Below, piece by piece: positions 1 to 64,000 of a stretch of DNA of 64,000 nucleotides (positions within the stretch are counted from its first letter, which is position 1; each line of letters starts with the position of its first letter). The notes beneath the pieces were generated by a model. The model had not been told where the DNA came from and ran no database searches. It saw only the letters and a program-made list of their open reading frames with translations. The stretch is from an uncultured Acidobacteriota bacterium. Its GTDB lineage: Bacteria; Acidobacteriota; Thermoanaerobaculia; UBA5066. The position numbers and the translations under genes are program-made. The stretch is from positions 115,873-179,872 of the forward strand of contig CAWDEX010000002.1 of assembly GCA_963801475.1 (NCBI GenBank), written 5' to 3'.

Positions 1-360
1 TGCCTGCCGCGGAGCCGCCGCCTTGGCCGCCTGGCGCGCAGCAACGGCCTTGGCCGCCTGACGCGGAGCCGCCGCCTTGGCCGCCTGGCGCGCAGCAACG
101 GCCTTGGCCGCCTGACGCGGAGCCGCCGCCTTGGCCGCCTGGCGCGCAGCAACGGCCTTGGCCGCCTGACGCGGAGCCGCCGCCTTGGCCGCCTGGCGCG
201 CAGCAACGGCCTTGGCCGCCATCTTCGGCGCTACGGACGGCGCGATCGCGGGGTTGCTCCCCAGGCTCGCGACATGCACCTCGGGAATATCGTGTCCCGT
301 GCTCTCCTTGATCTTCGCCTTCTGTTCGTCGGTCAGCTTGATCTTCACTTCGTTTGCCAT
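1..360 (-). CDS. Hypothetical small protein (5' end complete, 3' end runs off window). N-terminal about 55 aa are unique (MANEVKIKLTDEQKAKIKESTGHDIPEVHVASLGSNPAIAPSVAPKM); the rest is Ala/Lys/Gln-rich 18-aa tandem repeats (AAPRQAAKAVAARQAAKA), a histone-H1/AlgP-like low-complexity tail
   Basis: Reverse-complement translation from ATG at 358-360 gives a clean ORF. An AGGAGG-like RBS (rc of 361-372) lies immediately upstream. The plus-strand ORFs 185..679 and 274..462 are low-complexity artefacts of the same repeat. Confidence 0.6.
   Translation of the reverse strand, partial: MANEVKIKLTDEQKAKIKESTGHDIPEVHVASLGSNPAIAPSVAPKMAAKAVAARQAAKAAAPRQAAKAVAARQAAKAAAPRQAAKAVAARQAAKAAAPRQAAKAVAARQAAKAAAPRQA
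11..230. repeat. 54-bp perfect tandem repeat, at least 4 copies, continuing past the window edge. Unit on the plus strand is ggagccgccgccttggccgcctggcgcgcagcaacggccttggccgcctgacgc. It is a coding repeat that specifies the 18-aa protein repeat
   Basis: Unit starts seen at 11, 65, 119 and 173. Copies are identical. No interspersed unique spacers, so this is not CRISPR. Confidence 0.9.
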
Positions 361-407
361 GTCCTTCCTCCTCGTTTTCGTTTCGGCTGTTGGCCGCTTC
401 GTAGTAC

Positions 408-423
408 TGCAAGGGGAAGGCCA
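408..423 (-). promoter_or_regulatory. Candidate sigma54 (RpoN) -24/-12 promoter, TGGCCT-N5-TTGCA on the minus strand, driving the repeat-protein gene
   Basis: The rc of 408-423 reads tggccttccccttgca, matching the TGGCAC-N5-TTGCW consensus with GG and GC at the correct spacing. It lies about 45 nt upstream of the ATG at 360. A sigma54-dependent activator gene is immediately adjacent. Confidence 0.5.
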
Positions 424-509
424 GTCCGGACCGTGGTCTCCTATCGCCATATCTCCCAATGAAAACGGGGGGGGCCGACCGCGGAAGGGAAATCTGACGG
501 CCACCGACC

Positions 510-545
510 GGTTGACTTCTTCAACCGCAGTTGACGTTTTCAACC
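510..545. promoter_or_regulatory. Two tandem palindromes (GGTTGA-N5-TCAACC and GTTGA-N5-TCAAC, about 19-bp centre-to-centre) forming a candidate enhancer/UAS for the sigma54 activator
   Basis: The sites are ggttgacttcttcaacc (510-526) and agttgacgttttcaacc (529-545). They sit about 100 bp upstream of the candidate -24/-12 element, in the 3' flank of the NtrC-like gene. Confidence 0.45.
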
Positions 546-555
546 GTACGCCGGA

Positions 556-1929
556 TCAGAGCCTGTACTTCCGGCAGAGGTACTTCATCTGGTTCGCGTC
601 GAGGCCGAGGGCCGTGGCTGCCCGGGCCTTGACGCCACCCGCCTTTTCGATGGCCCGGCGGAGGAGCTCCTCCTCGTAACGGGCCACCGCGTCGGCCAGC
701 GGAAGCCCGTCCGGAGAGGCTGCCGCCATCCGTGAGGGCTCCGGCGCTCCCACCGCCCCCGGAAGGTGGGCGGGGAGTATCACGTCCTCCTCCACCATCA
801 GGGTCAGCATCTCGACGAGGTGTCCCAGCTCGCGGACGTTTCCCCGGAAGGAGTGCGCCGCCAGCACCGCGAGCGCCTCCGGCGAGAAGCTCTTTGCGGG
901 ACGCCCGTGGCGCCGCGCGGCGTCGTCGGCGAAGTGCGTAACGAGGAGGGGGAGATCCTCGCGCCGCTCGCGGAGCGGCGGGATCGTGAGGACGATCGTG
1001 CTGAGGCGGTAATAGAGGTCCTCGCGGAACTCGCCCTTCGCCGCCCGCGCCTTCAGGTCCTCGTTCGTCGCGGCGATCAGGCGAATGTCGACCGAGATCG
1101 TCTTCGACCCGCCGACGCGCTCGAACTCGCGCCGCTCGAGAACCCGGAGGAGCTTGGCCTGGACCGCCGGGGAGAGAGTGGCGACCTCGTCGAGAAAGAG
1201 GGTGCCGCGGTGCGCCATCTCGAAGCGGCCGGAACGCGTCGCGACCGCTCCGGTGAAGGCGCCACGCTCGTGTCCGAATAGCTCCGACTCGGCGAGGCTC
1301 TCGGGGAGTGCCGAGCTGTTCACGACGACGAAGGGACCGTGGGCACGACGGCTTCCCCGGTGAATCGCCTCGGCCACGAGTTCCTTCCCGGTCCCGCTCT
1401 CCCCGTAGACGAGGACCGTCGCGTCGGACGGCGCCACCTTTCCGATGGCGGAAAAGAGCGCCCGCATTCCCGCGCTCGCGCCGACGAGGCCGCCGAAGGA
1501 GCGCTTCTTCAGCATCTCCTCCCGGAGCGCGCGGTTCTCGCCGACGAGCCGGCGCCGCTCCAGCGCCCGGGTCAGGACGAGGACCAGCTCCGCCGTGTCG
1601 AACGGCTTCCGGAAGACGTCGAAGGCGCCCAGCTCCACGGCCTTCTGCGCGAGGCGGCGGTCGGCCTCCCCCGTCATGACGACGATCGAGGCCTCGGGGC
1701 GGCGCTGGTGGACCTCCGCGACGAGCCTCAGCCCTTCTTCCGCCTCGTTCGACGGCGGGAGCCGGAGGTCGAGGAGGAAGACGTCCGGGTCGCGCTCCGC
1801 GAGGGCGAGCCCCTGCACGGCGTCGGAGCCCTTGAAGAGCTCGAAGCGCCCCTTGAGGGCCCAGCTCAGCTGGTCGAGGAGGAGGGGATCGTCGTCGACG
1901 ACCGCGAGGCGTCCCGGATCCACGCTCAC
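556..1929 (-). CDS. Sigma54-dependent response regulator, NtrC family (REC + AAA+ sigma54-interaction + Fis-type HTH)
   Basis: Motifs GESGTGKE (Walker A), ESELFGHERGAFTGA (GAFTGA loop), and a receiver domain with D at LLDLRLP. C-terminal HTH. Overlaps the upstream kinase by 4 nt. Confidence 0.9.
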   Translation of the reverse strand: MSVDPGRLAVVDDDPLLLDQLSWALKGRFELFKGSDAVQGLALAERDPDVFLLDLRLPPSNEAEEGLRLVAEVHQRRPEASIVVMTGEADRRLAQKAVELGAFDVFRKPFDTAELVLVLTRALERRRLVGENRALREEMLKKRSFGGLVGASAGMRALFSAIGKVAPSDATVLVYGESGTGKELVAEAIHRGSRRAHGPFVVVNSSALPESLAESELFGHERGAFTGAVATRSGRFEMAHRGTLFLDEVATLSPAVQAKLLRVLERREFERVGGSKTISVDIRLIAATNEDLKARAAKGEFREDLYYRLSTIVLTIPPLRERREDLPLLVTHFADDAARRHGRPAKSFSPEALAVLAAHSFRGNVRELGHLVEMLTLMVEEDVILPAHLPGAVGAPEPSRMAAASPDGLPLADAVARYEEELLRRAIEKAGGVKARAATALGLDANQMKYLCRKYRL

Positions 1930-2603
1930 CCCTTTCCGCCCACCGCCGGAAGGGCGATCCTCACCGTCGTCCCCGCGCCCGGCGCGCTCCGGACCTCGAT
2001 GGCTCCCCGGTGAAGGCCCACGATCTGGTGCGCGGCGTAGAGGCCGAGGCCGACGCCGTCGCTCTTCGTCGTCTGGAAGGGACGGAACAGCCGGGTCCGG
2101 AGAAAGTCCTCGGTCATCCCCGGCCCGTCGTCCTCGATCTCGAGGACGGCCTTCCGTCGCCGTCCCCGCCCCTCGGCGTCCGTTCGGACCGAGACCCGCG
2201 CCGCCGCCGCTTCGAGCGCGTTCTCAAGGATGTTCGCCAGGGCCTCCCGGAGGAGGGCCGGGTCTCCCCAGACCTTCGGCGGCTCGCCATAGGCCGCTCC
2301 GACGCTCACGGCGCGTCTGGAAACGTCGGAGGTCCGGAGCAGCTCGCCCAGAAGCTCGTTGACGTCGAGGGGAACCTTGATGAGAACCCCGCCCCGCCGT
2401 CCGGCCCACTGCGTCGCCATGGCGTCGAGCCGCTCGACGGTGCTCCGGAGAAGCTCCGAAACGCTCCGCTTGAACTCCGGGTCGCCGTAGTGCTCGTCGA
2501 GGTTCGAAAGGAGAAGCTGCAGGCGCTGCCCCATGTTCTTCATGTCGTGGAGCAGGACCGAGTCCGCCGCCGCGTGGAGGGGAGGACGCCGCCGCGAGGG
2601 CAT
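1926..2603 (-). CDS. Sensor histidine kinase, truncated (DHp + HATPase_c only, no TM or sensor domain)
   Basis: H-box LLHDMKN. N/G boxes (NILENALEA ... DDGPGM ... GLGLYAAHQIV). 225 aa. Translationally coupled to the regulator gene. Confidence 0.8.
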   Translation of the reverse strand: MPSRRRPPLHAAADSVLLHDMKNMGQRLQLLLSNLDEHYGDPEFKRSVSELLRSTVERLDAMATQWAGRRGGVLIKVPLDVNELLGELLRTSDVSRRAVSVGAAYGEPPKVWGDPALLREALANILENALEAAAARVSVRTDAEGRGRRRKAVLEIEDDGPGMTEDFLRTRLFRPFQTTKSDGVGLGLYAAHQIVGLHRGAIEVRSAPGAGTTVRIALPAVGGKG

Positions 2604-2614
2604 CGGGCCGTTCC

Positions 2615-3427
2615 TCAGGGCGACGCCGCGGCGCCGGCGAAGAGAAGCTGGACGGCCATCCCGGGGCGCATCAGCTTCCTGGGATCCCGCTTGACGCGGA
2701 CCACGACCTGGACCGAGCCGCTTCCGGGGTCGAGGACGGGGCTGACGAACGAAACTCGCCCGGTCGAGCGCGCCTCGGGCAGCTCCTTCGAGACGACCGT
2801 GACCTCCTGCCCGACCTTCACCTTCAGGAGAGCCGGGCCCGGCACGTAGGCCCGGGCCAGGAGCGGCTCGAGCGCGACGACCTTGAAGAGCGGCTTGTTC
2901 TCCTCGAGGAGGACCTTCTCGCCGACCTTGGCGAAACGGTCCGCGACGACGCCGTCGAACGGCGCGCGGACGATCGAGCGGTCGATCACGAGCTGGGCGC
3001 GCTCGAACTCCACGCGAGCCAGCTCGTAGCGGCTCCGCTTCTGCTCGAGCTCGGCCTGGCTGCAGAGGTTCTGGCGGAAGAGCTCCTCGTAGCGCTTGTA
3101 ATCGGCCCGGCTGACGTTCAGCGTCTCCTCCGCCGCCCGGAGGTCGAGGCGGAACTCCCTCTGGTCGATCGTGGCCAGCGGCTGGTTCTTCTGGACCGCG
3201 TCACCCCGCTCGACCTGGAGGCCGTCGATGACGCCCGTCACGCGCGTCGTGACGTTCACTTCCTGGTCCACGACGAGGGTGGCCGCCGCCGCGAGCGGCG
3301 CATCGGCCGGCAGGGGATGCCCGGCCGCGCCGATCGCCGTGACGAGGACGGTCGAAAGGGCCGCGACGGACACCGAAACGCGTGCGCTCGTATCGAACCT
3401 CCGGGATCGGCTCTTTGCCGACATCAT
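2615..3427 (-). CDS. HlyD-family / membrane-fusion (periplasmic adaptor)-like protein, 270 aa, N-terminal membrane anchor
   Basis: This is the C-terminal part of artefactual ORF 2615..6136, starting at MMSAKS. It has a TM anchor, a coiled-coil hairpin (REFRLDLRAAEETL...ELEQKRSRYELARVEFERAQ) and a beta-barrel/lipoyl-like C-terminus typical of HlyD_3. It lies 12 nt upstream of the kinase. Confidence 0.6.
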   Translation of the reverse strand: MMSAKSRSRRFDTSARVSVSVAALSTVLVTAIGAAGHPLPADAPLAAAATLVVDQEVNVTTRVTGVIDGLQVERGDAVQKNQPLATIDQREFRLDLRAAEETLNVSRADYKRYEELFRQNLCSQAELEQKRSRYELARVEFERAQLVIDRSIVRAPFDGVVADRFAKVGEKVLLEENKPLFKVVALEPLLARAYVPGPALLKVKVGQEVTVVSKELPEARSTGRVSFVSPVLDPGSGSVQVVVRVKRDPRKLMRPGMAVQLLFAGAAASP

Positions 3428-3444
3428 ACCGAAGCGGGACGGCT

Positions 3445-4521
3445 TCAAACCTTCCAGTACCACCCCTTCTTCTCGAAGACGAGAAGGACGCCGTACCAGA
3501 AGAGGACCGTGGCGAGGGCGAAGGCGTGCGACCGGAGGGTTGGGTCGCCGATGGCGGAGAAGCCTCCGTAGAGGAACCGGTGGAGGTTCGTCGCCTTCCC
3601 GTCCGCAGCCGTCCACGTCACGAGGCCGAGGATCTTGGCGAGGAGGCCGGAGCCGACGAAGGCAACGAGGGGATTCCGGCCGTACGTGAAGAAGAACCCG
3701 TTCGGGCCGAGCCAGCCGCGGAGGTCGACGGCGACGATCGAGAGGGCCAGCCCCACGCACGCAGAGCCCGACGTGAAGAGGACGTACGAGCCGGTCCAGA
3801 GATTCTTGTTGATCGGGATCCGGAGGTTCCAGAGGAGACCCGCCGCGAGGCCCGCCGCCCCCCAGACGAAGAGCCGCGCCGCCGCTTCCCGGAGACCGGG
3901 GGCCGACTTGCCCTCCCCCTTCCGCGTCAGGACGAAGCCCGCCAGCGTTCCGGTCAGCATCGTGGCGACCGACGTCAGCGTCGAGACGATCCCCTCGGGG
4001 TCCCACTCCTTCTTCCAGAGGTGCCCCCGGAGGAGAGCGAGGTCCACCGCCTTCTGGATGTTCCCCTCCGGTGTCAGGTCGAAGCCGAGTCCCGTCAGGA
4101 GGAACGTGTGGAGCGCCAGAAGGAGGCCCGTCGCCACCCAGAGCCCCGGCACCCTCCGCTTCCAGACCGCGAGGATCAGGAGCGTGCCGAGGACGTAGAC
4201 CACCCCGATTCTCGGCAGGACGCCGGGGATGCGTAGTCGGGCGAGGCGCTCCAGCGTGAAGGGGAACCACGCCATGGCCCAGCCGACGAGGACGATCGTC
4301 ATGCCGCGCGTGACGGCGTGACGGGCGAGGGCGGCGCGCGTGGCGCCGCGGTCCATCCGTTTCGTCAGCGAGAAGACCCCCGCCGTCCCGACGATGAAGA
4401 GGAAGAACGGGAAGATGAGATCCGTCGGCGTCCATCCGTGCCACTCCGCGTGGCCGAAGGGGGGGTAGAGATGCCCCCAGTCGCCGGGGTTGTTGACGAA
4501 GATCATGCCGGCCACGGTCAA
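3445..4521 (-). CDS. Polytopic membrane protein, DUF5009/DUF1624-like (heparan-alpha-glucosaminide N-acetyltransferase-like acyltransferase family)
   Basis: About 10 predicted TM helices and Trp/Phe-rich loops. Family assignment is by overall pattern only. Confidence 0.4.
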   Translation of the reverse strand: MTVAGMIFVNNPGDWGHLYPPFGHAEWHGWTPTDLIFPFFLFIVGTAGVFSLTKRMDRGATRAALARHAVTRGMTIVLVGWAMAWFPFTLERLARLRIPGVLPRIGVVYVLGTLLILAVWKRRVPGLWVATGLLLALHTFLLTGLGFDLTPEGNIQKAVDLALLRGHLWKKEWDPEGIVSTLTSVATMLTGTLAGFVLTRKGEGKSAPGLREAAARLFVWGAAGLAAGLLWNLRIPINKNLWTGSYVLFTSGSACVGLALSIVAVDLRGWLGPNGFFFTYGRNPLVAFVGSGLLAKILGLVTWTAADGKATNLHRFLYGGFSAIGDPTLRSHAFALATVLFWYGVLLVFEKKGWYWKV

Positions 4522-4639
4522 CCCGCGGAAGAAGTCGAGCGAGGCGAAGCGGCCGGGAGGCGGGCCGGGACTCTCTTCGGTGGCGATGCGGCGATGGTAT
4601 CAACGCGCGCGGCGGCCGGCCGGTGGCAAGATCCGGCCG

Positions 4640-6232
4640 ATGGCCCGGACCACGTCCCGCCTCGCCCTCGCCGCGACCGTGGCGCTCTTCGGCCTCTCGG
4701 CCTGCACCATCATCCCGACGGGCCTGACCGTCTCGCCTCCGGACGACGCCGTGGCGCGTCGGGTCGCGAGGATCGCCTCGAAGACACCGGCCCGCCTCGG
4801 CATCGTGGCGCTCCACGTCGAGAGCGGGCGGCGTCTGTCCTGGAACGAGACGGAGAGCTTCGAGGCGGCGAGCGTCATCAAGATCGCCCTCATCGCCGAG
4901 GCCGCCGCCGAGTGGCGGGAGGCCCGCTTCGACCCCAACGACCGGTGGAGGCTGACCGCGGCGTCGAAGGCCGCGGGCTCCGGGATCCTCGGCGAGTTCG
5001 ATCCGGGCCTCATGCCGACGAACCGGGATCTTCTCCGGATCATGATCTCGCTCTCGGACAACACGGCCGCGAACAGCTTCATCGACCGCTTCGGCCCCGG
5101 GGCGGTGAACCGCCGGATGGCGGAGCTCGGGCTCCCCGGAATCCGGCTCATCGGTCGGATTCCCGACGCCGACAAGGAGCCGGAGCGCTGGTCGCCGCTC
5201 GGCCGGATCACCCCCGAGGACACGGCGGAGTACTTCCGACGCCTCTTCGCCGGGACGCTCGTCGACCCGTCCGCGGACTACTTCATGCGGGAGATCTTCC
5301 GGACGCAGCGGACGAAGAACCGGGTCCCGCGCCTCCTCCTCGGGCCAAAGGAGAACCGCTGGGCCGGAAAGACGGGCTCGATGACCGGGATGCGGGGGGA
5401 CGCCGGCGTCCTGACGACGAGGAAAGGGACTTTCGTCCTCGTCGTTCTGGCCGACCGGATCCCGGACGACGACCGGGACGGCTCCGCCGTCACGAGGGCC
5501 ATGGGCGACCTCGCCAAAGCCATCGTGGACGGCTGGTCCGCGACGCTCCCGGACGCGCCCGTCCCTCCGGACGTCAAGCCCGCGCCGACCCTGATGACGG
5601 CCCTGCCCCGGTCGGAGCTGACGCTTCGCGAGGCACGCGCCCGGACAGACGACCCGCTCCTCTTCCGCGTCTTCCGCGACGAGGACCGGCGCTTCTGGCA
5701 GCTCTGGGAGGAAGCCGGCGGGTCGCCCGACGACGCCTGTCTCGTCGCCATGCCCAACTCGTGGTGGGAGGGGTACGGCGCCTCCAAGATCGAGCCTGTC
5801 TCGGCGCTCGTCATTCATCACACCTCCCAGGAGACCGACGAGGAGTGCCTCTCGCTCTTCGCGAAGCCCGAGAGCCAGGTCTCCTCCCACTTCCTCGTCG
5901 GACGCGACGGACGGCTCTGGCAGTTCGTCTCCCTCGAGCACCGGGCGTGGCACGCCGGGCCGTCGCTCCTCCACGGCCGGATCGCCCTGAACCGGACCTC
6001 GATCGGCGTGGAGATCACCGGGGACGGGAACCGGGCCCCCTTCACGGCGGCGCAGGTCGAGACCGTCGTCCGGCTCGTCGGCGTCCTGACGGCCCAGTAC
6101 GGTCTCCAGGCTCCCTGGATCGTCGGCCACGAGCACATTGCCCCGGACCGGAAGAACGATCCGGGGGCCCTCTTTCCCTGGAACGACGTCCTTCGGCGCT
6201 CTCTGACGCTGGCGCGGACGCTCTCGCGGTGA
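4640..6232 (+). CDS. Lipoprotein fusion: N-terminal class A beta-lactamase-like (penicillin-binding fold) domain + C-terminal N-acetylmuramoyl-L-alanine amidase (Amidase_2 / AmpD-PGRP type)
   Basis: Start at MARTTSRLALAATVALFGLSAC (lipobox LSAC), which is M51 of ORF 4490..6232. N-domain motifs are SVIK (SxxK), SDN and KTG, with no ExxLN omega loop. C-domain motifs are HHTS...SSHFLVGRDGRLWQ...AWHAG...IGVEITG...GHEHIAPDRKNDPG, the AmpD zinc-amidase signature. Confidence 0.7.
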   Translation: MARTTSRLALAATVALFGLSACTIIPTGLTVSPPDDAVARRVARIASKTPARLGIVALHVESGRRLSWNETESFEAASVIKIALIAEAAAEWREARFDPNDRWRLTAASKAAGSGILGEFDPGLMPTNRDLLRIMISLSDNTAANSFIDRFGPGAVNRRMAELGLPGIRLIGRIPDADKEPERWSPLGRITPEDTAEYFRRLFAGTLVDPSADYFMREIFRTQRTKNRVPRLLLGPKENRWAGKTGSMTGMRGDAGVLTTRKGTFVLVVLADRIPDDDRDGSAVTRAMGDLAKAIVDGWSATLPDAPVPPDVKPAPTLMTALPRSELTLREARARTDDPLLFRVFRDEDRRFWQLWEEAGGSPDDACLVAMPNSWWEGYGASKIEPVSALVIHHTSQETDEECLSLFAKPESQVSSHFLVGRDGRLWQFVSLEHRAWHAGPSLLHGRIALNRTSIGVEITGDGNRAPFTAAQVETVVRLVGVLTAQYGLQAPWIVGHEHIAPDRKNDPGALFPWNDVLRRSLTLARTLSR

Positions 6233-6258
6233 GCGTCTCTGCGTTACGATCGGGGCCG

Positions 6259-7119
6259 ATGCTCGACGGCCTCCGGCGCCTCGACGATGCGGGCACGGCT
6301 CGCCATTTCCTCGAGCGGCTGCGGGAAGGGATCTACGTCTCGACGCCCGCCGGCGAGATCCTCGACGCGAACCCCGCCTTTCTCGCCATCCTCGGGGCCC
6401 GGACGCTCGAAGAACTCCGGGCGTCGAAGGCAGCGAACTGGCTCGCCGAGCCCGCCCAGCGCGATCGGTGGAAGGAGAGCCTCGACCGGTTCGGATCGGT
6501 CGTCGACTTCGAGCTGAAGGTCCGGCGCCGCGACGGGGAGATCCGCGTCGTCCTCGACACGGCCTGGACGCGCGTGGACCCCGAGTCGGGCGACGTCTAC
6601 TACCACGGGATCCTCACCGACGTGACCGACCGGAAAGAGCTGGAGACGGCGCTCGACGAGCAGGCGCTCCGCGATCCGATCACCGGCTGCTACAACCGCC
6701 GCTACCTCTCGCAGGCGACCCGGGAAGAGCCGCCGCGGGGCTGCGTCGTCGTCGAGGTCGACCGGTCGAAGGCGGAAGAAGCCCTTCCGGACGACGGGTC
6801 GCCCGACCCGGTCGCGAACCGGATCAGCCGCTTCCTGATGCGCCAGTCGCGGGCCGAGACGACGCTCGTGAGGATGCACTCGAACGAGTTTCTCCTTCTC
6901 CTGCGCGAGGCGGACGACAAGACGGTCGCCAACGTCATCGAGCGCCTCGCCTTCTCGGCCTCGCGCGAGCTTCTCCCGCCGTTTTCCGTCGGCGGGTCGA
7001 CCCGCGAGGAGAGCGAGCCCCTGACCGAGGCGATCCGGCGGGCGCGGGAGAACCGGACGGAGGTTTCGTCGGCCACCGGACCCGGCCGCAAACCGTCCGG
7101 CATCTACCCGCTCCCCTGA
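6259..7119 (+). CDS. PAS-domain protein with a degenerate GGDEF domain (GGDEF replaced by HSNEF; likely non-catalytic)
   Basis: This is the C-terminal part of ORF 4318..7119, starting at MLDGLRRL. The PAS core LREGIYVSTPAGEILDANPAFLAILG is paralogous to the 10604 gene. RxxD-like and LMRQ motifs are retained but the GGDEF motif is replaced by HSNEF. Confidence 0.7.
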   Translation: MLDGLRRLDDAGTARHFLERLREGIYVSTPAGEILDANPAFLAILGARTLEELRASKAANWLAEPAQRDRWKESLDRFGSVVDFELKVRRRDGEIRVVLDTAWTRVDPESGDVYYHGILTDVTDRKELETALDEQALRDPITGCYNRRYLSQATREEPPRGCVVVEVDRSKAEEALPDDGSPDPVANRISRFLMRQSRAETTLVRMHSNEFLLLLREADDKTVANVIERLAFSASRELLPPFSVGGSTREESEPLTEAIRRARENRTEVSSATGPGRKPSGIYPLP

Positions 7120-7120
7120 C

Positions 7121-9433
7121 GTGACCGACGCCCGGAGCCCCGGCGACGCCGGGTCGTCGCCCGGCGTGACGCCGGTCCTCCCGGTCCGTCTCTGCCTCGG
7201 GCTCGTCTCCTTCGCGCTCGCCGCCTACCAGATCGCCCTGACGCGGGTCTCGTCCGTCCTCGTCTACACGCAGACGACCTTTCTCGTCCTCTCCGTCTCG
7301 ATTGCCGCCATCGGCGTCGGTGCCGCCGCGGTTCACTGGTGGAGGGCGCGCCCGGGACGGTCGGTCACGCCCGCCCAGATCCGGCGCTTCGCCCTTCTGA
7401 CCGGCCTCTCGGCCGCGCTGGCCTGGGTGCTCGTGGTCCGGGCGAAGGTCGCTTTCGAAGCCGGCGTCTTCGCTCTCCCCTTCCTCTTCGCCGGTGCCTG
7501 CCTGGCGACCGCCTACGTCTGGATCGGCGGGCGCGCCTCGCTGACCTACGCTTTCGAGCTGGCGGGAGGGGCGGCCGGCGTGGCCACCGCGCTGCTCCTT
7601 CTCCCCGAGATCGGCGACGTCAACACCGGGCTCGTCGCGGCCAGCCTGGCCGGCCTCGCGGCGCTCCCGCTCTCCGCCGCCGGGTTCCGCGCGGTGCCCG
7701 GCCTCGTCGCAGCGGCGCCGGCGGCCCTGCTCCTCGTGAACCTGGCCGTCCCCGGCGGCGTCCTCGTCGTCGACCCGTACGCCGTCGTGACGTTCGAGCC
7801 GCACCTCGTCTGGCAGACGGGGCCGCACCACGGTCGCGTCACGGCCACGGCGTACGACGACTTCGCCCGCACCGATCTCGTGGAGACGGACGAGCCCTGG
7901 GTGAGGTACCTCTACACCGACCGGATGTACACCGCCCGCGTCGTCCGCTGGGACGGACGCTCGCCCCGCTTCGATGACCCCGAGCCCGAGCGGCTGGCGG
8001 CCTTGAAGGCCCTCCCGTTCCGCCGCGGCGCGCCGAAGAAGGTCCTGGTCCTCGGCGCCGGTGGCGGCTTCGACGTGGCGCTGGCCCTCCAGGGGGGTGC
8101 GACGGACGTGACGGCCGTCGAGATCAACCGCGCGACGATCCGCTTCACGCGCGGTCTGGCCGATTTCTCCGGCCGGATCTACGACCGGAGTGACGTCCGG
8201 GTCATCCGGGCGGACGCACGGCGCTTTCTCAGGGACTCCGCGGAGCGGTACGAACTGATCGAGCTGTCGCTCCTGCAGAACGACCCGTCGGAAGGGCGCA
8301 GCAACGTCGCCCGCCAGAACTGGGTCTTCACCGTCGAGGCGATGGAGGCCTACCTCGAGCATCTCGCTCCGGGCGGGGCCATCGCCGTCGTGCAGAACGG
8401 CGAGGAGCTGGCCGACAAGACCGTCGCGACGGCGCTCGAAGCCTTCCGGCGCCTCGGCCTCGCGGAGATGGCGGCGATGAGGGGGTTCCTGATCCTGACG
8501 TCGGGCGCCTCGGACGAGAACCCCTTCTCCGACCTCGTCCTGATCTGGAGAGAACCCGTGCCGTCCGGGCGCGTGTCACAGCTTCTTGCCGGCGCCGGAC
8601 CCGGAATCAAGGTGCGCTTCGCTCCCGGAGGGCCGGCGGCCGAGCCTTTCCGGAGCCTCGCATCCGGCGAGACGACGCTGGCCTCCTGGGTTGCACGGAG
8701 TGGAGCGGACCTGACCCCTGCGACGGACGAGTCGCCCTTCTTCTTCAACCTCGAGCGAAACGCGGGGTCGGGGTGGGTCCGGCTCGGCGAAGCCTGTCTC
8801 GTTTTCGTCGCCCTGCTCGCGGCCGCCGACACGCTTCGTCGGCGCGAGGGCGCCGGCCGCCTTCCCCTGCCGGGGTGGGGGGCGGGCGCCGCTCTCGGCC
8901 TCGGATTCATCTTCCTGCAGGCCGGGCTGATCCACCGCGCCCATTTCCTCCTCGGCAATCCGACGCTCGCGGTCGCGCTCGGCGTCGGCGGCATGTTCGT
9001 CTTCGGAAGCCTCGGTGCGCTCCTCGCCGTGCGGTTCCAGAGCCTCGCCGCCTCATGGCGGCTTGCCCTCCTCGCGGCGGCGACGGCCGCGGCCCTCGTC
9101 GAGTCGGCGAGTCGATGGGAGCGCGTCTCCGGCGCCTCCGCCGGCAAGGGAGACGCCGCCCTCCTCCTCGCGCTCGCCGGCCTCTTCGTGCTGCCCACGA
9201 TCGCCGCGGGCGCCTGCTTCCCCGCCGTGATCGAGCGCTGGGCCGGACCGAGACAGCGGGCGGCGGCGGCCGTCTACGCGGCGGACGGCCTCGCCTCGGT
9301 GGCGGGCGGGGCGCTCGCGGCGGTCGCGGCGCTCCATTTCGGCATCCGCAGCCTCTTCGTCGCCGCGATCACCTGCTACGTGCTCTGCGCCCTCCTCGCC
9401 CTCGTCCCGGGGCGCCGGCCCGTCACGCCCTGA
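7121..9433 (+). CDS. Polytopic membrane protein with an internal spermidine/spermine-synthase-like (aminopropyltransferase/MTase-fold) domain
   Basis: N- and C-terminal multi-TM regions. The central domain carries VLVLGAGGGFDVALAL...DVTAVEIN (Rossmann-like SAM/dcSAM site). Overlaps the previous stop by 1 nt. Confidence 0.55.
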   Translation: MTDARSPGDAGSSPGVTPVLPVRLCLGLVSFALAAYQIALTRVSSVLVYTQTTFLVLSVSIAAIGVGAAAVHWWRARPGRSVTPAQIRRFALLTGLSAALAWVLVVRAKVAFEAGVFALPFLFAGACLATAYVWIGGRASLTYAFELAGGAAGVATALLLLPEIGDVNTGLVAASLAGLAALPLSAAGFRAVPGLVAAAPAALLLVNLAVPGGVLVVDPYAVVTFEPHLVWQTGPHHGRVTATAYDDFARTDLVETDEPWVRYLYTDRMYTARVVRWDGRSPRFDDPEPERLAALKALPFRRGAPKKVLVLGAGGGFDVALALQGGATDVTAVEINRATIRFTRGLADFSGRIYDRSDVRVIRADARRFLRDSAERYELIELSLLQNDPSEGRSNVARQNWVFTVEAMEAYLEHLAPGGAIAVVQNGEELADKTVATALEAFRRLGLAEMAAMRGFLILTSGASDENPFSDLVLIWREPVPSGRVSQLLAGAGPGIKVRFAPGGPAAEPFRSLASGETTLASWVARSGADLTPATDESPFFFNLERNAGSGWVRLGEACLVFVALLAAADTLRRREGAGRLPLPGWGAGAALGLGFIFLQAGLIHRAHFLLGNPTLAVALGVGGMFVFGSLGALLAVRFQSLAASWRLALLAAATAAALVESASRWERVSGASAGKGDAALLLALAGLFVLPTIAAGACFPAVIERWAGPRQRAAAAVYAADGLASVAGGALAAVAALHFGIRSLFVAAITCYVLCALLALVPGRRPVTP

Positions 9434-10562
9434 CCACCCCGAGCCCCGGGCCCTTCGGCTCCTGCCACACTCCCTCCACGATCGCCAGGCCCTTGAAGGG
9501 ATCGTTCGAGATGAGGAGGTTCCCGTCGAGGTCGAGCCAGTCGTAGAGCGGCGCCACGGCGACGCCGGCCGCGATGCCGAGCGACGACTCGATCATGCAG
9601 CCGAGCATCAGCTTGAAGCCGAGAGCGCGCCCGAGGGCCGCCATCTCGTAGGCCCTCGTGATCCCCCCGCACTTGGCGAGCTTGACGTTGATTCCGTCGA
9701 AGAGCCCGGCGAGCGACGGGACGTCCCCCGGGTGGAGGACCGACTCGTCCGCGACGAGCGGGAGCGGCGACGCGGCCTTCACCGCCCCCATCGCCGCGTT
9801 CTTCGACGCGGGCATCGGCTGCTCCACGAACTCGATTCCCATCGTGGCGAGCCACTTGATCCGCGAGATCGCCTCCTCGGGCGTCTGCCATCCCTCGTTG
9901 GCGTCGACGCGGATCGGCTTGCCCGTCACCGCCCGGATGGCCCGGACGTTCTGCTCGTCGGTCGGGAGCCCGACCTTCACCTTCAGCGACGGGTACCTCT
10001 CTCCTTCCTTCACCTTCTGCTGCATGACCTCGGGACTGTCGATGCCGATCGTGAAGGTCGTCACCGCCATCCGGTTCGCCGGCACCCCGAGGAGGCGGTG
10101 AACGGGGACGCCGAGCTTCTTCCCCTTCCAGTCCCAGAGGGCCATGTCCAGCGCCGCCACGATCTGCGAATCGGCGCCCGCCTCCTTCTCGGCCCGCTCG
10201 AGCCAGGCGAGGTGCTCCCACGGCGCAAGCCCCTCGACGGCCTTCTTCACGCGGGCGAAGGCCGCCTCGCCCGAATCCCAGCTCTGGCCGTAACGGACGT
10301 TCGCCGCCGCCTCGCCCAGGCCGGTGACGCCGTCCGCCGTGAACGTGACGAGGCCGTTCTTCTTCTCGGTCGACGAGTTGCGGGAAATGGTCCAGGTGTG
10401 CGTCAGCTTCAGCTCGAGCGGCGAGAGAGAGAGGGCCGGCTTTCCGGCCGACGGCGCGGTCGCGGCGGCCTGCGAGGCGAGGGCGGCTTCGGGGAGAAAG
10501 GCCCCGGTCGCCAGCGCGGCGGAGCCCCGGAGGAGGGAGCGGCGGGAGAGGTCGCCCGGCAT
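9423..10562 (-). CDS. Enolase-superfamily dipeptide epimerase (L-Ala-D/L-Glu epimerase-like, MR/MLE family) with a twin-arginine (Tat) signal peptide
   Basis: N-terminus SRRSLLRGSAALATGAF...ALA. MR_MLE motifs KVKVG, VDANEGW, and a KxK/D/E/D metal-site pattern. The convergent 3' end overlaps gene 7121..9433 by 11 nt. Confidence 0.75.
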   Translation of the reverse strand: MPGDLSRRSLLRGSAALATGAFLPEAALASQAAATAPSAGKPALSLSPLELKLTHTWTISRNSSTEKKNGLVTFTADGVTGLGEAAANVRYGQSWDSGEAAFARVKKAVEGLAPWEHLAWLERAEKEAGADSQIVAALDMALWDWKGKKLGVPVHRLLGVPANRMAVTTFTIGIDSPEVMQQKVKEGERYPSLKVKVGLPTDEQNVRAIRAVTGKPIRVDANEGWQTPEEAISRIKWLATMGIEFVEQPMPASKNAAMGAVKAASPLPLVADESVLHPGDVPSLAGLFDGINVKLAKCGGITRAYEMAALGRALGFKLMLGCMIESSLGIAAGVAVAPLYDWLDLDGNLLISNDPFKGLAIVEGVWQEPKGPGLGVVRA

Positions 10563-10603
10563 GGGGCCATTATCGCCCGCGAGCAGGGTACGATTTCCGC
10601 ACC

Positions 10604-11461
10604 GTGACTTCCTCCCTGTCGCTCGAGGATCCGGAGAATCTCCGGCGCTTCGTCCGTTCGCTCCGCGAGGGGATCTACGTTTCGACGCCGGACGGGCGGG
10701 TCCTCGAAGGGAACCCGGCGTTCTTCCGGATGTTCGGGGTTTCCTCGCTCGAGGAGCTGGGGCGCGTGCCCGACGTCCTCGTGGACCCCGCCGCGCGCGA
10801 GCGCGAGCTCGAACTGCTGGCCCACGACGGGGTCGTGAGGGATTTCGAGTTCCAGATCCGGCGGAAGGACGGCGAGATCCGGACGGTCATCGACACCTGC
10901 TACGTCTGCGGCGACGCCGCCACCGGCGAGAAGTTCTTCCACGGCATCCTGATCGACATCACGGACCGCAAACGCCTCGAGGAGCAGCTGCGCGACCAGA
11001 TCCTCCGTGATCCGCTGACCGGCTCCTTCAACCGCCGTTTTCTCGCCCAGTTCGCGGCGGCGCACGATCCGATCGGCGGCACCTGGGGCTGCATCATGGT
11101 CGACGTGGACGGCTTCAAGCTCTACAACGACCGGTTCGGGCACGCCGCCGGCGACGCCGTCCTGACGAAGCTCTCGCGCTTCCTGATGCGCCAGACCCGG
11201 GCCGAGGAGGTCGTCGTCCGGATGGGCGGCGACGAGTTCCTCGTCATCCTTCCCGGCGCCGACGACACCGGGACGGAGAACGTCGTCGGCCGCCTGAAGA
11301 CCGAAGCCGAGGCGGAGCGGCTCGTTCCCTTCTCGATGGGCTGGGCCACCCGCGCGGAGCGAGAGCCCCTGGAGCGGACGATCATGCGGGCCGACCGGCG
11401 GATGATCAGCGTGAAGAACGAGACCTCCGGGACCGTCGGCCTCCCGCGCCGCCGGGACTGA
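10604..11461 (+). CDS. PAS-GGDEF diguanylate cyclase (intact GGDEF)
   Basis: PAS motif LREGIYVSTPDGRVLEGNPAFFRMFG. A-site RMGGDEFLVILPG. I-site-like RxxD. Paralog of 6259..7119. Confidence 0.8.
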   Translation: MTSSLSLEDPENLRRFVRSLREGIYVSTPDGRVLEGNPAFFRMFGVSSLEELGRVPDVLVDPAARERELELLAHDGVVRDFEFQIRRKDGEIRTVIDTCYVCGDAATGEKFFHGILIDITDRKRLEEQLRDQILRDPLTGSFNRRFLAQFAAAHDPIGGTWGCIMVDVDGFKLYNDRFGHAAGDAVLTKLSRFLMRQTRAEEVVVRMGGDEFLVILPGADDTGTENVVGRLKTEAEAERLVPFSMGWATRAEREPLERTIMRADRRMISVKNETSGTVGLPRRRD

Positions 11462-11498
11462 CCGGAGCGCGGACCGTCGGGCGAGGCAGAATCGTCCC

Positions 11499-13307
11499 AT
11501 GCGCCGCGCCCTCCGCGCCCTTCCGCTCGCCGCCTTCCTCGTCCCCCTTCGCCTCGCCGCCCTCCCGCCCGAGGCGCCGTCCGCCGCCGCGCTCTCACCC
11601 GCCGTCGTCACGGCCGCGATCGAGAACCTCTATGCCCGGCCCGACGAGACGGGTCCCGTCGACTCGCAGGCGATCCTCGGCGACCGGGTCGAGGTGCTGG
11701 AGCAGACCGCCGGCTTCGCGAGGGCCCGGACCGCGGACGGCAACATCGCATGGATTCCCGAGCGCTCGATCCTCCGACGCGATGTCCCTCCCGCCGCCGG
11801 CGCGAAGGTCGCTCGCGTCACGTCGAACTTCGCACACGTCTACTCGTCCCCCTCCTTCACCAGGACGCGTCCGCTCCTCACCGCCCCGGTCGGGGCCCGA
11901 TTGGCTTATTCGGGGTTCCTGGAAGCCAAGGAGGGCGATTCCTGTTCGTGGGTCCGCGTGGCCCTGCCCGACGGGCGCGACGGGTTCGTCGCCGCCCGCG
12001 ACGTGGCGCTCCTGCCCTTCGACGAGATTCCCCCGCTTCGGTCTCCCGACGCCTGGATCGCCTTCGGCAAGCGCTTCCTCGGCGCGCCGTACACGTGGGG
12101 CGGGACGACGCCCGCCGGATTCGACTGCTCGGGCCTGATCCAGCGGATCTTCTCGGAACATGGCGTGACGCTGAGGCGCAACAGCTACGAACAGGCGTTC
12201 CAGGATCCGCAGCTCGTCCCGGTCGCCGCCGAGACCCTTCGCCCCGGCGATCTCCTCTTCTTCGGGACGGAGGACAGGATCGATCACGAGGCGATGTGGC
12301 TGGGGGACGGGACGGTCCTCCAGGCCACACGCCACAACGTCCCGGGCGTGCAGATCACCCCCTTCGACAGCCCGTTCCTGAAGCCCGTCTTCCGGTACGC
12401 CCGGAGATTGAAGAGCTCTTCAAAGAAAAGTCCGGCGCCCGGCCTCACCCCGGCGAAGTCGCGCGGCCTCGAGGCCGTCCTTCGGGGGATCGCGGCTTCG
12501 AGCGGCGCCCGCTTCGGCATCGTCGTCAAGGACCTGACCACCGGCCAGTCCCTCTCCCTGAATCCGTCTCTCAGCATGCACGCCGCGAGCACCATGAAGA
12601 CGCCGGTGATGCTCGAGGTGCTTCGACGCGTGGATGAAGGATCCCTGAAGCTGTCGGACGAGCTGCTCGTGAAGAACGAGTTCCGGTCGGTCGTCGACGG
12701 GTCGACCTTCTCGATCGGGGCCGACGGCCTCGACCCCGAGGACGAAGGGCCCACGCTGGCGCTGCTCGGGAAGAGCGCATCGCTCGAGTTCCTCGTGAAG
12801 GAGATGATCGTCCGATCCTCGAACCTCGCGACGAACGTCGTCCTCTCGTTCGTCGGCCCGGAGGCCGTCCAGAGGTTCATGGACGCCCTCGGCGCTCCGA
12901 CGGTGAAGGTCCGCCGGTGCGTGGAGGACTCGAAGGCCTACGAGAAGGGGCTCAACAACGAGACAGACGCCGCCGGGATGGGCGCCGTCATGGAGGCGGC
13001 CGTGAGGTCGCCGAAGCTGTCGGCTGCTTCGAGAGCGAAGGCCTGGGAGATCCTGACGGGACAGGTGTTCAACGAGCAGATTCCGGCAGGGCTCCACCCG
13101 CAATCGGGGGCCGTCGTCGGCCACAAGACGGGGTCGATCTCCTCCGTGCAGCATGACGCGGCCGTGGTCCGCCTTCCCGACGGACGGGAATACGTCCTCG
13201 TCATCCTCGCGAACGACTTTGGCGCGAACGAGACCGGGCGGGGGCGCGTCGTCGAGGCGTCGCGGAAGATCTCCCGCGCGGTGTGGGAGGCGATGATCGC
13301 TCCCTGA
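11499..13307 (+). CDS. Secreted multidomain cell-wall hydrolase: 2x SH3b + NlpC/P60 (CHAP-like Cys peptidase) + C-terminal class A beta-lactamase-like domain
   Basis: Signal peptide present. NlpC/P60 motifs YTWGGTTPAGFDCSGLIQRIF ... H. C-domain motifs STMKT (SxxK), SSN, EKGLNNE (E166/N170-like omega loop) and HKTGS (KTG). Confidence 0.75.
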   Translation: MRRALRALPLAAFLVPLRLAALPPEAPSAAALSPAVVTAAIENLYARPDETGPVDSQAILGDRVEVLEQTAGFARARTADGNIAWIPERSILRRDVPPAAGAKVARVTSNFAHVYSSPSFTRTRPLLTAPVGARLAYSGFLEAKEGDSCSWVRVALPDGRDGFVAARDVALLPFDEIPPLRSPDAWIAFGKRFLGAPYTWGGTTPAGFDCSGLIQRIFSEHGVTLRRNSYEQAFQDPQLVPVAAETLRPGDLLFFGTEDRIDHEAMWLGDGTVLQATRHNVPGVQITPFDSPFLKPVFRYARRLKSSSKKSPAPGLTPAKSRGLEAVLRGIAASSGARFGIVVKDLTTGQSLSLNPSLSMHAASTMKTPVMLEVLRRVDEGSLKLSDELLVKNEFRSVVDGSTFSIGADGLDPEDEGPTLALLGKSASLEFLVKEMIVRSSNLATNVVLSFVGPEAVQRFMDALGAPTVKVRRCVEDSKAYEKGLNNETDAAGMGAVMEAAVRSPKLSAASRAKAWEILTGQVFNEQIPAGLHPQSGAVVGHKTGSISSVQHDAAVVRLPDGREYVLVILANDFGANETGRGRVVEASRKISRAVWEAMIAP

Positions 13308-13422
13308 CGCGGCGGCGCCCTCCCGGCCACGCGGCCGCTTCTCCCGCAGCGCCCGCCGGCCGGCGTCGGCGCGGGATCCAATTGAGATACAATCTCTGTA
13401 TCACCATTACGAGGGAGAATTC

Positions 13423-13899
13423 ATGAATCGAGTCGTCCGCTCCACACTGCTGCTCTGCGTCACCCTGGCCGCCTTCTCCGCCCTCGCCGCCGGACCGGCC
13501 GCGCCGAAGCACGGGCTCATGACGGTCGACGGCGCCTGGGTCAAGGCGATGCTCGCGAACGACGCCGCCGCATGCGCCGCCCTCTACGCGGACGACGCCG
13601 TTCTCGTCCTCCCCGGGTCCGGCGCCATCAAAGGAAGAAAGGCGATCGCGGACGCCTACGCGGGCTGGCTCAAGGACGTGAAGGTGACGGACGCCGCCGT
13701 CATGGACTCCCACTACCGCTCGGCCGGCCACGTCTCGGCGGGGTGGGGCGCCTGGAAGGTCACGACGGTGCCGAAGGCGGGCGGCTCGCCGAAGACGGAG
13801 ACCGGGACCTGGAGTGCGGTCGCCGTCGAAAAAGACGGGGCCTGGAAGTACGTCTCCGATCACGCCTCGGCCGACCCCCCGCCGCCCGCGACGAAGTAG
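13423..13899 (+). CDS. Secreted SnoaL-like / DUF4440 (NTF2-fold) protein
   Basis: Signal peptide. NTF2-like pattern (DAAACAALYADDAVLVLPG...KGRKAIADAY). Confidence 0.45.
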   Translation: MNRVVRSTLLLCVTLAAFSALAAGPAAPKHGLMTVDGAWVKAMLANDAAACAALYADDAVLVLPGSGAIKGRKAIADAYAGWLKDVKVTDAAVMDSHYRSAGHVSAGWGAWKVTTVPKAGGSPKTETGTWSAVAVEKDGAWKYVSDHASADPPPPATK

Positions 13900-13902
13900 C
13901 CG

Positions 13903-14475
13903 CTACTCGATCGTCCCGCCGCCCCGGGCCTGCTCGATCCGCGCGGACGCCTCGAGCTCCCAGTTGGCCGGCCCGCGCGTCTGCGAGGCGAGCTTCCCCT
14001 CGGGGCCGTAGAACATCGTCTCGAGGGGTCTCTTGCACCCGAGTTTTTCCGAGGTGTCTCCCGTCGGATCCACGTAAAACGTGTCGGGGGCGGGGGGAAC
14101 GAGCCGGGTTTCCGAGAGCCACCGGTCGAGTGTCGCGAAATCGGCCTTCCTCGCGATCAGGACCCAGTCGAGGCCGCGGTCGGCCTTCAGCGTCTCCTGC
14201 GTGTGGAAAAGGGCGGCCAGCTCCTCCGGGGCGCCGGGAACTCCCGGCGAGAAGAAGTGGATGATCAGGACCTTCCCCGGGCGGCCCACGAGATTCCGCT
14301 CGGAGCCGTCGCGGCGTCCGACCATCAGACGTCCCCCCGCGTCGAGGTTCAGCATCCCGTGGTCGTGATCGGGGTGGGAGGCGGGGACGAGGGAGGCCCA
14401 ATACGAGAAGGCGAACAGAAGGGCGGCGAGGAGGAACCCCCCGCCAAGGGCCAGGCGTCGCTGTTTCGGCGTCAT
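13903..14475 (-). CDS. Thioredoxin-fold (TlpA/redoxin-like) membrane-anchored protein lacking the CxxC motif
   Basis: N-terminal TM. The segment KVLIIHFFSPGVPGAPEEL sits where WCxxC is expected. Similarity is fold-level only. Confidence 0.35.
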   Translation of the reverse strand: MTPKQRRLALGGGFLLAALLFAFSYWASLVPASHPDHDHGMLNLDAGGRLMVGRRDGSERNLVGRPGKVLIIHFFSPGVPGAPEELAALFHTQETLKADRGLDWVLIARKADFATLDRWLSETRLVPPAPDTFYVDPTGDTSEKLGCKRPLETMFYGPEGKLASQTRGPANWELEASARIEQARGGGTIE

Positions 14476-14502
14476 CGGGGCGATTCTAAGCGGCGGAGCG
14501 CC

Positions 14503-15423
14503 TCAGTGCGGAGACGAGGGCGGAGGCGCCTCCTCCGGCCCGCCGACGACCGCCTCCGTCTCGACGCGGAAGCTCTTCGGCCTCCCGAACTCGAAGCGGA
14601 ATCCCGAGGCGATCCGGAAGAAGAGGATCGCTTTCCCGTTCACGTCGAGGTCGACGCGGCACGGAAACCACGAGCCCGGGCCGAGCCGGACGGCGCGGTA
14701 GACCATCCGGGCCTCCTTCACGTTCGCCGCAAGGCCCCCTCCGACCTTGAGATTCTTCGTCAGGTGCGCCTCGAGGGAGAGGATCTGGAGGTCGGAGGCG
14801 TCGATGACCACTCGCCCTGCCATCGAGGCGAAGGTCTTTTCCATGAGGGAGCGGACCGGGAGATTCGGCCGGGGGACGAAGTCGAGGACGTAGACGGGCC
14901 GCTCGTCGAGGATCTCCTCGGCCACGAAGCGGAGCTCGTACCGGCCGAGGATGTCCGAGAGGCGGTGGTTGTCGAACATCGGGTCGTCGTCGTCGTCCGA
15001 GGCCTTCGGGAGGGATGCGGCGCGCCGTGCGGCCCGCTCTTCGATCCGGCGGTGCCGCTTCGCGTCCTCCTCCGCGGCTTCGCGAATCTCGTCCGCCGTC
15101 GCCGGCCGCCCGTCCACCTCAACGAGGTCGCGCGACTCCGGGTGCCCCCCCTCCCCGGCGAGGACGTAGTAGAGGCGGCGGTGGATCTCCTTCGGACGCC
15201 CCTCCTTGTCGAACGTCGTCCGGACGTCGACGACGTCGTACGTCGAGCCCCCCCACCGTCTTTCCATGGCCCGCTGGTTCTTCGCGACGAGGCGGGCGAT
15301 CTCGTCCGGGTCGATCGGCGGCACGACCGGCGCGGCACACGCCGCCGCCGCCGCGAAGCCGAACGAGGCGGCGAGAAGCGTCCCCGCGAGGCGCCATGAA
15401 CGGTGCGGAGGGAGATCGCGCAC
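14503..15423 (-). CDS. Hypothetical secreted protein (signal peptide; acidic DDDDD linker)
   Basis: Clean ORF with an N-terminal signal. No recognisable motif. Confidence 0.4.
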   Translation of the reverse strand: MRDLPPHRSWRLAGTLLAASFGFAAAAACAAPVVPPIDPDEIARLVAKNQRAMERRWGGSTYDVVDVRTTFDKEGRPKEIHRRLYYVLAGEGGHPESRDLVEVDGRPATADEIREAAEEDAKRHRRIEERAARRAASLPKASDDDDDPMFDNHRLSDILGRYELRFVAEEILDERPVYVLDFVPRPNLPVRSLMEKTFASMAGRVVIDASDLQILSLEAHLTKNLKVGGGLAANVKEARMVYRAVRLGPGSWFPCRVDLDVNGKAILFFRIASGFRFEFGRPKSFRVETEAVVGGPEEAPPPSSPH

Positions 15424-15473
15424 CCGTTCACTATACGGCGCGAGGCGGATACGATCACCCGGAGGAGGCGCCG

Positions 15474-16337
15474 ATGCGGGTCGTCGTGACGGGCGGAACG
15501 GGATTCATCGGCCGGCGGCTCGTCGGAAGGCTCCGCGACGCGGGACACGACGCCGTCGTACCCCCGCGCGGCGTCATCACCGGCGTGGACGGCGCCGACG
15601 CCGTCGTCCACCTCGCGGGCGAGAACGTGGCCCAGCGGTGGACGTCCTCGGCGAAGGAGCGGATCGAGCGGAGCCGCGTGGACGGGACGCTGCGTCTCGT
15701 CGGGGCGATGGGAGGAGCGAAGAGGAAGCCTCCGGTCCTCGTCGCCGCCTCGGCGGTCGGCTACTACGGCGCCCGCGGCGACGAGGAGCTGGACGAGGAG
15801 ACCCCGCCGGGGAGCGACTTTCTCGCCCGGACCTGCGTGGCGTGGGAGGCGGCGGCTTCCGCGGCCGAGGCCTTCGGAATCCGGGTAGTCCGCCTTCGGA
15901 TCGGCGTCGTCCTCGCCGCCGACGGCGGCGCGCTCGCGAAGATGCTCCCGGCCTTCCGGGCCTTCGCGGGAGGTCCGGTCGGATCGGGGAGCCAGTGGAT
16001 GTCGTGGATCCATCGGGACGACCTCGTCGAGCTGTTCCTCTTCGCGCTGTCGAACGCCGCCGTCTCGGGCGCCCTCAACGCAACGGCACCGCGGCCTGTC
16101 CGGAACCGCGAGTTCGCCGCGTCCCTGGGACAGGCGATCCATCGCCCGGCCCTCGTGCCGGCCCCGGCAGCCGCCGTGAAGCTCCTCTTCGGCGAGATGG
16201 CGACGATGGTCCTCGACGGACAGCGCGCCGTGCCGAAACGGGCGCTCGGCTTCGGCTTCCGCTTCCGGTTCCCGGAGCTCTCCGTCGCGCTCGACGACGT
16301 ATTCGCCCGCCCCGGCGAAGCCCCTACTCCGGCGTGA
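15474..16337 (+). CDS. TIGR01777-family NAD-dependent epimerase/dehydratase (YfcH-like, C-terminal DUF1731)
   Basis: Starts at MRVVVTGGTGFIGRRL, which is M154 of ORF 15015..16337. Short-chain Rossmann fold. The C-terminal pattern is typical of YfcH. Confidence 0.8.
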   Translation: MRVVVTGGTGFIGRRLVGRLRDAGHDAVVPPRGVITGVDGADAVVHLAGENVAQRWTSSAKERIERSRVDGTLRLVGAMGGAKRKPPVLVAASAVGYYGARGDEELDEETPPGSDFLARTCVAWEAAASAAEAFGIRVVRLRIGVVLAADGGALAKMLPAFRAFAGGPVGSGSQWMSWIHRDDLVELFLFALSNAAVSGALNATAPRPVRNREFAASLGQAIHRPALVPAPAAAVKLLFGEMATMVLDGQRAVPKRALGFGFRFRFPELSVALDDVFARPGEAPTPA

Positions 16338-19300
16338 TCGGTCCGAGCGACCGGACGAGACAGAGCGCCTGCTCTTCGCCGTCCAGGACGGGCTGCCGGA
16401 CCGCGGCCTGTGCCGCCTCGACGTCGGCTACCCCGTCGCCGGCCGGCAGCAGGCCGACCGATTGGTGCCGCCCCGACCGCTTGGCCAGGAGAAGCGCCCG
16501 GTCCGCGAGCCGCAGTACCTCGTCGTAGCTCACCGCGTCCGGGACCGCGAGGATCCACGGGAAAACCGCCCAACCGACCGAGCAGGTCCGCCAGACGCTC
16601 CGGCCCTTGCCGAGGTCGATCGGCTCGCGCGAGACGACGGAGAGAATCCTCTCGGCGAGCAGGCGCGCCTGCTGCCGGTCCCCCTCGCGGGAGACGATGA
16701 GGAACTCCTCGCCGCCCCAGCGGATCAGCCAGTCCGACCTCCGGACGACGTTCCCGAGCCGGGCCGCCACCTCGACGAGCACGCCGTCTCCGACGTCATG
16801 CCCGTAAAGGTCGTTGATCTCCTTGAAGTGGTCGAGGTCCACGAGATAGAAGACGAGATCGCGCCCCTCGGGAGGCGGCCCCCCGCCGGCCGGCCGGAAG
16901 GCGCGAAAGACCTTCGCGACCTCCCGGCCGATCTCCGTCGAGAAGAAGCGCCGGTTCCGGAGTCCCGTGAGCGGGTCGGTGAGAGACGCCTCCTGCAGCT
17001 CCCGGTTCATCGCCGCCAGCTCCGCGCTCCGCTCCACCACGGCCGCCTCGAGCCGCTGCCGCTCCCCCTCGAGGGCCCGGGTCCGCCACTGGGTGAAGGC
17101 CGCGACGGCGACGCCGAGGAGAAGCCCGCCGAGGATCCAGGCCCACCCTTCCTCCCACCAGGCCCGGGCCACGGAGAAGGGAAAGACGGCCATCTTGTCG
17201 CTCGGCATGCCGGCCGCCGAGACGGCCGTCACCTCGAACCGGTAGTCGCCCGAGGGGAGGGCCGTGTAACGAACCTCGCCGAGACGCGTCTCCGCCGGAG
17301 GCGCGTCGAGGCCGACGAGCCGATAGATGTACTTCACCCGCCGGGGCTCGACGAACGTGAGGGCGGCCCACGAGAGTCTCAGGTCCCGCTCGCGGCGCGA
17401 CAGGCGCCCCGGAACCGCGAGGTCGAGCGCGCGCCCGCCCGCCCACGCCTCGAGGAGGACGACCGGGGGCGGCAGCCGCTTCATCGGGGGAACGCCGGGC
17501 GTGAACCGGACGAGCCCCCGGCTCGTCCCGAGCCAGACCGTTCCGTCGGGGTCGCCGAAGAACGCGTTCTGGTTCATGTCGTCCGTGATGAGTCCGTCCG
17601 AGCGGCCGTAGTGAACGGGGGCGCCCCGGGCCGGGTAGACGTTCACGCCGAGCTGAGTTCCCGCCCAGATGGCTCCCTGCGCGTCCCGGCCGAGGAAGAC
17701 CACCTTCCCCGGCGGCGCGCCTGGCGGCTCCGGCAGCGGCGTGACGGTCAGTTTCGAATCGCGGACGACGACCCTGTCGACCCCGGGAATGTTCCGGTAC
17801 CCGACGGCGAAGCTTCCGTCTTCCATCACGACGACGCCCGCGAGGTCTCGCGCCCTGAGCCCGTCCTCCGGCCCGAAGCGACGCGGGTCCGGCCCGGTCA
17901 GACGGAAGAGGCCTCCTTCTCCCGTTCCCCAAAGGACGCCGGCGGAATCCTCGACGAAGGCGAACTTCCTCCAGCCGAAGGGAGACTCGGGGATCGGGAG
18001 TTTCACGAACACGTCCGCCCCGCCGCCGGCAGGCATCCGGAAGACGCCCTTGTCCGTTCCGGCAATCAGGTCGCCCTGTCGCGTCCGAAAGAGCGAGAGA
18101 ACCTTGACGCCCGACGGCTCGGCCCCTTCGAAATCGCAGCGACGGAAGAGGCCCCGGTCCGGCTCCATCCGGGTGACGCCCCCCGGCCAGTGGCCGGCGT
18201 AGAGGCGACCGTCCGGAAAGGCGGCCAGCGCCTGCACCGCGTCTCCCCCGAGGCCGTCCTTCCGCCGGTACGTCCGGATCGAGCCGTCCCGCGGGTCGAT
18301 CCGGTTCAGCCCTTCTTCCGTCCCCACCCAGAGGGCCCCCTTCCCGCCCGGAGCCTCGCCGCGCACGATCGCCCAGACGAGGTTGTTCGCGAGCCCCTCT
18401 TCCTCGCCGCCCCCCAGAAACGCGCCTTGTCCGAGCCGCCGGGCGAGTCCTTCGCCCGCGAGGCCGATCCAGAGCGAGCCTTCCCGGTCCACCAGCGCCC
18501 CGTTGACGGCCCCGAGCAGGCCTTCCCGCCGCCCCGTGAGCCGCCAGGCGCCGTCCCTCTTCTGCGCGAGCCCGCGGACCGTCGGGACGAGAATCTCCCC
18601 GTTCTCACCGAGCGCCAGGCGCCCCGTCTCGCTCGAGGCGGGGAGGCCGTCGTCGTCCCGGACGAAGCGATCGCCTCCCGGCGTTTTCACGCAGAGCGTC
18701 CGGATCGTGCGGACCCAGAGCCGCCCCGCGCCGTCCGTCACGACCCGGTCGATCTGCTCGCCCGCGGGAATCGGAATCGACGTCCCCACCTCGCGCGACC
18801 CGGCCCCGTCCGTGACGGTCAGCGAGACGCCCCGCGCCACCCAGAGGCCGCCGGCCGGATCGCGGTGGAGGGCGGTGATCCGGGCCTCCGGCTGCCCGCC
18901 GGGGCGTGGGACGAGCCGGAAGCGTCCGCCTTCGCCGACGAAGAGCCCTTTCGTCGTCCCGATCCAGACGCGCCCGGCGTCGTCGGAGGCGATCTGTCCG
19001 TCGAGGACCTCCGAGGCCGGCAGGCCCGACTCCTCGCCGATCGCCACGAACCGCTCGCCCTCGCGCCGGGCGAGCCCCGTGCTCGTCCCCGCGAAGAGGA
19101 CGCCGTCCGACGTCTCGTGGAGAACGCTGACCCGGACGTCGAGGGCGGCCAGCTCGGCTCCCATCCGGACGAACTGCCGGCCGTCGTACCGGTAGAGCCC
19201 GTTGTCCGTCCCGACCCAGAGGAAGCCCGTCCGGTCCTGGAGGAGCGATTCGGCGTTGAGGTCGCCGAGGCCGTCGTCACGCCCGTAGGTGGCGAAGACG

Positions 19301-19446
19301 TAGCGGCCTTCGAAGAGGGGGCGGCTCGGCACCCCCGGACCCCCCTCGAGGGCCGGGGCCCCATCGGCGCCGAGGAGCAGAAGCAGCACCGCCGCCGCCC
19401 GGCGCCAGGCCTTCGCCGTTCGTGTCACGGCACAAAGTGTACGCAA
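16324..19446 (-). CDS. Sensor diguanylate cyclase: periplasmic two-component-regulator propeller repeats + Y_Y_Y domain + TM + GGDEF (GGEEF)
   Basis: Repeated GxxGLxRxDG propeller motifs. TM helix WILGGLLLGVAVAAF. Motifs RWGGEEFLIV and DxLTGLxNRR. Confidence 0.85.
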   Translation of the reverse strand: MRTLCAVTRTAKAWRRAAAVLLLLLGADGAPALEGGPGVPSRPLFEGRYVFATYGRDDGLGDLNAESLLQDRTGFLWVGTDNGLYRYDGRQFVRMGAELAALDVRVSVLHETSDGVLFAGTSTGLARREGERFVAIGEESGLPASEVLDGQIASDDAGRVWIGTTKGLFVGEGGRFRLVPRPGGQPEARITALHRDPAGGLWVARGVSLTVTDGAGSREVGTSIPIPAGEQIDRVVTDGAGRLWVRTIRTLCVKTPGGDRFVRDDDGLPASSETGRLALGENGEILVPTVRGLAQKRDGAWRLTGRREGLLGAVNGALVDREGSLWIGLAGEGLARRLGQGAFLGGGEEEGLANNLVWAIVRGEAPGGKGALWVGTEEGLNRIDPRDGSIRTYRRKDGLGGDAVQALAAFPDGRLYAGHWPGGVTRMEPDRGLFRRCDFEGAEPSGVKVLSLFRTRQGDLIAGTDKGVFRMPAGGGADVFVKLPIPESPFGWRKFAFVEDSAGVLWGTGEGGLFRLTGPDPRRFGPEDGLRARDLAGVVVMEDGSFAVGYRNIPGVDRVVVRDSKLTVTPLPEPPGAPPGKVVFLGRDAQGAIWAGTQLGVNVYPARGAPVHYGRSDGLITDDMNQNAFFGDPDGTVWLGTSRGLVRFTPGVPPMKRLPPPVVLLEAWAGGRALDLAVPGRLSRRERDLRLSWAALTFVEPRRVKYIYRLVGLDAPPAETRLGEVRYTALPSGDYRFEVTAVSAAGMPSDKMAVFPFSVARAWWEEGWAWILGGLLLGVAVAAFTQWRTRALEGERQRLEAAVVERSAELAAMNRELQEASLTDPLTGLRNRRFFSTEIGREVAKVFRAFRPAGGGPPPEGRDLVFYLVDLDHFKEINDLYGHDVGDGVLVEVAARLGNVVRRSDWLIRWGGEEFLIVSREGDRQQARLLAERILSVVSREPIDLGKGRSVWRTCSVGWAVFPWILAVPDAVSYDEVLRLADRALLLAKRSGRHQSVGLLPAGDGVADVEAAQAAVRQPVLDGEEQALCLVRSLGPITPE

Positions 19447-19512
19447 CCCGGGCCGCTTCCGGCCGCCGATTCGAGGAAAGGAGCCGAGTCCTCCGTCGGG
19501 GACCCGGGGCCT

Positions 19513-19908
19513 CTAGGCGTCGGGTCGTGGAACCGGTCTTTCGCTCATGAGCGCGAGCGGATTGCCGTCCGGATCGGCGAATTCGGCCAGCCAGACCTCG
19601 CGGTCGGGGAGTCGCGCCACGAGGTGCGGTTCCTGCCCGAACGCGAGGCCCCGGCCGCCGAGGACCCTCGCCACGTCGTGGATGTCGGCGACGCCGAAGT
19701 AGAGGACACTCGAGGACGGCCGGAACGCGCCGCTGCCAAGAGGGCTCACCATCAGCCGCGTTCCGTCGCAGTCGAAGAACGCCACGTTCGGGGCCTGGAA
19801 CAGGAACGGCAGGCCGAGGACGTTGCGATACCAGGCGATCGACCGGTCGAGATCCGTCACGTGCAGCGCGATCTGGTGGATGCGGCCGAGCGGGAGTTCC
19901 GGGCCCAT
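19513..19908 (-). CDS. VOC-family (glyoxalase/bleomycin-resistance/dioxygenase fold) protein, 131 aa
   Basis: This is the C-terminal part of artefactual ORF 19513..20913, starting at MGPELPLGRIHQIALHVTDLDRS. It carries the typical VOC beta-alpha-beta-beta-beta signature. Confidence 0.7.
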   Translation of the reverse strand: MGPELPLGRIHQIALHVTDLDRSIAWYRNVLGLPFLFQAPNVAFFDCDGTRLMVSPLGSGAFRPSSSVLYFGVADIHDVARVLGGRGLAFGQEPHLVARLPDREVWLAEFADPDGNPLALMSERPVPRPDA

Positions 19909-19922
19909 TCCGTCCTCCGTTC

Positions 19923-21602
19923 TCAGTTCGTCAGCTTCCGGTACCTGATCCGGTGCGGCATGTCGGCGGCCGTCCCGAGGCGGCGGTGCCGGTCGGCCTC
20001 GTAGTCCTGGTAGTTCCCCTCGTACCAGACGACCTTCGAGTCCCCCTCGAAGGCGAGGATGTGCGTCGCGATCCGGTCCAGGAACCACCGGTCGTGCGAG
20101 ATGACGACCGCGCAGCCTCCGAAGGAGAGGAGCGCGTCCTCGAGGGCGCGGAGCGTGTCGACGTCGAGGTCGTTCGTCGGCTCGTCGAGGAGGAGGAGGT
20201 TTCCCCCCGACTTCAGGGTCCGGGCGAGGTGGAGACGGTTCATCTCGCCCCCCGAGAGGTCCTTCACGAGCTTCTGCTGGTCGGCCCCCTTGAAGTTGTA
20301 CATGGCGCAGAAAGCGCGGCTCGGGATCTCCCGCTTCCCAAGCAGCACGAGGTCCTGCCCCCCGGACAGCTCGTCGTGGACGGACTTCTTCGCGTCGGGG
20401 CGGTCGCGGTTCTGGTCGACGTAGCTCGGGACCACGGTCTCGCCCACCTTCAGCGTCCCGCCGTCGGGCGTCTCGAGCCCCATGATCATCCGGAAGAGGG
20501 TCGTCTTCCCGGCGCCGTTCGGGCCGATGACCCCGACGATGCCACCGCGCGGCAGGTCGAAGTTCAGGTCGTCGAAGAGGAGCCGGTCGGAGTACCCCTT
20601 CCGGACCCGCTCGGCGCGGACGACGACGTCGCCGAGCCGCAGGCCCGGCGGGATGTAGATCTCGTTCGTCTCGCCGCGCGCCTCGACGCCGGACTCGGAG
20701 AGGAGCTGCTCGTAGGCCTGGAGGCGTGCCTTGCTCTTGGCCTGCCGCGCGCGTGGCGCCATGCGCACCCACTCCAGCTCGTGCTTCAGCGTCCGCTGGC
20801 GGGCCGACTCGGCCTTCTCTTCCTGGGCGAGCCGGGCCTGCTTCTGCTCGAGCCAGGACGAGTAGTTCCCCTTCCACGGGATCCCGGCCCCTCGGTCCAG
20901 CTCGAGGATCCATCCCGCCACGTTGTCGAGGAAGTAGCGGTCGTGGGTCACCGCGACGACGGTCCCCGGATAGTCCTTCAGGTGCTGCTCGAGCCAGGCG
21001 ACCGACTCGGCGTCGAGGTGGTTCGTCGGCTCGTCGAGGAGAAGGAGGTCGGGACGCGCCAGAAGGAGGCGGCAGAGGGCCACGCGCCGCTTCTCGCCCC
21101 CGGAGATCTTCGTCACGTCCGCGTCGGGGGGCGGGCAGCGGAGCGCGTCCATGGCCGTCTCGAGCGTCCGGTCCAGCTCCCAGCCGTTCGCCGCCTCGAT
21201 GGCGTCCTGGACGCGGCCATACTCGGCCATCACCTTTTCCATCTCCTCGTCCGGGAGGGACTCGCCCATCTTCTCGGACAGCTCGTCGAACCGTTTCAGG
21301 AGCGCCTTGACCGGGGCGACCCCCTCCTCGACGTTCTCGAGGACGTTCTTGTTCGGGTCGAGCCGCGGGTCCTGCGGCAGGAAGCCGACGCGCGTCCCCT
21401 CGGCCGGGTACGCCTCGCCGGTGAACTCCTTCTCGACGCCCGCCATGATCCGGAGGACGGTCGACTTCCCGGCGCCGTTCAGACCGAGGATGCCGATCTT
21501 GGCGCCGGGAAAGAAGGAGAGGTAGATTCCGCGGAGGATCTCCCGCTGCGGCGGGACGACCTTGCGGAGGTTTTGCATGGTGAAGATGTACTGCTGGGCC
21601 AT
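19923..21602 (-). CDS. ettA: Energy-dependent translational throttle protein EttA (ABC-F ATPase)
   Basis: Two ABC cassettes (GLNGAGKST / [14 protein letters not shown] signatures). Has the arm and PtIM linker. 559 aa, a near-textbook EttA. Confidence 0.95.
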
Positions 21603-21639
21603 GGGGACCGGAATCTAGCAGGGAGCGCTTGATCTTTCT

Positions 21640-21654
21640 TTAGACTTAATCTAA
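21640..21654. promoter_or_regulatory. 7-1-7 inverted repeat TTAGACT-T-AATCTAA upstream of dps (candidate PerR/Fur-family operator)
   Basis: Located in the 73-bp ettA/dps divergent intergenic region. Near-perfect palindrome with one mismatch. Confidence 0.35.
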
Positions 21655-21675
21655 ATTAGCTCCGGAGGCACTGAG

Positions 21676-22152
21676 ATGGCCAAGAAACTGAAGAAAGAAG
21701 CCGCCGTGGTCGCCACGCTCAACCGTCAACAGGCGAACGCCCTCGTCGCCTACCTGAACTACAAGAAGTACCACTGGCTCACGTACGGGCCCCTATTCCG
21801 CGACATCCACCTCCTTCTCGACGAACAGGCCGCGGCCACCTACGCGATGATCGACGAACTCGCCGAGCGGGCCCTCATGGTCGGCGGCCAGCCGGTCGCC
21901 GACCCGGCGGACTACCTGCCGGCCGCGACGGTCAAGCCCTCGAAGGGCTCTCTCTCGCCGCGGGCCATGCTCGAGGAAGCCGCCACCACCCTCGACCGGA
22001 TCGCCCGGGAGATGCATGCCGACGCCGAGGTGGCGACGGCGGCCGGCGACATCGGCACGGCCGACCTCTACACGCGGCTGGTCCAGGTTCACCAGAAGAA
22101 CCGCTGGTTTCTCGCGGAGATCCTGAAGAAGAAGGACGGCCTCGTTTCCTGA
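21676..22152 (+). CDS. dps: Dps (DNA protection during starvation) ferritin-like protein
   Basis: Has the Dps ferroxidase-site pattern (HW...D...E) and length. Confidence 0.9.
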   Translation: MAKKLKKEAAVVATLNRQQANALVAYLNYKKYHWLTYGPLFRDIHLLLDEQAAATYAMIDELAERALMVGGQPVADPADYLPAATVKPSKGSLSPRAMLEEAATTLDRIAREMHADAEVATAAGDIGTADLYTRLVQVHQKNRWFLAEILKKKDGLVS

Positions 22153-22217
22153 CCGCCCCGCTCGTATCGGAGCGCGTCGATCGGATGGAGGTCCGCACCG
22201 TCCTCTAAACTGCGGCC

Positions 22218-24359
22218 ATGATTCGAACCCCGAGTCTCCGGCTGCTGACCCTCGCGACGGCCCTCTTCCTCGCCACGCCCATCGAGGCCCAGACGCCCGG
22301 GGCGAGGCGTCCCTTCACCCTGTCCGACTTCTACCGCGTCGCGGGGGTCGGCGAGCCAGCCCTCTCTCCCGACGGGAAGACGCTCGCCTACGCCGTCACG
22401 ACCGGGGACTTGATCGCCGGAAAGCGGACGACCGCCCTCTGGCGCGTCGGCGCCGACGGAACGGGCGCACGCCGCCTGACGTACTCCGACGCCCGAGACA
22501 CACACCCGTTCTTCGCGCCGGACGGGCAGACGCTCGCCTTCGTCTCGACCCGCGCCGGAGACCCGCAGCTCTTCTTCCTGCCTCTCGCCGGCGGCGAGGC
22601 CGAGAAGAAGACCGACGTCCCGGGCGGCCTCTCCGACCCCGTTTTCTCGGCCGACGGGACGAAGATCCTCTTCACGGCGGAGGTCGACCCCGCCTGCGGC
22701 TCGGACGCCGCCTGCAACAAGTCCTCGGCCGAGGCCCGCGAGAAGACGAAGCTCAAGGCGTGGGTCGAGGACGCGCTCCTCTACCGGCACTGGACTTCGT
22801 GGCGGGAGGGGAAGCGGACTCACATCTTTCTCCTCGACCTTTCCTACGGCGCGCTCGCGGACCTGACGCCGGGAGATTTCGACTCACCGGTCTTCTCCGT
22901 CGGCGGCGCGCGCGACTTCGACCTGTCGCCCGACGGAAGGGAGCTGGCATTCGCCTCGAACCGGACGGCGGAGCAGGCCGACTCCACGAACGCCGACCTC
23001 TTCGTCGTCCGCGTCGACGGCGGCGACGCCCCTCTGAAGTCTCCGAACAACCTGACGGCGGGAAACAAAGGGTGGGACGGGACGCCGCGCTACTCCCCCG
23101 ACGGGAAGTGGCTCGCGTTCCGGCGGCAGGTGACGCCACGGTACGAGGCCGACCGTTTCCGGATCGTCCTGATCGACCGCGCGACGAGGGCCGAGCGGAG
23201 CCTGACCGACGCCTTCGACAACACGATCGGCGATTTCGAGTGGTCCGCCGACTCGAAAAGGATCTTCTTCACCGCCGACGTCAAGGGACGGACGCCCCTC
23301 CACGAGCTGAACGTCGCGACCGGGGCGATCCGGGTCCTGACCGACGTCGGATCTCTCGACGCCTTCAGCGTCGCGACGGACGGCACCTTCGCCGTCGTGG
23401 CGCGGCGGCGGATCCACGAGCCGACCGAGCTCTGGCGGATCGACATCGCACCGCGGCCGAACCCGGCCGGGACGCGCCTGACCACGCACAACGCGGCGCT
23501 CGAGGCGGAAGTCGACCTCCGGCCCGCCGAGGAGCACTTCTTCCCGGGGGCGGACGGGATCCCCGTCCAGACGTGGATCGTCAAGCCTTACGGTTTCGAC
23601 CCCTCAAAGAAGTACCCGCTCATCCTGAACATCCACGGAGGCCCGCAGCAGCAGTGGGCCGACTCCTTCCGGGGTGACTGGCAGGTCTACCCCGCCGCCG
23701 GCTACGTCGTCGCTTTTCCGAACCCGCACGGGTCGACCGGCTTCGGCCAGGCCTATACCTCGGCCATCTCGGGCGACTGGGACGGCAAGGTGATGACCGA
23801 CGTCGCGAAGGTGACCGACGCCCTCGAGAAGCTCCCATACGCCGACAAGGAGCGGATCGGCGTCATGGGCTGGTCCTGGGGCGGCTACGCCGCGATGTGG
23901 CTCGCGGGTCACACGACGCGCTACAAGGCGATCGCCTCGATGATGGGGGTGTACGACCTCCGCTCGATGTACAGCGCCACCGAGGAGCTCTGGTTCCCCG
24001 AGTGGGATCTCAAGGGGGCGCCGTGGCAGAACCCCGAGGGCTACCGGAAGCAGTCGCCGTCGGAGTACGTGAAGAACTTCAGGACGCCGACCCTCGTCCT
24101 GACCGGTCAGCTCGACTTCCGCGTCCCGTACGTCCAGTCGCTCATGTTCTTCACCGACCTCCAGAAGATGAAGGTGCCCTCGCGCCTCGTCGTCTGGGAG
24201 AAGGCGGGGCACTGGCCGTCCTGGCAGGAGATGGCGCTCTACTACGCCGCACACCTCGACTGGTTCCACCGGTATCTCGGCGGCGGCGCGTCGCCCTGGG
24301 ATCCGAAAGCGATGGCCGCCGGGAAGGTCTGGGACGTGGCGCCTCCGGAAAAGAAGTGA
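22218..24359 (+). CDS. S9-family serine peptidase (prolyl oligopeptidase/acylaminoacyl-peptidase type) with N-terminal TolB-like beta-propeller, secreted
   Basis: Signal peptide. Nucleophile elbow GWSWGGY. C-terminal alpha/beta-hydrolase Ser/Asp/His triad. Confidence 0.85.
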   Translation: MIRTPSLRLLTLATALFLATPIEAQTPGARRPFTLSDFYRVAGVGEPALSPDGKTLAYAVTTGDLIAGKRTTALWRVGADGTGARRLTYSDARDTHPFFAPDGQTLAFVSTRAGDPQLFFLPLAGGEAEKKTDVPGGLSDPVFSADGTKILFTAEVDPACGSDAACNKSSAEAREKTKLKAWVEDALLYRHWTSWREGKRTHIFLLDLSYGALADLTPGDFDSPVFSVGGARDFDLSPDGRELAFASNRTAEQADSTNADLFVVRVDGGDAPLKSPNNLTAGNKGWDGTPRYSPDGKWLAFRRQVTPRYEADRFRIVLIDRATRAERSLTDAFDNTIGDFEWSADSKRIFFTADVKGRTPLHELNVATGAIRVLTDVGSLDAFSVATDGTFAVVARRRIHEPTELWRIDIAPRPNPAGTRLTTHNAALEAEVDLRPAEEHFFPGADGIPVQTWIVKPYGFDPSKKYPLILNIHGGPQQQWADSFRGDWQVYPAAGYVVAFPNPHGSTGFGQAYTSAISGDWDGKVMTDVAKVTDALEKLPYADKERIGVMGWSWGGYAAMWLAGHTTRYKAIASMMGVYDLRSMYSATEELWFPEWDLKGAPWQNPEGYRKQSPSEYVKNFRTPTLVLTGQLDFRVPYVQSLMFFTDLQKMKVPSRLVVWEKAGHWPSWQEMALYYAAHLDWFHRYLGGGASPWDPKAMAAGKVWDVAPPEKK

Positions 24360-24363
24360 GGCG

Positions 24364-25548
24364 GTGTTCTCCGGCCGGACGCCGAAGGTCCACGCCACGA
24401 ACCGGCTGACGCGGGCTCTCGCCGCCCGCGCCGAGCCCCCGCTCGACCTGACGCTGACGAACCCCACGGCGGCGGGACTCGACCTCCCGGGCGATCCGCT
24501 CGCGGCTCTCTCCTCCCCGGGCGGGCGCCACTACGCTCCGGAGCCGGCGGGCCTCCTCTCCGCCCGGGAGGCGGTCGCCGGCTACTACGCCGCGCGGGGT
24601 TTCCCCGCCGATCCCTCTCGGGTCGTCCTCTCGGCCTCCTCCAGCGAGGCGTACGCCTGGCTCTTCAAGCTCCTCTGCGACCCGGGAGAGGCCGTCCTCG
24701 TCCCCGCCCCGAGCTATCCGCTCCTCGACGCCCTCGCCGGACTGGAATCGGTCCGGGTGGCGCGGTATCCGCTCGATCCCGACGGGGGGTGGACCTTTCA
24801 CGCGGCGAGCGTGGGCCGGGAGCTCGACCGGCTCGCGTCGGCCGGCATCCGGACGGGGGCCGTCGTCCTCGTCGCCCCGAACAATCCGACCGGCTCCGGC
24901 GTCGCGCGGGCGGAGCTTCTCGCTCTCCTCACGCTCGCGCGGACGCGCGGCTTCGCCGTGGTCTCCGACGAGGTCTTCCTCGATTACCGGTTCGCAGGCG
25001 CCCCGGACGACGTCCCCGTCGCTGCGGCGCTCGGCGACGACGGGGGCGGCCTCGTCTTCTCGCTGGGCGGCCTCTCCAAGGCGGCCGCGCTCCCCCAGGT
25101 GAAGCTCGGCTGGCTGCTCGCCGGCGGGCCCGACGACCTCGTCCGCGAGGCGCTCTCGCGGCTGGAGTGGATCGCCGACGCCTACCTCTCCGCGGGGACG
25201 CCGGTCCAGCTCGCCCTGCCGGAGCTCCTCGCGTGGGGCGAGACGGCGGCCTCCGCGATCCGCGCCCGCGTCCACGTCAATCATGTGGCGCTGACGCGGG
25301 CCTTCCCGTCCGGTGGAGCCGTCGCTCCGGCGCCGCTCCGCGGCGGCTGGTCGGCCGTCCTCCGCGTCCCGGCGGTCGAGCCGGAGGAGGAACTCGCCCT
25401 CCGACTCCTCTCGGACCACGATCTCCTCGTCCAGCCGGGCTATTTCTTCGACTTCCCCTCCGAGGCTTTCCTCGTCCTCAGCCTCCTCCCCTCGCCCGAT
25501 CTCTTCGCGGAGGGCGTCTCGCGCCTCTCACGCGCGCTCGTCCGCTGA
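24364..25548 (+). CDS. PLP-dependent aminotransferase, class I/II
   Basis: Motifs NNPTG and SLGGLSKAAALPQVKLGW (PLP lysine region). Confidence 0.8.
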   Translation: MFSGRTPKVHATNRLTRALAARAEPPLDLTLTNPTAAGLDLPGDPLAALSSPGGRHYAPEPAGLLSAREAVAGYYAARGFPADPSRVVLSASSSEAYAWLFKLLCDPGEAVLVPAPSYPLLDALAGLESVRVARYPLDPDGGWTFHAASVGRELDRLASAGIRTGAVVLVAPNNPTGSGVARAELLALLTLARTRGFAVVSDEVFLDYRFAGAPDDVPVAAALGDDGGGLVFSLGGLSKAAALPQVKLGWLLAGGPDDLVREALSRLEWIADAYLSAGTPVQLALPELLAWGETAASAIRARVHVNHVALTRAFPSGGAVAPAPLRGGWSAVLRVPAVEPEEELALRLLSDHDLLVQPGYFFDFPSEAFLVLSLLPSPDLFAEGVSRLSRALVR

Positions 25549-25582
25549 GCGATACTCTCCCGGTCTCTTCCGCGTAAACGCC

Positions 25583-26998
25583 ATGTCGCCGACGGTCGCC
25601 GTCCCGCTCTGGATCGCCGTCCTCGCCGGGCTTCTCGCGGCGTGGGCGGTGCTCGACCGGCTGCTCGTTCCGGGAATCCGATGGCTCGTCCGCCGGCGGA
25701 CGGAGCGCCTGCTGGAAAGCCTGGAAACGCGCTTCCGGATCCGGGTGGAGCCTTTCAAGCGAACGAAGCGCGAAGCGCTCGTCGAGCGGCTGGTCTGGGA
25801 TCCCCAGGTCCAGGCGGCCGCGGAGGCCGAGGCCCTCTCCGGGGGGCTGCCGCGCGACGTGGTCTTCGCCCGCGTGAAGACCTACGCCCGCGAGATTGTC
25901 CCCGCGTTCAACGCGTACGCCTACTTCCGGGTCGGCTACTCCATCGCACGGGCTCTCGCCCGGTCGCTCTTCCGGGTCCGGCTCGGCCGGGCGGACGACG
26001 GCGCCCTCGCCTCCCTTCCTCCCGACGCGACGGTCGTCTTCGTCATGAACCACCGGTCAAACATGGATTACCTCCTCGTCGCGTACCTCGCGGCCGAGAA
26101 GACGGCCCTCTCGTACGCCGTCGGGGAGTGGGCGCGCGTCTGGCCGCTCCAGACGCTGTTCCGCGCGATGGGGGCCTACTTCGTCCGGCGGGACTCGAAG
26201 AATCCCCTCTACCGGAAGGTCCTCGAGCGGTACGTCGCCATGGCCGTCGAGGGGGGCGTCACGCAGGCCTTCTTCCCGGAGGGGGGCCTCTCACGCGACG
26301 GCGCGCTCCGGACGCCGCGTCTCGGCCTCCTCGACTACATGCTCCGCGCGTTCGACCCGGCCGGAGCGCGCGACCTCGTCTTCATTCCCGTCGGGATCAA
26401 TCTCGACCGGACGCTCGAGGACCGGACGCTTCTCTTGGACCTCGAGCCCGACGTGCCCCGGAAGGGACTGGCCGCGACGGCGGGGACGGCCCTCCGATTT
26501 CTCGGGCGGAACGCGCTTCTTCTCGCGTCGAACCGCTGGCACCGCTTCGGCTATGCCTGCGTGAACTTCGGCCCGCCGATCTCCCTGCGCGGCTGGTGCG
26601 CCACGAGGCGTCTCGACCCGCGCCGCCTTCCGAAGGACGAGCGGATCGCCCGGGCGGGCGAGCTGGCGGCCGAGCTGATGGGCGCCGTGAGCCGCGTCGT
26701 CCCCGTCCTCCCGGTGCCGCTGATGGCTTCCCTTCTCCTCGCGGCGCCGGAGCGGCGCTTTTCCGAGCTGGAGCTGAAGGCCGGGAGCCTCTCCCTTCTG
26801 GCCCGGCTCGAGGCGCAGGGGGCGAGAGCCTACGTGCCCCGGAGCGACCTCGACTACGCCATCGGCTTCGGCCTCCGGGCGCTGAAGCTTCGACATCTCG
26901 TCCTCGAGGAGGACGGCTTCCTCCGCGCGAATCCCGGCGAGTTGCCGCTCCTGGCGTACTACGCCAACTCCATCGCCCACTTCGCGCGGAAGGAGTGA
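25583..26998 (+). CDS. Glycerol-3-phosphate acyltransferase-like (PlsB/GPAT-type LPLAT) membrane-associated acyltransferase
   Basis: Starts at MSPTVAVPLWIAVLAGLL, which is M91 of ORF 25313..26998. Has the HX4D motif VMNHRSNMD and the FFPEGG motif. Confidence 0.7.
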   Translation: MSPTVAVPLWIAVLAGLLAAWAVLDRLLVPGIRWLVRRRTERLLESLETRFRIRVEPFKRTKREALVERLVWDPQVQAAAEAEALSGGLPRDVVFARVKTYAREIVPAFNAYAYFRVGYSIARALARSLFRVRLGRADDGALASLPPDATVVFVMNHRSNMDYLLVAYLAAEKTALSYAVGEWARVWPLQTLFRAMGAYFVRRDSKNPLYRKVLERYVAMAVEGGVTQAFFPEGGLSRDGALRTPRLGLLDYMLRAFDPAGARDLVFIPVGINLDRTLEDRTLLLDLEPDVPRKGLAATAGTALRFLGRNALLLASNRWHRFGYACVNFGPPISLRGWCATRRLDPRRLPKDERIARAGELAAELMGAVSRVVPVLPVPLMASLLLAAPERRFSELELKAGSLSLLARLEAQGARAYVPRSDLDYAIGFGLRALKLRHLVLEEDGFLRANPGELPLLAYYANSIAHFARKE

Positions 26999-27008
26999 CC
27001 CGCTCCGT

Positions 27009-27701
27009 TCAGCGCCGCTTCCGGTACGGCCCCTCGGGCCCCAGCTCCGACGCGCCGACGAGCCCGGAATGGTAGAGGCGCGCGTCGACGCGCGAGAGAC
27101 CTCGTACCTGCGCGCGGGTCAGGAGCGGGTGGAATCGCCGCGTCGCGATCCAGTCGGCCACGTCGCAGATGTTTCCCTCCGCCGTCTCCCACCTCTTCGC
27201 GTCGAACCGCGAGAGATCCACCGGACGGGTGAAGGTGCGGAGGGTCCGCTCGCCGGACGGGCTGTAGTAGTCCTCGAAGTAGGAGAGGACCAGCTCGCGA
27301 ACCGTGCGATAGACGGCGGAGCGGTACCGCAGCCCGGCGTAGTTCGACTTCGCGACGGCTCCCCATGACCGCCGTCCCCGGCCGTCCGGCGTGGCGAAGA
27401 GCGCGACGACGTGGTCCGTGTCCCGGACGGCCCGGAGCTGGATCACGAGAGGCCTGCGTCCGTGGAAGCGGAGGGCGGCCGCCGCGAAGATGGAGCCCTC
27501 GCCGCAGTGGGCGATCCGGTCGCGGAGGACGGCGCGCGGGGACCGGCAGGTTTCGCCGCCCTTCTCGTGGTTGTAGCCCACCTCCTCGTCGAGGAAGCGC
27601 TGGATCCTCTCCGGGGTCGACAGCTTCGCGAGGACCCGACGCTCCTCTGCGAACCAGCCGTATTCCGGCGGCCTCTCTCGATCCGTTCCCGGTTTCGCCA
27701 T
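27009..27701 (-). CDS. Hypothetical protein, possible papain/transglutaminase-like cysteine-peptidase fold
   Basis: This is the C-terminal part of artefactual ORF 27009..28271, starting at MAKPGTD. Candidate catalytic residues are Cys (HCGEGSIFAAA) followed by TDHVVALF. Fold-level guess only. Confidence 0.3.
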   Translation of the reverse strand: MAKPGTDRERPPEYGWFAEERRVLAKLSTPERIQRFLDEEVGYNHEKGGETCRSPRAVLRDRIAHCGEGSIFAAAALRFHGRRPLVIQLRAVRDTDHVVALFATPDGRGRRSWGAVAKSNYAGLRYRSAVYRTVRELVLSYFEDYYSPSGERTLRTFTRPVDLSRFDAKRWETAEGNICDVADWIATRRFHPLLTRAQVRGLSRVDARLYHSGLVGASELGPEGPYRKRR

Positions 27702-27740
27702 CGACGGCCGGGATTCTAAAGGCCTCCCTACAATCAGGCC

Positions 27741-28505
27741 GTGAAGAGCGACGAGGGCCGCGTCCGCTTCGAAGGCGGCTTCGGTCTTTTCCCCGGTCTT
27801 CCGGGGGGCGTCGTGGCCGGCTTCACGACGCGCACGTGCGGAACGACGGCGGCCGCGCCCCAGCTCGCCCGCGGCCTTGCGAAGGCGCTCGGGGCGCCGT
27901 CGGCCCGGATCGCGCTCGTCCGGCAGGCCCACGGCCGGCAGGTCCTCGTCGTCGACGGCGCGGCGGCCGGTCGCGGGGACGACGTCGTCGGGGTCGGGGA
28001 CGCGCTGATGACGCGAGAGGAGGGGATCCTTCTCGGCGTCCAGTCGGCCGACTGTGTCCCCATCCTCCTGGCCGACGCCGCCGGGGTGTGGATCGCGGCC
28101 GTGCACGCCGGCTGGAGGGGCACCGCGGCGCGCATTCTCGACGCCGTCCTCGATCTTCTCGAGGAAAAAGACGTCCCCGCCTCGCGCCTCGTCGCCGCGA
28201 TCGGCCCCCGCATCTCTCAAGGCGAATACGAGGTCGGCCCGGAGGTGGTCGAGACGTTGAATGGCGCCCACGGCGACGTCGCCGTGCCGCCCGGCGCCGT
28301 CCGGCCCGGCCGCGGCGACCGCGCGTTTCTCGACGTCGCCGCGTTCAACACGGCTCTCCTCGTCGCCCGCGGCGTTCCGCCCGGCCGGATCCTCGACGCC
28401 TCTCTCTGCACCGCCGCGCGCCCCGACCTCTTCCCCTCCTACCGCCGCGACGGGAAAGGCGCCGGGCGCATCGTGACGGGGATCCTTCGGCGGCCACCCG
28501 ACTGA
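27741..28505 (+). CDS. pgeF: PgeF/YfiH family peptidoglycan-editing factor (purine nucleoside phosphorylase/laccase-domain protein)
   Basis: Motif SADCVPILL ... HAGWRG is the hallmark of the YfiH family. Confidence 0.85.
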   Translation: MKSDEGRVRFEGGFGLFPGLPGGVVAGFTTRTCGTTAAAPQLARGLAKALGAPSARIALVRQAHGRQVLVVDGAAAGRGDDVVGVGDALMTREEGILLGVQSADCVPILLADAAGVWIAAVHAGWRGTAARILDAVLDLLEEKDVPASRLVAAIGPRISQGEYEVGPEVVETLNGAHGDVAVPPGAVRPGRGDRAFLDVAAFNTALLVARGVPPGRILDASLCTAARPDLFPSYRRDGKGAGRIVTGILRRPPD

Positions 28506-28529
28506 GCGGCACCGTTCGAACCTCCTTCG

Positions 28530-29630
28530 TCACGGGGCGGTGGAGCCGCCCTCCCGACGGTTCCCGCGGGGCGTCTCGCGCCCCTTGAGCTGTCCGCAGG
28601 CGGCATCGGCCTGAAGACCCTTCGACCAGCGAACCGTCACGTCGACGCTCGCCTGCGAGAGGGTGCGGGCGAACGCGTCGACGACCGCCGGCGAGGGGCG
28701 CTTCAGGCCCGGCAGCCACTTCGCCGATTCGTTGAGCGGAATCAGGTTCACCTTCGACGGGAGCTGGCGCGCCAGGGCCACGAGCCGGCGGGCCATCTCG
28801 GGCGAGTCGTTGACCCCCGCGATCAGGACCCACTCGAACGTGATCCGGCGCCCCTTCTCGAGCGGCCACGCCTTCAGCGCGGCGAAGAGCCGGGCGAGCG
28901 GGTACGTCCTGTTGACCGGCATGAGCCGGCTCCGCGTGGTGTCGTCCGCCGCCGACAGCGACACCGCCAGATTCGGCAGGGACGGACGGCCGGCCAGCGC
29001 CTCGATGCCCGGCACGATCCCCGCCGTCGAAAGCGTCGTTCGCCGCGGCGCGACCTCGCGGCCGAGAAGGTCCAGCGCGACCGAGACGTTCGCGACGTTC
29101 AGGAGAGGCTCGCCCATCCCCATGAAGACGACGTTCGCCTCGCGGGGGCCGAAACGTCTCTCGCGGGCGAGAACCAGGTACTGTCCGACGATCTCTCCCG
29201 CCGTCAGGTTCCGCCCGGCTCCCAGCCGCCCCGTGACGCAGAAGATGCAGTCGACGGCGCAGCCCGCCTGGGCGGAGAGACAGATCGTGATCCGGGTCCC
29301 CGGCGCGCTCTCCGAGGCCTCGGCGGCCGGACGGCGCTTCGAGTCGACCATGTAGACCGCTTCGACGCGCACACCGTCGGCGAGCTCGAGGAGGAACTTC
29401 TCCGCGCCGTCCACCGAGGGCGAACGCCTGGAGACCCGCGGCAGCCCGATTTCGAACCGATCCGCGAGGGCCTCCCGCATCGCCCGCGGCAGGTCCGTCA
29501 TCTCCGAAAACGACGCGGCCCGCCGTTCCCAGATCCAGCGCTGGATCTGGGCGGCCCGGTAGGGCTCGGGAGCGACCTCGCGGATCGCGCGCGTCAGGTC
29601 GAGGAGCGACAGCCCGAGCACGTCCTGCAC
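28530..29630 (-). CDS. rlmN: 23S rRNA (adenine2503-C2)/tRNA methyltransferase RlmN (radical SAM)
   Basis: This is the C-terminal 366 aa of artefactual ORF 28530..31976. CxxxCxxC appears as CAVDCIFC. Has GMGEPLLN and the C-terminal Cys of the RlmN/Cfr family. The probable GTG start gives an N-terminus of xQDVLGLSLLDL. Confidence 0.9.
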   Translation of the reverse strand: MQDVLGLSLLDLTRAIREVAPEPYRAAQIQRWIWERRAASFSEMTDLPRAMREALADRFEIGLPRVSRRSPSVDGAEKFLLELADGVRVEAVYMVDSKRRPAAEASESAPGTRITICLSAQAGCAVDCIFCVTGRLGAGRNLTAGEIVGQYLVLARERRFGPREANVVFMGMGEPLLNVANVSVALDLLGREVAPRRTTLSTAGIVPGIEALAGRPSLPNLAVSLSAADDTTRSRLMPVNRTYPLARLFAALKAWPLEKGRRITFEWVLIAGVNDSPEMARRLVALARQLPSKVNLIPLNESAKWLPGLKRPSPAVVDAFARTLSQASVDVTVRWSKGLQADAACGQLKGRETPRGNRREGGSTAP

Positions 29631-29665
29631 GGAGAGATTATCCGGGCGCCGGACCCGAGGCCGGC

Positions 29666-30040
29666 CTAGCCCTTCCGGGAGACCGTGGAGCGGATCGTGA
29701 CCGTGGAGGCCGGTCGGCGCCTCGTCCGGGCAGGGCGCGTCGGATCGATGCCGAGCGAGCGGAGGAGGTTCAGGTCCTTCACGTCGATCTTGAAGGTCGC
29801 CGACTCGCCGTCGCCCCGTGCGCCCGGAGGCGCTCCGCGCCGGATGGAAGGGAGCGCCGCCGAGGAGCGCCGGCCGCGGCGGTCGAGCGCGACGGTCGCG
29901 TCGAGAACGAGGTACGCGTCGTAGCCCTCGGCCTTCACCTTCGCCAGAATCTCGTGGACCTTCGCCGAGGCGGACACCGCCTCGTTGAGCGCCGTCCCGA
30001 GGTCGCGAAGGTGCGCGCGGACCCTGTCGTCGATCGCCAT
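29666..30040 (-). CDS. Hypothetical protein, 124 aa
   Basis: Starts at MAIDDRVRAHL, which is M33 of ORF 29666..30136. No recognisable motif. Confidence 0.4.
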   Translation of the reverse strand: MAIDDRVRAHLRDLGTALNEAVSASAKVHEILAKVKAEGYDAYLVLDATVALDRRGRRSSAALPSIRRGAPPGARGDGESATFKIDVKDLNLLRSLGIDPTRPARTRRRPASTVTIRSTVSRKG

Positions 30041-30185
30041 GCCGCGGGCACTGTAGGACCGTCCGCTCCGCCGAGTCAATCGCCGGCGCATGTTCCTCGC
30101 GCGAACGAGCGCCGGCGGCGCGCGGCGGGCGTACAATCCCCCGCTTTCGCTTCCCGTTGAGAACGGCTCTAGACTCGCCCCTCCG

Positions 30186-32170
30186 ATGACCGCCCCGCGC
30201 TACGCGTCCCTCCGTCCCCGCTTCGAGCCGTTCCTCCTCTCCGTGGAGCGGCCGGGGCGCTATCTCGGCCTGGAGAGGAACGTGACTCGGAAGGACCTCG
30301 CGTCGTGCGCCGTGACGATCTGCCTCGCCTTCCCCGACACCTACGAGATCGGGATGAGCCACACGGGGACGAAGATCCTCTACGAGATCGTGAACCGTCG
30401 GGAAGCGTGGGCCTGCGAGCGGACCTACGCCCCGTGGGTCGATTTCGAGGCCGTCCTCCGCCGGGAGGCGATCCCGCTGTTCGCCGTCGAGTCGGCGGCG
30501 CCCGTCCGCGACTTCGACGTCGTCGGCTTCTCGCTCCAGAGCGAGCTGAACTACACGAACGTCCCGAACCTTCTCGACCTCTCCGGGGTCCCGGTCCTCG
30601 CGGCGGAGCGGGGGGACGGCGACCCGCTCGTCATCGGCGGGGGGCCGTGCGTCGCGAACCCCGAGCCGGTGGCGGACTTCTTCGACCTCTTCCTGATCGG
30701 CGACGGCGAGGAGGCCTTCCCGCGCTTCCTGGAGGAGGTCGAGCGGACGAAAGGGCTCTCCCGCCACGAGCGCCTCCTCCGTTTCGCGGCGACTCCCGGG
30801 CTCTACGTCCCGTCCCTCTACGACGTCGACTACGACGGCGACAGGATCGCCTCGATCCGCCCGAACGCTCCGGGCGTGCCGCGGCACGCCTCGCGCGTCT
30901 GGGTCGAGAAGCTCTCGGCCGAGGTCTACGCGGACAAGCCGATGGTCCCGTCCGTCGAGATCGTCCAGGACCGGCTCGGCCTCGAGATCATGCGCGGCTG
31001 CACGCAGGGCTGCCGCTTCTGCCAGGCCGGTTACTGGTACCGCCCCGTCCGCGAGCTGGACCCGGCCGACGTCGCCCGCGCCACGAAGGCCTTCATCGAC
31101 GAGGCCGGGTGGAGCGAGGTCGGACTCCTCTCGCTCTCCTCCGCCGACTACTCGCAGATCGAGCCGCTGGTCGCCTGTCTCGCGCCCGAGCTCGCGAAGA
31201 CGAAGGTCTCCATCTCGCTCCCGTCGCTCCGGGCCGAGGCGTTCTCGGTCGCCCTCGCCGATGCCGTCTCGGAGGTCCGGAAGTCGGGCTTCACCTTCGC
31301 CCCCGAGACGGGCTCCGACCGCCTTCGTCGGGTCATCAACAAGACGTTCACGAACGAGGACATGGTGAGGGCGGCTGACGTCGCCTTCGGACGTGGCTGG
31401 GACCTGATCAAGGTCTACACGATGATCGGCCTCCCGACCGAGACCGACGCGGACCTCGATGAGCTCGTGACGCTCGTGAAGAACATCCTCGCCGAGGGGC
31501 GGAGGCACGGGATCCGGCCGACCGTCCACGTCTCGATCGGTTCCTTCGTCCCGAAGAGCTTCACGCCGTTCCAGTGGTGCCCCTTCGACGGCGTCGAGAC
31601 GCTGGAGCGGAAGCTCGCCTACCTGAAGGAGAGCTTCCGGAGCGTGAAGGGGGCGAAGCTGAAGTGGCACGCCCCGAAGGAGGCCGAGATCGAGGCGCTC
31701 CTCTCGCTCGGCGACCGCCGGATGGCGAAGGCCCTCCTCGAAGTCTGGAAGCGCGGCGGGCGGTTCGACGGCTGGTCGGAGCATTTCTCGTGGGAGAGCT
31801 GGAACGAGGCGCTCGCGGCGGCCGGCGTCCCCAAGGAGCGTCACCTCCGCCCTAAGGACCTGAAGGAGACCCTTCCGTGGGACGTCCTGGACGCCTTCAT
31901 CCGGAAGCCCTTCCTCGTCGTCGAGTGGAAGAAGGCTCTCCAGGAAGGCGGGACGGAGGACTGCAAGTGGGGGCACTGTACTGCTTGCGGTGTCCCCGGC
32001 AACGGGGAGGACACGGTGCTCGCCACCCCCCTTCCGGGGGATTTCTCCTTCGGAGGGAAGACCAGCCTCCCGGCTCTCGCGCCCGCGCCGGCCGCGCCGG
32101 CCGCAGCCGCCGCGTACCGGACGAAGGCGACCCCGGACCTCCCCCCCTCCGGGAACGGCGGAGGGTGGGC
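30186..32170 (+). CDS. B12-binding-domain radical SAM protein (TIGR03960-like). The 3' end is uncertain because of an apparent frameshift
   Basis: Starts at MTAPRY, which is M33 of ORF 30090..32423. The B12-binding-like N-domain has DTYEIGMSH. The radical SAM site is MRGCTQGCRFCQAG. After about 32150 the frame-0 translation becomes low-complexity while frame 2 encodes the partner domain. Confidence 0.65.
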
Positions 32171-32704
32171 GATGGTACCGCCGTGCCGGTGCCCGAGACC
32201 GCCCGGACGTACCGCGTCTCGTTCGAGAAGCTGGGCGACGCGAGGTACCTGTCGCACCGGAACGTCATGGACCTCTTCGAGCGCGCCTTCCGCGCCGCCC
32301 GCGCCCCGATCCGTTACACCGAGGGCTACAACCCGCACATCCGGATGTCGATGGGACCGGCCCTTCCCCTCGGCCAGGAATCGAGACACGAGTTGTTCGA
32401 CGTCGATCTGCTCGACGCGCTGACGGACGGGCACCTCGCCGCCGTGAACGCCCGCCTTCCCGACGGCGTCCGGGTCACCGGCTGGTCGGAGCTTCCGGCC
32501 GGCGCCCGCTCCCTCGGCAAGGCGGCGACGGAGGCGGTCTACCGTTTCGTCCTTCCGGACGGCGAAACGCGCGTCGAACGGCTCCGGATCGCCGGCGACG
32601 GCGCGACGACGCCGAAGCGCTTCCTCGAGTCGACGTACGGCCTCGCCCCGGAGGACCAGCACGCCATCCGCGTCGTCCGGGAAGAAACCGTTCTCAGCGC
32701 TTAG
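32165..32704 (+). CDS. DUF2344 / TIGR03936-like radical-SAM-associated protein (separate gene or frameshifted C-terminal domain)
   Basis: Frame-2 ORF with YRVSFEKLGDARYLSHRNVMDLFERAFRRA, typical of DUF2344. Candidate GTG starts lie at about 32165 and 32183. Confidence 0.55.
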   Translation: MGDGTAVPVPETARTYRVSFEKLGDARYLSHRNVMDLFERAFRAARAPIRYTEGYNPHIRMSMGPALPLGQESRHELFDVDLLDALTDGHLAAVNARLPDGVRVTGWSELPAGARSLGKAATEAVYRFVLPDGETRVERLRIAGDGATTPKRFLESTYGLAPEDQHAIRVVREETVLSA

Positions 32705-32713
32705 ACTGGGCGC

Positions 32714-33088
32714 ATGGGCTGGACCGTCCGCTGCCACGCGACCTTCGAGGCGGCGCATCATCTCGTCGACTATGTGGGCGGACCCGAGCCGGTGCACGGG
32801 CACTCGTGGAAGATCGAGGTCGCCCTCGGCGTCGAGGCGCTCGGCGCGTACGACCTCTCGGTCGACTTCGTCCCGACGGAGGCGCTCGTGAAGGAACTCG
32901 CCTCTCGCCTCCACAACCGGGACCTCAACACGGTCTCCCCCTTCGACCGGCAGAACCCGAGCGCCGAGAACGTCGCTCTCTGGGTGGCCGAGCAGATCCA
33001 GAGGGCGGGACTCCTGAAGGACGGCATCCGGCTGGAGCAGGTCACCGTTTGGGAGGGCCCGCGAAACAACGTGACATTCAGGCCATGA
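32714..33088 (+). CDS. queD: 6-carboxy-5,6,7,8-tetrahydropterin synthase QueD (PTPS family)
   Basis: Motif CHATFEAAHHL...HGHSW (Zn site and catalytic Cys). 124 aa. Confidence 0.85.
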   Translation: MGWTVRCHATFEAAHHLVDYVGGPEPVHGHSWKIEVALGVEALGAYDLSVDFVPTEALVKELASRLHNRDLNTVSPFDRQNPSAENVALWVAEQIQRAGLLKDGIRLEQVTVWEGPRNNVTFRP

Positions 33089-33160
33089 CACCTCACATCA
33101 GCACCGACGCGGGGGGTCCGGGGGCGCAAGGGAACGCGCCCCCCGGCGATCCAGCGTAAC

Positions 33161-33949
33161 GTGCGAGCCATGAGCGATCTCACCCTTCTCTGCATCCACG
33201 GTTACCCGCTCGATCACCGCATGTGGGGGCCGCTCGCCGAGCGGCTCGAGAGAGTCCGGTCCTGTCACGTCGTGGCACCCGACCTCCGCGGCCGAGGCTC
33301 GTCGCGTTGGCCGGCGGCCGACGTCCACGCGATGTCGCTCTTCGCCGACGACCTGGCCGCCGACCTGAAGTCGCTCGTCCCGGGCGATGCGCCGTTTCTC
33401 CTCTGCGGCCTCTCGATGGGAGGCTATGTCTCGTTCGAGTTCCTCCGGCGCCACGGCGGGCGGCTGCGAAAGCGGCTGAAAGGGCTCGTCCTTTGCGACA
33501 CGCGGGCGGCCGGGGACGACGACGCGGGACGGGCGAAGCGGAAGGAGGCGATCGAGGCGATCCGGAGAAACGGCATCGGCGCCGCATTCGAGGCGATGGC
33601 GCCGAAGCTCCTTTCGCCGAAGTCGAAGGGGACGTCCGCCGAATCGCTCGTCCGCGAGATGATCCTCGGGACGCCGCCGGCGACGGCGGCAGCGGACCTC
33701 GCCGGGCTCGCCCTGCGGAGCGACGGCTTCGACGTCCTCGGCGCTTTCGACCGTCCTGTTCTCGTCGTCTGCGGCGACGACGACGCGATCACGCCGGTCG
33801 CCGACGCCGAGGCGATAGCCGCCGCCTGTCAGAACGCCCCGTTCGTCCGCCTTCTCACCGTGCCGAAGGCCGGCCACATGGCGCCGCTGGAGAACCCCGA
33901 CGACGTCGCCGGAGCGATCGTGGACCTTATTTCCCGGTTGCCGGCGTGA
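33161..33949 (+). CDS. Alpha/beta-fold hydrolase
   Basis: Motifs HGYP, nucleophile elbow GLSMGG, and a C-terminal GHM. Confidence 0.8.
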   Translation: MRAMSDLTLLCIHGYPLDHRMWGPLAERLERVRSCHVVAPDLRGRGSSRWPAADVHAMSLFADDLAADLKSLVPGDAPFLLCGLSMGGYVSFEFLRRHGGRLRKRLKGLVLCDTRAAGDDDAGRAKRKEAIEAIRRNGIGAAFEAMAPKLLSPKSKGTSAESLVREMILGTPPATAAADLAGLALRSDGFDVLGAFDRPVLVVCGDDDAITPVADAEAIAAACQNAPFVRLLTVPKAGHMAPLENPDDVAGAIVDLISRLPA

Positions 33950-35804
33950 GCGAGGGGAGCATCGTCAGGGGCGCGGGGGTCGCCGACCGCGCCGCGGCAG
34001 GGAGCTCCACCGGCGGGGCCGACGGGCTGTAGGCCGGGAGCGGGATCCGCGCGCCGCCCGCGTACACGGGGTGGCGTCCCTTCTCCCGGTACCACTGGGC
34101 CAGCGTCGCGCTCTGGTGCATCTCCTCGACGATCTTCCGCCAGCCGGCTCCCGTGTTGTAGGCGCAGAAGGAGATCTCGCCGAGCTGCGTGCCGTACGGA
34201 ATGATGCACATCTCCGTCCGACGGAAGTCGTAGTTGAAGAGGTCCTGGAACCACATCCCGGCCACGAGTAGGACGCGCCACGGGTGCCGGCCGGACTTCG
34301 AGATCCCCATCGACTTCCCCGTGTGGCCGTCGAGGACCTTCAGGGTCTCGAAGAGGCCGAGGTTCTCCGGCACGCCGTCCGGGCGGATGTTCCGGGCCAC
34401 GGCGAGAGCCGTCTGGAGAACCGTCAGGAACTTCCCGCGCGCGGCGTCCGTGATGGCGGTCAGGTCGCGCAGGAGCCGGTCGGCATCGAGGACCTGCGTC
34501 ACGGGGACCGCCTGTCCGGTCTCCGGGCGGACGAGGAGCATCGTCGCGATGCCGCAGTTCGGGTGGCAGCCGCACTTGAGCGAGCCCCACTCGGCCTCCA
34601 GCCCGCCGAGGAGATCCCGCAGGTCGCTGAAGGGTCCGGAGGCGGACAGGGGGAACCAGTCCCGCATCGGCTCGCCGATCCCGGCCTGCGCCTTCACGTC
34701 GTGGGCGAGGTGGGAGAGGGTGTAGCGCTGCTTCTTCCGCGTCTCGTCGTCGATCTCCTCGTCCCGCCCCGTGAAGGAGACCGGCTGGAAGGAGAGCGCG
34801 TTGATCTTGTCGACGTTCCGGACGGCGAACCGGATGATCTCGCCCACCTGGCCGTCGTTCACGCCGTTGACAATGGTGATGACCAGCGTCGCGTCGATCC
34901 CGGCCGCCTTGAGCGCGTCGAGGGCCGCCAGCTTCACGTCGTAGAGATTCGAGACGCCGCGGTGCCCGTTCACGTCGTTGCCGACGCCGTCGAACTGGAG
35001 GTAGGCGAGACGAAGCCCCGCCCCTGCGGCGGCCTGTGCGAATTCCGGCTCCTGGGCGAACCGGACGCCGTTCGTGGCGCACTGGACGGAGAAGTACCCC
35101 AGCTCGCGCGCGTACCGGATCGCCGGCAGGAAGTGCGGCGAGAGCGTCGGCTCGCCGCCGGAGAACTGGACCGACATCTGCCGGCGCGGCCTGATGGACG
35201 CCGCGTTGTCCAGGATCTCCTTGATGTCCTCCCACGTCAGCTCGTGGACGTAGCCGACCTGGTTCGCGTCCATGAAGCACGGGTTGCACATCATGTTGCA
35301 CCGGTTCGTCAGATCGACCGTGAGGACGGCGCCGCGGCCGTGGCGCATCGACGAGGATCCGTGGTCGTGCAGGGCGTCCTTCGCGATCTTCACGTCGCGG
35401 CCGAAGAAGTTCTCCTCCAGCCGGGCGAAGAAGGCGGCGTCGGTCGACATCAGGTCCTCGAAGGTGCCGTGTTCCGGACACGTCTTGACCATCCAGATCT
35501 GGCTTCCCCGCTGGACGATGTCGGCCGGGATCTCGCCCGGGCGCCCATCGATCAGGTCCCGGAGCTCGCGTCTTCCGCCCAGGATGTCGTCGCGGACCTC
35601 CTTCGTGCAGGTCGGGCAGAGGGAGTCCGTCCGGCGGGGGAAGCCGAGAGGCGGCTTCGTGCGCTCCCAGCTCTTCGGAAGTGGTTCCGGCGACCACGAA
35701 GGCTGGAACGAACGGGCCGGCAGGCGCCGGTTGGCCCACTGGAACCCCGTCCAGGCAACAGTCGCCGTCCCGCGGATCATCCGGTAGAACGCCGTCTTCC
35801 TCAT
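33927..35804 (-). CDS. Large radical SAM enzyme (625 aa) with N-terminal Cys4 zinc-ribbon/rubredoxin-like motif and C-terminal Cys-rich auxiliary-cluster region. The architecture is reminiscent of tetraether lipid synthase (Tes/GDGT-MAS); family not confirmed
   Basis: Motifs CPTCTKE...KTCPEHG (N-terminal), VDLTNRCNMMCNPCF (CX3CX2C), SGGEPTL, and C-terminal LKCGCHPNCG plus MCIIPYG...FCAYNTG. Overlaps the 3' end of the hydrolase gene by 23 nt (convergent). Confidence 0.5.
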   Translation of the reverse strand: MRKTAFYRMIRGTATVAWTGFQWANRRLPARSFQPSWSPEPLPKSWERTKPPLGFPRRTDSLCPTCTKEVRDDILGGRRELRDLIDGRPGEIPADIVQRGSQIWMVKTCPEHGTFEDLMSTDAAFFARLEENFFGRDVKIAKDALHDHGSSSMRHGRGAVLTVDLTNRCNMMCNPCFMDANQVGYVHELTWEDIKEILDNAASIRPRRQMSVQFSGGEPTLSPHFLPAIRYARELGYFSVQCATNGVRFAQEPEFAQAAAGAGLRLAYLQFDGVGNDVNGHRGVSNLYDVKLAALDALKAAGIDATLVITIVNGVNDGQVGEIIRFAVRNVDKINALSFQPVSFTGRDEEIDDETRKKQRYTLSHLAHDVKAQAGIGEPMRDWFPLSASGPFSDLRDLLGGLEAEWGSLKCGCHPNCGIATMLLVRPETGQAVPVTQVLDADRLLRDLTAITDAARGKFLTVLQTALAVARNIRPDGVPENLGLFETLKVLDGHTGKSMGISKSGRHPWRVLLVAGMWFQDLFNYDFRRTEMCIIPYGTQLGEISFCAYNTGAGWRKIVEEMHQSATLAQWYREKGRHPVYAGGARIPLPAYSPSAPPVELPAAARSATPAPLTMLPSLTPATGK

Positions 35805-35917
35805 CGAATGCCCTCTGTCATGCCCCCTTCGACGCCCCGGCCGGTTCGCTCCGGTCCGGGCTGCGAACGAGTCGCATCGACCGGGAAGGACACAACATTA
35901 ACATGGGCGAGGGGGGC

Positions 35918-37015
35918 TCAGAGGCCGAATCGGGCCGGCGAGAACGGTCCGGGCGGGAGAGGTGGTGTCTTGCCGGTCAGGAGATCGGCCAGGAGGAGCG
36001 CGGCCGCCGGGGCGAGGAGGATCTCGTCGCGCCCGTCGCCGGCCGCCGCCACGAGACCCGCGAGGTTCGTCTCCCCGAGAATCGGCCCGCCGTCGGGGGA
36101 TCCAGCCGACGGCCACGACCACGCGGCGAGAACCGGGTAACCGGCCACCGCAGGGACGAGCCGGGCGGCTTCGACGAGGAGCTCCGCGGCCTCGCCCGCC
36201 GTGAGGCGCCCGTCGAGTCCCTCGCCGCTTCCGGGGCCCGTGACGACGAGCGTACCGTCACGGCGCGGTACGAGGCTGCAGCGTCTTCCGTGGACGAAAC
36301 GCGAAAGACGCTCGGGGTCGGCCGCGGCGTCGAGGAGGAGGAGGGGCGTCCGGACCGGCTCGACGGGCAGCGGCGGCGCACCCGCCAGAAGGCCCGCCCG
36401 GGCGCCCGCCGCATTCACGACGACCTCCGCGCGGACGAGGCCGCGCATGGTCTCGACGCCGGCCACGCAGCCGTTCTCGACACGGACGGCCCCCGGAGCC
36501 GCCTGCTCGGCCACCATGACCCCCGCGCGGTGAGCCGCGAGGACGACGGCTCTAAGGAGGCGTGGCGGCGGCAGCTGACCGTCGTCCGGGAACGAGAAGG
36601 CGGCCCGAACCTCGCCGGAAAGGCCCGGCTCTCGGCCGCGCACCTCCTCGCCCGGCAGCACCTCGAACGCCAGCGCCCGGGACCGCTGCCAGTCGAGGGC
36701 ACGATCGAGAACGACTTCCTCTGCCTCGGTGAGGGCTACCGCGAGGCCGCCGCGGACGTCGTACTCGCACGGAAAGCCCGTCTCCACCTCCAGGAGCTCG
36801 ATCCAGTCGCCCCAGAGCCGGCGGGAGAGGAGCGTCAGGTCGCGAAGCGGTTCGGGCGCCGGGCCGGGGCGTGACTGCGCGTCGACGAAGCCGGCGGGAC
36901 CCGAGGCGGGTGACACCGCGCCGGTGGAAGCACCGTCACCGACGACCATCGTCTCGACGCCGCGGCGTGCCAGCTCGAACGCCAGAGCGAAACCGAGAAG
37001 CCCCGCTCCTGCCAC
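35918..37015 (-). CDS. FAD-dependent oxidoreductase (DAO/ThiO glycine-oxidase-like)
   Basis: N-terminal GAGLLG dinucleotide-binding motif. DAO-family length. The printed sequence suggests a GTG start near 37006. Confidence 0.75.
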   Translation of the reverse strand: MAGAGLLGFALAFELARRGVETMVVGDGASTGAVSPASGPAGFVDAQSRPGPAPEPLRDLTLLSRRLWGDWIELLEVETGFPCEYDVRGGLAVALTEAEEVVLDRALDWQRSRALAFEVLPGEEVRGREPGLSGEVRAAFSFPDDGQLPPPRLLRAVVLAAHRAGVMVAEQAAPGAVRVENGCVAGVETMRGLVRAEVVVNAAGARAGLLAGAPPLPVEPVRTPLLLLDAAADPERLSRFVHGRRCSLVPRRDGTLVVTGPGSGEGLDGRLTAGEAAELLVEAARLVPAVAGYPVLAAWSWPSAGSPDGGPILGETNLAGLVAAAGDGRDEILLAPAAALLLADLLTGKTPPLPPGPFSPARFGL

Positions 37016-37062
37016 GACGACGTCGGCGCGCGCCGGAAGCGGCGGCCCGTCGGTCCGGCGGC

Positions 37063-37659
37063 TCAGGCGACCTCCCCCCTGACGTCGACGACGGGCGCCG
37101 GGCCCGGCACCTCCGGCGGTCCGTAGAGCCGCACGACCCGCGCCAGCGCCGCGCGGCCCACGGCCCGGACGGCCGCGTAGTTCAGCGCGGCCGAGGCCGC
37201 GACGCCGGCAAGCGGCACGAACCGCGCCGCCTCCCGGCCCGCGAGTCGGACGGCGATCCGGCCCGCCACCTCCTCCGCCGCCCGGGCGCTCAGCCGGCGT
37301 CCCACGTTGATACCGGTGCCCGCCGCCACGCCGGCAAGGACCTCGAGCGCCCGTTCGTCGGGCTCGGGCGTTCCGCCGTAGAGCAGGTGCAGGCCGACGA
37401 TGAGCCGGCTCTGGAGGACGATCAGCGCCGAGAGCTCCGGCGCGACGGCAACGACGGCGGCCCAGCCCGGCGGCAGGCTCGCGAGGGCGCCGAGGGCCGC
37501 GGCGCGCCGCGCGGCCCGCCGCACCATCCGGTCGGCCCTTTCACGGGTCGAGAGGTCCGGGGTCCGCGCGACGAACGCGGCGACCTCCGCCCGGACCTCG
37601 TCGAGGTCGAGCTCCCGGGTGGCCTTCCGGACGAGGCTGAGGAGCGCGTCGGCGAGCAT
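37063..37659 (-). CDS. Hypothetical protein (possibly EcsC-like)
   Basis: Clean ORF. Ala/Arg-rich. No diagnostic motif. Confidence 0.35.
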   Translation of the reverse strand: MLADALLSLVRKATRELDLDEVRAEVAAFVARTPDLSTRERADRMVRRAARRAAALGALASLPPGWAAVVAVAPELSALIVLQSRLIVGLHLLYGGTPEPDERALEVLAGVAAGTGINVGRRLSARAAEEVAGRIAVRLAGREAARFVPLAGVAASAALNYAAVRAVGRAALARVVRLYGPPEVPGPAPVVDVRGEVA

Positions 37660-37755
37660 CGGCCGACCTCCACGGCGGCGTTCGGTCTATCATCCGTCGG
37701 CGCCGGCCGCCCGACAAGGAGCCGGTGGAATCCACCCGCCAAGGAGGGTCCCCCC

Positions 37756-38433
37756 GTGAACGGAACTCGCATCGCATCGGGCCGGCGTTTCGCCTTCGTC
37801 GCGGCTCTTCTTGCCGTGGCGCTCTCTGCGGCTGCGCAAGCGCCGAAAAAGGAGACGAAAGTGAGCAAGCCCCGCGACTACGCCCACACCCTCGCGATCC
37901 TCAAGACCTCGCAGGGCGACGTGACGGTCCGGTTCTTCTACGACAAGGCGCCGGGCCACGTGAAGAACTTCATCGATCTCTCGGCGAAAGGCTTCTACGA
38001 CGGGACGCTCTTCCACCGGGTGATTCCGGACTTCATGATCCAGGGCGGCGACCCCTACACGAAGCAGCCCGAGACGCCCACCTCGCGCTACGGCACCGGC
38101 GGCAACAAGGACGCCTCCGGGGCGCCCGTCAACGTCAAGGCCGAGTTCAACGACACGCCGCACCGCCGCGGCATTCTCTCGATGGCACGTGCCTCGAACC
38201 CCGATTCCGCCTCCTCGCAGTTCTTCATCGTCGTCAAGGACTCTCCGTTCCTCGACCGCCAGTACACCGCTTTCGGCGAAGTCGTGAAGGGACTGGAGGT
38301 GGTGGACAAGATCGTCGCCGAGTCGAACTACGATCCGGCCAGCGGCGGCGCCGGAAAGCCGAGGAACCCCCAGAAGCTGCTCAAGGTCGAGCTCGTGGAA
38401 GAGCCGGCCGCCGCGGCACCCGCCAAGAACTGA
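37756..38433 (+). CDS. Secreted cyclophilin-type peptidyl-prolyl cis-trans isomerase
   Basis: GTG start preceded by AAGGAGGG at 37741-37748. Signal peptide. Cyclophilin motifs FHRVIPDFMIQGGD and SMAR...SQFFI. Confidence 0.85.
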   Translation: MNGTRIASGRRFAFVAALLAVALSAAAQAPKKETKVSKPRDYAHTLAILKTSQGDVTVRFFYDKAPGHVKNFIDLSAKGFYDGTLFHRVIPDFMIQGGDPYTKQPETPTSRYGTGGNKDASGAPVNVKAEFNDTPHRRGILSMARASNPDSASSQFFIVVKDSPFLDRQYTAFGEVVKGLEVVDKIVAESNYDPASGGAGKPRNPQKLLKVELVEEPAAAAPAKN

Positions 38434-38440
38434 ACCGTTC

Positions 38441-39403
38441 GTGACGCCGCCCCCCGTCGCGCCGGCGCTGGCGCCCGCGGAAGAAGCGCGCCTCGCGACG
38501 GTCCGGAAGCGCTTCCGCCTCGGGCCGGGCGGAGGTGAATCCCCCCTCGCCGGGGACGTCGGGGCTCGCCGTTACTTTCGCCGGAGGACGCCCGGCCGAA
38601 CGCCGGTCCTCGTCGTCCTCTACCCCGAGCCGGCCTCGGCCGCCCAGGCGAACTGGGCGGCCCTCGGCGCGGCCCTCTCCGCCGCGGGCCTTCGCGTCCC
38701 GGCACTCCTCGAGGACGCGCCCGACCTCGGTGCGGCCCTCGTCGAGGATCTCGGCGATCGCGACCTCGCCGTGGAAATCCAGGAGACCGCCGTCGAGGAC
38801 CGCCCCCGGCTCCTCGACGAGGCCGAGGAGCTTCTCCACGCGGTCCGGACGCTCGACTCCGCGGCGGCGCGCCGGAATCCCCCCTTCGACGGGGAGTTCT
38901 TCTTCCGTGAGCTCGCACACACGCGCCTCTGGGCCTTCGAGAAGGGAGGCGCCGCGCCGCTGGCCGCCGAGCACGCGAGCACCTGGGACCGGCTCGCCGG
39001 CGACCTGGCACGGACCGCCGCGGATCCGGCGGTCACGGGCGACCCCGTCCCGACCCACCGCGACTTCCACGCCAACAACCTGATGCGGGCCCCCGACGGG
39101 CGGCTCGCCCTGATCGACTTCCAGGACCTGCGTCTCGGCCCTCCGGACTACGACCCCGTCTCCCTCCGGTTCGAACGCGCCGGCGAGCGCGTGGCACAGC
39201 TCCCCTTGGCCTATGCCGAGGCCGTCCTCCTGCAGCGGGCCTGGAAAGTCCTCGGGACCTTCGAAAAGATGCTCGCGCTCGGGCGGCCCATCTACCGTCC
39301 CCACCGCGACACGGCCCTTCGCGTACTCTGGTCGAAGACGACGCCCGGCGGAGCCTGGGCTCCCCTCCTCCGCTTTCTTCCGCCTTCCATCGCCGCGGTA
39401 TGA
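38441..39403 (+). CDS. APH/choline-kinase-family phosphotransferase (protein-kinase-like fold)
   Basis: Brenner motif HRDFHANNLM. The metal-binding DFQD motif. Confidence 0.7.
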   Translation: MTPPPVAPALAPAEEARLATVRKRFRLGPGGGESPLAGDVGARRYFRRRTPGRTPVLVVLYPEPASAAQANWAALGAALSAAGLRVPALLEDAPDLGAALVEDLGDRDLAVEIQETAVEDRPRLLDEAEELLHAVRTLDSAAARRNPPFDGEFFFRELAHTRLWAFEKGGAAPLAAEHASTWDRLAGDLARTAADPAVTGDPVPTHRDFHANNLMRAPDGRLALIDFQDLRLGPPDYDPVSLRFERAGERVAQLPLAYAEAVLLQRAWKVLGTFEKMLALGRPIYRPHRDTALRVLWSKTTPGGAWAPLLRFLPPSIAAV

Positions 39404-39427
39404 TTCCCCGCGCTTGAGGAGGCACCC

Positions 39428-39613
39428 GTGCCGAACATCGGACTCCCGGAGCTTCTCGTCATCCTGGTCATTGTCGTCCTGATCTTCGGGGCGGGAAAGA
39501 TCCCCCAGCTCGGCAAGGGCCTCGGAGAAGGGATCAGGAACTTCAGGGACTCGATGCGCGAAGGGCAGAAGGGCGACGAGAAGAAGGACGAGACGAAAGA
39601 CGCCCCGAAGTAG
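39428..39613 (+). CDS. tatA: Twin-arginine translocase subunit TatA/E
   Basis: Motif [36 protein letters not shown]. 61 aa. Confidence 0.9.
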
Positions 39614-39625
39614 CTCGCGGGCCGT

Positions 39626-39690
39626 CCCCCTCCTTTCGGAGGGGGTCAGGATGCTCAGAGGAACCCTGACGGGTTCCTTTTTCTTTTCGC
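39626..39690 (+). terminator. Tandem GC-rich hairpins followed by a T-run: rho-independent terminator for tatA
   Basis: ccccctcc-tttc-ggaggggg, then aggaaccctgacgggttcct followed by ttttctttt. Confidence 0.5.
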
Positions 39691-39814
39691 CGCGAAGGGG
39701 TCGCGAAGCGAGGGGGGACGACGCATCGCGTCGTCAGGCCGGGTTCTCCCTTTCGTTCCGCCGCGGAAGGGGTGCGAAGCAGGGGAAACCCGAGGCGGGG
39801 TTTCCCCTATCGAT

Positions 39815-40057
39815 TCACGAGTTGTCGGCGTGACGTCGCGATGTCCGGACGTTCAGGAGCGAGATCTTCGCGCGCAGCGTGTTCCGGTGGATGCCGAGCG
39901 ACTTCGCGGCGCGGCCCATGTTGCCGTCCGCTCTGGTCACCGCCGCCGCCACGTACTTCTTTTCGAATTCCTTCTTGGCCGCCTCCAGGGGAATTCCCTT
40001 CGAGACGAGTTCGTCAATGATCCGCTGCAGCTGTCCGTCGATCGTCACGGGAGACAT
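39815..40057 (-). CDS. Fis-family DNA-binding protein (about 80 aa, HTH_8)
   Basis: Starts at M37 of ORF 39815..40165 (MSPVTIDGQLQRIID). C-terminal HTH GNMGRAAKSLGIHRNTLRAKI is typical of Fis/NtrC HTH. Confidence 0.75.
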   Translation of the reverse strand: MSPVTIDGQLQRIIDELVSKGIPLEAAKKEFEKKYVAAAVTRADGNMGRAAKSLGIHRNTLRAKISLLNVRTSRRHADNS

Positions 40058-40197
40058 CTCCTCCACGAAACCTGGCGGTCGCGTGGTTTCCTTCCGATTC
40101 AGGAAACGTATCACGGGCGAGGGACTCCGGGAAGGGGTCGGACGCATCGCCGCCCCCGGCGGCACGAAAACGCGGCGGGTCGGAGGAGAGTCTCCGG

Positions 40198-41061
40198 CTA
40201 CTTCAGCTCGACCCGGTCGCCGACGTACATCGTGTCGCGCATCGAGGTGATGATGGCGACCGAGGTCTTCTTCCGGGTCGTCAGGATCGCGGCCTCGCCG
40301 AGCATGATCCGCACCTCGCTCGCCTCCGGCAGGTCGCGGATTCCCCGGATGAGCCGGAGGCTGTTGTCCTCGACCGGCAGGCGGAAGACGGAGAGGAAAT
40401 CCCCGGGCAAGAGGCCGTCGTCCTCTCCAAGGTCGAGGTAGACGACGCTGTCCTTCGCGATCGCCGTGACGGTGTCGAAGTCAGCCACGATGTGGCCACT
40501 CACCTTGCCGGTCTCCGGGTCGCAGGACGAGAGCGGCGCCGTTCGCCGGACGAGGGGGATGGGAATCGGCTCGAACGGAAGCAGGGAATCACCGATGTTG
40601 GTGTCGGAGCAGGACAGGACGATCTCGGCGATGGAGGAGTTCTCCTGCGCGCAGAGGATTCGGACGCGGCCGGGGGTCAGGTAGACCCGCCCCACGACGG
40701 AGAGGACCGACTGCGCCTGGTTGACGAGGCGCTCCGGCCGGACGATCCAGTACTCCTGGCCGGCGGCGAAGCCCTGATTGACGCCGCCGCTGACGTAGAC
40801 GACGTCCCCCTCGAAGAACCCCCATTTCGAGTTGATGAGCTCGGCGCCGAAGATCGTCCCGGGGAAGCTGGCGTCCGGCGCATCGAGCCAGCCCGTGCAG
40901 TAGACGTCGGCCTCGACGCCGATCGGCAGAGGGGACGAAATGGTCGGCGCTCCCGTCCGCTGAGTCTTCTGCGGAGTCGTGTCCGGGACGTCGACGGCCC
41001 ACGCGCCGCCGGACCCGACGAGGGCCACCGTGAGTAGGAAAACTGGAAGAGGCTGACGCAT
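40198..41061 (-). CDS. Hypothetical secreted protein
   Basis: Starts at MRQPLPVFLLTVALVGSGGAWA, which is M21 of ORF 40198..41121. Signal peptide. Confidence 0.4.
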   Translation of the reverse strand: MRQPLPVFLLTVALVGSGGAWAVDVPDTTPQKTQRTGAPTISSPLPIGVEADVYCTGWLDAPDASFPGTIFGAELINSKWGFFEGDVVYVSGGVNQGFAAGQEYWIVRPERLVNQAQSVLSVVGRVYLTPGRVRILCAQENSSIAEIVLSCSDTNIGDSLLPFEPIPIPLVRRTAPLSSCDPETGKVSGHIVADFDTVTAIAKDSVVYLDLGEDDGLLPGDFLSVFRLPVEDNSLRLIRGIRDLPEASEVRIMLGEAAILTTRKKTSVAIITSMRDTMYVGDRVELK

Positions 41062-41139
41062 GGACGACCTCCCACCGTTTCCCGGCTCCGGCGTGCTCGA
41101 AACCGGGCCGCCGGTCCGCATCCTTGGAAGCGCCCTAAG

Positions 41140-41985
41140 TTACCTCATTCGTATCGGTTGGTCAAAACCGGTGCTCGCGGAACGAACGGCCGGCTTCGGC
41201 GGGGCGCTCGTCTGGGGGATCTTCTTCGCCCACTGGCTCTGCGGAAAGTCGCGCGCGAGCCGCTGCCAGCTTTCCAGCGCTTTCTGCTCGTTCCCCAGCT
41301 TCCGCTGAGCGAATCCCATCTCGAAGAGAACCCGATCGACGCTCGAATAGTCCGGGTAGGCCTGGAGGATCGTCTCGAACCGGCCCCGTGCGGCGTTGAA
41401 GGCCTTCCGGCGGTAATAGAAGCGCCCCACGAGGTACTCGTGCTCCGCCAGGAGGTTCCGGATCCGCTGAAGCCGCGCCCGCGCCTCCGTGATGTAGGGC
41501 GAGTCCGGGTAGCCGAGGATCAGCTCGCGATAGCTCGTCGCGGCGAGGCGGGTATTCGTCTGCTCGCGGTCCGGCTTCTCGGCCTCCCTGTCGGCCGTCT
41601 GAGCCAGACGGAAGAGGGCGTAGTCCGCCCGCGGGCTCGACGGATACCGGTTGCGGAAATCGCGGTAGCGGGTCTGCGCCTCGAGATAGCCGAGGGTCGT
41701 CCCCTCGTCGAAATACGAGTCGGCGAGCTTCAGCGCGGCCTGGCGACCGATCGGGTCGTTCGCGTAGTTCTCCGCGACGAATCGCAGGTACTGCCGCCCG
41801 AGGTCCCACTTCTTCTTCGCGATCAGCTGCTCCCCTCGCGCGTACGCCTCCTCTTTCGGCATCGTCAGGAGCTCGCGCGTCAGCTTCATCGACGAAGAAT
41901 CCGACGACGAGCAGCCGGCGAGGAGGCCGACGACCGCAAGAAGCACGACGGGGAGCCCGGTGGGGCGGGGGCGCGAAGACCGCAT
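41140..41985 (-). CDS. bamD: Outer-membrane protein assembly factor BamD-like TPR lipoprotein
   Basis: Lipobox LLAGCSS. TPR repeats with the conserved BamD pattern (YxxGxxLxxxKxW...AxxxFxxF). Confidence 0.65.
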   Translation of the reverse strand: MRSSRPRPTGLPVVLLAVVGLLAGCSSSDSSSMKLTRELLTMPKEEAYARGEQLIAKKKWDLGRQYLRFVAENYANDPIGRQAALKLADSYFDEGTTLGYLEAQTRYRDFRNRYPSSPRADYALFRLAQTADREAEKPDREQTNTRLAATSYRELILGYPDSPYITEARARLQRIRNLLAEHEYLVGRFYYRRKAFNAARGRFETILQAYPDYSSVDRVLFEMGFAQRKLGNEQKALESWQRLARDFPQSQWAKKIPQTSAPPKPAVRSASTGFDQPIRMR

Positions 41986-41998
41986 GAACCGCAGGAGA

Positions 41999-42679
41999 TT
42001 ACACTGCCTGACGGCCGGAGGCGGCCGACCGGAGCGCCGCGACGGCGGCCGGGACGTCGCCGCGACCGAAGACCGACGAGCCGGCCACGAGGTGCCGGGC
42101 CCCGGCGGCGGCGAGGTCCCCGGCGTTCTCCCCGCCGACGCCGCCGTCCACGGCGATCTCGCACGCCGCGCCGCGCGACCGGATCAGGGCCGCGAGATCG
42201 CGCACCCGATCGATCGAGCCGGGGAGGAAGGACTGGCCGCCCCAGCCCGGGTTGACCGTCATGAGGAGGACGAAGTCGGCGAACCGCACGGCTTCGTCGA
42301 GAACCGCCAGCGACGTGCCGGGATTGATCGCCACCCCGGGCGAGACGCCGCGCCCCCGGACGTGCTCGGCGAAGCGGTGAAGATGCGGCTCGGCCTCCAC
42401 GTGGACCGCCACGCGCGCCGCCCCGGCGTCGAGGTACTGGTCGACCGTCCGGAGCGGCTCCTCGATCATCAGGTGGACGTCGAACGAAAGGCGCGTCGCG
42501 CCCCGGAGCGCCCGGAGGACGAGCGGGCCGACGGTGAGGTTCGGGACGAACCGCCCGTCCATCACGTCGAAGTGAATCGCGTCGGCCCCCGCCCGCTCGC
42601 AGGCGGAAACCGCCTCGGCGAGACGTCCGAAGTCCGCCGACAGGAGCGACGGGGCGATCTTCACGCGGGTCTCGGTCAT
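41999..42679 (-). CDS. rpe: Ribulose-phosphate 3-epimerase
   Basis: This is the C-terminal 226 aa of ORF 41999..43459 (MTETRVKIAPSLLSADFGRL ... HFDVMDG ... VNPGWGGQ). Confidence 0.9.
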   Translation of the reverse strand: MTETRVKIAPSLLSADFGRLAEAVSACERAGADAIHFDVMDGRFVPNLTVGPLVLRALRGATRLSFDVHLMIEEPLRTVDQYLDAGAARVAVHVEAEPHLHRFAEHVRGRGVSPGVAINPGTSLAVLDEAVRFADFVLLMTVNPGWGGQSFLPGSIDRVRDLAALIRSRGAACEIAVDGGVGGENAGDLAAAGARHLVAGSSVFGRGDVPAAVAALRSAASGRQAV

Positions 42680-43401
42680 GGCGATCCCTCCGTCGAGGCG
42701 ACGACGAACGAGAGGACGTCCTTCCGAGACACCGGGAATCCGGCCTGCGGGAACTGCCGGAGGATCGTCCCCGCCGGCGCCCCCTCGTACGCCTGACTCC
42801 TCACGCCGCCGACGCGGAAACCGCGCGCCTCGAAGGCCGTGCGGACCCGCTCCACGTCGCGGCCGATCAGGTCCGGCATGACCCACGCCGCGTCGGGAAG
42901 CCCGCGGTTCACGAGGAGGCCCATCGGCGCCTCCGGCGGCACGACGGAGCCCGGCATCGCGCCCTGCGCGACGACGCCCGCCGGTCCGGGGAGCCGGATG
43001 GCCGCGAACGCGGGCGCCGGGAGGCCCTGCCGGACGAGGGCCGCCGCGGCGGCCCGGGGCGACTGTCCGATCAGGTCGGGCATCCGGAGGGTCTTCGGCC
43101 CCAGCGAGAGGAAAAGCCGGATCGTCTGCCCCTCCTTGACGGCCGTCTCGGCGGCCGGTTGCTGCGCCCGGACACGGCGGGCCGGAACCTTCTCGTCGAA
43201 GTCGTCCTTCTGCGGGTCGACCACGGCCTCGAGCCCGAGCTCGGTGGCGCGCGCTGCGGCCTCCTCCACCGTCAGGTTCGACAGGTCGGGAACGCGCGTC
43301 GACCGCCCCGCGACGAAGCGGGAAAAGGAGATCCAGGTCGCGGTCGCCAGAACCCCCGCGAGGACGAGCGCATAGATCACGCGCGCGAGCACTCCCCCCA
43401 T
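42676..43401 (-). CDS. Membrane-anchored PASTA-domain protein (2 PASTA repeats)
   Basis: N-terminal TM. Repeated PASTA-type signature VPDLxGxxxxxAxxxLxxxGL. Overlaps the rpe start by 4 nt. Confidence 0.65.
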   Translation of the reverse strand: MGGVLARVIYALVLAGVLATATWISFSRFVAGRSTRVPDLSNLTVEEAAARATELGLEAVVDPQKDDFDEKVPARRVRAQQPAAETAVKEGQTIRLFLSLGPKTLRMPDLIGQSPRAAAAALVRQGLPAPAFAAIRLPGPAGVVAQGAMPGSVVPPEAPMGLLVNRGLPDAAWVMPDLIGRDVERVRTAFEARGFRVGGVRSQAYEGAPAGTILRQFPQAGFPVSRKDVLSFVVASTEGSP

Positions 43402-43488
43402 GATCCGCCGACTCTACCAGCCCGCCCGCACGGTCCGCTCGCCGGCGTATTTGACTCACGCCGTCCCGCGACCCAGACTCCGTCTCCC

Positions 43489-44469
43489 GTGACGGAGACC
43501 CGCCCGCACCGCGTCGTGCACGCCCTTTCCCGCGCCGAGTTGCCTCTCGCCCGGGCCGACCTCCACCTCCACACGGAAGCCTCCATCTTCAAGTACTTCC
43601 GGGCCGCGAACACGCGCGACTCGTACAACGATCCCGATGAAACCTACCGGCTGGCCAAGGCCCGCGGGATGGACTTCGTCACCTTCACCGACCACGACAC
43701 CGTGGACGGGTGCCTCCGGTTCCTCGACCGCCATCCCCACCTGACGGACTTCTTCGTCTCCGAGGAGGTCGAGACCTTCTTTCCGAAGACGGGGCACCGG
43801 ATCCACGTCAACGTCTTCGACCTGACGCTCGCCCAGCACAACGTCATCTCGAAGAAGCGGCGGAACATCTTCGACCTCGTCGAGTACCTCCGGGCCGAGA
43901 GCCTCCTCTTCTCGGCCAACCATCTCTTCCAGTCCTACCGGATGCGGCAGGCTCCCGAGGACTTCGTGACGACCATGCTGACGCTCTTCGACGTCTTCGA
44001 GGTGAAGAACGGTTCGATGGCCTACCAGCACAACGCGCTCGTGGCCGACCTGCTGAGCGTGGCCAAGCAGAAGCGCGGGTCCCTCGCCCTCGTCGGCGGG
44101 TCGGACGGGCACACCTACCCCCCCATCGCGTCGGTCTTCACCCTCGCGCCCGGCAAGACGTGGAAGGAGTTCCTCGCCGCGATCCGCCAGGGCCGGTGCC
44201 TCGCGTGGGGAACGGAGATGGGCTTCACGCGCGTCCTCGGCGACGTCTACAAGAATCTCGGAAAGTACTACCGGTCGGTGACGAAATTCCGGAACCCCGA
44301 TTTCACGACGGCGGAGAAGGCCCGGCACTTCGCCATCGCCGCCGCCTCGATCCCCTTCAACGTGGCCGGCGTCCCGGCCGCGATCTACTCGCTCAACTAC
44401 GCCAAACAGCTCGCCTTGACGCGGAGCCTGAAGTCCCGGTTCCAGCGGCGGGGCCGCCCGCCGGCGTGA
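43489..44469 (+). CDS. PHP-domain (polymerase/histidinol-phosphatase-like) metal-dependent phosphoesterase
   Basis: GTG start at V111 of ORF 43159..44469. Motifs DLHLHTEAS, FTDHD and GGSDGH. Confidence 0.75.
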   Translation: MTETRPHRVVHALSRAELPLARADLHLHTEASIFKYFRAANTRDSYNDPDETYRLAKARGMDFVTFTDHDTVDGCLRFLDRHPHLTDFFVSEEVETFFPKTGHRIHVNVFDLTLAQHNVISKKRRNIFDLVEYLRAESLLFSANHLFQSYRMRQAPEDFVTTMLTLFDVFEVKNGSMAYQHNALVADLLSVAKQKRGSLALVGGSDGHTYPPIASVFTLAPGKTWKEFLAAIRQGRCLAWGTEMGFTRVLGDVYKNLGKYYRSVTKFRNPDFTTAEKARHFAIAAASIPFNVAGVPAAIYSLNYAKQLALTRSLKSRFQRRGRPPA

Positions 44470-45341
44470 CGGCGCGCGCCGGGACCGGGCCGCTCGTCGG
44501 CGCGCACATGAGCGCCGCCGGGGGTCTCGCACGGGCCGTCGAGCGGGCCGTCGGCGTCGGCTGCCGGACCCTTCAGGTCTTCACGAAGAACTCGAACCAG
44601 TGGGCGGGCAAGGCGCTCGACCCGGACGATTCGGCCGCGTTTCGCGCGGCGGCGAAGGCCGCGGGGATCGCGCCCCTCGTCTCGCACTCGGCCTATCTCA
44701 TCAACCTTGCCTCGCCCGACGAGGCCACGCGGAACCGCTCGGCCGCCGCGCTCGTCGACGAGATCCGGCGCTGCGACGCGTCCGGTATCCCCTACCTCGT
44801 CCTTCACCCCGGTTCGCACGGCGGAGACGGGGAGGAGACGGGCCTCGACCGGATCGCGCGGGGCCTCGATGACGCGGCGAAAAGGACGTCCGGGTCGACG
44901 ACGACGATCCTGCTCGAAACGGCCGCCGGACAGGGGGCCTGCCTCGGCCACACGTTCGCCCAGCTCGCGGAGATCCGCCGGCGATCCTCGTCGAAAGGGC
45001 GGATCGCCTTCTGCCTCGACACCTGCCACGTCTGGGCCGCCGGATATGACGTCGTGACGAGGGACGGGTGGCGCGCGATGCTGGCAGAGGCCGACCGGAC
45101 GATCGGCCTCAAGCTCGTGAAGGTCGTTCACGGGAACGACTCGAAGAAAGAAAGAGGGTGCCGCGTCGACCGGCACGAGCGGATCGGCCTCGGGGCGATC
45201 GGCGAAGCGGGCTTCGCGAACCTGATGACCGCGCCCGCCTTCGCGAAGGTCCCGAAGATCCTCGAAACGCCGAAGGACGAGAGCGGCGCCTGGGACCGGG
45301 AGGGCCTCGCCGCCCTCCGGCGCCTCGCCGGGGCCGCCTGA
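44466..45341 (+). CDS. nfo: Endonuclease IV (AP endonuclease, Nfo)
   Basis: Motifs GAHMSAAGG, HSAYLINL, HPGSH, LETAGQG and CLDTCHVWAAGYD. The probable GTG start overlaps the PHP gene stop (GTGA). Confidence 0.85.
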   Translation: MTARAGTGPLVGAHMSAAGGLARAVERAVGVGCRTLQVFTKNSNQWAGKALDPDDSAAFRAAAKAAGIAPLVSHSAYLINLASPDEATRNRSAAALVDEIRRCDASGIPYLVLHPGSHGGDGEETGLDRIARGLDDAAKRTSGSTTTILLETAAGQGACLGHTFAQLAEIRRRSSSKGRIAFCLDTCHVWAAGYDVVTRDGWRAMLAEADRTIGLKLVKVVHGNDSKKERGCRVDRHERIGLGAIGEAGFANLMTAPAFAKVPKILETPKDESGAWDREGLAALRRLAGAA

Positions 45342-45345
45342 CGCC

Positions 45346-46620
45346 TCAGGCGGGCGCGGGCTCCTTCTTGGGGTATTTCGTCGCCACGTAGTCGTCCACG
45401 AGGGCCTGGAAGGCCGCCGACAGCTCGTCGTAGGTCCCCTTCAGGGTCGTGAACTTCTGGCCGTCGACGTAGACGGGACAGCTCGGCGCCTCGCCCGTGC
45501 CGGGAAGACTGATTCCGATGTTGGCGGCCTTCGACTCCCCCGGGCCGTTCACGATGCATCCCATGACGGCGAGGGTCATCGTCTCGACGCCGTCGTACTC
45601 CTTCTTCCAGAGGGGCATCTTCTCCCGGACGTAGCCCTGGATCCGCTCGGCCAGCTCCTGGAACGTCGTGGAGGTCGTCCGGCCGCAGCCCGGGCAGGCC
45701 GTGACGGACGGGGCGAAGGAGCGGAGGCCGAGCGACTGGAGGAGCTCGCAGGCCGCGTAGACCTCCTCGCGGCGGTCGCCGCCGGGACGCGGCGTCAGGG
45801 AGACGCGGATCGTGTCGCCGATCCCTTCCTGGAGCAGGACGCCCATCGCGGCCGAGGACCAGACGAGCCCCTTGGTCCCCATCCCGGCCTCTGTCAGCCC
45901 GAGGTGCAGCGGCTGGTCCGTGTGGCGGGCCAGCTCGCGGTAGACCGCGATCAGCTCCTGCGGCTTCGAGACCTTGCACGAGATGATGATCTGGTTCCTC
46001 GTCAGGCCGTTCTGGAGCGCCAGCTCCGTCGACTCGAGCGCCGAGAGGACCATGCAGTCACCGACGATCTCCTCGGAGCTCTTCCCGAGCTCCCGGTCGG
46101 TGTTCTCCTGCATCTTCCGCATGACGAGATCCTGGTTCAGGGAGCCGCCGTTGACGCCGATCCGGACCGGCTTGACGTGGTCCACGGCCACCTTGCAGAT
46201 CGTCGAGAACTGCTCGTCGCGGAGGCGCCCCGAGCCGACGTTTCCCGGATTGATCCGGTACTTGTCGAGGGCTTCCGCGCAGGCGGGGAATTTCGTCAGG
46301 AGGATGTGGCCGTTGTAGTGGAAGTCGCCGATCAGGGGCACGTCGCACCCCGCGTCGCGGAGCCGCCTGACGATCTCGGGGACGGCCGAGGCCGCCTCGG
46401 GGACGTTCACGGTGACACGCACCAGCTCGGAGCCCGCCTGAGCGAGCTCGAGACACTGCCGGGCCGTGGCCGCGGCGTCGGCCGTGTCGGTCATCGTCAT
46501 CGACTGGACGACGACCGGGGCGTCGCCTCCGACCGTGACCTTGCCGACCTTCACCGGGACGGTCACGTGGCGGCGCCGCGTCGGGACGGAGACGGCAACG
46601 ACGTGAGGTTCGGGGCCCAT
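45346..46620 (-). CDS. ispG: 4-hydroxy-3-methylbut-2-en-1-yl diphosphate synthase (flavodoxin), IspG/GcpE
   Basis: C-terminal 424 aa of ORF 45346..47073. C-terminal motifs ACPGCGRT and GCIVNGPGE (4Fe-4S ligands). Confidence 0.9.
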
Positions 46621-46625
46621 GGCGC

Positions 46626-47960
46626 TCAGAAGTTGACGTTCTTCAGGACGTCGAAGTAGAGAACCGTGACCATCACGAGGACGAGGAAGACGAAGCCGGC
46701 CTGGAGGAGCCGCTCCTTCACCTTGATCGGGAAGTCCCGGCGGGCGACCGACTCCAGGAGCGTCACGAAGATCTGCCCGCCGTCGAGCAACGGGATCGGA
46801 AGGAGGTTCAGGAGGCCGAGCTGGAGGGAGAGGATGCCCATGAGCCCGAGGAGAGGTCCCGGCCCGCTCCGCGCCGCCTCGCCCGAGAACTTGGCGATGT
46901 CGATCGGCCCCGAGAGCTGGCGCATCGAGCTCGTGCCCCGGAAGAGGCGGGCCACGGTGGCCCCGGTCGTCTGGGTCTGCCGGACCAGCTCCCGGAAGGA
47001 GGACCGGAAGGCGTCGGCGACCCCGAGCCGCTTCATCACGGTCTCGTAGCGGGGCGAGAAGCCGATCCGCCACGATCCCGCCTCCTTGCGCGGCGTGATC
47101 GGGATCGTGAGGCGCTGCCCGCCCCGCTCGACCACGAACTCGATCGGCTTGGCTCCCTCGGGACCGTCGAGGCTGGCCGCGGCCTCGCGGATCCGCCGGA
47201 CGACTTCGTAGTACGACTGGACCTCCCGACCGCCGACGGAGACGATCCGGTCGCCGGTCATGAGACCGGCCTTCTCCGCCGGGTAGTTCTTCACGAGCGT
47301 GCCGACGAGGGGCGGCAGGAAGGGATTCAGGCCCGTGTACCCGAGGTCGTACTTCTTGTCCGGCTCGGGCCGGAGGATGACGCGGACGGTTTCTCCGCCG
47401 CGCGAGAGCTCCACCGGGATGTTCTCGCGGGGCGCGAGGCCCAGATCCATCTCCACCTCGCGCCAGGTCGAGACCGGCGTTCCGGAGATCGTCAGAACGA
47501 GATCGTCCGCCTTCACGCCGGCCCTCTCGGCCGGGCTTCCCGGCTCGACGTACTTCACGAGCGGCGCTTCGTCCTGGTACTTGAAGACCTCCATCCCGAC
47601 CACGAAGGCGCCGGCGGTCAGGAGCAGCGCGAGGACGAAGTTCATTCCCGGTCCCGCCACCAGGACGAGGAGACGCTGCCAGCGCGGCCCGACCGGCGCC
47701 GCCGGCTCGCTGCCGGCGACGACGTCGCTCTCGTCGGGTCCGAGGCCGACGACCTTCACGTAGCCTCCGAGGGGAATGAGGGAGACGCGGTAGTCCGTCT
47801 CCTTCCGCTTGACGCCGAAGAGGCGCTTGCCGAATCCGAGGGAGAAGATCTCGACCGGGAACTTGAAGCCCTTCGCCACGGCGTAGTGCCCGAACTCGTG
47901 AACGACGATCAGCACCGACAGGACGAAGACGAGGGCCAGGATGTTGATCGGGATGTTCAT
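46626..47960 (-). CDS. rseP: RIP metalloprotease RseP (site-2 protease, 2 PDZ domains)
   Basis: Motifs HEFGHY (HExxH) and LDG. Two PDZ domains. 4 TM helices. Confidence 0.9.
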
Positions 47961-47981
47961 GCGTCGGGACGCCCCTTCCCT

Positions 47982-49175
47982 CTACGCCCGGTCGTGCCCG
48001 GCGGTTCCCGCCGGAGACGACCGTTCGAGGGCGGGAAGGATCTCACGAGCGGCCCTCCGGCCCCAATCGTCGGCTTCCAGGGCCTCTTCCACGCTCCCCA
48101 GCGCGCCGGGCGCGTGCCGCGCCAGGACACGGGCCGTCGTCTCGACGATGGCCGGGAACGGGATCCGGCCCGCGAGAAAAGCCTCGACGGCGATCTCGTT
48201 CGCCGCGTTCAGGACGGCCGGCGCCGAGCCCCCGGCCTCGAGGGCCTCGCAGGCGAGCGAAAGCGCCGGGTACCGCTCCGGCTCCGGGCGGAAGAACTCC
48301 AGCGTCCCGAGCGAAGGCAGGTCGAGTTTCGCGAGGGGCGTCCCGATCCGGTCGGGATAGGTCAGGGCGTAGAGGATCGGGAAGCGCATGTCGTTCGGCG
48401 ACATCTGCGCGATGAGCGAGCCGTCGACGTACTCCACGAGCGAGTGGACGATCGACTGGGGATGGAGGAGGACCTCGATCTTCTCGCCCGGCACGTCGAA
48501 GAGCCAGCGGGCCTCGATGACCTCGAGCCCCTTGTTCATCATCGTGGCTGAGTCGATCGTGATCTTCGGCCCCATGCGCCAGGTCGGGTGGGCCAGCGCG
48601 TCGGCCACGCCGATGGCCCCGAAGGTCCCGAGGGCGCGCGTCCGGAAGGGTCCGCCCGAGGCCGTCAGCATCAGCTTCGAGACCTCGGCGGCCGTGCCCG
48701 CGCGAAGCGCCTGGTGCAGGGCGCAGTGCTCCGAGTCGACCGGAATCACCTCGCCTCCCGAGGCGCGCGCGGCGGCCATGACCAGCTCCCCCGCCACGAC
48801 GAGGGTCTCCTTGTTCGCCAGGGCGAGACGCTTCCCCAGCTTCGCCGCGGCGTACGACGAGGGAAGGCCGACCGATCCGACGAGGGCGCCGAGGACGACG
48901 TCCGCCTCGGGGAGGGTCGCGACGTCGACGAGTCCCCGGGGGCCCCAGCCGACCGCGAGTCCCGGGAACTCGCTCCGGAGCCGGGCGGCGTCCTCTTTCG
49001 TCTTCACGGCCACGACTTTCGGGCGGTGCGCCGCGACGGCGGGGAGAAGCTTGTCGAGCTTCGAGCCGGCCGCCATCGAGACGATCTCGAATCGGTCCGG
49101 GAAGTGCGCCACGACCGAGAGAGCCGAGTCGCCGATCGAGCCCGTGGCTCCCATCAGGGCGATCCGCCGCTTCAT
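47982..49175 (-). CDS. dxr: 1-deoxy-D-xylulose 5-phosphate reductoisomerase
   Basis: C-terminal 397 aa of ORF 47982..49826, starting [15 protein letters not shown]. Motifs DSEH and LTASGGPF. Confidence 0.9.
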
Positions 49176-49978
49176 CGGGGAAGCACCTCCGGCAGGTACA
49201 GCGCGACGCCGAGGACGAGGGGCGAAACGTAGAGGAGCGAGTCGAGCCGGTCGAGGAAACCGCCGTGCCCGGGGAGGAGCCCTCCCGAGTCCTTCACGTC
49301 GCAGCTCCGCTTGAAGGTCGATTCGAGGAGGTCTCCGACGACGGCGAAGCCGGCCGCCGACAGGCCGAGGAGAGCGAGGCCGGGGAGACTTCCCGACGGA
49401 AAGAGGAGCACGTGGGCGAGGACTCCGACGAGAAGGCCGGCGCCGAGCTGGCCCCAGAGCCCCTCCCAGGTCTTCTTCGGGCTGACGACCGGGGCGAGCT
49501 TCCGCTTCCCGAAGCGGCGCCCCACGTAGTAAGCCGCCGAGTCGCTGGCCCAAACGACGGCCAGGACGAAAATCACGGAGCGCCAGCCGACCGCCCGGAG
49601 GGCGATCATGGCGGCCGCCCCGAGGGCCACGTAGAGCGTCGCGAAGACCGAGGCGGACGAGGAAGCGAGGAGGACGCCGACGGGCGGCGACGCGAACATG
49701 ACGAGCGTCGGGAGAACGATCAGACCCGCGGCCGCCGCGACGACGAGGCCGGCGGCCGAGCCGAGATACGCCGCCGCGCAGACGGCGAGGAAGACCACGA
49801 ACCCCGCCGTCCGGGGCGCCGTCCACCCGGCGGCCGCGATCAGCCGGTAGAACTCGAGGAGCGCGAGCCCTGCCGCGAGCGCCACGAGGGCGGCCCAGGC
49901 CCAGAAGGGGGCGGCGACCAGGATCGCGAGGACGGCGGGGATGAGCACCGCCGCCGTCAGCTCACGCTGGTACTTCAT
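49172..49978 (-). CDS. cdsA: Phosphatidate cytidylyltransferase
   Basis: CTP_transf_1 C-terminal signature SxxKRxxxxKDxGxxxPGHGGxxDRxDS. Overlaps the dxr start by 4 nt. Confidence 0.85.
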   Translation of the reverse strand: MKYQRELTAAVLIPAVLAILVAAPFWAWAALVALAAGLALLEFYRLIAAAGWTAPRTAGFVVFLAVCAAAYLGSAAGLVVAAAAGLIVLPTLVMFASPPVGVLLASSSASVFATLYVALGAAAMIALRAVGWRSVIFVLAVVWASDSAAYYVGRRFGKRKLAPVVSPKKTWEGLWGQLGAGLLVGVLAHVLLFPSGSLPGLALLGLSAAGFAVVGDLLESTFKRSCDVKDSGGLLPGHGGFLDRLDSLLYVSPLVLGVALYLPEVLPR

Positions 49979-50003
49979 GGGGAAGCTCCCGGGTTTCGGG
50001 ACC

Positions 50004-50828
50004 TCACCGAGAGGCCGCCGCCGGTGGAGCGAGGGCGGGCACGTCGCCGGGCTCGGGCTCGAGGACGCCGCCGTACCGGCGTTCGCGTTTCTGGAAGTCG
50101 GCGATCGCCTCGAGGAAGTGCCGTGCGCGGAAGTCCGGCCAGAGGACCGGCGTGACGTGGATCTCGGCGTAGGCGATCTGCCAGAGGAGGAAGTTGGAGA
50201 CGCGCTGCTCGCCGCTCGTCCGGATCAGGAGGTCCGGGTCGGGCAGCCCCGCCGTATAGAGGCGCGAGGCGACGACGGCCTCGTCGATCGCGCCGGGCGA
50301 GAGGCGACCGGCCGCGACGTCCGCCGCGAGCGACCGCATGGCGTCCGCCAGCTCGGCGCGACCCGAGTAGTTCAGGGCGATCGAGAAGACCATGCCGCCA
50401 CACCGCGCCGTCGCGTCGAGCGCCTTTTGGAGCTCCCGCACGACCGACGGGTCGAGCCCGTCCATCCGGCCGACGACACGAAAGCGGATGTCGTTCGCGA
50501 GGAGCGTCTGAAGCTCGCGCGCCAGCCACTCCTTGAGGAGCGCCATGAGGGTCGCGACCTCGAGCCGCGGCCGCTTCCAGTTCTCGATCGAGAAGGCGTA
50601 CAGCGTGAGCGCGGGGAGATGGAGGCGCGCCGCCGTTTCGACCGTGGCCCGGACGGCGTCGATGCCCGCCCGGTGTCCCTCCACCCGGGGAAGCCGGCGC
50701 TGCTGGGCCCAGCGCCCGTTTCCGTCCATGATCACGGCGACGTGCCGCGGCAGACGGACGAGGTCGAGCCCGTCGAGAATCGCGCGCTCCGGCGTGCCGG
50801 GCGCGGCGAGGACGTCCTTGTCGATCAT
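50004..50828 (-). CDS. uppS: Ditrans,polycis-undecaprenyl-diphosphate synthase
   Basis: C-terminal 274 aa of ORF 50004..51599. Motifs HVAVIMDGNGRWA and LIRTSGEQRVSNFLLWQ. Confidence 0.9.
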   Translation of the reverse strand: MIDKDVLAAPGTPERAILDGLDLVRLPRHVAVIMDGNGRWAQQRRLPRVEGHRAGIDAVRATVETAARLHLPALTLYAFSIENWKRPRLEVATLMALLKEWLARELQTLLANDIRFRVVGRMDGLDPSVVRELQKALDATARCGGMVFSIALNYSGRAELADAMRSLAADVAAGRLSPGAIDEAVVASRLYTAGLPDPDLLIRTSGEQRVSNFLLWQIAYAEIHVTPVLWPDFRARHFLEAIADFQKRERRYGGVLEPEPGDVPALAPPAAASR

Positions 50829-50872
50829 CGCTTCGAGGGGCCCCGGCCGCCGGAAGTCCCCGAGCGGCGATT

Positions 50873-51646
50873 CTAGCGCGGGGTCCCGCCGTCGCTCGCG
50901 AGGCGCTCGGGCGGATAGAGCACGTGAAGAAGCGTCAGACCGCGCGCCTCGGCCGTCGGACCGGGGCGCTCGAGCGCCGCCTCGGGCGGCGTCCTTCCGC
51001 GTCCCGCCTCGCGAAGCGTTCCGACGAGCCGCCGCACCATGCCGCGAAGAAAGCCGTCCCCGACGGCGCGGATCAGGAGAAGGTCGCCGTCCTCCTCGAC
51101 GTCGAGCCGAGAGAGCGTCCGGACCGTCGAGCCCGGATCCGAACCCGTGATCGAGAACGGCCCGAAGTCCCGGCGGCCGACGAGTCGGCGCGCCGCCTCG
51201 CGCATCGCGGCGACGTCGAGCCGCTCTTTCGCGAGCGCCTCGACGAGGCCCCGGTGCGGGTGAAGGAACTCGCCGCGACGGAGGCGGTAGAGATAGATCT
51301 TCCCCACAGCCGAGAAGCGGGCGTGGAAGTCGTCGGGAACGGCGGACGCCGCGAGGACCCGGAGGTCCTCCGGAAGGCCCGAGTTCAGGCCGCGCCGGAG
51401 CCCGTCCGGCGGGATCCGCGGCCCGTCCGCGGGCGCGTCGAAATGGGCGACCTGCCCTTCCGCGTGGACTCCGGAGTCGGTCCGCCCCGCTCCCGCCACC
51501 GGGAGCTGCCGTCCCTGGAGTGACGCGAGAGTCCGCTCCAGTTCCCCCTGGACCGTCCGGGGCCTCACGCCGGCGCGAATGGTCTCCTGCGCCTGCCACC
51601 CCTCGAAGAAGGTGCCGAGATAGGCGAGGTCGAGACGGATCCGCAC
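50873..51646 (-). CDS. truA: tRNA pseudouridine(38-40) synthase TruA (start uncertain, GTG about 51646 or ATG about 51685)
   Basis: Motifs RIRLDLAYLGTFFEGWQ and GRTDSGVHA (catalytic Asp). Confidence 0.8.
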   Translation of the reverse strand: MRIRLDLAYLGTFFEGWQAQETIRAGVRPRTVQGELERTLASLQGRQLPVAGAGRTDSGVHAEGQVAHFDAPADGPRIPPDGLRRGLNSGLPEDLRVLAASAVPDDFHARFSAVGKIYLYRLRRGEFLHPHRGLVEALAKERLDVAAMREAARRLVGRRDFGPFSITGSDPGSTVRTLSRLDVEEDGDLLLIRAVGDGFLRGMVRRLVGTLREAGRGRTPPEAALERPGPTAEARGLTLLHVLYPPERLASDGGTPR

Positions 51647-51683
51647 GGAGCCATTATCGGCGCGCCCGTCGTACTCTCCCGCC

Positions 51684-52352
51684 ATGACGCGCGCGGCCGG
51701 GACGACGACGGTCGTCGTGACCGAGATCTTCCGGAGCCTGCAGGGGGAGTCGACCTGGGCCGGGCTCCCCTGCACGTTCGTCCGGCTGACGGGGTGCTCC
51801 CTCCGCTGCGTCTGGTGCGACTCGGCCTACGCCTTCTCCGGCGGGACCGGGCTTTCGATCGACGCCGTGGTCGGGCAGGTCGCCGCCCTCGGTGCGCCTC
51901 TCGTCGAGATCACCGGGGGCGAGCCGCTCGAGCAGGAGGGCGTCTACCCCCTCGCCACCACCCTCTGCGACCGCGGCTACACCGTCCTCCTCGAGACGGG
52001 CGGGCACGTCCCCGTCGACCGCGTCGATCCGCGCGTCGTGAAGATCCTCGACGTGAAGTGCCCCGGCTCGGGAATGGCCGCCGCGAACGATCTCGCGAAC
52101 CTCTCCCGGCTCGGGCCGCGCGACGAGGTGAAGTTCGTCGTGGCCGACCGTCGCGACTTCGACTTCGCCCTCGACCTCGTCCGCCGGCGCGATCTCGACG
52201 CACGGCACATCGTCCTCATCTCACCGGTCTTCGAAGGCGATCGATCGCCGCTGGCCGCAGACGTCGCGGAGTGGGTGCGGGACTCGGGCCGGAGGCTGAG
52301 ACTGAGCCTGCAGGTTCACAAGTTCCTCTGGGGAGACAAGCCGGGACGATGA
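51684..52352 (+). CDS. queE: 7-carboxy-7-deazaguanine synthase QueE (radical SAM)
   Basis: Motifs EIFRSLQGEST, FVRLTGCSLRCVWCDS, and ITGGEPL. Confidence 0.85.
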   Translation: MTRAAGTTTVVVTEIFRSLQGESTWAGLPCTFVRLTGCSLRCVWCDSAYAFSGGTGLSIDAVVGQVAALGAPLVEITGGEPLEQEGVYPLATTLCDRGYTVLLETGGHVPVDRVDPRVVKILDVKCPGSGMAAANDLANLSRLGPRDEVKFVVADRRDFDFALDLVRRRDLDARHIVLISPVFEGDRSPLAADVAEWVRDSGRRLRLSLQVHKFLWGDKPGR

Positions 52353-53071
52353 GGGAGCGAACCGGCCCCGCGGCGATCCCCTCCGCCCCGGCCCGTGGGC
52401 GGAGGGTTGCGGTGCTGCTCCTCTCGGGCGGACTCGACAGCGGCACCTGCCTGGCGCTCCTTTCCCGCTGGGGCTGGACGGTTCACGCCGTCTCGTTCGA
52501 CTACGGCCAGAGGCATCGCGTCGAGCTTCGTGCCGCCCGGGGGCTGGCCAGGGCCTATCGCGTCGCCTCGCATCGCGTCCTCCGCGTCCCCGACCTCGGG
52601 ACCCTCGGCGGATCGGCGCTGACCGACCGGCGAATCCCCGTCCCGAAGTCCTCCTTCCGGCCAGGCTCGATTCCCGTCACGTACGTTCCGGCCCGAAACA
52701 CGCTCTTCCTCTCCTTCGCACTGGCCGTGGCCGAAACGACGGGATCGACGGAAATCGTGATCGGCGCGAACGCCCTCGACTATTCCGGCTATCCCGACTG
52801 CCGCCCGCCGTTTCTCCGGGCCTTCGAAAGAGCCGCCCGGCTCGGAACGAAAGCCGGTGCGGAAGGGCGAGCGCTCTCGATCCGCGCGCCGCTTCTCCGG
52901 ATGACGAAAGCCCAGATCGTGAAGCTCGCCTTCGCCCTCGGCCTCGATACGTCCTTCACCTCCTCCTGCTACGACCCGGCACCCGGTGGCACGCCGTGCG
53001 GTCGCTGCGATTCCTGTCATCTGAGGAAGAAGGGCTTTCGAGAGGCCGGGCTCATCGACCGGAAGGCCTGA
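52349..53071 (+). CDS. queC: 7-cyano-7-deazaguanine synthase QueC
   Basis: PP-loop LLSGGLDS. C-terminal Zn ribbon CGRCDSC. Its start overlaps the queE stop (ATGA). Confidence 0.9.
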   Translation: MRERTGPAAIPSAPARGRRVAVLLLSGGLDSGTCLALLSRWGWTVHAVSFDYGQRHRVELRAARGLARAYRVASHRVLRVPDLGTLGGSALTDRRIPVPKSSFRPGSIPVTYVPARNTLFLSFALAVAETTGSTEIVIGANALDYSGYPDCRPPFLRAFERAARLGTKAGAEGRALSIRAPLLRMTKAQIVKLAFALGLDTSFTSSCYDPAPGGTPCGRCDSCHLRKKGFREAGLIDRKA

Positions 53072-53192
53072 AGGTCATAGGTTGCTGCGGACGGCTGCGA
53101 GGCAGCCGCCAGAAAGCGGACCAGCCCTCGCCATCTAAAGGTCTTTACTCCAATGAGTTACAAGAATCTACATCGTAACTGTAGAAAACTAC

Positions 53193-53221
53193 TTGACAAT
53201 GTTCTAATAAGATCCTAGATT
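53193..53221 (+). promoter_or_regulatory. Candidate sigma70-like promoter (TTGACA-17 bp-TAGATT) in the only AT-rich island of the window, 9 nt upstream of the clpB ATG
   Basis: The -35 is at 53193-53198 and the -10 at 53216-53221. Inverted repeats CTACA-N7-TGTAG (53168-53184) and GTTAC..GTAAC lie upstream. Confidence 0.35.
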
Positions 53222-53229
53222 GGCGGCGT

Positions 53230-55857
53230 ATGAACCTCGACCGGTTCACCCTGAAAGCGCAGGAAGCCCTTCAGCGAGCGGCCCAGCTCGGACGCGAGGA
53301 AGGGCATCCCGAGCTGACGTCCGAACACCTCGCCCTCGCGCTCGTCGAGCAGGAGGCGGGGACGGTGCCGGCCCTCCTCGGCCGGATCGGCGTCCCGGCG
53401 TCGGCTCTCGCGGCCGATCTCGAGGCGGCTCTCGCAAAGCTCCCCCGCGTCACGGGCGAAGGACACGAGCCGCGGCTCTCCCCGCCGCTCGTCAAGCTCG
53501 TCGACCTCGCCGAGAAGATCGCGCGCGAGTTCCGCGACGACTACGTTGCCGCCGAGCACCTCTTCCTCGCGCTGGTTCGCGACGGAAAGTCGCCTTCGGC
53601 GAAGCTCCTCGCAAAGCACGGCCTCTCGGAGGCGTCGCTCCTCGCCGCCCTCAAGGAGGTCCGCGGCTCGGCCCGCGTGACCGACCCGGCCTCCGAAGAG
53701 AAATACCAGGCCCTCAAGCGCTATGCGCGCGATCTGACCGAGCTCGCCCGCCGCGGGAAGCTGGACCCCGTCATCGGCCGCGACGACGAGATCCGCCGGA
53801 TCATGCAGGTCCTGACCCGGCGAACGAAGAACAACCCCGTCCTGATCGGGGACCCGGGGGTCGGCAAGACCGCCATCGTCGAAGGGCTCGCCCGCCGCAT
53901 CGTGGCCGGAGACGTCCCCGAGACGCTGAAGGACAAGCGCGTCGTCGCGCTCGATCTCGGCGCCATGGTGGCCGGCGCGAAGTTCCGCGGCGAGTTCGAA
54001 GAGCGCCTGAAGTCGGTCCTGAAGGAGGTCGAGGAGTCGGAGGGAAACGTCATCCTCTTCATCGACGAGCTTCATACCCTCATCGGGGCGGGCGCGGCGG
54101 AAGGGGCGATGGACGCCGGGAACATGCTGAAGCCCGCCCTCGCGCGGGGGGAGCTGCGCGCCATTGGCGCCACGACCATCGGCGAGTACCGCAAGCACAT
54201 CGAGAAGGACCCCGCCCTCGAGCGCCGGTTCCAGCCCGTCCTCGTCGGCGAGCCGTCGGTCGAGGACTCGATCGCCATCCTTCGCGGCCTCGCCGAACGG
54301 TACGAGCTTCATCACGGCGTCAAGATCACCGACGCGGCCCTCGTCGCGGCGGCTACCCTCTCGGACCGCTACATCTCCGACCGGTTCCTCCCCGACAAGG
54401 CCATCGACCTCGTCGACGAGGCGGCCTCGAAACTGAAGATGGAGATCGACTCGCTCCCGACCGAGATCGACGAGGTGGAGCGACGGATCCTCCAGGCCGA
54501 GATCGAGAAGAAGGCGCTCGAAAAGGACGATGCGCGCCCCGCGAAGGAGCGTCTCAAGGCCCTCGAAAGGACCCTCGCCGAGATGAAGGAGCGCGCCGGC
54601 GCGATGAAAGCGCGCTGGAAGGCGGAGAAGGATGCCCTCGCGTCGATCCGCGCCCTCAAGAAGACGGTCGACGAGACGAAAGTGGCAGCCGAACAGGCCG
54701 AACGCCAGGGAGACCTGAGCCGGGCCGCCGAACTCCGCTACGGCACCCTCCTGAAGCTCCAGAAGGAGCTGGACGCCGCCTCGGCCCGGCTCGAGGAGCT
54801 CCAGAAGGGGGGCGCCGTCCTCCGGGAGAAGGTGGACGAGGAGGACATCGCCCAGATCGTCTCGAAGTGGACCGGGATCCCCGTGTCGAAGATGGTCGAG
54901 GGGGAGACGCAGAAACTCCTGAAGATGGACGAGCGCCTGAAGAAGCGCGTCGTCGGGCAGGACGAGGCCGTGGACGCCGTCTCCGCCGCCGTCCGGCGCG
55001 CCCGGGCGGGGATGAAGGATCCGAAGCGGCCGGTCGGCTCGTTCCTCTTCCTCGGGCCGACGGGGGTCGGGAAGACGGAGCTCGCGCGCGCGCTCGCCGA
55101 CTTTCTCTTCGACGACGAGAACGCGATGGTCCGGCTGGACATGTCCGAGTACCAGGAAAAGCACTCCATCTCCCGGATGATCGGCGCTCCGCCGGGGTAC
55201 GTCGGCTACGAGGAGGGGGGCCAGCTGACCGAGGCGGTCCGCCGGCACCCCTACTCCGTCGTTCTCTTCGACGAGGTGGAGAAGGCGCACCCCGATGTCT
55301 GGTCGACTCTGCTCCAGGTGCTCGACGACGGGCGGCTGACCGACGGCAAGGGGCGCGCCGTCGACTTCAAGAACACCGTCGTCATCATGACGTCGAACGT
55401 CGGATCGGAGCTTTTTTCGGGGGGCGAAGGCGCCGCCCCCCGGACCCCCGGCGAGGAAAAGCGGATCCTCGAAGAGGCGCTTCGCGCCCACTTCCGTCCC
55501 GAGTTCCTCAACCGGATCGACGACATCGTCGTCTTCCACCGCCTTTCGCTCTCCGACGTCGAGAAGATCGTCGACCTGCAGCTCCGGCGGGTCGCCGAGA
55601 TCGTCGCCACGCGGGGTGTTCGCCTCGACTGGACCGAGCCGGCGCGGACGTTCCTCGCCCGGGAGTCGTACGACCCCGTCTACGGCGCCCGCCCGCTCAA
55701 ACGCAACCTGCAAAAACTCGTCCAGGATCCGCTGGCGCTGAAGCTCCTCGCCGGGGAGATCGGCGACGGCGCGTCCGTGACCCTGGACCTCGAGAACGAC
55801 CGGCTCGCCTTCCGAAGCACGGAGGCGCCGGCGGAAGCTAAGAGGAAGAAGACCTGA
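53230..55857 (+). CDS. clpB: ATP-dependent chaperone ClpB
   Basis: Two AAA+ modules (GDPGVGKTA / GPTGVGKTE). Has the M-domain coiled coil. 875 aa. Confidence 0.95.
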
Positions 55858-55910
55858 ACCCGATTTCACATCCCGCGCCGACGACGGCGCGGAGACCCAG
55901 GAGGAACACC

Positions 55911-56393
55911 ATGGCCGTCATTCGCTGGAACGACCCCTTCCGTGATCTCGCCGCCCTGCAGGACCGGATGAACCGGATGTTCGAGGGGACGGTCGCCCGC
56001 ACCCGGAACGAGGAAGAGCTCTTCACGGGCACGTGGGCGCCCCCCGTCGACATCTACGAGACCAAGGACAAGATCACGCTCAAGGCCGAGCTTCCCGGCT
56101 TCGAGGAGAAGCAGATCAATCTCCGCTTCGAGGACGGCATCCTCACGCTGGAGGGGGAGCGGAAGTTCGAGAAGGAGAGCGGCGACGAGAACTACCACCG
56201 CGTGGAGCGGAGTTACGGGAAGTTCGTCCGCTCCTTCGCCATTCCCGCCGGCGTCGAGGGAGACAAGATCGCCGCGAGCTTCTCGAACGGCGTCCTGACC
56301 GTCGAGTTGCCCAAGCGCGAGGAGACGAAGCCGAAGCAGATCCGGATCGAGGCCGGCGCCTCGAAGCCCGCGCTCGAGGTCAAGAAGAAGTAG
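55911..56393 (+). CDS. Hsp20/alpha-crystallin family small heat-shock protein
   Basis: ACD domain (AELPGF ... GVLTV). 160 aa. AGGAGG RBS present. Confidence 0.9.
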   Translation: MAVIRWNDPFRDLAALQDRMNRMFEGTVARTRNEEELFTGTWAPPVDIYETKDKITLKAELPGFEEKQINLRFEDGILTLEGERKFEKESGDENYHRVERSYGKFVRSFAIPAGVEGDKIAASFSNGVLTVELPKREETKPKQIRIEAGASKPALEVKKK

Positions 56394-56399
56394 GTCCTG

Positions 56400-56432
56400 C
56401 CGGGGGAGGGCCGTGCCCGCCCTCCCCCGGAC
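56400..56432. terminator. GC-rich hairpin between the convergent hsp20 and cysK genes (bidirectional terminator candidate)
   Basis: ccgggggagggc-cgtgcc-cgccctcccccgg. Confidence 0.45.
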
Positions 56433-56451
56433 TTCCTCCCCGGCCCGGGAT

Positions 56452-57414
56452 TCAGATGGCGGCCGTCGCCGCCAGCTCCTCGTCCTTGAACAAATCCGTC
56501 GAAATGTAGCGCTCCGACGTCGAGGGAACGACGAAGACGATGAGCTTTCCCGCATTCGCCGGCCGCTTGGCGACCTCCACGGCCGCATGCGCGGCCGCGC
56601 CGGAGGAGATCCCCCCGAGGATGCCCTCCTCGCGCGCGAGGCGGCGGGCCATAGCGAAGGACTGGTCGTTCGTGACCTGCACGACCTCGTCGACGAACCG
56701 GACCTCGAGGTTCACCGGGATGAAGCCGGCGCCGAGCCCCTGGATCTTGTGGGGACCGGGAGCGCCGCCGGAGAGGACCGGCGAGTGAGTCGGCTCGACG
56801 GCGACGATCTTCAGCTCGGGTCGCTTCGGCTTCCAGTACCGTCCGACTCCCGTGAGCGTCCCGCCCGTCCCGACGCCGGCCACGAAGATGTCCATGCGGC
56901 CGTCGGTGTCGTTCCAGAGCTCGACGGCGGTCGTCGCCTCGTGGATGGCCGGATTCGCAGGGTTCTCGAACTGCTGCGGGATGACCGCGTTCGGGCCATG
57001 TTCGGCGACGATCTCGTTCGCCTTGGCGATGGCGCCCTTCATCCCGAGAGGGCCCGGCGTCAGGACGACTTCCGCGCCGAGGAGCCGGAGCACCTTCCGC
57101 CGCTCGAGGGACATCGTCTCGGGCATCGTCAGGACGAGGCGATAGCCCTTCGCGGCGGCCGCGAAGGCCAGGCCGATCCCGGTGTTCCCCGACGTCGGTT
57201 CGACGAGGACGGTCTTTCCGGCCTGGATCTTCCCCGCGTTTTCCAGCGCCTCGATCATGGCGACCCCGATCCGGTCCTTCACCGAGTGGGCGGGGTTGAA
57301 GAACTCGAGCTTCGCGGCCACGGTCGCGCCGCGGGCAATTCCGGCCGTCACCTTGTTCAGCCGGACGAGCGGCGTATTTCCGATGAGCTTCGTGATGTCG
57401 GCGGCGATCTTCAT
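56452..57414 (-). CDS. cysK: Cysteine synthase A (O-acetylserine sulfhydrylase)
   Basis: Motifs PLVRLN, SVKDR (PLP lysine), and GTGGT. Confidence 0.9.
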
Positions 57415-57453
57415 GATCCACTCCTCGTGCCGGACGCGCCCGACGCGGTCCGG

Positions 57454-57858
57454 CTAGATGACCCAGGAGAGCGCGTTGCGCTCGGCGCGCACGGCCCCCG
57501 CGATCTCTTCGATGGTGATGGAGGCCAGCACGCTTCGATACGCCTCGTCGGCCCGCCCCTCGAGGCGACGGATCCAGCGCGGAGCCTCCCGCGAGGTCAT
57601 TTCCGGCTGGCCTCGCGAAAGGACCGAGACGACGTCGAGGATCGACGCCTTCGCCGCGGCCGGCGTCACCCGGTATCCACCGCGACGGCCGCGCCCGGCG
57701 GAGACCCAGCCCACTCTCACCAGGGGGAGAAGAAGCTGATGGACCGAGTCCCGCGAGAGCGACAGCGCGGCAGCGAGCTCCGACGACGAGGCGTCGCCCG
57801 CGCGGTGCTCGAGTTCGACGAGCGCTTCGATGGCTTTCTTCTGGCGGCGGCTTAAAAT
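57454..57858 (-). CDS. Rrf2-family transcriptional regulator (IscR/CymR-like). No canonical start codon for the full-length N-terminus (possible ATT start or base error)
   Basis: Listed ORF 57454..57720 is only the C-terminal part. The in-frame upstream sequence encodes xLSRRQKKAIEALVELEHRAGD..., the Rrf2 wHTH N-terminus. It is bounded by TGA (rc of about 57874-57876), with ATT-TTA immediately before LSRR. Confidence 0.65.
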   Translation of the reverse strand: MLSRRQKKAIEALVELEHRAGDASSSELAAALSLSRDSVHQLLLPLVRVGWVSAGRGRRGGYRVTPAAAKASILDVVSVLSRGQPEMTSREAPRWIRRLEGRADEAYRSVLASITIEEIAGAVRAERNALSWVI

Positions 57859-57896
57859 AGTTGAAATCTCCCGTCAAATATTTCAAGATTAGTCTA

Positions 57897-59258
<1,362 letters not shown>

Positions 59259-59261
59259 CGG

Positions 59262-60176
59262 TCATTTGCGCGTGAGCGGCAGCTCGGAAACGAGGATTCC
59301 GCCGAGCACGAGCGCGCCGCCCCAGAGCTCGCGCCCGGCGAGCCGCTCGCCGAGAATCGGTGCCGCGAGGAGCGCCGCGAAGACCGGCTCGAGGGCGTAG
59401 ATGACGGCCGCGTGCGTGGCCGACATCCGCGCCTGCGCCCACGTCATCAGGAGGAACGTGACGACGGTGGCGGCGAGTGCCATCCAGAGAAGAAGCCCGA
59501 CGAACTTCGGGTCGACCGTGAGCGGACGCGCTTCCGCGCGGAACACGGCCTCGGACCGCCCGAGGAACGGCTGCACGGCGAGGCGGAGAAGGAGGGTCGT
59601 CGCCGCCGCGCAGGCGATCTGGCCCGCCGCGAAGCGCCTCACGTCATGCCGGCCGCTGGCCTCGGAGAGGCGGACGACGACATACGCGTAGGCGAAGGCG
59701 GTCACGAGAACGAGGAGATCGCCGCTGTTGACGGCTGCGAAGTCTCCGGGCCAGGCCATGACGGCAAATCCCGCCGTGGCGATCGCCAGCCCCGCGAGGT
59801 TCTCCGACGACGGCCGCTTCCGGGTGACGAGGTAGGCGACGGGCGCCGTGAGCGGCACGGAGAGCCCCGTGATGAAGGCCGCCTTCGAGGCCGTCGTGTA
59901 GACCTGCCCGGCCAGCTGGAAGGCGATGCCGACGGCCGTCAGCCCGCCGATTGCGAGACTGTCGGCCCAGAGGCCCGGCGTCCGGGGCCGACCGCGCGCA
60001 AGAAGGAAGAGAATCACGCCCGCGAGCGAGAAGCGGAGCAGGAGGAACAGGAGCGGCGGCACGTCGCCTGTGACGACGAGCCGGTTGGCGACGAAGGTGG
60101 AGCCCCAGATCACCGTGACGCCGGCCAGGACGGCATCGGCGGCGAGCGCTTCGCGGCGCCGGGAAGTCGGCGGCAT
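59262..60176 (-). CDS. DMT-superfamily (EamA-type) transporter
   Basis: 10 TM helices. Two EamA repeats. Confidence 0.8.
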   Translation of the reverse strand: MPPTSRRREALAADAVLAGVTVIWGSTFVANRLVVTGDVPPLLFLLLRFSLAGVILFLLARGRPRTPGLWADSLAIGGLTAVGIAFQLAGQVYTTASKAAFITGLSVPLTAPVAYLVTRKRPSSENLAGLAIATAGFAVMAWPGDFAAVNSGDLLVLVTAFAYAYVVVRLSEASGRHDVRRFAAGQIACAAATTLLLRLAVQPFLGRSEAVFRAEARPLTVDPKFVGLLLWMALAATVVTFLLMTWAQARMSATHAAVIYALEPVFAALLAAPILGERLAGRELWGGALVLGGILVSELPLTRK

Positions 60177-60217
60177 GGGGCGGCGATGATACGGGGATGC
60201 CGTAACATCCCGCCGCC

Positions 60218-61639
60218 ATGACGGCTCCCCGTGTCCGGTTCGCTCCGTCCCCGACCGGGTCGCTTCACGTGGGCGGGGCGCGGACGGCGCTCTACAACTG
60301 GCTCTTCGCGCGGCGGCACGGCGGGACCTTCATCCTCCGGATCGAGGACACCGACGTCGAGCGGAGCCGGAAGGAGCTGACACAGCAGATCCAGGACGCG
60401 ATGAGCTGGCTCGGGCTCACGTGGGACGAGGGTCCGTTCTTCCAGAGCGAACGTCAGCACCTTTACCACGAGGCGGCCGGCCGGCTCCTGGCCGAAGGGA
60501 AGGCCTACCGGGCCTTCGAGACGCCCGAGCAGCTCGAGGCGGAGAAGAAGGCTGCCGAGGCGGCGGGCACGGCGTTCCGGTACTCGGGCGCCGGCCGGAC
60601 AACCTCCCGGGAAGAGTCCGACCGCCGCGCCGCCGACGGCGAGAGATTCGTCCTCCGGCTGAAGATGCCCGACGAGCCGATCGTCGTGGACGACGTCGTC
60701 CAGGGGCGGGCCGAGTTCGCGGCCGGCGCCCTCGACGACTTCGTCCTCCTCCGCTCGGACGGCCACCCCCTCTACCATTTCAGCGTCGTCGTAGACGACG
60801 TGTCCATGGGAATCACGCACGTCGTCCGCGGCGTCGACCACCTCCCGAACACGCCGAAGCACGTCGCCCTCTTCCGCGCCCTCGGCGCACCCGTCCCCGT
60901 CTTCGCCCACCTCGGAATGATCCTGGGCGCCGACGGGAAGAAGCTCTCCAAGCGCCATGGCGCGGCCGGCGTGGAGGAGTTCCGGGAGCAGGGCCTCCTC
61001 CCGGAGGCGCTCTTCAATTTCCTCGCCCTCCTCGGCTGGTCCCCCGGCGAGGACCGGGAGAAGATGACGATCGAGGAGATGACTGGCGTCTTTTCGCTCG
61101 AGCGGATCGGCCCTTCTCCTTCCCGCTTCGATCACGAGAAGCTCCTCTGGCTGAACGGCCAGTACATGCAGGCGCTCTCGGCGGAAGACCTTCTCGGGCG
61201 GCTCGCCCCGTTCGGGCTCCCGGCCTGCGACCCGAGGATCCTCGCCCGGGCCGTGGCGCTGCACCGGTCGCGTGCCCGGACGCTCCGGGAGCTGTCCGGT
61301 GCGCTCGCCCTCTACGGAGCCGATCCCGTGGCGTTCGATCCGGCCGGTCTGAAGAAGTTCGGCAAGCCCGAGAGCGCGCCGCTCCTCCGGACCCTGGCCG
61401 GCCGGCTCTCGGCCGTCGAGCCGTTCACGCACGCGACGCTTGAGGAGGCCGCCCGCCTCCTCGCGGCCGAACGAGGTCTCAAACTGGGCGACCTGGCGCA
61501 GCCGGCGCGCCTCGCCCTCACGGGCTCTCTCGCGTCGCCTCCTCTGTTCGAGCTGATCGAAGTCCTCGGCGAGGAGACGACCCGGCGGAGGCTCCTCGCC
61601 TTCGCCGACCGGATGGCGAGCCCCTCTCCGACCGCCTGA
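60218..61639 (+). CDS. gltX: Glutamate--tRNA ligase
   Basis: Motifs [19 protein letters not shown] (HIGH-like) and KLSKR (KMSKS). Confidence 0.9.
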
Positions 61640-61647
61640 GGAGACCC

Positions 61648-63365
<1,718 letters not shown>

Positions 63366-63369
<4 letters not shown>

Positions 63370-63758
63370 GCGGGCGCGCCCGGGTCGTTCTCTGGGCGCC
63401 GGTCGCCCTGCTCCTCGCATTCGAGGCGTACCTCTCGTCGCAGTCCCGGCTCCCGGAATTCGGCGTGTCGGTTCCGGATCTCGACAAGATCGAGCACGCC
63501 GGCTATTTCTTCCTGACGGGACTTCTCGCGGTCCGCGCCGCCCGATTCGGCGAGCGTTGGAGCCGGACGAGGACGGCGGTCTTTCTCGTCCTCCCCGCGT
63601 TCCTCTGGGGCTGCCTCGACGAGATCCACCAGTCCCGGGTCCCGATGCGGAGCGTCGAAATCGCCGACGTCATCGCCGACACCACGGGGGTCGCCCTCGC
63701 GGTGATCTTCGGCGAAGGAATCCTCCGAAGGACGGGATTGGACCGAACCGTCGCTTGA
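63366..63758 (+). CDS. VanZ-family membrane protein
   Basis: 130 aa, 4 TM helices. VanZ motif (IEHAGYFFL ... DEIHQ). Its start overlaps the glnS stop (ATGA). Confidence 0.65.
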
Positions 63759-63841
63759 GGTACTCCCCGGGCTGCGGAGGGGAAGACGGGGGTGGGACCC
63801 CGTCGTCGGGAACCCGAGCGCGGGTTCCCCGAGGAAATGAG

Positions 63842-63906
63842 TAGCCGCCACTTGCTCACGCGGGCCGAAGGCGCGCTGGCCGGGCTCCGCCCGGCCGAGC
63901 AAGTGG
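63842..63906. terminator. Long inverted repeat (11-bp stem gccacttgctc/gagcaagtggc) between VanZ and the tRNA (bidirectional terminator candidate)
   Basis: gccacttgctcacgcgggccgaagg...ccgagcaagtggc. Confidence 0.4.
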
Positions 63907-63978
63907 CTGGGGGGCAGGGATTCGAACCCCGATAGCCAGATCCAGAGTCTGGAGTCCTACCGTTGGACGACCCCCCAG
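63905..63978 (-). tRNA. tRNA-Gln (anticodon CTG)
   Basis: The rc folds as a cloverleaf. Acceptor stem tgggggg/cccccca with discriminator G and CCA. D-arm gtcc...ggac. Anticodon loop ctCTGga. T-arm GGTTCGAATCC. Confidence 0.8.
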
Positions 63979-64000
63979 CGAGTCGGCGCCCCCACCGAGA

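What the first reader, a model, noticed from the sequence alone, without database searches (positions are those of the whole stretch)
361..2603. Self-contained sigma54 circuit: HK/NtrC-like pair, two tandem palindromic UAS, strong -24/-12 promoter, AGGAGG RBS, repeat-protein gene
Immediately downstream of the sigma54-activator gene stop (556) lie two palindromes, GGTTGA-N5-TCAACC at 510-526 and 529-545. About 100 bp further downstream sits TGGCCT-N5-TTGCA at 408-423 on the minus strand, then an RBS and the ATG at 360. This is the classical geometry for a bacterial enhancer-binding protein looping onto an RpoN promoter. It implies that the small Ala/Lys-repeat protein is the dedicated output of this two-component system. 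The kinase has no sensor domain, so the signal may come through the co-operonic membrane proteins.
Basis: seen in the sequence. Interest (0 to 1): 0.65.

Follow-up and report, generated by a model that had tools for sequence, protein, structure and literature searches.

The report
Sigma-54 switch driving a repeat-peptide precursor
A sensor-less kinase and its sigma-54 activator sit next to a conserved enhancer and -24/-12 promoter that drive one small gene, and that gene most likely encodes a leader-bearing precursor peptide with a fast-evolving tandem-repeat tail, part of an uncharacterised seven-gene cluster found in about 90 Acidobacteriota loci.

Summary

- **Promoter:** TGGCCT-N5-TTGCA lies at 423-408. 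TGGY-N7-TTGC occurs 20-90 nt before the start codon in 85 of 85 related loci (0.16 expected).
- **Enhancer:** a 17-bp motif, GGWTGA-AAAAK-TCAWCC, is found in 77 of 85 loci. Its centre sits about 127 and/or about 108 nt upstream of the -12 GC.
- **Specificity:** within ±10 kb, both motifs occur almost only in front of the small gene.
- **Regulators:** the kinase is always a roughly 225-260 aa cytoplasmic protein with its His box near residue 20. The activator has a receiver domain, an AAA+ domain with GAFTGA, and an HTH.

It has a conserved 40-residue N-terminal module followed by hypervariable tandem repeats with periods of 4-24 residues. The same module heads double-glycine bacteriocin-like precursors beside a C39 transporter and a radical-SAM enzyme in Terriglobia.

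In every locus with enough flank, three convergent genes follow the small gene: an M50 intramembrane protease fused to an HlyD-type adaptor (closest to RiPP leader proteases), a GAF-HlyD protein and a STAS protein.

Most likely this is a sigma-54-gated precursor peptide that is cleaved and exported. Cleavage, export and peptide function are inferred.

The parts
1..360 (-). Small gene, 5' part (ATG at 360; runs off the window). Residues 1-40 form a conserved leader-like module (MANEVKIKLTDEQKAKIKESTGHDIPEVHVASLGSNPAIA). An 18-residue AAKAVAARQAAKAAAPRQ tandem repeat follows.
   Evidence: Codon-position entropy of 19.6/18.6/37.1 shows purifying selection on the protein. AlphaFold2 gives strand(4-8)-helix(11-21)-strand(27-31) at pLDDT 85-94, with a disordered tail.
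2..220 (-). Tandem DNA repeat inside the small gene: 54-nt unit, 4.1 copies, 99% identical. Each unit consists of two 27-nt half-units that are 81% alike.
   Evidence: The 93%-identical relative L045 has about one unit fewer, and its units are homogenised to a different synonymous variant. This indicates copy-number change and concerted evolution.
367..372 (-). Shine-Dalgarno AGGAGG, six nt before the ATG.
   Evidence: An AGGAGG-like site is present at the same place in most related loci.
408..423 (-). Sigma-54 promoter TGGCCT-N5-TTGCA, with GG at 422-421 and GC at 410-409. The predicted transcription start is near 398, giving a 5' UTR of about 38 nt.
   Evidence: 85 of 85 loci against 0.16 expected. 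No sigma-70-like promoter lies in the interval. The start site is inferred, not mapped.
510..526 (-). Proximal enhancer site GGTTGAAGAAGTCAACC, centred 108 nt upstream of the -12 GC.
529..545 (-). Distal enhancer site GGTTGAAAACGTCAACT, centred 127 nt upstream of the -12 GC and 19 bp from the proximal site.
556..1929 (-). NtrC-type enhancer-binding response regulator, 457 aa: receiver domain, AAA+ sigma-54 interaction domain with GAFTGA, and a Fis-type HTH.
   Evidence: Pfam. The best NCBIfam match is PrsR (TIGR02915) at 413.8 bits, below its 502.6 cut-off. GAFTGA was found in 50 of 61 upstream ORFs extracted. The HTH helix LGLDxNQ[IM]KYLCRKY is nearly invariant across loci.
1926..2603 (-). 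Cytoplasmic histidine kinase without a sensor domain, 225 aa, with H-box HDMKN at residue 19. Its stop overlaps the regulator's start.
   Evidence: it matches only positions 482-679 of the 679-position PrsK profile (143.9 bits, cut-off 300). Searches (58 of 61 loci keep the H-box; no TM segment).
2615..3427 (-). HlyD/RND-type periplasmic adaptor, 270 aa, with one N-terminal membrane anchor. It ends 11 nt before the kinase start and is co-oriented with it in all loci.
   Evidence: (TIGR01730, 151.7 bits, above cut-off).
3445..4521 (-). NagX-like polytopic membrane protein, 358 aa, upstream in the same orientation. It is not part of the conserved core.
   Evidence: NF046061, 123.8 bits, below its 480 cut-off. 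It is present in only about 15 of the loci.

Best explanation
**The transcription unit.** A cytoplasmic, sensor-less histidine kinase phosphorylates the adjacent NtrC-type activator. Activator dimers bind one or two 17-bp sites (GGWTGA-N5-TCAWCC) just after the activator's own stop codon. They oligomerise, loop to the -24/-12 promoter about 110-130 bp downstream, and use ATP hydrolysis to open the sigma-54 holoenzyme complex. The product is a monocistronic transcript of the small gene.

**The product.** The small gene encodes a precursor peptide. A conserved 40-residue leader module (strand-helix-strand, ending G-x-N-P-A) is followed by a disordered, usually polycationic tandem-repeat 'core'. 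The core changes repeat unit and copy number quickly.

**Processing.** The convergent operon lies just beyond the window. It encodes STAS, GAF-HlyD and an M50 protease-HlyD fusion. Together with the small adaptor encoded in the kinase operon, these proteins are proposed to recognise the leader, cleave it and pass the repeat peptide or its fragments across the envelope.

**Signal input.** The kinase probably reads the state of this machinery rather than an external ligand.

**Status of each step.**
- Shown by sequence and comparison: the cis-elements, the domain content, the conserved synteny and the kinship of the leader family.
- Inferred: phosphotransfer, binding of this activator to these sites, cleavage, export and the function of the peptide.
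- My confidence is about 0.85 for the sigma-54 circuit, about 0.6 for 'precursor peptide', and about 0.4 for 'cleaved by the M50 fusion and exported'.
For: **Circuit.**
- -24/-12 element in 85 of 85 loci against 0.16 expected.
- 110 enhancer sites in 77 of 85 loci against 0.22 expected, at near-fixed distances of about 127 and about 108 nt from the -12 GC. When two sites are present they are 19-20 bp apart.
- Both motifs are confined to the small gene's upstream region within ±10 kb.
- The activator has a receiver domain, GAFTGA and an HTH. Its recognition helix is invariant, as is the TGA/TCA core of the site.
- The kinase H-box is conserved.
- There is no sigma-70-like promoter, Rfam match or intrinsic terminator between 361 and 555.
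- A terminator follows the small gene in L045.

**Precursor.**
- The N-terminus is conserved and the repeat tail is hypervariable in 88 loci.
- A profile of the N-terminal module retrieves double-glycine peptides (…LTEKDLDxVAGG plus a 7-12 residue core).
- In L094 five such genes sit beside a C39-peptidase ABC transporter, an HlyD adaptor, an outer-membrane factor and a radical-SAM enzyme.

**Machinery.**
- Where enough downstream flank is present, the M50-HlyD fusion follows the small gene. GAF-HlyD and STAS lie beyond it where the contig reaches that far.
- The M50 part has HEFAH and NxxPxxxxDG motifs. Its best curated matches are the daptide and YydH/LiaK RiPP leader proteases.
- A distant branch with acidic 'DRANP' repeats keeps the same layout: kinase, sigma-54 activator, -24/-12 promoter, small gene, then convergent M50-HlyD, adaptor and GAF-HlyD.
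Against: - No experiment of any kind supports the model.
- The -24/-12 match in the window alone is not significant.
- rpoN was not found in any sequence held. Only the window and the fetched flanks could be checked.
- No modification enzyme, ABC/RND/MFS transporter or outer-membrane factor belongs to the conserved core. An energy source for export is therefore missing, and the peptide may be unmodified.
- The M50 match to the RiPP protease families is below their curated cut-offs (156 against 300; 44 against 225).
- The repeat tails share no common modifiable residue. Most are basic, which fits an intracellular polyanion binder equally well.
- The kinship with double-glycine peptides rests on a 30-residue module. 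The E-values were about 1e-3 to 1e-4 in the first profile search and stronger only with a profile built from those hits.
- The enhancer position-weight matrix was built from the sites it then scores, so site counts are somewhat circular. The flanking GG/CC conservation and the fixed spacing were not imposed, however.
Confidence: 0.6

Rival explanations
1. The circuit is as described, but the small protein stays inside the cell as a histone-H1-like or polyanion-binding disordered protein (nucleoid, RNA or polyphosphate). The N-terminal module would then be a dimerisation or docking domain rather than a leader.
For: - The tails are 28% Ala and 22% Lys+Arg, with net positive charge in 77 of 81.
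- There is no signal peptide or membrane segment.
- A basic-tailed relative gives sub-threshold hits to the histone H1-like families HC2 and NF038053.
Against: - Some members have acidic or neutral repeats: L043 has net charge -14, and L085/L086 and the DRANP branch are similar.
- The window protein itself matches no histone-like family.
- Linkage to an M50-HlyD protease and two further HlyD-type envelope proteins is constant.
- The N-terminal module is shared with double-glycine precursors in a peptidase-transporter cluster.
Confidence: 0.15
2. The small protein is not a product but a regulatory substrate. The M50 protease degrades it as part of a partner-switching or signalling loop with the STAS and GAF proteins, and the repeats simply set its half-life or valency.
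For: - M50 proteases classically act in regulated proteolysis (established knowledge of site-2 proteases).
- The STAS protein keeps a DSTG phosphorylation motif.
- The distant cluster carries an FHA-GAF-SpoIIE phosphatase.
- GAF domains suggest small-molecule control.
Against: - The small protein has no transmembrane helix, which is the usual site-2 protease substrate feature.
- The closest curated relatives of this M50 domain are peptide-maturation proteases, not RseP or SpoIVFB.
- Three HlyD-type periplasmic domains are hard to explain for a purely cytoplasmic signalling loop.
Confidence: 0.15
3. The tandem palindromes are mainly an RNA hairpin that ends or attenuates the kinase-activator transcript. 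The -24/-12 promoter would be served by a different activator.
For: The 66-nt RNA covering both palindromes folds to -28 kcal/mol, z = -3.6, and it lies immediately after the activator stop codon.
Against: - No U-tract follows, and the terminator scan finds nothing there.
- 44 loci have only one site, which gives a 6-bp stem.
- Positions 3 and 15 of the motif do not co-vary to keep pairing. GGTTGA…TCATCC and GGATGA…TCAACC are both common.
- The A-rich spacer is conserved in orientation.
- The distance to the -12 element is fixed to within 1-2 nt in about 40 loci, which a terminator would not require.
Confidence: 0.05

Closest known systems
PrsK/PrsR control of PEP-CTERM genes (Haft et al. 2006, PMC1569441)
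   Same: - The best NCBIfam matches of both regulators are PrsR and PrsK.
- The design is the same: single-gene transcription units preceded by a long intergenic region, carrying a 17-nt activator motif (sometimes repeated), a spacer, and a -24/-12 sigma-54 element.
   Different: - Both proteins score below the family cut-offs.
- The kinase lacks the whole transmembrane/sensor part, matching only positions 482-679 of the PrsK profile.
- The activator motif is GGWTGA-N5-TCAWCC rather than the motif ending in TTTACA.
- The motif-to-promoter spacing is longer here (centre of the nearest site about 107 nt from the -12 GC; the paper gives a gap of about 63 nt between motif 1 and motif 2).
- The target has no signal peptide or PEP-CTERM domain, and no exosortase context was seen.
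NtrB/NtrC-glnAp2 type enhancer-dependent promoters
   Same: - A receiver-AAA+(GAFTGA)-Fis-HTH activator.
- Two dyad sites of 6-N5-6 geometry, two helical turns apart, about 110-140 bp upstream of a GG-N10-GC promoter. This comparison rests on established knowledge of NtrC.
   Different: - A different site sequence.
- A kinase of only 225 aa with no PAS or other input domain.
- The regulon appears to be a single adjacent gene.
Double-glycine leader peptides exported by C39-peptidase ABC transporters (class II bacteriocin and NHLP/Nif11-type RiPP precursors)
   Same: - A conserved leader followed by a hypervariable core.
- The N-terminal module of the window's protein is homologous to the N-terminal part of the leader in Terriglobia double-glycine precursors. 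Those sit next to a C39 transporter, an adaptor, an outer-membrane factor and a radical-SAM enzyme.
   Different: - The window's subfamily has no GG motif.
- There is no C39 transporter in the conserved core.
- The core is a long tandem-repeat array instead of a 7-12 residue peptide.
M50-family RiPP leader proteases (daptide protease NF041824; YydH/LiaK NF058609)
   Same: The membrane part of the convergent 731-aa protein aligns over nearly the whole daptide-protease profile (E = 1e-45). It keeps the HExxH and NxxPxxxxDG motifs.
   Different: - Scores are below the curated cut-offs.
- The protease is fused to a complete HlyD-type periplasmic adaptor.
- No daptide or epipeptide tailoring enzymes are present.

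Membership tests
NtrC-type bacterial enhancer-binding response regulator | N-terminal receiver domain with the phospho-acceptor Asp | tested here: met
   PF00072, 61.2 bits against a 30.2 cut-off, residues 9-117. The DVFLLDLRLPP motif is visible in the translation.
NtrC-type bacterial enhancer-binding response regulator | AAA+ sigma-54 interaction domain with the GAFTGA loop | tested here: met
   PF00158, 230 bits. GAFTGA is present in the window protein and in 50 of 61 orthologous ORFs extracted.
NtrC-type bacterial enhancer-binding response regulator | C-terminal Fis-type HTH and a dyad-symmetric upstream site | tested here: met
   PF02954, 23.9 bits against a 22 cut-off. A conserved 6-N5-6 motif lies upstream of the promoter. 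Actual binding was not tested.
Sigma-54 promoter | GG and GC dinucleotides separated by 10 nt, placed before a gene and conserved in orthologous regions | tested here: met
   TGGCCTTCCCCTTGCA at 423-408. TGGY-N7-TTGC is present in 85 of 85 loci, against a shuffle mean of 0.16.
Sigma-54 promoter | Transcription start about 12 nt downstream, dependent on rpoN and an activator | not testable with these tools
   This needs 5'-end mapping and mutants. No rpoN gene lies in the window or the fetched flanks, which says nothing about the rest of the genome.
PrsR (TIGR02915) / PrsK (TIGR02916) PEP-CTERM regulatory pair | Scores above the equivalog cut-offs, and a full-length transmembrane kinase | tested here: not met
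   413.8 against 502.6 bits for PrsR, and 143.9 against 300 bits for PrsK. Only positions 482-679 of the PrsK profile are covered, and no TM segment is present.
PrsR (TIGR02915) / PrsK (TIGR02916) PEP-CTERM regulatory pair | PEP-CTERM target genes, and an upstream motif 1 ending in TTTACA | tested here: not met
   The small protein matches no Pfam or NCBIfam family. The upstream motif is GGWTGA-N5-TCAWCC, unlike the motif described in PMC1569441.
Leader-bearing precursor peptide (bacteriocin/RiPP-type) | Conserved leader joined to a hypervariable core | tested here: met
   Residues 1-40 are conserved and conservation collapses afterwards. Tails differ completely between loci.
Leader-bearing precursor peptide (bacteriocin/RiPP-type) | Leader homologous to that of precursors in recognised maturation/export clusters | tested here: met
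   Profile searches link it to double-glycine peptides. In L094 these lie beside a C39 ABC transporter, an adaptor, an outer-membrane factor and a radical-SAM enzyme.
Leader-bearing precursor peptide (bacteriocin/RiPP-type) | Dedicated leader peptidase in the cluster | tested here: inconclusive
   An M50 domain with intact motifs is always adjacent. Its matches to RiPP protease families are below cut-off, and cleavage is untested.
RiPP in the strict sense | Post-translational tailoring enzyme encoded with the precursor | tested here: not met
   The conserved core holds only adaptor, kinase, activator, M50-HlyD, GAF-HlyD and STAS genes.
Tripartite efflux / type I secretion system | Energised inner-membrane transporter plus outer-membrane factor together with the adaptor | tested here: not met
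   Three HlyD-type proteins are present, but no ABC, RND, MFS or OEP gene is in the conserved neighbourhood.
Histone H1-like / HC2 basic repeat proteins | Match to PF07382 or NF038053 above cut-off | tested here: not met
   There is no hit for the window protein. A distant basic-tailed member reaches only 29-30 bits against cut-offs of 40 and 80.

The most novel reading that the evidence does not exclude
This may be a previously unrecognised peptide production system of Acidobacteriota. A sigma-54 two-component switch would gate a leader-bearing precursor whose core is a rapidly expanding and contracting tandem array of short units. An intramembrane M50 protease physically fused to a periplasmic adaptor, working with a GAF-regulated second adaptor and a third small one, would remove the leader (and perhaps cut between units) and release many copies of a strain-specific, usually polycationic peptide. 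No ABC transporter would be involved.
Probability: 0.35. Interest if true: 0.8.

Novelty: new variant of a known kind. Interest (0 to 1): 0.62.

Why it matters
The regulatory half is textbook enhancer-dependent transcription. It is unusually clean, however: one kinase, one activator, one or two sites and one gene, conserved with near-fixed spacing in about 85 uncultured genomes. That makes it a ready-made, testable sigma-54 module for a phylum with almost no genetics.

The output is the interesting part.
- It is a family of more than 100 small proteins with an invariant 40-residue head and a tail that reinvents its repeat unit between close relatives. Examples are AKPL x25, ANTPR x28, SGKSL, MRAQKA and ESADTSI.
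- It is always paired with a protease-adaptor fusion that has no described function.
- If the tails are secreted, these abundant soil and wetland bacteria make strain-specific repeat peptides (antimicrobial, matrix or signalling) by an unknown export route.
- If the tails are not secreted, this is a new kind of tunable disordered protein under strict on/off control.

The link to the double-glycine peptides also points to a large unexplored precursor family in Terriglobia.

Tried and rejected
- **Exact-sequence look-up of the window's activator:** found nothing, so the source contig could not be extended. The 93%-identical contig L045 was used instead.
- **Foldseek of the small-protein model against the PDB:** only noise, E > 5. 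The folded part is about 30 residues.
- **Rfam on 1-3000:** no RNA family.
- **PADLOC:** no defence-system match for the cluster proteins, apart from generic AAA+ activator similarity.
- **Literature searches** for M50-HlyD fusions, daptide-type proteases with HlyD, repeat precursors in Acidobacteria, 'putative peptide zinc metalloprotease' and Thermoanaerobaculia sigma-54: no description of this system.
- **IHF-like or other conserved element between enhancer and promoter:** promoter-anchored conservation shows nothing universal.
- **First promoter regular expression:** it used the wrong spacer (N8) and found nothing. It was corrected.
- **Context look-ups for several distant members:** only sub-kilobase contigs came back.
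- **Double-glycine members:** they do not show a clear -24/-12 element, so sigma-54 control is a trait of the repeat-type branch, not of the whole leader family.
- **The 1173-aa ORF at 2615..6136:** an open-frame artefact of 70% GC. The real gene is the 270-aa adaptor.
Full report
**1. What is in the window**

Everything lies on the minus strand. The order is:
- a NagX-like membrane protein (4521-3445);
- a 270-aa HlyD/RND-type periplasmic adaptor (3427-2615);
- a 225-aa histidine kinase (2603-1926), starting 11 nt after the adaptor stop;
- a 457-aa activator (1929-556), whose GTG start overlaps the kinase stop;
- a 195-nt intergenic region;
- a small gene starting at 360 that runs off the left end of the window.

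The intergenic region holds GGTTGAAAACGTCAACT (545-529), GGTTGAAGAAGTCAACC (526-510), TGGCCTTCCCCTTGCA (423-408) and AGGAGG (372-367). The window is 70% GC. The long overlapping ORFs are therefore artefacts.

**2. Is it more than chance?**

- The two palindromes are the only matches to GGTTGA-N5-TCAAC (up to 1 mismatch) in 64 kb. None of 100 shuffles gave as many.
- The -24/-12 match is unique in the window but not significant alone, since 18 of 100 shuffles also gave one.
- No sigma-70-like promoter, intrinsic terminator or Rfam family lies in 1-3000.

**3. The proteins**

*Activator.* It has a receiver domain, a sigma-54 interaction domain (230 bits), an AAA lid and a Fis-type HTH, and it carries GAFTGA.

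*Kinase.* It has only HATPase_c after a short DHp-like segment with H-box HDMKN at residue 19, and no hydrophobic segment.

*Family assignment.* Both have their best NCBIfam match in the PEP-CTERM regulatory pair, but below cut-off. PrsR scores 413.8 against 502.6, and PrsK scores 143.9 against 300. The kinase covers only the last 200 positions of the PrsK profile. They are paralogues of that pair, not members of it.

**4. Related loci**

- The small protein matches no Pfam or NCBIfam family.
- A search of 5.8 billion proteins found eight relatives.
- Scans of one-genome-per-species contigs and of JGI metagenomes then gave 86 loci. All named ones are Acidobacteriota, mostly Thermoanaerobaculia MAGs from soils and wetlands.
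- tblastn of the neighbours shows the same arrangement wherever there is enough flank: adaptor, kinase, activator and small gene on one strand. Convergent on the other strand are a STAS protein, a 798-aa GAF-HlyD protein and a 731-aa M50-HlyD fusion.
- The NagX-like gene is present in only a subset.

**5. Conservation of the cis-elements**

*Promoter.* TGGY-N7-TTGC lies 20-90 nt before the start codon in 85 of 85 loci with at least 200 nt of upstream sequence. The shuffle mean is 0.16 and the maximum 2 (sites listed).

*Enhancer.* A matrix built from TGA-N5-TCA hits gives the consensus GGWTGA-AAAAK-TCAWCC, with GG and CC conserved although they were not selected for. It finds 110 sites in 77 of 85 loci, against 0.22 in shuffles. 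Of these loci, 44 have one site and 33 have two sites 19-20 bp apart.

*Spacing.* Site centres cluster at 125-128 nt and about 107 nt upstream of the -12 GC. The window has 127 and 108.

*Specificity.* In 675 kb from 36 long loci, both motifs are essentially confined to the 250 nt before the small gene.

*Activator helix.* The recognition helix (LGLDxNQ[IM]KYLCRKY) is nearly invariant, matching the invariant TGA/TCA core of the site.

*Hairpin alternative.* The two palindromes can also form an RNA hairpin (-28 kcal/mol, z = -3.6). Four points argue for a protein-binding site instead:
- no U-tract follows the hairpin;
- many loci have only a single site;
- positions 3 and 15 do not co-vary to keep pairing;
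- the distance to the promoter is fixed.

*Transcript end.* In the 93%-identical contig L045, a GC-rich hairpin followed by TTTTCATT comes right after the small gene, so the transcript is monocistronic.

**6. The small protein**

*It is a real gene.* Third-codon-position entropy is twice that of positions 1 and 2 over the first 34 codons. A Shine-Dalgarno site is at the right distance in most loci. The translated tails read as in-frame peptide repeats.

*Head.* Residues 1-40 are highly conserved (M-[AGS]-N-E-V-[KR]-I-K-L-T-D-[EA]-Q-K-A-K-I-K-E-A-T-G … E-I-R-V-x-S-[LF]-G-x-N-P-A). Conservation then collapses. AlphaFold2 predicts strand 4-8, helix 11-21 and strand 27-31 at pLDDT 85-94, with a disordered tail.

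*Tail.* The tail is a near-perfect tandem repeat whose unit differs between loci. The period is 4-24 residues. Examples are AKPL x25, ANTPR x28, AAPRN, MRAQKA, SGKSL, AGRAAGKSI, KHLKHT, the acidic ESADTSI, SSKDL and REQGL. Composition is A 28%, R 11%, K 11%, S 11%, T 7% and P 6%, with no Cys or Trp. Net charge is positive in 77 of 81. Full length is 87-227 aa.

*Repeat dynamics.* In the window the unit is 54 nt, with 4.1 copies or more at 99% identity. L045 has about one unit fewer, and its units are homogenised to different synonymous codons. This indicates copy-number change and concerted evolution.

**7. What the head is**

- A profile of the 43 N-terminal residues, searched against 1.84 billion representatives, found 139 proteins. 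Nearly all are small and carry the module at the very N-terminus.
- The distant hits include a branch with 'DRANP' repeats. They also include short peptides in which the module is followed by a classical double-glycine leader end and a 7-12 residue core, for example …TELNIDLAATGQLTEKDLENVAGG-ETFKSEKL.
- A profile built from these retrieves 623 proteins, many from Terriglobia and Bryobacteraceae. JGI calls two of them 'bacteriocin-like protein'.
- In locus L094, five such genes and three other GG-type genes lie beside a C39-peptidase ABC transporter, a second ABC protein, an HlyD adaptor, an outer-membrane factor, a radical-SAM enzyme and two SET-domain proteins.
- The module therefore behaves as part of a leader peptide.
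- The DRANP branch (L095, L096) keeps the window's architecture. It has a HAMP-containing kinase, a sigma-54 activator and TGGCCCGGCAGTTGCT 62 nt before the small gene. Convergent on the other strand are M50-HlyD, an adaptor, GAFx3-HlyD and an FHA-GAF-SpoIIE phosphatase. A second DRANP contig also has TGGCAT-N5-TTGCT.
- The double-glycine genes show no clear -24/-12 element.

**8. The partner machinery (outside the window)**

- The membrane half of the 731-aa protein aligns over almost the whole profile of the daptide intramembrane protease (E = 1e-45), and also matches the YydH/LiaK epipeptide protease. Both scores are below cut-off.
- It keeps the HEFAH and NINPLIKIDG motifs. Its C-terminal half is a full HlyD-type adaptor.
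- The 798-aa protein has three GAF stretches followed by a membrane segment and an HlyD-type adaptor. The STAS protein keeps a DSTG motif.
- No transporter, outer-membrane factor or tailoring enzyme is part of the conserved core.

**9. Interpretation**

The most economical reading of the whole locus is as follows:
- a sigma-54-gated precursor peptide whose leader is recognised and removed by the M50-HlyD fusion;
- a repeat core that is released to the envelope or outside the cell;
- a soluble kinase that reports on the machinery.

The main rivals are an intracellular basic disordered protein and a proteolytic signalling substrate. Both keep the circuit and differ only in the fate of the product.

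**10. Comparison with known systems and novelty**

- The closest regulatory precedent is PrsK/PrsR with PEP-CTERM genes (PMC1569441). The design is the same, but the motif, the kinase architecture and the target differ.
- The closest product precedents are double-glycine precursors and M50-processed RiPPs. This locus differs from them in three ways: a repeat-array core, a protease-adaptor fusion, and the absence of a transporter or tailoring enzyme.
- I found no paper describing this family or cluster.
- The regulatory half is a new member of a known kind. The locus as a whole is best called a new variant of leader-guided peptide production.

Noticed in passing
window 2-220 compared with L045 430-635: The 54-nt repeat differs in copy number between two 93%-identical strains. 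Within each strain all units carry the same synonymous variants (GCCGTTGCTGCGCGCCAG in the window, GCGGTGGCTGCGCGGCAG in L045). This is concerted evolution of the array.
   Followed up: partly
L043 9306 and 10001: One Thermoanaerobaculia MAG carries two tandem paralogues of the small gene, both with acidic ADTSIES repeats (156 and 103 aa). The kinase-activator pair sits correspondingly further upstream.
   Followed up: no
L006, L007, L009, L026, L037 (small gene at 10001): In several long-read MAGs the small ORF continues for 150-570 aa after a frame change inside the repeat (GGQGRPGGQG… tails). These are probably repeat-induced assembly or base-calling errors rather than real proteins.
   Followed up: no
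L094 6200-13000: A Terriglobia-type contig has eight double-glycine precursor genes, five of them with this leader module. Two SET-domain proteins, a 646-aa radical-SAM enzyme, a C39 ABC transporter, an adaptor and an outer-membrane factor are alongside. It looks like an undescribed RiPP-type cluster.
   Followed up: partly
L095 12567-14264 and L001 14975-15310: A partner-switching flavour accompanies the system. A STAS protein with a DSTG motif is present in the Thermoanaerobaculia clusters, and an FHA-GAF-SpoIIE (PP2C) phosphatase in the distant DRANP-type cluster. No dedicated anti-sigma-type kinase was seen other than the sensor-less histidine kinase.
   Followed up: no
window 3445-4521 (-): A 358-aa polytopic membrane protein weakly related to the glucosamine N-acetyltransferase NagX (123.8 bits, cut-off 480) ends 18 nt before the adaptor gene. 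It accompanies the cluster in only about 15 loci.
   Followed up: partly
L095 5900-5965: Upstream of the DRANP-type small gene the GGWTGA-N5-TCAWCC motif is absent. Three GGCAA-containing repeats (GGCAAAGGGAATTTTTACCC, GGGGCAATCATTCCCC, ATGGCAAATTTTCTCCC) occupy the equivalent position and may be a different enhancer for that activator.
   Followed up: no
C-termini of the small proteins: Many tails end either in Ser/Ala plus a hydrophobic or aromatic residue (…KATY, KSSV, KAGF, KMSY, DDSV) or in a short acidic cap (…DNDE, LEDE, GDDTAE). This may be a recognition or capping feature. The pattern is not universal.
   Followed up: no
window 2615-6136 (-) and other ORFs over 900 aa: Very long overlapping ORFs on both strands are open-frame artefacts of the 70% GC content. 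Mechanical ORF lists are unreliable in this window.
   Followed up: yes

Follow-up and report, generated by a model that had tools for sequence, protein, structure and literature searches.

The best explanation for region 3445-13307 of the 64,000-nt stretch of DNA analysed here (the window), to which as a whole we give a probability of about 0.62, is that it represents one lineage's version of a cluster conserved in Thermoanaerobaculia/Holophagales-type Acidobacteriota, and that this cluster serves salvage or catabolism by breaking down the stem peptides of peptidoglycan extracytoplasmically, in operonic connection with c-di-GMP synthesis. The two fusion enzymes of the cluster are new to description. 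All genes were found at the coordinates given in an earlier note on this DNA, a third-position GC of 0.88-0.95 supports the six genes within 4640-13307 as real, and the domain assignments all hold in a Pfam search (Table 1). The spacings of 27 and 38 bp reported earlier had been calculated as start minus end and agree with the intergenic gaps of 26 nt between the amidase fusion and degenerate PAS-GGDEF genes and 37 nt between the intact PAS-GGDEF and endopeptidase fusion genes. A correction to the earlier note is that the epimerase gene lies on the minus strand.

Table 1. Genes of the cluster and domains of the two fusion proteins, in window positions.
Feature	Position	Strand	Remarks
NagX/MurT-family membrane protein	3445..4521	-	divergent from amidase fusion gene
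Lipoprotein PBP-A-like::amidase fusion	4640..6232	+	Pfam Beta-lactamase2 + Amidase_2
Signal peptide with lipobox Cys22	N-terminus of 4640..6232 protein	+	
PBP-A-like class-A-fold domain, predicted DD-peptidase	aa 54-270, nt 4799-5449	+	Pfam Beta-lactamase2
Conserved helical connector	aa ~300-385 of 4640..6232 protein	+	
AmiD/AmpDh2-like zinc MurNAc-L-Ala amidase domain	aa 386-509, nt 5795-6166	+	Pfam Amidase_2
Degenerate PAS-GGDEF paralog	6259..7119	+	Pfam PAS + weak GGDEF
Polytopic membrane protein, weakly spermidine-synthase-like	7121..9433	+	Spermine_synth below gathering score
Tat-signal-bearing putative dipeptide epimerase	9423..10562	-	MR_MLE_N/C
Intact PAS-GGDEF diguanylate cyclase	10604..11461	+	PAS + GGDEF
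Secreted SH3b-NlpC/P60::PBP-A-like fusion	11499..13307	+	SH3_16/SH3_3 + NLPC_P60 + Beta-lactamase2
Signal peptide	N-terminus of 11499..13307 protein	+	
SH3b1	aa 43-91, nt 11625-11771	+	SH3_16/SH3_3; followed by SH3b2
NlpC/P60 cysteine peptidase	aa 195-301, nt 12081-12401	+	Pfam NLPC_P60
Second PBP-A-like domain, predicted DD-peptidase	aa 340-570, nt 12516-13208	+	Pfam Beta-lactamase2

Forty-seven Thermoanaerobaculia/Holophagales-type loci were compared, the order of the core genes holding down to protein identities of about 52%; every relative comes from a metagenome bin of uncultured soil Acidobacteria, within a single clade. Their conserved core comprises the NagX/MurT-like protein, the PBP-A-like::AmiD-like lipoprotein, the Tat-exported epimerase and the SH3b-NlpC/P60::PBP-A-like protein, confirming that the genes co-localise in other genomes. 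In many loci the synteny extends to a SnoaL-like gene, two hypothetical genes and a two-component system. As these flanking genes are unrelated, part of the conservation reflects shared descent. The polytopic membrane protein, previously counted as a member of the locus, is encoded in the window and in locus L002 only and is a lineage-specific insertion that does not belong to the conserved system. It is predicted to have about 13 hydrophobic segments, with a weakly spermidine-synthase-like domain in the centre; its assignment as an aminopropyltransferase is weak (Spermine_synth 17.6 bits against a cut-off of 22.9; NCBIfam 27 bits against 472).

Aligned from end to end, the two PAS-GGDEF proteins show 45% identity (E = 2e-77); they share the PAS core LREGIYVSTP.G..L..NPAF, and, as the earlier note had it, one is intact and the other degenerate. 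The intact protein scores 85 bits with GGDEF and 101.6 bits with TIGR00254, retains the GGDEF and other catalytic motifs and matches diguanylate cyclases in the PDB; the canonical RxxD I-site was not found in it, RAEE standing there instead. The degenerate copy scores 33.6 bits with PAS_9 and 24.7 bits with GGDEF, reads HSNEF in place of the GGDEF motif (HS[NS]EF is kept in the window and loci L001-L003) and has lost the DxDxFKxYND substrate and metal motif. A hydropathy scan predicted no transmembrane segment in either protein, and both are predicted to be cytoplasmic. The duplication is confined to the subclade of the window and L001-L003. The ancestral state is a single intact copy after the amidase fusion, the position now held by the degenerate copy. 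What had been read as duplicated modules is therefore a duplication of the PAS-GGDEF gene alone: the beta-lactamase-fold domains share just 25% identity, and a single copied module does not account for the gene pairs.

The pairing of these hydrolases with diguanylate cyclases, suggested earlier, is borne out across the family, and no published description of it was found in the literature. Of 44 informative loci, 40 have a GGDEF gene next to the amidase fusion, the exceptions being L004, L019, L029 and L033. Two GGDEF lineages are involved, each placed differently with respect to the amidase fusion gene, and judged by their alignment scores they are unrelated (57-61 bits between them, compared with 50-66 bits to an unrelated GGDEF protein). 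In all nine loci of one type, down to about 54% identity, the GGDEF stop and hydrolase start overlap by 4 bp, and L039, which has neither epimerase nor endopeptidase, still retains the GGDEF-amidase pair with this overlap. It is possible, though unlikely, that the GGDEF genes are passengers brought here by descent and operon drift with no link to peptidoglycan, the window copies being ordinary paralogs. The whole neighbourhood of ~15 kb is syntenic in many loci, unrelated genes included, the four loci without a GGDEF gene keep the enzymes, neither a c-di-GMP riboswitch nor a recognisable effector was found within the locus, and GGDEF-rich bacterial genomes often scatter such genes in operons. 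Against this stand the two unrelated lineages at their different positions, the translational-coupling overlap preserved in 9/9 loci and the retention, under conservation, of the degenerate copy; in addition, the flanking DNA is poor in GGDEF genes, with one gene and its ortholog outside the cluster in 818 kb examined. The association is therefore non-random, while going back to only two or three evolutionary events. YfiBNR-like modules connect the state of the cell envelope and peptidoglycan to diguanylate cyclase output, and the cyclase of YfiBNR, YfiN, sits in the membrane under the control of periplasmic YfiR and of YfiB, a lipoprotein that binds peptidoglycan. In contrast, the cyclases here are soluble PAS or GAF-PAS proteins predicted to be co-transcribed with catabolic hydrolases, and a YfiB or YfiR homolog is absent.

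The amidase fusion scores 166 bits with Beta-lactamase2 and 113 bits with Amidase_2, and its nearest PDB sequences are 4EWF, PBP-A, AmiD and AmpDh2. Amidase residues H393/H394, E458, H497, K505 and D507 are invariant among orthologs, and the lipobox is present in 38 of 41. The closest sequences to the amidase domain (79 bits) are the periplasmic Amidase_2 lipoproteins AmiD of E. coli and AmpDh2/AmpDh3 of P. aeruginosa, with which it shares the zinc and catalytic residues and a lipoprotein signal. Unlike these, it has a DD-peptidase-type domain fused N-terminally via a conserved connector of ~80 residues and is encoded together with a diguanylate cyclase. An AlphaFold2 model (pLDDT 91.4, pTM 0.87), with Foldseek matches to 4EWF, LRA-5 and PBP-A, confidently predicts a fixed domain arrangement.

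The endopeptidase fusion scores 79 bits with NLPC_P60 and 159 bits with Beta-lactamase2, in addition to its SH3_16/SH3_3 matches; it matches 3H41 (YkfC), 3PVQ (DPP VI) and 2J7V (PBP-A) in the PDB, and more than 680 homologs have the same architecture. The NlpC/P60 Cys and His are retained. Members of the YkfC subfamily need a free N-terminal L-Ala on the substrate, and the two residues that define the subfamily are missing in 31/31 orthologs, Asp256 being replaced by Asn and Tyr118 not being Tyr. Thus the NlpC/P60 domain of the proposed gamma-D-Glu-mDAP endopeptidase is confirmed, but without these residues its exact substrate is not settled.

The epimerase, earlier described as L-Ala-D/L-Glu-epimerase-like with a Tat signal, fits that description. 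MR_MLE_N/C were found by Pfam, and the best PDB match is 3IJI (245 bits), with the KxK motif, metal ligands, second Lys and DxD all aligned. The NCBIfam scores for DgcA (234 bits) and YcjG (158 bits) both lie under the equivalog cut-off, and the higher DgcA score makes the substrate assignment within this enolase-superfamily, apparently L-Ala-D/L-Glu-type, enzyme putative. The Pfam TAT_signal match is below threshold; the locus orthologs carry an (S/T)RRxLL motif, as do 113 of 114 full-length epimerase homologs. Among the export signals of the cluster, hydrophobic segments at the N-terminus add to this motif and to the lipobox. The SH3b-NlpC/P60 gamma-D-Glu-diamino-acid peptidase homolog adjoining an epimerase gene recalls the murein-peptide pathways of B. 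subtilis and B. cereus (YkfA-YkfB-YkfC), E. coli (MpaA-YcjG-PepD) and Bacteroides thetaiotaomicron (3IJI with DPP VI, 3PVQ), in which likewise a stem peptide is cut and the dipeptide then epimerised. The ykfB-ykfC pairing is a known pathway, and a peptidase-epimerase pairing was noted earlier in Acidobacteria (PMC2954226). The differences are that YkfB has no signal peptide (PMC2954226) and 3IJI lacks the first ~43 residues of the window epimerase, which carries a conserved Tat signal; that the peptidase, besides its residue differences from YkfC, is fused to a PBP-A-like domain; and that the cluster adds an amidase fusion and a diguanylate cyclase.

In nearly every related locus the amidase fusion has the NagX-like gene as its neighbour. 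The product of the NagX-like gene has six hydrophobic segments in a hydropathy scan and is putatively a transmembrane glucosamine N-acetyltransferase or MurNAc transporter; the role proposed for NagX and its relation to TfMurT are described in PMC9007349. MurQ and NagA often flank the conserved core of relatives, MurQ scoring above its NCBIfam cut-off and a NagA-like gene standing beside NagX in about 25 loci. A NagX/MurT-family protein beside MurQ and NagA, seen in about half of related loci, resembles the MurNAc/GlcN salvage modules MurT-MurK-MurQ of Tannerella and NagX-NagA for glucosamine utilisation, but those have no stem-peptide enzyme or cyclase link; moreover, MurQ and NagA are absent from the 64-kb window, and its NagX-like protein is far under the equivalog cut-off (NagX_SO_3504, 123.8 bits against 480).

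These neighbours bear on whether the fusions are instead autolysins that remodel the cell's own sacculus, acting on intact murein during growth or division or in the biofilm transition, at an activity or level determined by the cyclases. Autolysins classically include amidases, DD-endopeptidases and DL-endopeptidases, the membrane anchor holds the lipoprotein beside the sacculus, polymeric peptidoglycan might be a substrate for an NlpC/P60 domain that lacks the residues confining YkfC to free peptides, and a cyclase and a hydrolase share an operon. Nevertheless, a Tat-exported dipeptide epimerase makes sense on free dipeptides only, the neighbouring genes MurQ, NagA and NagX belong to catabolism or salvage, and no division or elongation genes were found nearby, which makes this reading unlikely. 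Of the earlier proposal of a murein remodelling and recycling locus, the part that stands is peptidoglycan metabolism; the epimerase and the neighbours favour salvage or catabolism over remodelling, and a catabolic role has good support. That the hydrolases are exported to lyse competing bacteria nearby, with the remaining genes consuming the debris, is very improbable: all enzymes have predicted export signals, each fusion combines several bond specificities and these soil organisms have adjacent salvage genes, but the lipobox tethers the amidase fusion to the producer's own membrane, Sec and Tat signals reach only the periplasm of a diderm cell, and the locus was found to contain neither a secretion system nor a domain for toxin delivery nor an immunity gene.

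Both beta-lactamase-fold domains retain SxxK, SxN and KTG. S70xxK, SDN and KTG are invariant in 41 orthologs of the amidase fusion, with Ile or Leu at position 166, and STMK, SSN and KTG in 31 of the endopeptidase fusion, with Val aligned to PBP-A Leu158; Glu166 is absent from every one. The same motifs, with a hydrophobic residue at the Glu166 position, occur in PBP-A of Thermosynechococcus elongatus and soil LRA-5, which have the same fold (TM 0.8-0.9 over the target) but are single-catalytic-domain proteins and only about 24-31% identical to the domains here. PBP-A is a DD-carboxy/endopeptidase (PMC11189452), and LRA-5 with Val166 has negligible beta-lactamase activity, conferring no resistance until V166E is introduced (PMC12777564). 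By this likeness, both domains are probably DD-peptidases and not beta-lactamases. The earlier note had seen in them D-Ala-D-Ala-sensing or binding modules; the fold is confirmed, but with all acylation residues kept they look catalytic. A locus for beta-lactam resistance or sensing, in which these domains hydrolyse or sense the drug and cell-wall enzymes and cyclases respond, is hardly credible given the residue at position 166, the LRA-5 precedent, class A scores in NCBIfam (86-98 bits) that fall far short of the cut-off of 200 and the failure to find a BlaR/BlaI-type or AmpR-type regulator nearby, even though source databases label both proteins 'beta-lactamase class A', their fold and motifs are class A and penicillin would probably acylate both.

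The analysis shows which genes and domains are present, the state of the catalytic residues, the export signals, the synteny and the operon layout; for the proposed salvage pathway we infer the substrates, the order in which the enzymes act and what the cyclase detects or regulates. The PBP-A-type serine DD-peptidase of the lipoprotein would shorten D-Ala-D-Ala ends and/or hydrolyse 4-3 cross-links, and its membrane-anchored AmiD/AmpDh2-type zinc amidase would remove the peptide from MurNAc. The secreted SH3b-SH3b-NlpC/P60 peptidase, with the second PBP-A-type domain attached, would then cut gamma-D-Glu-diamino acid bonds, and the Tat-exported epimerase would convert L-Ala-D-Glu to L-Ala-L-Glu, usable by ordinary peptidases and transporters. 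The amino-sugar part may be taken by the NagX/MurT-family protein, joined in many relatives by the adjacent MurQ/NagA. The PAS or GAF-PAS cyclase, with a putative role in the pathway, is predicted to be co-transcribed with the amidase fusion, and its sensor domain may plausibly read a cytoplasmic signal related to the pathway; any coupling would be indirect because the cyclases are cytoplasmic and the enzymes exported. In the lineage of the window, the cyclase gene was duplicated, the intact copy moving ahead of the endopeptidase fusion and the copy at the ancestral position, still conserved after losing its catalytic residues, probably becoming a regulatory partner. Through its co-transcription with the amidase fusion, the cyclase would tie expression of the pathway to c-di-GMP production in these uncultured Acidobacteriota.

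The window has a G+C content of about 70%, so that spurious frames abound in mechanical ORF lists, and the genuine genes were picked by their third-position GC (0.88-0.95). All the domains that the earlier note had named were recovered with Pfam in the cluster proteins, and the family-level NCBIfam assignments concur. The PAS core quoted there is common to both PAS-GGDEF proteins, which have 45% identity over their full length, and the close spacing of both hydrolase/GGDEF pairs also held, with intergenic distances of 26 and 37 nt; the epimerase gene lies on the strand opposite to these pairs. The claim that a whole module had been duplicated did not survive: the two class-A-fold domains are merely 25% identical, and the duplication covers the GGDEF gene alone, in one subclade. 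No further cell-wall genes were found in the remainder of the 64-kb window. A real gene with a GC3 of ~0.97 and the look of a HlyD-type membrane-fusion protein (efflux adaptor) in translation sits between a histidine-kinase fragment and the NagX-like gene; it was missed by simple ORF filters because it is buried in a spurious 1173-aa ORF.

Genes of the cluster and its surroundings in the window (positions in nt)
Position	Strand	Content	Basis	Remark
1926-2603		histidine-kinase fragment		
2615-~3400	-	HlyD-like	translation	
3445-4521	-	NagX-like	third-position GC	
4640-6232	+	Beta-lactamase2 + Amidase_2	Pfam	amidase fusion; 530 aa
6259-7119	+	PAS + GGDEF	Pfam	HSNEF; degenerate copy
7121-9433	+	spermidine-synthase-like membrane protein	Pfam	domain match below threshold
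9423-10562	-	MR_MLE_N/C	Pfam	epimerase
10604-11461	+	PAS + GGDEF	Pfam	GGDEF motif intact; intact copy
11499-13307	+	SH3b + NLPC_P60 + Beta-lactamase2	Pfam	endopeptidase fusion; 602 aa
13423-13899	+		third-position GC	
13903-14475	-			no Pfam/NCBIfam match
14503-15423	-			no Pfam/NCBIfam match
16324-19446	-	Reg_prop repeats, Y_Y_Y, GGDEF		third GGDEF protein; 1040 aa

All window proteins were mapped onto 47 related loci from species-representative genomes. Gene-neighbourhood conservation, which the earlier note had made a test of its proposal, was borne out: the core order NagX-like(-), amidase fusion(+), epimerase(-), endopeptidase fusion(+) is conserved over the 47 loci, which all come from metagenome bins of one clade in which unrelated flanking genes are likewise syntenic with the cluster. 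The pairing of ykfB with ykfC is already known, Acidobacteria included (PMC2954226), and NagX, a relative of the MurNAc transporter of Tannerella, is a proposed transmembrane glucosamine acetyltransferase (PMC9007349). Just past the NagX-like gene, about 25 loci carry a MurQ (MurNAc-6-P etherase), scoring above the NCBIfam cut-off, and a short NagA-like deacetylase; MurQ/NagA flank the NagX/GGDEF/amidase fusion genes, for example, at L039 6588-11587, L037 5638-7394 and L031 5967-6968. Neither MurQ nor NagA was found anywhere in the 64-kb window, where the HlyD-like gene lies in their place together with a sigma-54 two-component system. Most relatives have an EamA/DMT transporter gene between the endopeptidase fusion and a SnoaL-like gene (L013 15533-16429), which is missing from the window (13308-13422), L002 and L003; its product could be the pathway's missing transporter. 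The aminopropyltransferase (spermidine-synthase)-like membrane protein was dropped as a member of the system, since L002 is the only one of the 47 loci to share it with the window, and the Pfam match behind its name is below threshold. In several loci from long-read metagenome-assembled genomes (L003, L042, L043 and L044, and also L017 and L041), cluster genes were recovered in two tblastn pieces, and these split epimerase, GGDEF, amidase fusion or endopeptidase genes are either assembly frameshift errors or pseudogenes. The records of locus L045 and proteins P0196 and P0274 are labelled 'Gammaproteobacteria', 'Acidithiobacillales' and 'Methylococcaceae' though typical of the acidobacterial cluster, which probably reflects mis-binning, not horizontal transfer.

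At its start the amidase fusion has a signal peptide that carries a lipobox cysteine, the lipobox being present in 38/41 orthologs. The nearest relatives of its N-terminal domain are 4EWF, LRA-5 and PBP-A, and those of its C-terminal domain are AmiD and AmpDh2, both lipoprotein amidases of the periplasm. The His-His-Asp zinc ligands and the catalytic Glu and Lys of Amidase_2 are present and align with AmiD, and H393/H394, E458, H497, K505 and D507 are invariant in the family (63 sequences). An AlphaFold2 prediction with the 63-member family alignment as input (mean pLDDT 91.4, pTM 0.87) suggests that the two domains are held in a fixed arrangement with the conserved ~80-residue connector between them, which lies outside Pfam coverage. 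Within this connector (residues ~300-385, nt ~5540-5795), R343, D349, F352, W353, G360, G361, L368, P372 and W376 are strongly conserved, and short helices and strands are predicted with high confidence; no family was assigned, and the connector may form an interdomain interface. More than 100 protein clusters contain the amidase fusion, and every one of them comes from Acidobacteriota bins that bear the name Thermoanaerobaculia or Holophagales. When 1.84 billion representatives were searched with phmmer, only two 50%-identity clusters spanned both domains, and among the 150 best-scoring representatives the Bla2+Amidase_2 fusion is restricted to this clade. Independent fusions elsewhere were discarded, the multi-stretch matches being tandem Bla2 or tandem Amidase_2 proteins.

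The Ser70-x-x-Lys73, Ser130-Asp-Asn132 and Lys234-Thr/Ser-Gly236 motifs of the class A fold are invariant in 41 amidase fusion and 31 endopeptidase fusion orthologs, with the second acylation motif reading SSN, not SDN, in the latter. In class A beta-lactamases, Glu166 on the omega loop is the general base for deacylation. This position, placed by alignment with TEM-1, is Ile/Leu in the amidase fusion family and Val in the endopeptidase fusion family, where Glu at the adjacent position 167 leaves a one-residue alignment ambiguity at 166. The Val aligns with Leu158 of PBP-A, a position located from the difference between the wild-type entry 2J7V and the entry of its L158E mutant, 2J9O. The two domains score 86.3 and 98.4 bits with the bla_class_A equivalog of NCBIfam, against a cut-off of 200, and on these scores and the Glu166 position a true beta-lactamase was rejected. 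Both domains thus have the class A fold and acylation motifs without Glu166, as expected of PBP-A-like proteins, and the solved sequences closest to each of them include PBP-A. This protein has DD-carboxypeptidase/endopeptidase activity (PMC11189452), and the beta-lactamase activity of soil LRA-5 (Val166) was biologically insignificant until V166E was introduced (PMC12777564). Because the motifs are invariant and Glu166 is replaced, and in view of this published behaviour of PBP-A and LRA-5, both domains are best read as penicillin-binding DD-peptidases, not beta-lactamases. The earlier idea that they act as mere binding modules sits poorly with invariant SxxK, SxN and KTG motifs, and the PBP-A-like reading is preferred.

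The endopeptidase fusion has a signal peptide followed by the SH3b-SH3b-NlpC/P60 layout of YkfC (3H41) and DPP VI (3PVQ), with Pfam matches to SH3_16/SH3_3, a faint one to SH3_YKFC_2nd and one to NLPC_P60; its C-terminus is the second class-A-fold domain, closest to PBP-A. More than 680 homologs share this architecture. The equivalents of Cys238 and His291, the Cys-His dyad, are present in 31/31 orthologs, in which the third residue is Gln, not His. The YkfC subfamily, which acts only on peptides whose N-terminal L-Ala is free, is defined by Asp256 and Tyr118, the residues that contact the amino group of this L-Ala (PMC2954226). The position of Asp256 (BcYkfC numbering) is Asn in all 31 orthologs, and the RNS motif is found there in 117/120 homologs; at that of Tyr118, placed with less certainty in the SH3b alignment, Tyr never occurs and Glu, Ser, Thr, Asn or Ala stands instead. 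Strict YkfC membership was rejected on these two positions; the bond cut is likely gamma-D-Glu-diamino acid.

For the epimerase the nearest solved relative is 3IJI, the Bacteroides dipeptide epimerase (245 bits), and all catalytic motifs align between the two (LKVKVG, VDANEGW, VEQP, ADES, KLAKCGG and DLDGN). It has the KxK, second catalytic Lys, Asp/Glu/Asp metal ligands and C-terminal DxD dipeptide-amine motif of MLE-subgroup dipeptide epimerases, and 'dipeptide epimerase' is the PGAP name of its close homologs; the NCBIfam scores for YcjG (158 bits, cut-off 343) and for DgcA, an N-acetyl-D-Glu racemase (234 bits), are both below cut-off. Unlike 3IJI, the window epimerase bears a twin-arginine signal, with an (S/T)-R-R-x-F/L-L/K motif, an h-region and an AxA cleavage site; the predicted signal is SRRSLLRGSAALATGAFLPEAALA, with cleavage before SQ. 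Pfam TAT_signal gave 18.5 bits, below its cut-off of 22.7, and the twin-arginine motif is present in essentially all locus orthologs and in 113/114 full-length database homologs, a conservation that upholds the predicted Tat signal noticed earlier. The epimerase gene and the intact PAS-GGDEF gene diverge, with only 41 nt (10563-10603) between their start codons; since this is too short for two conventional promoters, at least one promoter must lie inside the neighbouring coding sequence.

As had been noticed from the sequence, one GGDEF copy is intact and one degenerate. The intact copy has the GG(D/E)EF active site and the Dx(L/V)D...FKxxND residues, as do all single-copy orthologs, and scores 101.6 bits with TIGR00254 against a cut-off of 37.4. 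In the degenerate copy the motif reads HSNEF, the FKxYND region is replaced and the score falls to 28.5 bits; it keeps the GGDEF fold and is not expected to be a cyclase. Both proteins are predicted to be cytoplasmic because they have no hydrophobic segments. The two-copy state is common only to the window and L001-L003, where the copy in the ancestral position reads HS[NS]EF, with substrate and metal motifs lost, and the copy upstream of the endopeptidase fusion is intact.

A GGDEF gene adjoins the amidase fusion in 40/47 loci and is absent from four (L004, L019, L029, L033); the other three are truncated and uninformative. Thermoanaerobaculia-type loci have one small PAS-GGDEF gene with intact catalytic motifs ~60 nt downstream of the amidase fusion. 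Holophagales-type loci and the divergent L039 have a larger (PAS-)GAF-PAS-GGDEF gene upstream. In 9/9 loci the TGA stop of this gene and the start codon of the hydrolase overlap by 4 bp, which is, judged from the sequence, a translational-coupling arrangement. L039 keeps MurQ-NagA-GGDEF-amidase fusion, and the epimerase and endopeptidase fusion were not found nearby. Since the GGDEF proteins of the large and the small type match each other (57-61 bits) no better than they match the unrelated GGDEF protein 16324-19446 (50-66 bits), the comparison suggests that they were recruited separately. Two or three evolutionary events underlie the association with cyclases. That unrelated protein, encoded 3 kb downstream of the cluster, and its L003 ortholog are the only GGDEF ORFs outside the cluster in the 818 kb of fetched DNA. 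The genes at 13903-14475 and 14503-15423 are syntenic with the cluster in both locus types, and the former looks by eye like a membrane-anchored thioredoxin-fold protein. No c-di-GMP riboswitch or other known RNA element was detected in positions 1-20000, even at E up to 1, and no c-di-GMP effector was found within the locus. Co-expression of the cyclase and the pathway is very probable. No published description of a cyclase with muropeptide recycling was found in the searchable literature, in keeping with the earlier note, whose author was not aware of such a pairing as a known system.

The most economical reading of these sequences is an extracytoplasmic stem-peptide salvage pathway. DD-peptidase and amidase activities would release and trim stem peptides, the NlpC/P60 DL-endopeptidase would cleave the freed peptides, the exported epimerase would render the D-Glu dipeptide usable, and the sugars would be handled by NagX/MurT, MurQ and NagA. 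The substrate would be either wall material that the cell itself turns over or necromass from outside. Of the murein remodelling or recycling first envisaged, salvage is favoured; purely morphogenetic remodelling is argued against by the epimerase and the sugar-catabolic neighbours. A bolder reading, to which we give about one chance in four, is that the PAS/GAF-PAS cyclases sense peptidoglycan metabolites of the pathway, such as MurNAc-6-P, GlcNAc-6-P, D-Glu, mDAP or stem-peptide fragments, which would make the cluster a signalling-and-feeding unit leading from 'cell-wall debris to c-di-GMP'.

The logic of the pathway is already known from YkfABC, MpaA-YcjG, AmiD and PBP-A. No description of either fusion, of the consistently predicted Tat export of the epimerase or of the operonic cyclase was found in the searchable literature, and searches for an exported Glu epimerase and Bla2 fusions returned nothing relevant. 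Peptidoglycan is a large soil pool of organic nitrogen and carbon, and to our knowledge the enzymes that act on it in uncultured Acidobacteria are essentially unknown. The E. coli and B. subtilis models place the epimerase step in the cytoplasm; the gene content here suggests that stem peptides are taken apart completely outside it, an exported D-amino-acid-dipeptide epimerase included. The fusions give PBP-A/LRA-5-like proteins, of class A fold without Glu166, a defined physiological context, which bears on the origin of class A beta-lactamases and the role of soil 'precursors', and the recurrent, translationally coupled cyclase offers a testable link from cell-wall fragment metabolism to c-di-GMP signalling. 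If the cyclases do report on cell-wall debris, these bacteria would switch lifestyle (attachment, matrix, hydrolase output) on sensing necromass or their own wall turnover, the fusions would expose the physiological role of PBP-A/LRA-5-type 'beta-lactamase precursors' as DD-peptidases that process stem peptides, and the family of the epimerase would gain its first periplasmic member.

Follow-up and report, generated by a model that had tools for sequence, protein, structure and literature searches.

In discussions of the transition from penicillin-binding proteins (PBPs) to beta-lactamases, proteins that have the class A beta-lactamase fold and lack Glu166 are treated as relics of that step. 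The examples characterized so far are cyanobacterial PBP-A and metagenomic LRA-5, neither of which has a known physiological context. PBP-A (Tll2115) from Thermosynechococcus elongatus (PDB 2j7v) was established by experiment to be both a DD-carboxypeptidase and a DD-endopeptidase, its beta-lactamase activity rises 90-fold when a Glu is introduced at the 166-equivalent position, and it is described as restricted to cyanobacteria (PMC11189452). LRA-5 (PDB 8eo5), a class A “precursor” from a soil metagenome, carries Val166 and confers no resistance until the Y69Q/V166E changes are made (PMC12777564).

A second group of relevant proteins consists of zinc amidases that act on the MurNAc-L-Ala bond. 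AmpD (PDB 1j3g, 2y28) is a stand-alone, cytoplasmic 1,6-anhydro-MurNAc-L-Ala amidase. Escherichia coli AmiD (PDB 2bh7/3d2z) and Pseudomonas aeruginosa AmpDh2 (PDB 4bj4) are periplasmic lipoproteins. Finally, Xu et al. (2015) proposed that Bacteroides thetaiotaomicron recycles peptidoglycan in the periplasm. Specifically, BT1087, a fusion of an alpha/beta-hydrolase and an AmiA amidase, is followed by the YkfC enzyme BT1314 and the YkfB-like epimerase BT1313 (PMC4600125).

Here, we describe an acidobacterial gene that joins a class A beta-lactamase fold to a zinc amidase. The gene lies at 4640..6232 (plus strand) of the window, that is, the whole 64,000-nucleotide stretch of DNA that was analyzed, and specifies 530 amino acids: a lipoprotein signal, a class-A-like (PBP-A-like) serine peptidase domain, a linker, and an Amidase_2 domain. 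The list of open reading frames contains a single frame here (4490..6232, plus strand), and initiation at the ATG at 4640 gives the 530-residue product. GC3 is 0.93, similar to that of the adjoining genes, there is no frameshift, and a homolog search returned more than 100 full-length proteins with the identical two-domain architecture. The AF2 model of the full-length protein has a pLDDT of 84 and a pTM of 0.80. An earlier sequence-only reading had proposed one gene encoding two fused domains, and the single reading frame with Pfam matches to Beta-lactamase2 and Amidase_2 bears this out; all of the motifs that it named (the lipobox, SVIK, SDN, KTG, EPERWSP, and the amidase residues) are present. 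The option that it raised against itself, a frameshift joining two separate genes, is ruled out in the window by the single frame and the uniform GC3. The analysis thus confirms that the gene is real and intact and that its product is a predicted membrane-anchored, periplasmic protein with a class-A-like peptidase domain and a zinc amidase. A long antisense frame that overlaps the gene (2615..6136, 1173 amino acids) is a high-GC artifact, of which only the 3′ part, approximately 2615-3379, is real and belongs to an HlyD-like gene. The only Rfam match in the window is a tRNA at 63907-63977; none lies near the gene.

The novelty is a new pairing of already known domains, not new parts. Among 1.84 billion representatives, the Beta-lactamase2 plus Amidase_2 fusion occurs in only two clusters, both limited to Thermoanaerobaculia/Holophagales MAGs, and none of the ten multi-stretch or long matches scanned from that search joins the two domains. 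Our literature searches on Acidobacteria and AmpD fusions, on PF13354 with PF01510, and on YkfC, beta-lactamase, and epimerase combinations found no description of the architecture.

The protein begins with a signal peptide and lipobox (4640..4705, plus strand; MARTTSRLALAATVALFGLSAC). Specifically, a basic n-region and a hydrophobic h-region precede L19-S20-A21-C22, which matches the pattern [LVI][ASTVI][GAS]C and makes Cys22 the lipidated mature N-terminus. Every one of the 77 homologs whose sequence reaches the N-terminus has the Cys, within the pattern [L][AST][SAG]C, and so the earlier assignment of the protein as a lipoprotein stands.

The N-terminal domain (amino acids ~30-300; 4727..5539, plus strand) matches Pfam Beta-lactamase2 (PF13354) over residues 54-270. 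The score is 166.2 bits (gathering cut-off 22; E 8.9e-49), and the match runs through profile positions 1-213 of 214; in three dimensions, the domain has the fold of the class A beta-lactamase superfamily. The class A motifs Ser70-x-x-Lys73, Ser130-Asp-Asn132, and Lys234-Thr/Ser-Gly236 are all present. Conservation was counted in 104 aligned sequences, the query and 103 homologs. The nucleophile Ser and general-base Lys of S78-V-I-K81 (4871..4882, plus strand) are each kept in 103/104; S139-D140-N141 (5054..5062, plus strand) is kept in 104, 103, and 103; and in K244-T245-G246 on the beta3 strand (5369..5377, plus strand), the Lys, the Thr/Ser, and the Gly are each found in 103/104. A glutaminase or another non-penicillin-binding family, which the sequence-only reading had named as the finding that would overturn its assignment, is ruled out: Pfam and NCBIfam return only Beta-lactamase2 and class A families in this region, and the SxxK Ser is conserved in all but one sequence.

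The domain departs from class A beta-lactamases in the omega loop, the equivalent of which spans G172-L187 (5153..5200, plus strand). Three MAFFT modes align TEM-1 E166 with PBP-A L158, LRA-5 V166, and I174 of the acidobacterial protein, two phmmer pairwise alignments likewise put I174 at position 166, and the published equivalences of PBP-A L158 and LRA-5 V166 were recovered as alignment controls. Thus, I174-P-D-A-D178 replaces ExxLN. Of the 104 sequences, 101 have Ile at position 166, position 170 (Asp178 here) is variable, and the surrounding G-R-I-P motif is nearly invariant (101-103/104). A short helix at 177-179 in the AF2 model corresponds to the TEM 169-171 helix. The protein therefore shares with PBP-A the combination of a class A fold and a position 166 that is not acidic. 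These alignments uphold the earlier description of a class-A-like domain that has SxxK, SDN, and KTG and lacks Glu166 and Asn170, and they correct one detail of it: EPERWSP had been read as the local omega-loop sequence in place of ExxLN, whereas the equivalent of Glu166 is Ile174 in G-R-I-P, and E180-P186, which includes E180-P-E-R-W184, sits in the second half of the loop.

Two other candidates for position 166 were considered. E180 of KEPERW was ruled out as the Glu166 equivalent, since it aligns to TEM position 172 and is not invariant (E in 75/104 and D in 10/104, with A, G, or Q among the rest). When hhalign compared the family profile with TEM-1 alone, S185 fell at position 166 by way of an 11-residue insertion. 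We discount this alignment because the three MAFFT modes and both phmmer alignments give I174 and recover the PBP-A and LRA-5 equivalences; it likewise offers no conserved Glu.

The acylation set is intact (S78, K81, S139, N141, and K244-T-G), Ile174 stands in place of Glu166, and there is no Asn170, a combination that makes a penicillin-binding DD-peptidase resembling PBP-A the most likely identity of the N-domain. Such an enzyme would act as a carboxypeptidase on terminal D-Ala and/or as an endopeptidase on 4-3 cross-links, and with beta-lactams it would be expected to form a long-lived acyl-enzyme instead of hydrolyzing them. The sequence-only reading had favored a PBP-like protein over a resistance enzyme, and that preference fits the closest characterized relatives, which have Leu (PBP-A) or Val (LRA-5, inactive until V166E) where the acidobacterial protein has Ile174. 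There are differences as well. Identity to PBP-A is 21-25% (phmmer E 1e-13), so the two do not qualify as orthologs or close relatives, and substrate specificity, be it for DD or LD bonds or as a carboxy- or endopeptidase, is not confidently transferable. PBP-A is a stand-alone protein with a shorter omega loop, whereas in the acidobacterial protein, a lipoprotein, the domain with predicted DD-activity is joined to an amidase. LRA-5 has Tyr69 where the acidobacterial protein has Ala77. The closest structural relative, a far closer match than PBP-A, is the uncharacterized Sphaerobacter thermophilus protein 4ewf; both it and LRA-5 are single-domain proteins, and in the data examined here, no link to a peptidoglycan hydrolase gene was seen for either.

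Position 180 is often acidic (E/D in 85/104), and this residue could serve as an alternative deacylation base, which counts against the proposed peptidase function. If it did, the N-domain would be a genuine beta-lactamase that protects the cell, and the amidase would act independently. Compatible with that idea are the class A fold, the complete acylation motifs, and the label “beta-lactamase class A” that JGI applies to many homologs. We nonetheless regard it as very improbable: Ile occupies position 166 almost throughout and position 170 varies, E180 is itself replaced in some homologs, the domain scores 86.3 bits against the 200-bit cut-off of the NCBIfam bla_class_A equivalog, the nearest characterized proteins in which position 166 is hydrophobic do not function as beta-lactamases, and the genomic context is one of peptidoglycan-peptide metabolism, not resistance.

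A Pro-rich linker (amino acids 301-325; 5540..5614, plus strand), variable in the alignment and devoid of secondary structure in the AF2 model, connects the N-domain to the amidase half. This half opens with a conserved helical extension (amino acids 326-385; 5615..5794, plus strand; pLDDT 86-96) in which R343, V344, D349, F352, W353, G360, G361, C367, L368, P372, and W376 are invariant. On its own, the 88-residue linker/extension segment matches nothing in Pfam with the threshold relaxed to E<=10, and the extension has no separate structural match in Foldseek. The amidase domain itself (amino acids 386-520; 5795..6199, plus strand) matches Pfam Amidase_2 (PF01510) over residues 386-509 (E 1.8e-32), scoring 112.9 bits where the gathering cut-off is 26. 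The zinc ligands H393, H497, and D507, the catalytic E458, and K505 are each kept in 103-104 of the 104 sequences, and a His pair, H393/H394, is present.

The best PDB sequence matches of the amidase are AmiD (1.9e-21) and AmpDh2 (3.4e-21), followed by AmpD (1.7e-18), and the zinc triad, the Glu, and the Lys of the first two align with its own. Specifically, H393 aligns with the His of L-V-I-H-Y-T in AmiD, E458 with the Glu of S-I-G-I-E, and G-H...R-K-x-D-P-G is also aligned. In a Foldseek search with the C-terminal model (pLDDT 79), AmpD is the top match (1e-8, 31-34% identity, with the same fold and catalytic residues), followed by AmiD, AmpDh2, endolysin amidases, and PGRPs; TM scores are only 0.5-0.6, in part owing to the N-terminal extension and to low-confidence loops. 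A complete zinc amidase of the AmpD/PGRP fold, as first read from the sequence, is thus present. The label “AmpD-type” that came with it is valid at the level of fold and family only, because the AmpD equivalog NF008758 of NCBIfam is missed (115.7 bits versus 143, with only profile positions 73-180 matched). Unlike cytoplasmic, stand-alone AmpD, the acidobacterial amidase belongs to a fusion with a lipoprotein signal, and anhydro-MurNAc specificity cannot be inferred from the likeness. The view that an exported, fused form is unusual likewise holds in part: exported, lipid-anchored Amidase_2 proteins are nothing out of the ordinary, as AmiD and AmpDh2 illustrate, whereas the fusion partner is unusual. 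In AmiD and AmpDh2, a further domain follows the amidase at the C-terminus, whereas the acidobacterial protein ends ~10 residues past it and has instead the conserved 60-residue N-terminal extension and the Beta-lactamase2 domain.

The surrounding genes look built for dismantling cell-wall peptides outside the cytoplasm. The order NagX-like gene, fusion gene, (PAS-GGDEF), Tat-epimerase, SH3-P60-Bla2 is conserved at ~45 loci in Thermoanaerobaculia and Holophagales. An HGSNAT/NagX-like transmembrane acetyltransferase (3445..4521, minus strand; NCBIfam NagX 124 bits, below the cut-off of 480, with HGSNAT_cat, PF07786, found on its orthologs) is upstream of and divergent from the fusion gene in nearly all of 47 related loci and directly adjacent in most. 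A syntenic, Tat-exported enolase-superfamily epimerase/racemase (9423..10562, minus strand; Pfam MR_MLE_N/C and TAT_signal) resembles L-Ala-D/L-Glu epimerases and N-acyl-D-Glu racemases, scoring under both NCBIfam cut-offs (DgcA 234 bits, AEE 158 bits); all 38 orthologs have the twin-arginine motif. Finally, a gene that is syntenic in most loci (11499..13307, plus strand) encodes two SH3b domains, an NlpC/P60 domain like that of the gamma-D-Glu-diamino-acid endopeptidase YkfC, and a Beta-lactamase2 domain (Pfam). Its best PDB match is BcYkfC (3h41, 9e-25), and its Beta-lactamase2 domain shares only 25% identity with the N-domain of the amidase fusion. It lacks the Tyr/Asp pair that ties true YkfC enzymes to a free N-terminal L-Ala and thus would have no strict need for an upstream amidase.

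Taken together, sequence and synteny favor, at a probability of roughly 60%, a bifunctional, Cys22-anchored periplasmic peptidoglycan hydrolase in which a PBP-like peptidase and a MurNAc-L-Ala amidase feed extracytoplasmic stem-peptide salvage. The amidase, with zinc held by H393, H497, and D507, E458 as catalytic base, and K505 in a stabilizing role, would free the stem peptide from MurNAc in muropeptides or sacculus strands. Jointly, the two domains would turn cross-linked or pentapeptide/tetrapeptide muropeptides into stem peptides that are both trimmed and free. Next, the gamma-D-Glu-diamino acid bond would be cleaved by the YkfC-like NlpC/P60-Bla2 fusion, and the Tat-exported epimerase would then handle the L-Ala-D-Glu or N-acyl-D-Glu product, every step taking place outside the cytoplasm. 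The pathway could serve turnover and salvage of the cell's own wall or foraging on foreign peptidoglycan; its DD-peptidase activity, the order of its steps, and its physiological role are inferred from these data.

The same architecture could also carry another stem-peptide specificity, for example, that of an LD-carboxypeptidase that removes D-Ala4 in place of LdcA/YkfA, or one for a non-canonical acidobacterial stem peptide. The Bacillus subtilis ykfABCD model needs tetrapeptide-to-tripeptide trimming. The Bacteroides model needs this step as well (PMC4600125). Among the conserved neighbors surveyed, no LdcA/YkfA-type gene was seen, although LdcA could sit elsewhere in the genome; moreover, both hydrolases of the cluster bear a Beta-lactamase2 domain, and identity to PBP-A is low (21-25%). 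Nevertheless, all characterized SxxK acyl-serine transferases of the class A fold act on D-Ala-D-Ala-type (DD) bonds or on beta-lactams, and we know of no LD-carboxypeptidase with this fold. We consider such a specificity unlikely.

Some close relatives encode Bla2-only lipoproteins at the same locus. These proteins terminate within or just past the linker, and the amidase half has been lost outright, not split off as a separate gene. Given that this loss occurred repeatedly, the coupling of peptidase and amidase is dispensable, and the persistence of the Bla2-only forms suggests that the N-domain is autonomous. Their persistence without an amidase to regulate also argues against a ligand-binding or regulatory N-domain, which would recognize beta-lactams or muropeptides ending in D-Ala-D-Ala and, without turning them over, target or gate the amidase in the manner of the class-A-like regulatory protein BlaB. 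Such a role is improbable on further grounds: a pure binding module would not be expected to keep the full catalytic set of Ser, Lys, SDN, and KTG in 103/104 sequences, and the protein has no transmembrane or signaling domain, the PAS-GGDEF neighbor being a distinct protein in which no export signal was detected. The suggestion in the sequence-only reading that the domain might be a sensor finds no support for the same reason, and the neighbors are peptidoglycan-peptide enzymes.

The preferred reading, a salvage hydrolase, has its nearest counterpart in the BT1087 system, itself part of a proposed pathway. Both fuse a serine hydrolase (in BT1087, a proposed D-Ala trimmer) to a MurNAc-L-Ala amidase, and both would operate with homologous YkfC-type endopeptidase and YkfB-type epimerase components outside the cytoplasm. 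The domains that make up the two fusions share no homology (an alpha/beta hydrolase in BT1087 and a class A fold here; an NlpC/P60-type amidase in BT1087 and a zinc Amidase_2 here), so the domain combination would be convergent.

We speculate, tentatively, that Thermoanaerobaculia and Holophagales possess a complete extracytoplasmic stem-peptide pathway in which class-A-fold domains, one lacking a Glu166-like residue and the other having it, serve as native peptidases fused to an amidase and to a gamma-D-Glu endopeptidase, and in which the Tat-epimerase and the transmembrane, acetyl-CoA-dependent acetyltransferase finish the process in the periplasm. If so, these domains would be present-day, non-cyanobacterial examples of the peptidoglycan-processing PBPs ancestral to class A beta-lactamases, and the fold might exhibit a new specificity, such as LD-carboxypeptidase activity. 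The covalent tie to a peptidoglycan amidase and the conserved cluster of stem-peptide enzymes provide a concrete, testable hypothesis for the native substrate of a Glu166-less domain. They also caution against annotating such genes as resistance determinants: soil resistome surveys that depend on labels like those of JGI could count homologs of the fusion as resistance genes. Finally, the locus points to a periplasmic route of peptidoglycan-peptide salvage in Acidobacteria, parallel to that proposed for Bacteroides and built from non-homologous fusion domains.

The fusion protein is encoded by a single open frame (window 4490..6232, +, in the ORF list). Translation from the ATG at 4640, the start chosen in the sequence-only reading, gives a 530-aa protein, and the sole effect of an alternative in-frame ATG at 4586 is a longer n-region of the signal peptide. 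The gene has no frameshift, and its GC3, 0.93, equals that of the real neighbouring genes. In Pfam, residues 54-270 match Beta-lactamase2 (Bla2; PF13354, E 8.9e-49) and residues 386-509 match Amidase_2 (PF01510, E 1.8e-32), with no competing family for either half in the Pfam scan. Thus, the earlier claim of a two-domain fusion made by one intact gene holds, and every motif that accompanied it is found in its place: the lipobox LSAC (19-22, with predicted lipidation at Cys22); SVIK (78-81), SDN (139-141), EPERWSP (180-186), and KTG (244-246) in the N-domain; and the amidase residues HH393-394...E458...H497...K505-x-D507 in the C-domain. A Pro-rich linker (301-325) lies between the two domains. 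Ahead of the amidase core is a conserved, confidently modelled helical extension of 60 residues (326-385; window 5615-5794, +), eleven of which are invariant (R343, V344, D349, F352, W353, G360, G361, C367, L368, P372, and W376). Neither Pfam nor structural comparison gives a match for the extension on its own.

The fusion is widely conserved within a narrow group of bacteria. Specifically, a search of a 5.8-billion-sequence collection returns more than 100 full-length proteins with both Pfam domains, at 46-94% identity, whose named sources are Acidobacteriota, Thermoanaerobaculia, or Holophagales MAGs. Across 104 aligned sequences (the query and 103 homologs), S78, K81, S139, D140, N141, K244, T/S245, and G246 of the N-domain and H393, H394, E458, H497, K505, and D507 of the amidase are kept in 103-104, and every one of the 77 that reach the N-terminus has the lipobox Cys. 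When one genome per GTDB species is scanned, the fusion occurs in ~47 species, all of them MAGs of Thermoanaerobaculia, Holophagales, or unclassified Acidobacteriota, bar one "Gammaproteobacteria" record; all other matches are to Amidase_2 genes that stand alone, in Proteobacteria. Searched exhaustively with HMMER, 1.84 billion 50%-identity representatives include just two clusters with the full-length fusion (P0061 and P0115), and none of ten other long or multi-stretch matches scanned from this search combines Bla2 with Amidase_2. Given this distribution and residue conservation, the architecture is real, under selection, and restricted to one clade.

By sequence, the solved structure closest to the N-domain is 4ewf, an uncharacterised protein of Sphaerobacter thermophilus (E 5e-28, ~31% identity), followed by PBP-A (Tll2115) of Thermosynechococcus (E 1e-13) and LRA-5 (E 8e-13). 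True beta-lactamases match at E 1e-10 or weaker, and the NCBI class A equivalog model scores 86 bits against a cut-off of 200. The identity of the residue at position 166, the deacylating Glu of true class A enzymes, is central here. In phmmer pairwise alignments, Ile174 lies opposite the residue that distinguishes wild-type PBP-A from its L158E mutant (2j7v versus 2j9o) and LRA-5 from its V166E mutant (8eo5 versus 8eo7). We also aligned reconstructed PBP-A and LRA-5 sequences, TEM-1, and twelve members of the family, using two published equivalences as positive controls: in PBP-A, a glutamate was put "in the structurally aligned position" (PMC11189452), and residue 166 of LRA-5 is Val (PMC12777564). 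All three MAFFT modes equate TEM E166 with PBP-A L158, LRA-5 V166, and Ile174, and TEM N170 with Asp178; in the AF2 secondary structure, residues 177-179 form a short helix at the place of the 169-171 helix of TEM. The G-R-I-P motif containing Ile174 is kept in 101-103 of the 104 sequences, whereas position 180, the first Glu of "EPERW," has Glu in just 75 and Asp in another 10. Aligned to TEM-1 alone, hhalign gives another local solution, with S185 at position 166; that position is likewise variable, so no alignment gives a conserved Glu at 166. The proposed absence of an omega-loop Glu is therefore correct, and its place is refined from EPERWSP to Ile174. We consider it very improbable that the domain is a true beta-lactamase using an alternative base.

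The characterized relatives suggest an activity. PBP-A is a demonstrated DD-carboxypeptidase and DD-endopeptidase; Glu at its 166-equivalent raises beta-lactamase activity 90-fold, to a level still five orders of magnitude under natural enzymes (PMC11189452). Wild-type LRA-5, which is without a deacylating water, confers MICs equal to those of control strains, and some beta-lactams are hydrolysed only by its Y69Q/V166E double mutant (PMC12777564). By analogy, and at no more than 21-25% identity to PBP-A, we infer that D-Ala-D-Ala-type substrates and beta-lactams would acylate the N-domain and that it would not be a resistance enzyme. At that identity, a different peptidase specificity, for example that of an LD-carboxypeptidase, is an outside possibility. 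Less likely again is a binding or regulatory domain, the "sensor" of the sequence-only reading, in a family that keeps the SxxK, SDN, and KTG residues almost without exception.

The C-domain is closest in the PDB to E. coli AmiD (1.9e-21), P. aeruginosa AmpDh2 (3.4e-21), and AmpD (1.7e-18). In sequence alignment, H393 pairs with the His of AmiD L-V-I-H-Y-T, E458 with the Glu of S-I-G-I-E, and G-H497...R-K505-x-D507-P-G with A-H...R-K-D-D-P-G. A separate AF2 model of residues 318-530 (pLDDT 79) matches AmpD (E 1e-8), AmiD, AmpDh2, phage endolysin amidases, and PGRPs. The NCBI AmpD equivalog scores 115.7 bits against a threshold of 143, and the domain is a member of the amidase family rather than an ortholog of AmpD. 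Both AmiD and AmpDh2 are lipoproteins that are exported, so export, earlier singled out as unusual, is not; the unusual feature is the amidase's partner domain.

Close relatives carry Bla2-only lipoproteins at the same locus (L080 3350-4309; L081 4099-5058; L082 4053-5009; L083 1324-2280), of 311-336 aa and 62-81% identical over the N-domain. In the two genes checked (318-319 aa), a PAS gene begins 38-52 bp downstream. In an NJ tree the Bla2-only forms are interspersed with fused ones, in at least two nested lineages, so the amidase half has disappeared on more than one occasion. The Bla2 domain thus seems able to work autonomously, with the fusion probably advantageous but dispensable.

A tblastn comparison of the genes around the fusion gene with 47 related loci reveals a conserved order: an HGSNAT/NagX-like gene (-), the fusion gene (+), usually one PAS-GGDEF gene (+), an epimerase (-), and P60-Bla2 (+). 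The first (PF07786/DUF1624; window 3445-4521, -) encodes a transmembrane acetyltransferase and is upstream and divergent of the fusion gene in nearly all related loci, adjoining it in most. Its candidate substrates are GlcN of de-N-acetylated muropeptides and the amino group of D-Glu or of a peptide ahead of a DgcA-like racemase. A 1173-aa antisense ORF that overlaps the fusion gene (2615-6136, -) is a high-GC artefact; its sole real gene is the 3' end (~2615-3379, HlyD/RND-adaptor-like), after which come a histidine kinase and a sigma-54 response regulator (556-2603). Downstream, a PAS gene with a degenerate GGDEF site, "SNEF" (6259-7119, +), and a 770-aa polytopic membrane protein with a weak spermidine-synthase-like domain (7121-9433, +) constitute an insertion (6259-9433) relative to most related loci, which have a single PAS-GGDEF gene between fusion gene and epimerase; most Holophagales-type loci have none. 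A paralog of that PAS gene retaining GGDEF lies at 10604-11461 (+). The sole Rfam match in the window is a tRNA gene (63907-63977, -). At several nanopore-derived loci (L043-L047) the fusion gene is in pieces, likely through assembly frameshifts. Locus L046 (CAWDOO010000004.1), from a MAG titled "uncultured Gammaproteobacteria bacterium," has the same acidobacterial cluster, including NagX, epimerase, and P60-Bla2, and its contig is probably mislabelled or mis-binned.

The epimerase (9423-10562, -) is an enolase-superfamily protein resembling dipeptide epimerases and N-acyl-D-Glu racemases; its top models, N-acetyl-D-Glu racemase DgcA and L-Ala-D/L-Glu epimerase, both score under cut-off. Since all 38 syntenic orthologs carry a twin-arginine signal, it is predicted to act outside the cytoplasm. 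Tat export this consistent is unexpected in an enolase-superfamily epimerase. P60-Bla2 (11499-13307, +) comprises a signal peptide, two SH3b domains, NlpC/P60, and a C-terminal class-A-like Bla2. It is closest to B. cereus YkfC (3h41, 9e-25) and also to Bacteroides YkfCs, all of them gamma-D-Glu-diamino-acid endopeptidases in peptidoglycan recycling (PMC4600125, PMC2954226). The YkfC specificity Asp is Asn in 34 of 34 sequences (Asn228), and the Tyr is E, S, T, or N, replacements like those of the lysin DvLysin. With both residues replaced, the enzyme may also cut MurNAc-linked peptides and may have no strict need of an upstream amidase. Its Bla2 (STMK, SSN, KTG, and [E/D/Q]-x-G-x-[N/S]-N resembling ExxLN) is only 25% identical to the fusion N-domain; the two modules are old paralogs and may serve different jobs.

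We favour, at a probability of about 0.6, a periplasmic mechanism with four steps. The fusion protein would be exported and lipidated at Cys22; its Zn amidase would free stem peptides from muropeptides or glycan strands in the periplasm; the PBP-like domain would take off terminal D-Ala and/or open 4-3 cross-links; and the released peptides would go first to the P60-Bla2 endopeptidase and next to the epimerase. The purpose could be own-wall turnover or scavenging of foreign peptidoglycan. As a whole, the gene set parallels a pathway proposed for B. thetaiotaomicron (PMC4600125): in BT1087, a serine hydrolase that would remove D-Ala is joined to a MurNAc-L-Ala amidase, and the products would go to YkfC and a YkfB-like epimerase in the periplasm, before import. 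The YkfC-type and epimerase components are homologous, but the acidobacterial fusion shares no homologous domain with BT1087; the likeness in domain combination would thus be functional and convergent.

Each domain is well known by itself, as are exported Amidase_2 lipoproteins and class-A-like PBPs that lack Glu166, and the fusion protein is not a categorically new system. What is new is the Bla2-Amidase_2 fusion, of which our literature searches found no description, its conserved partnership with P60-Bla2 and a Tat-exported epimerase, and the presence of PBP-A-like proteins in a defined peptidoglycan-processing context outside cyanobacteria. The family calls for caution in resistome annotation and is a good starting point for finding what "pre-beta-lactamase" proteins do natively.
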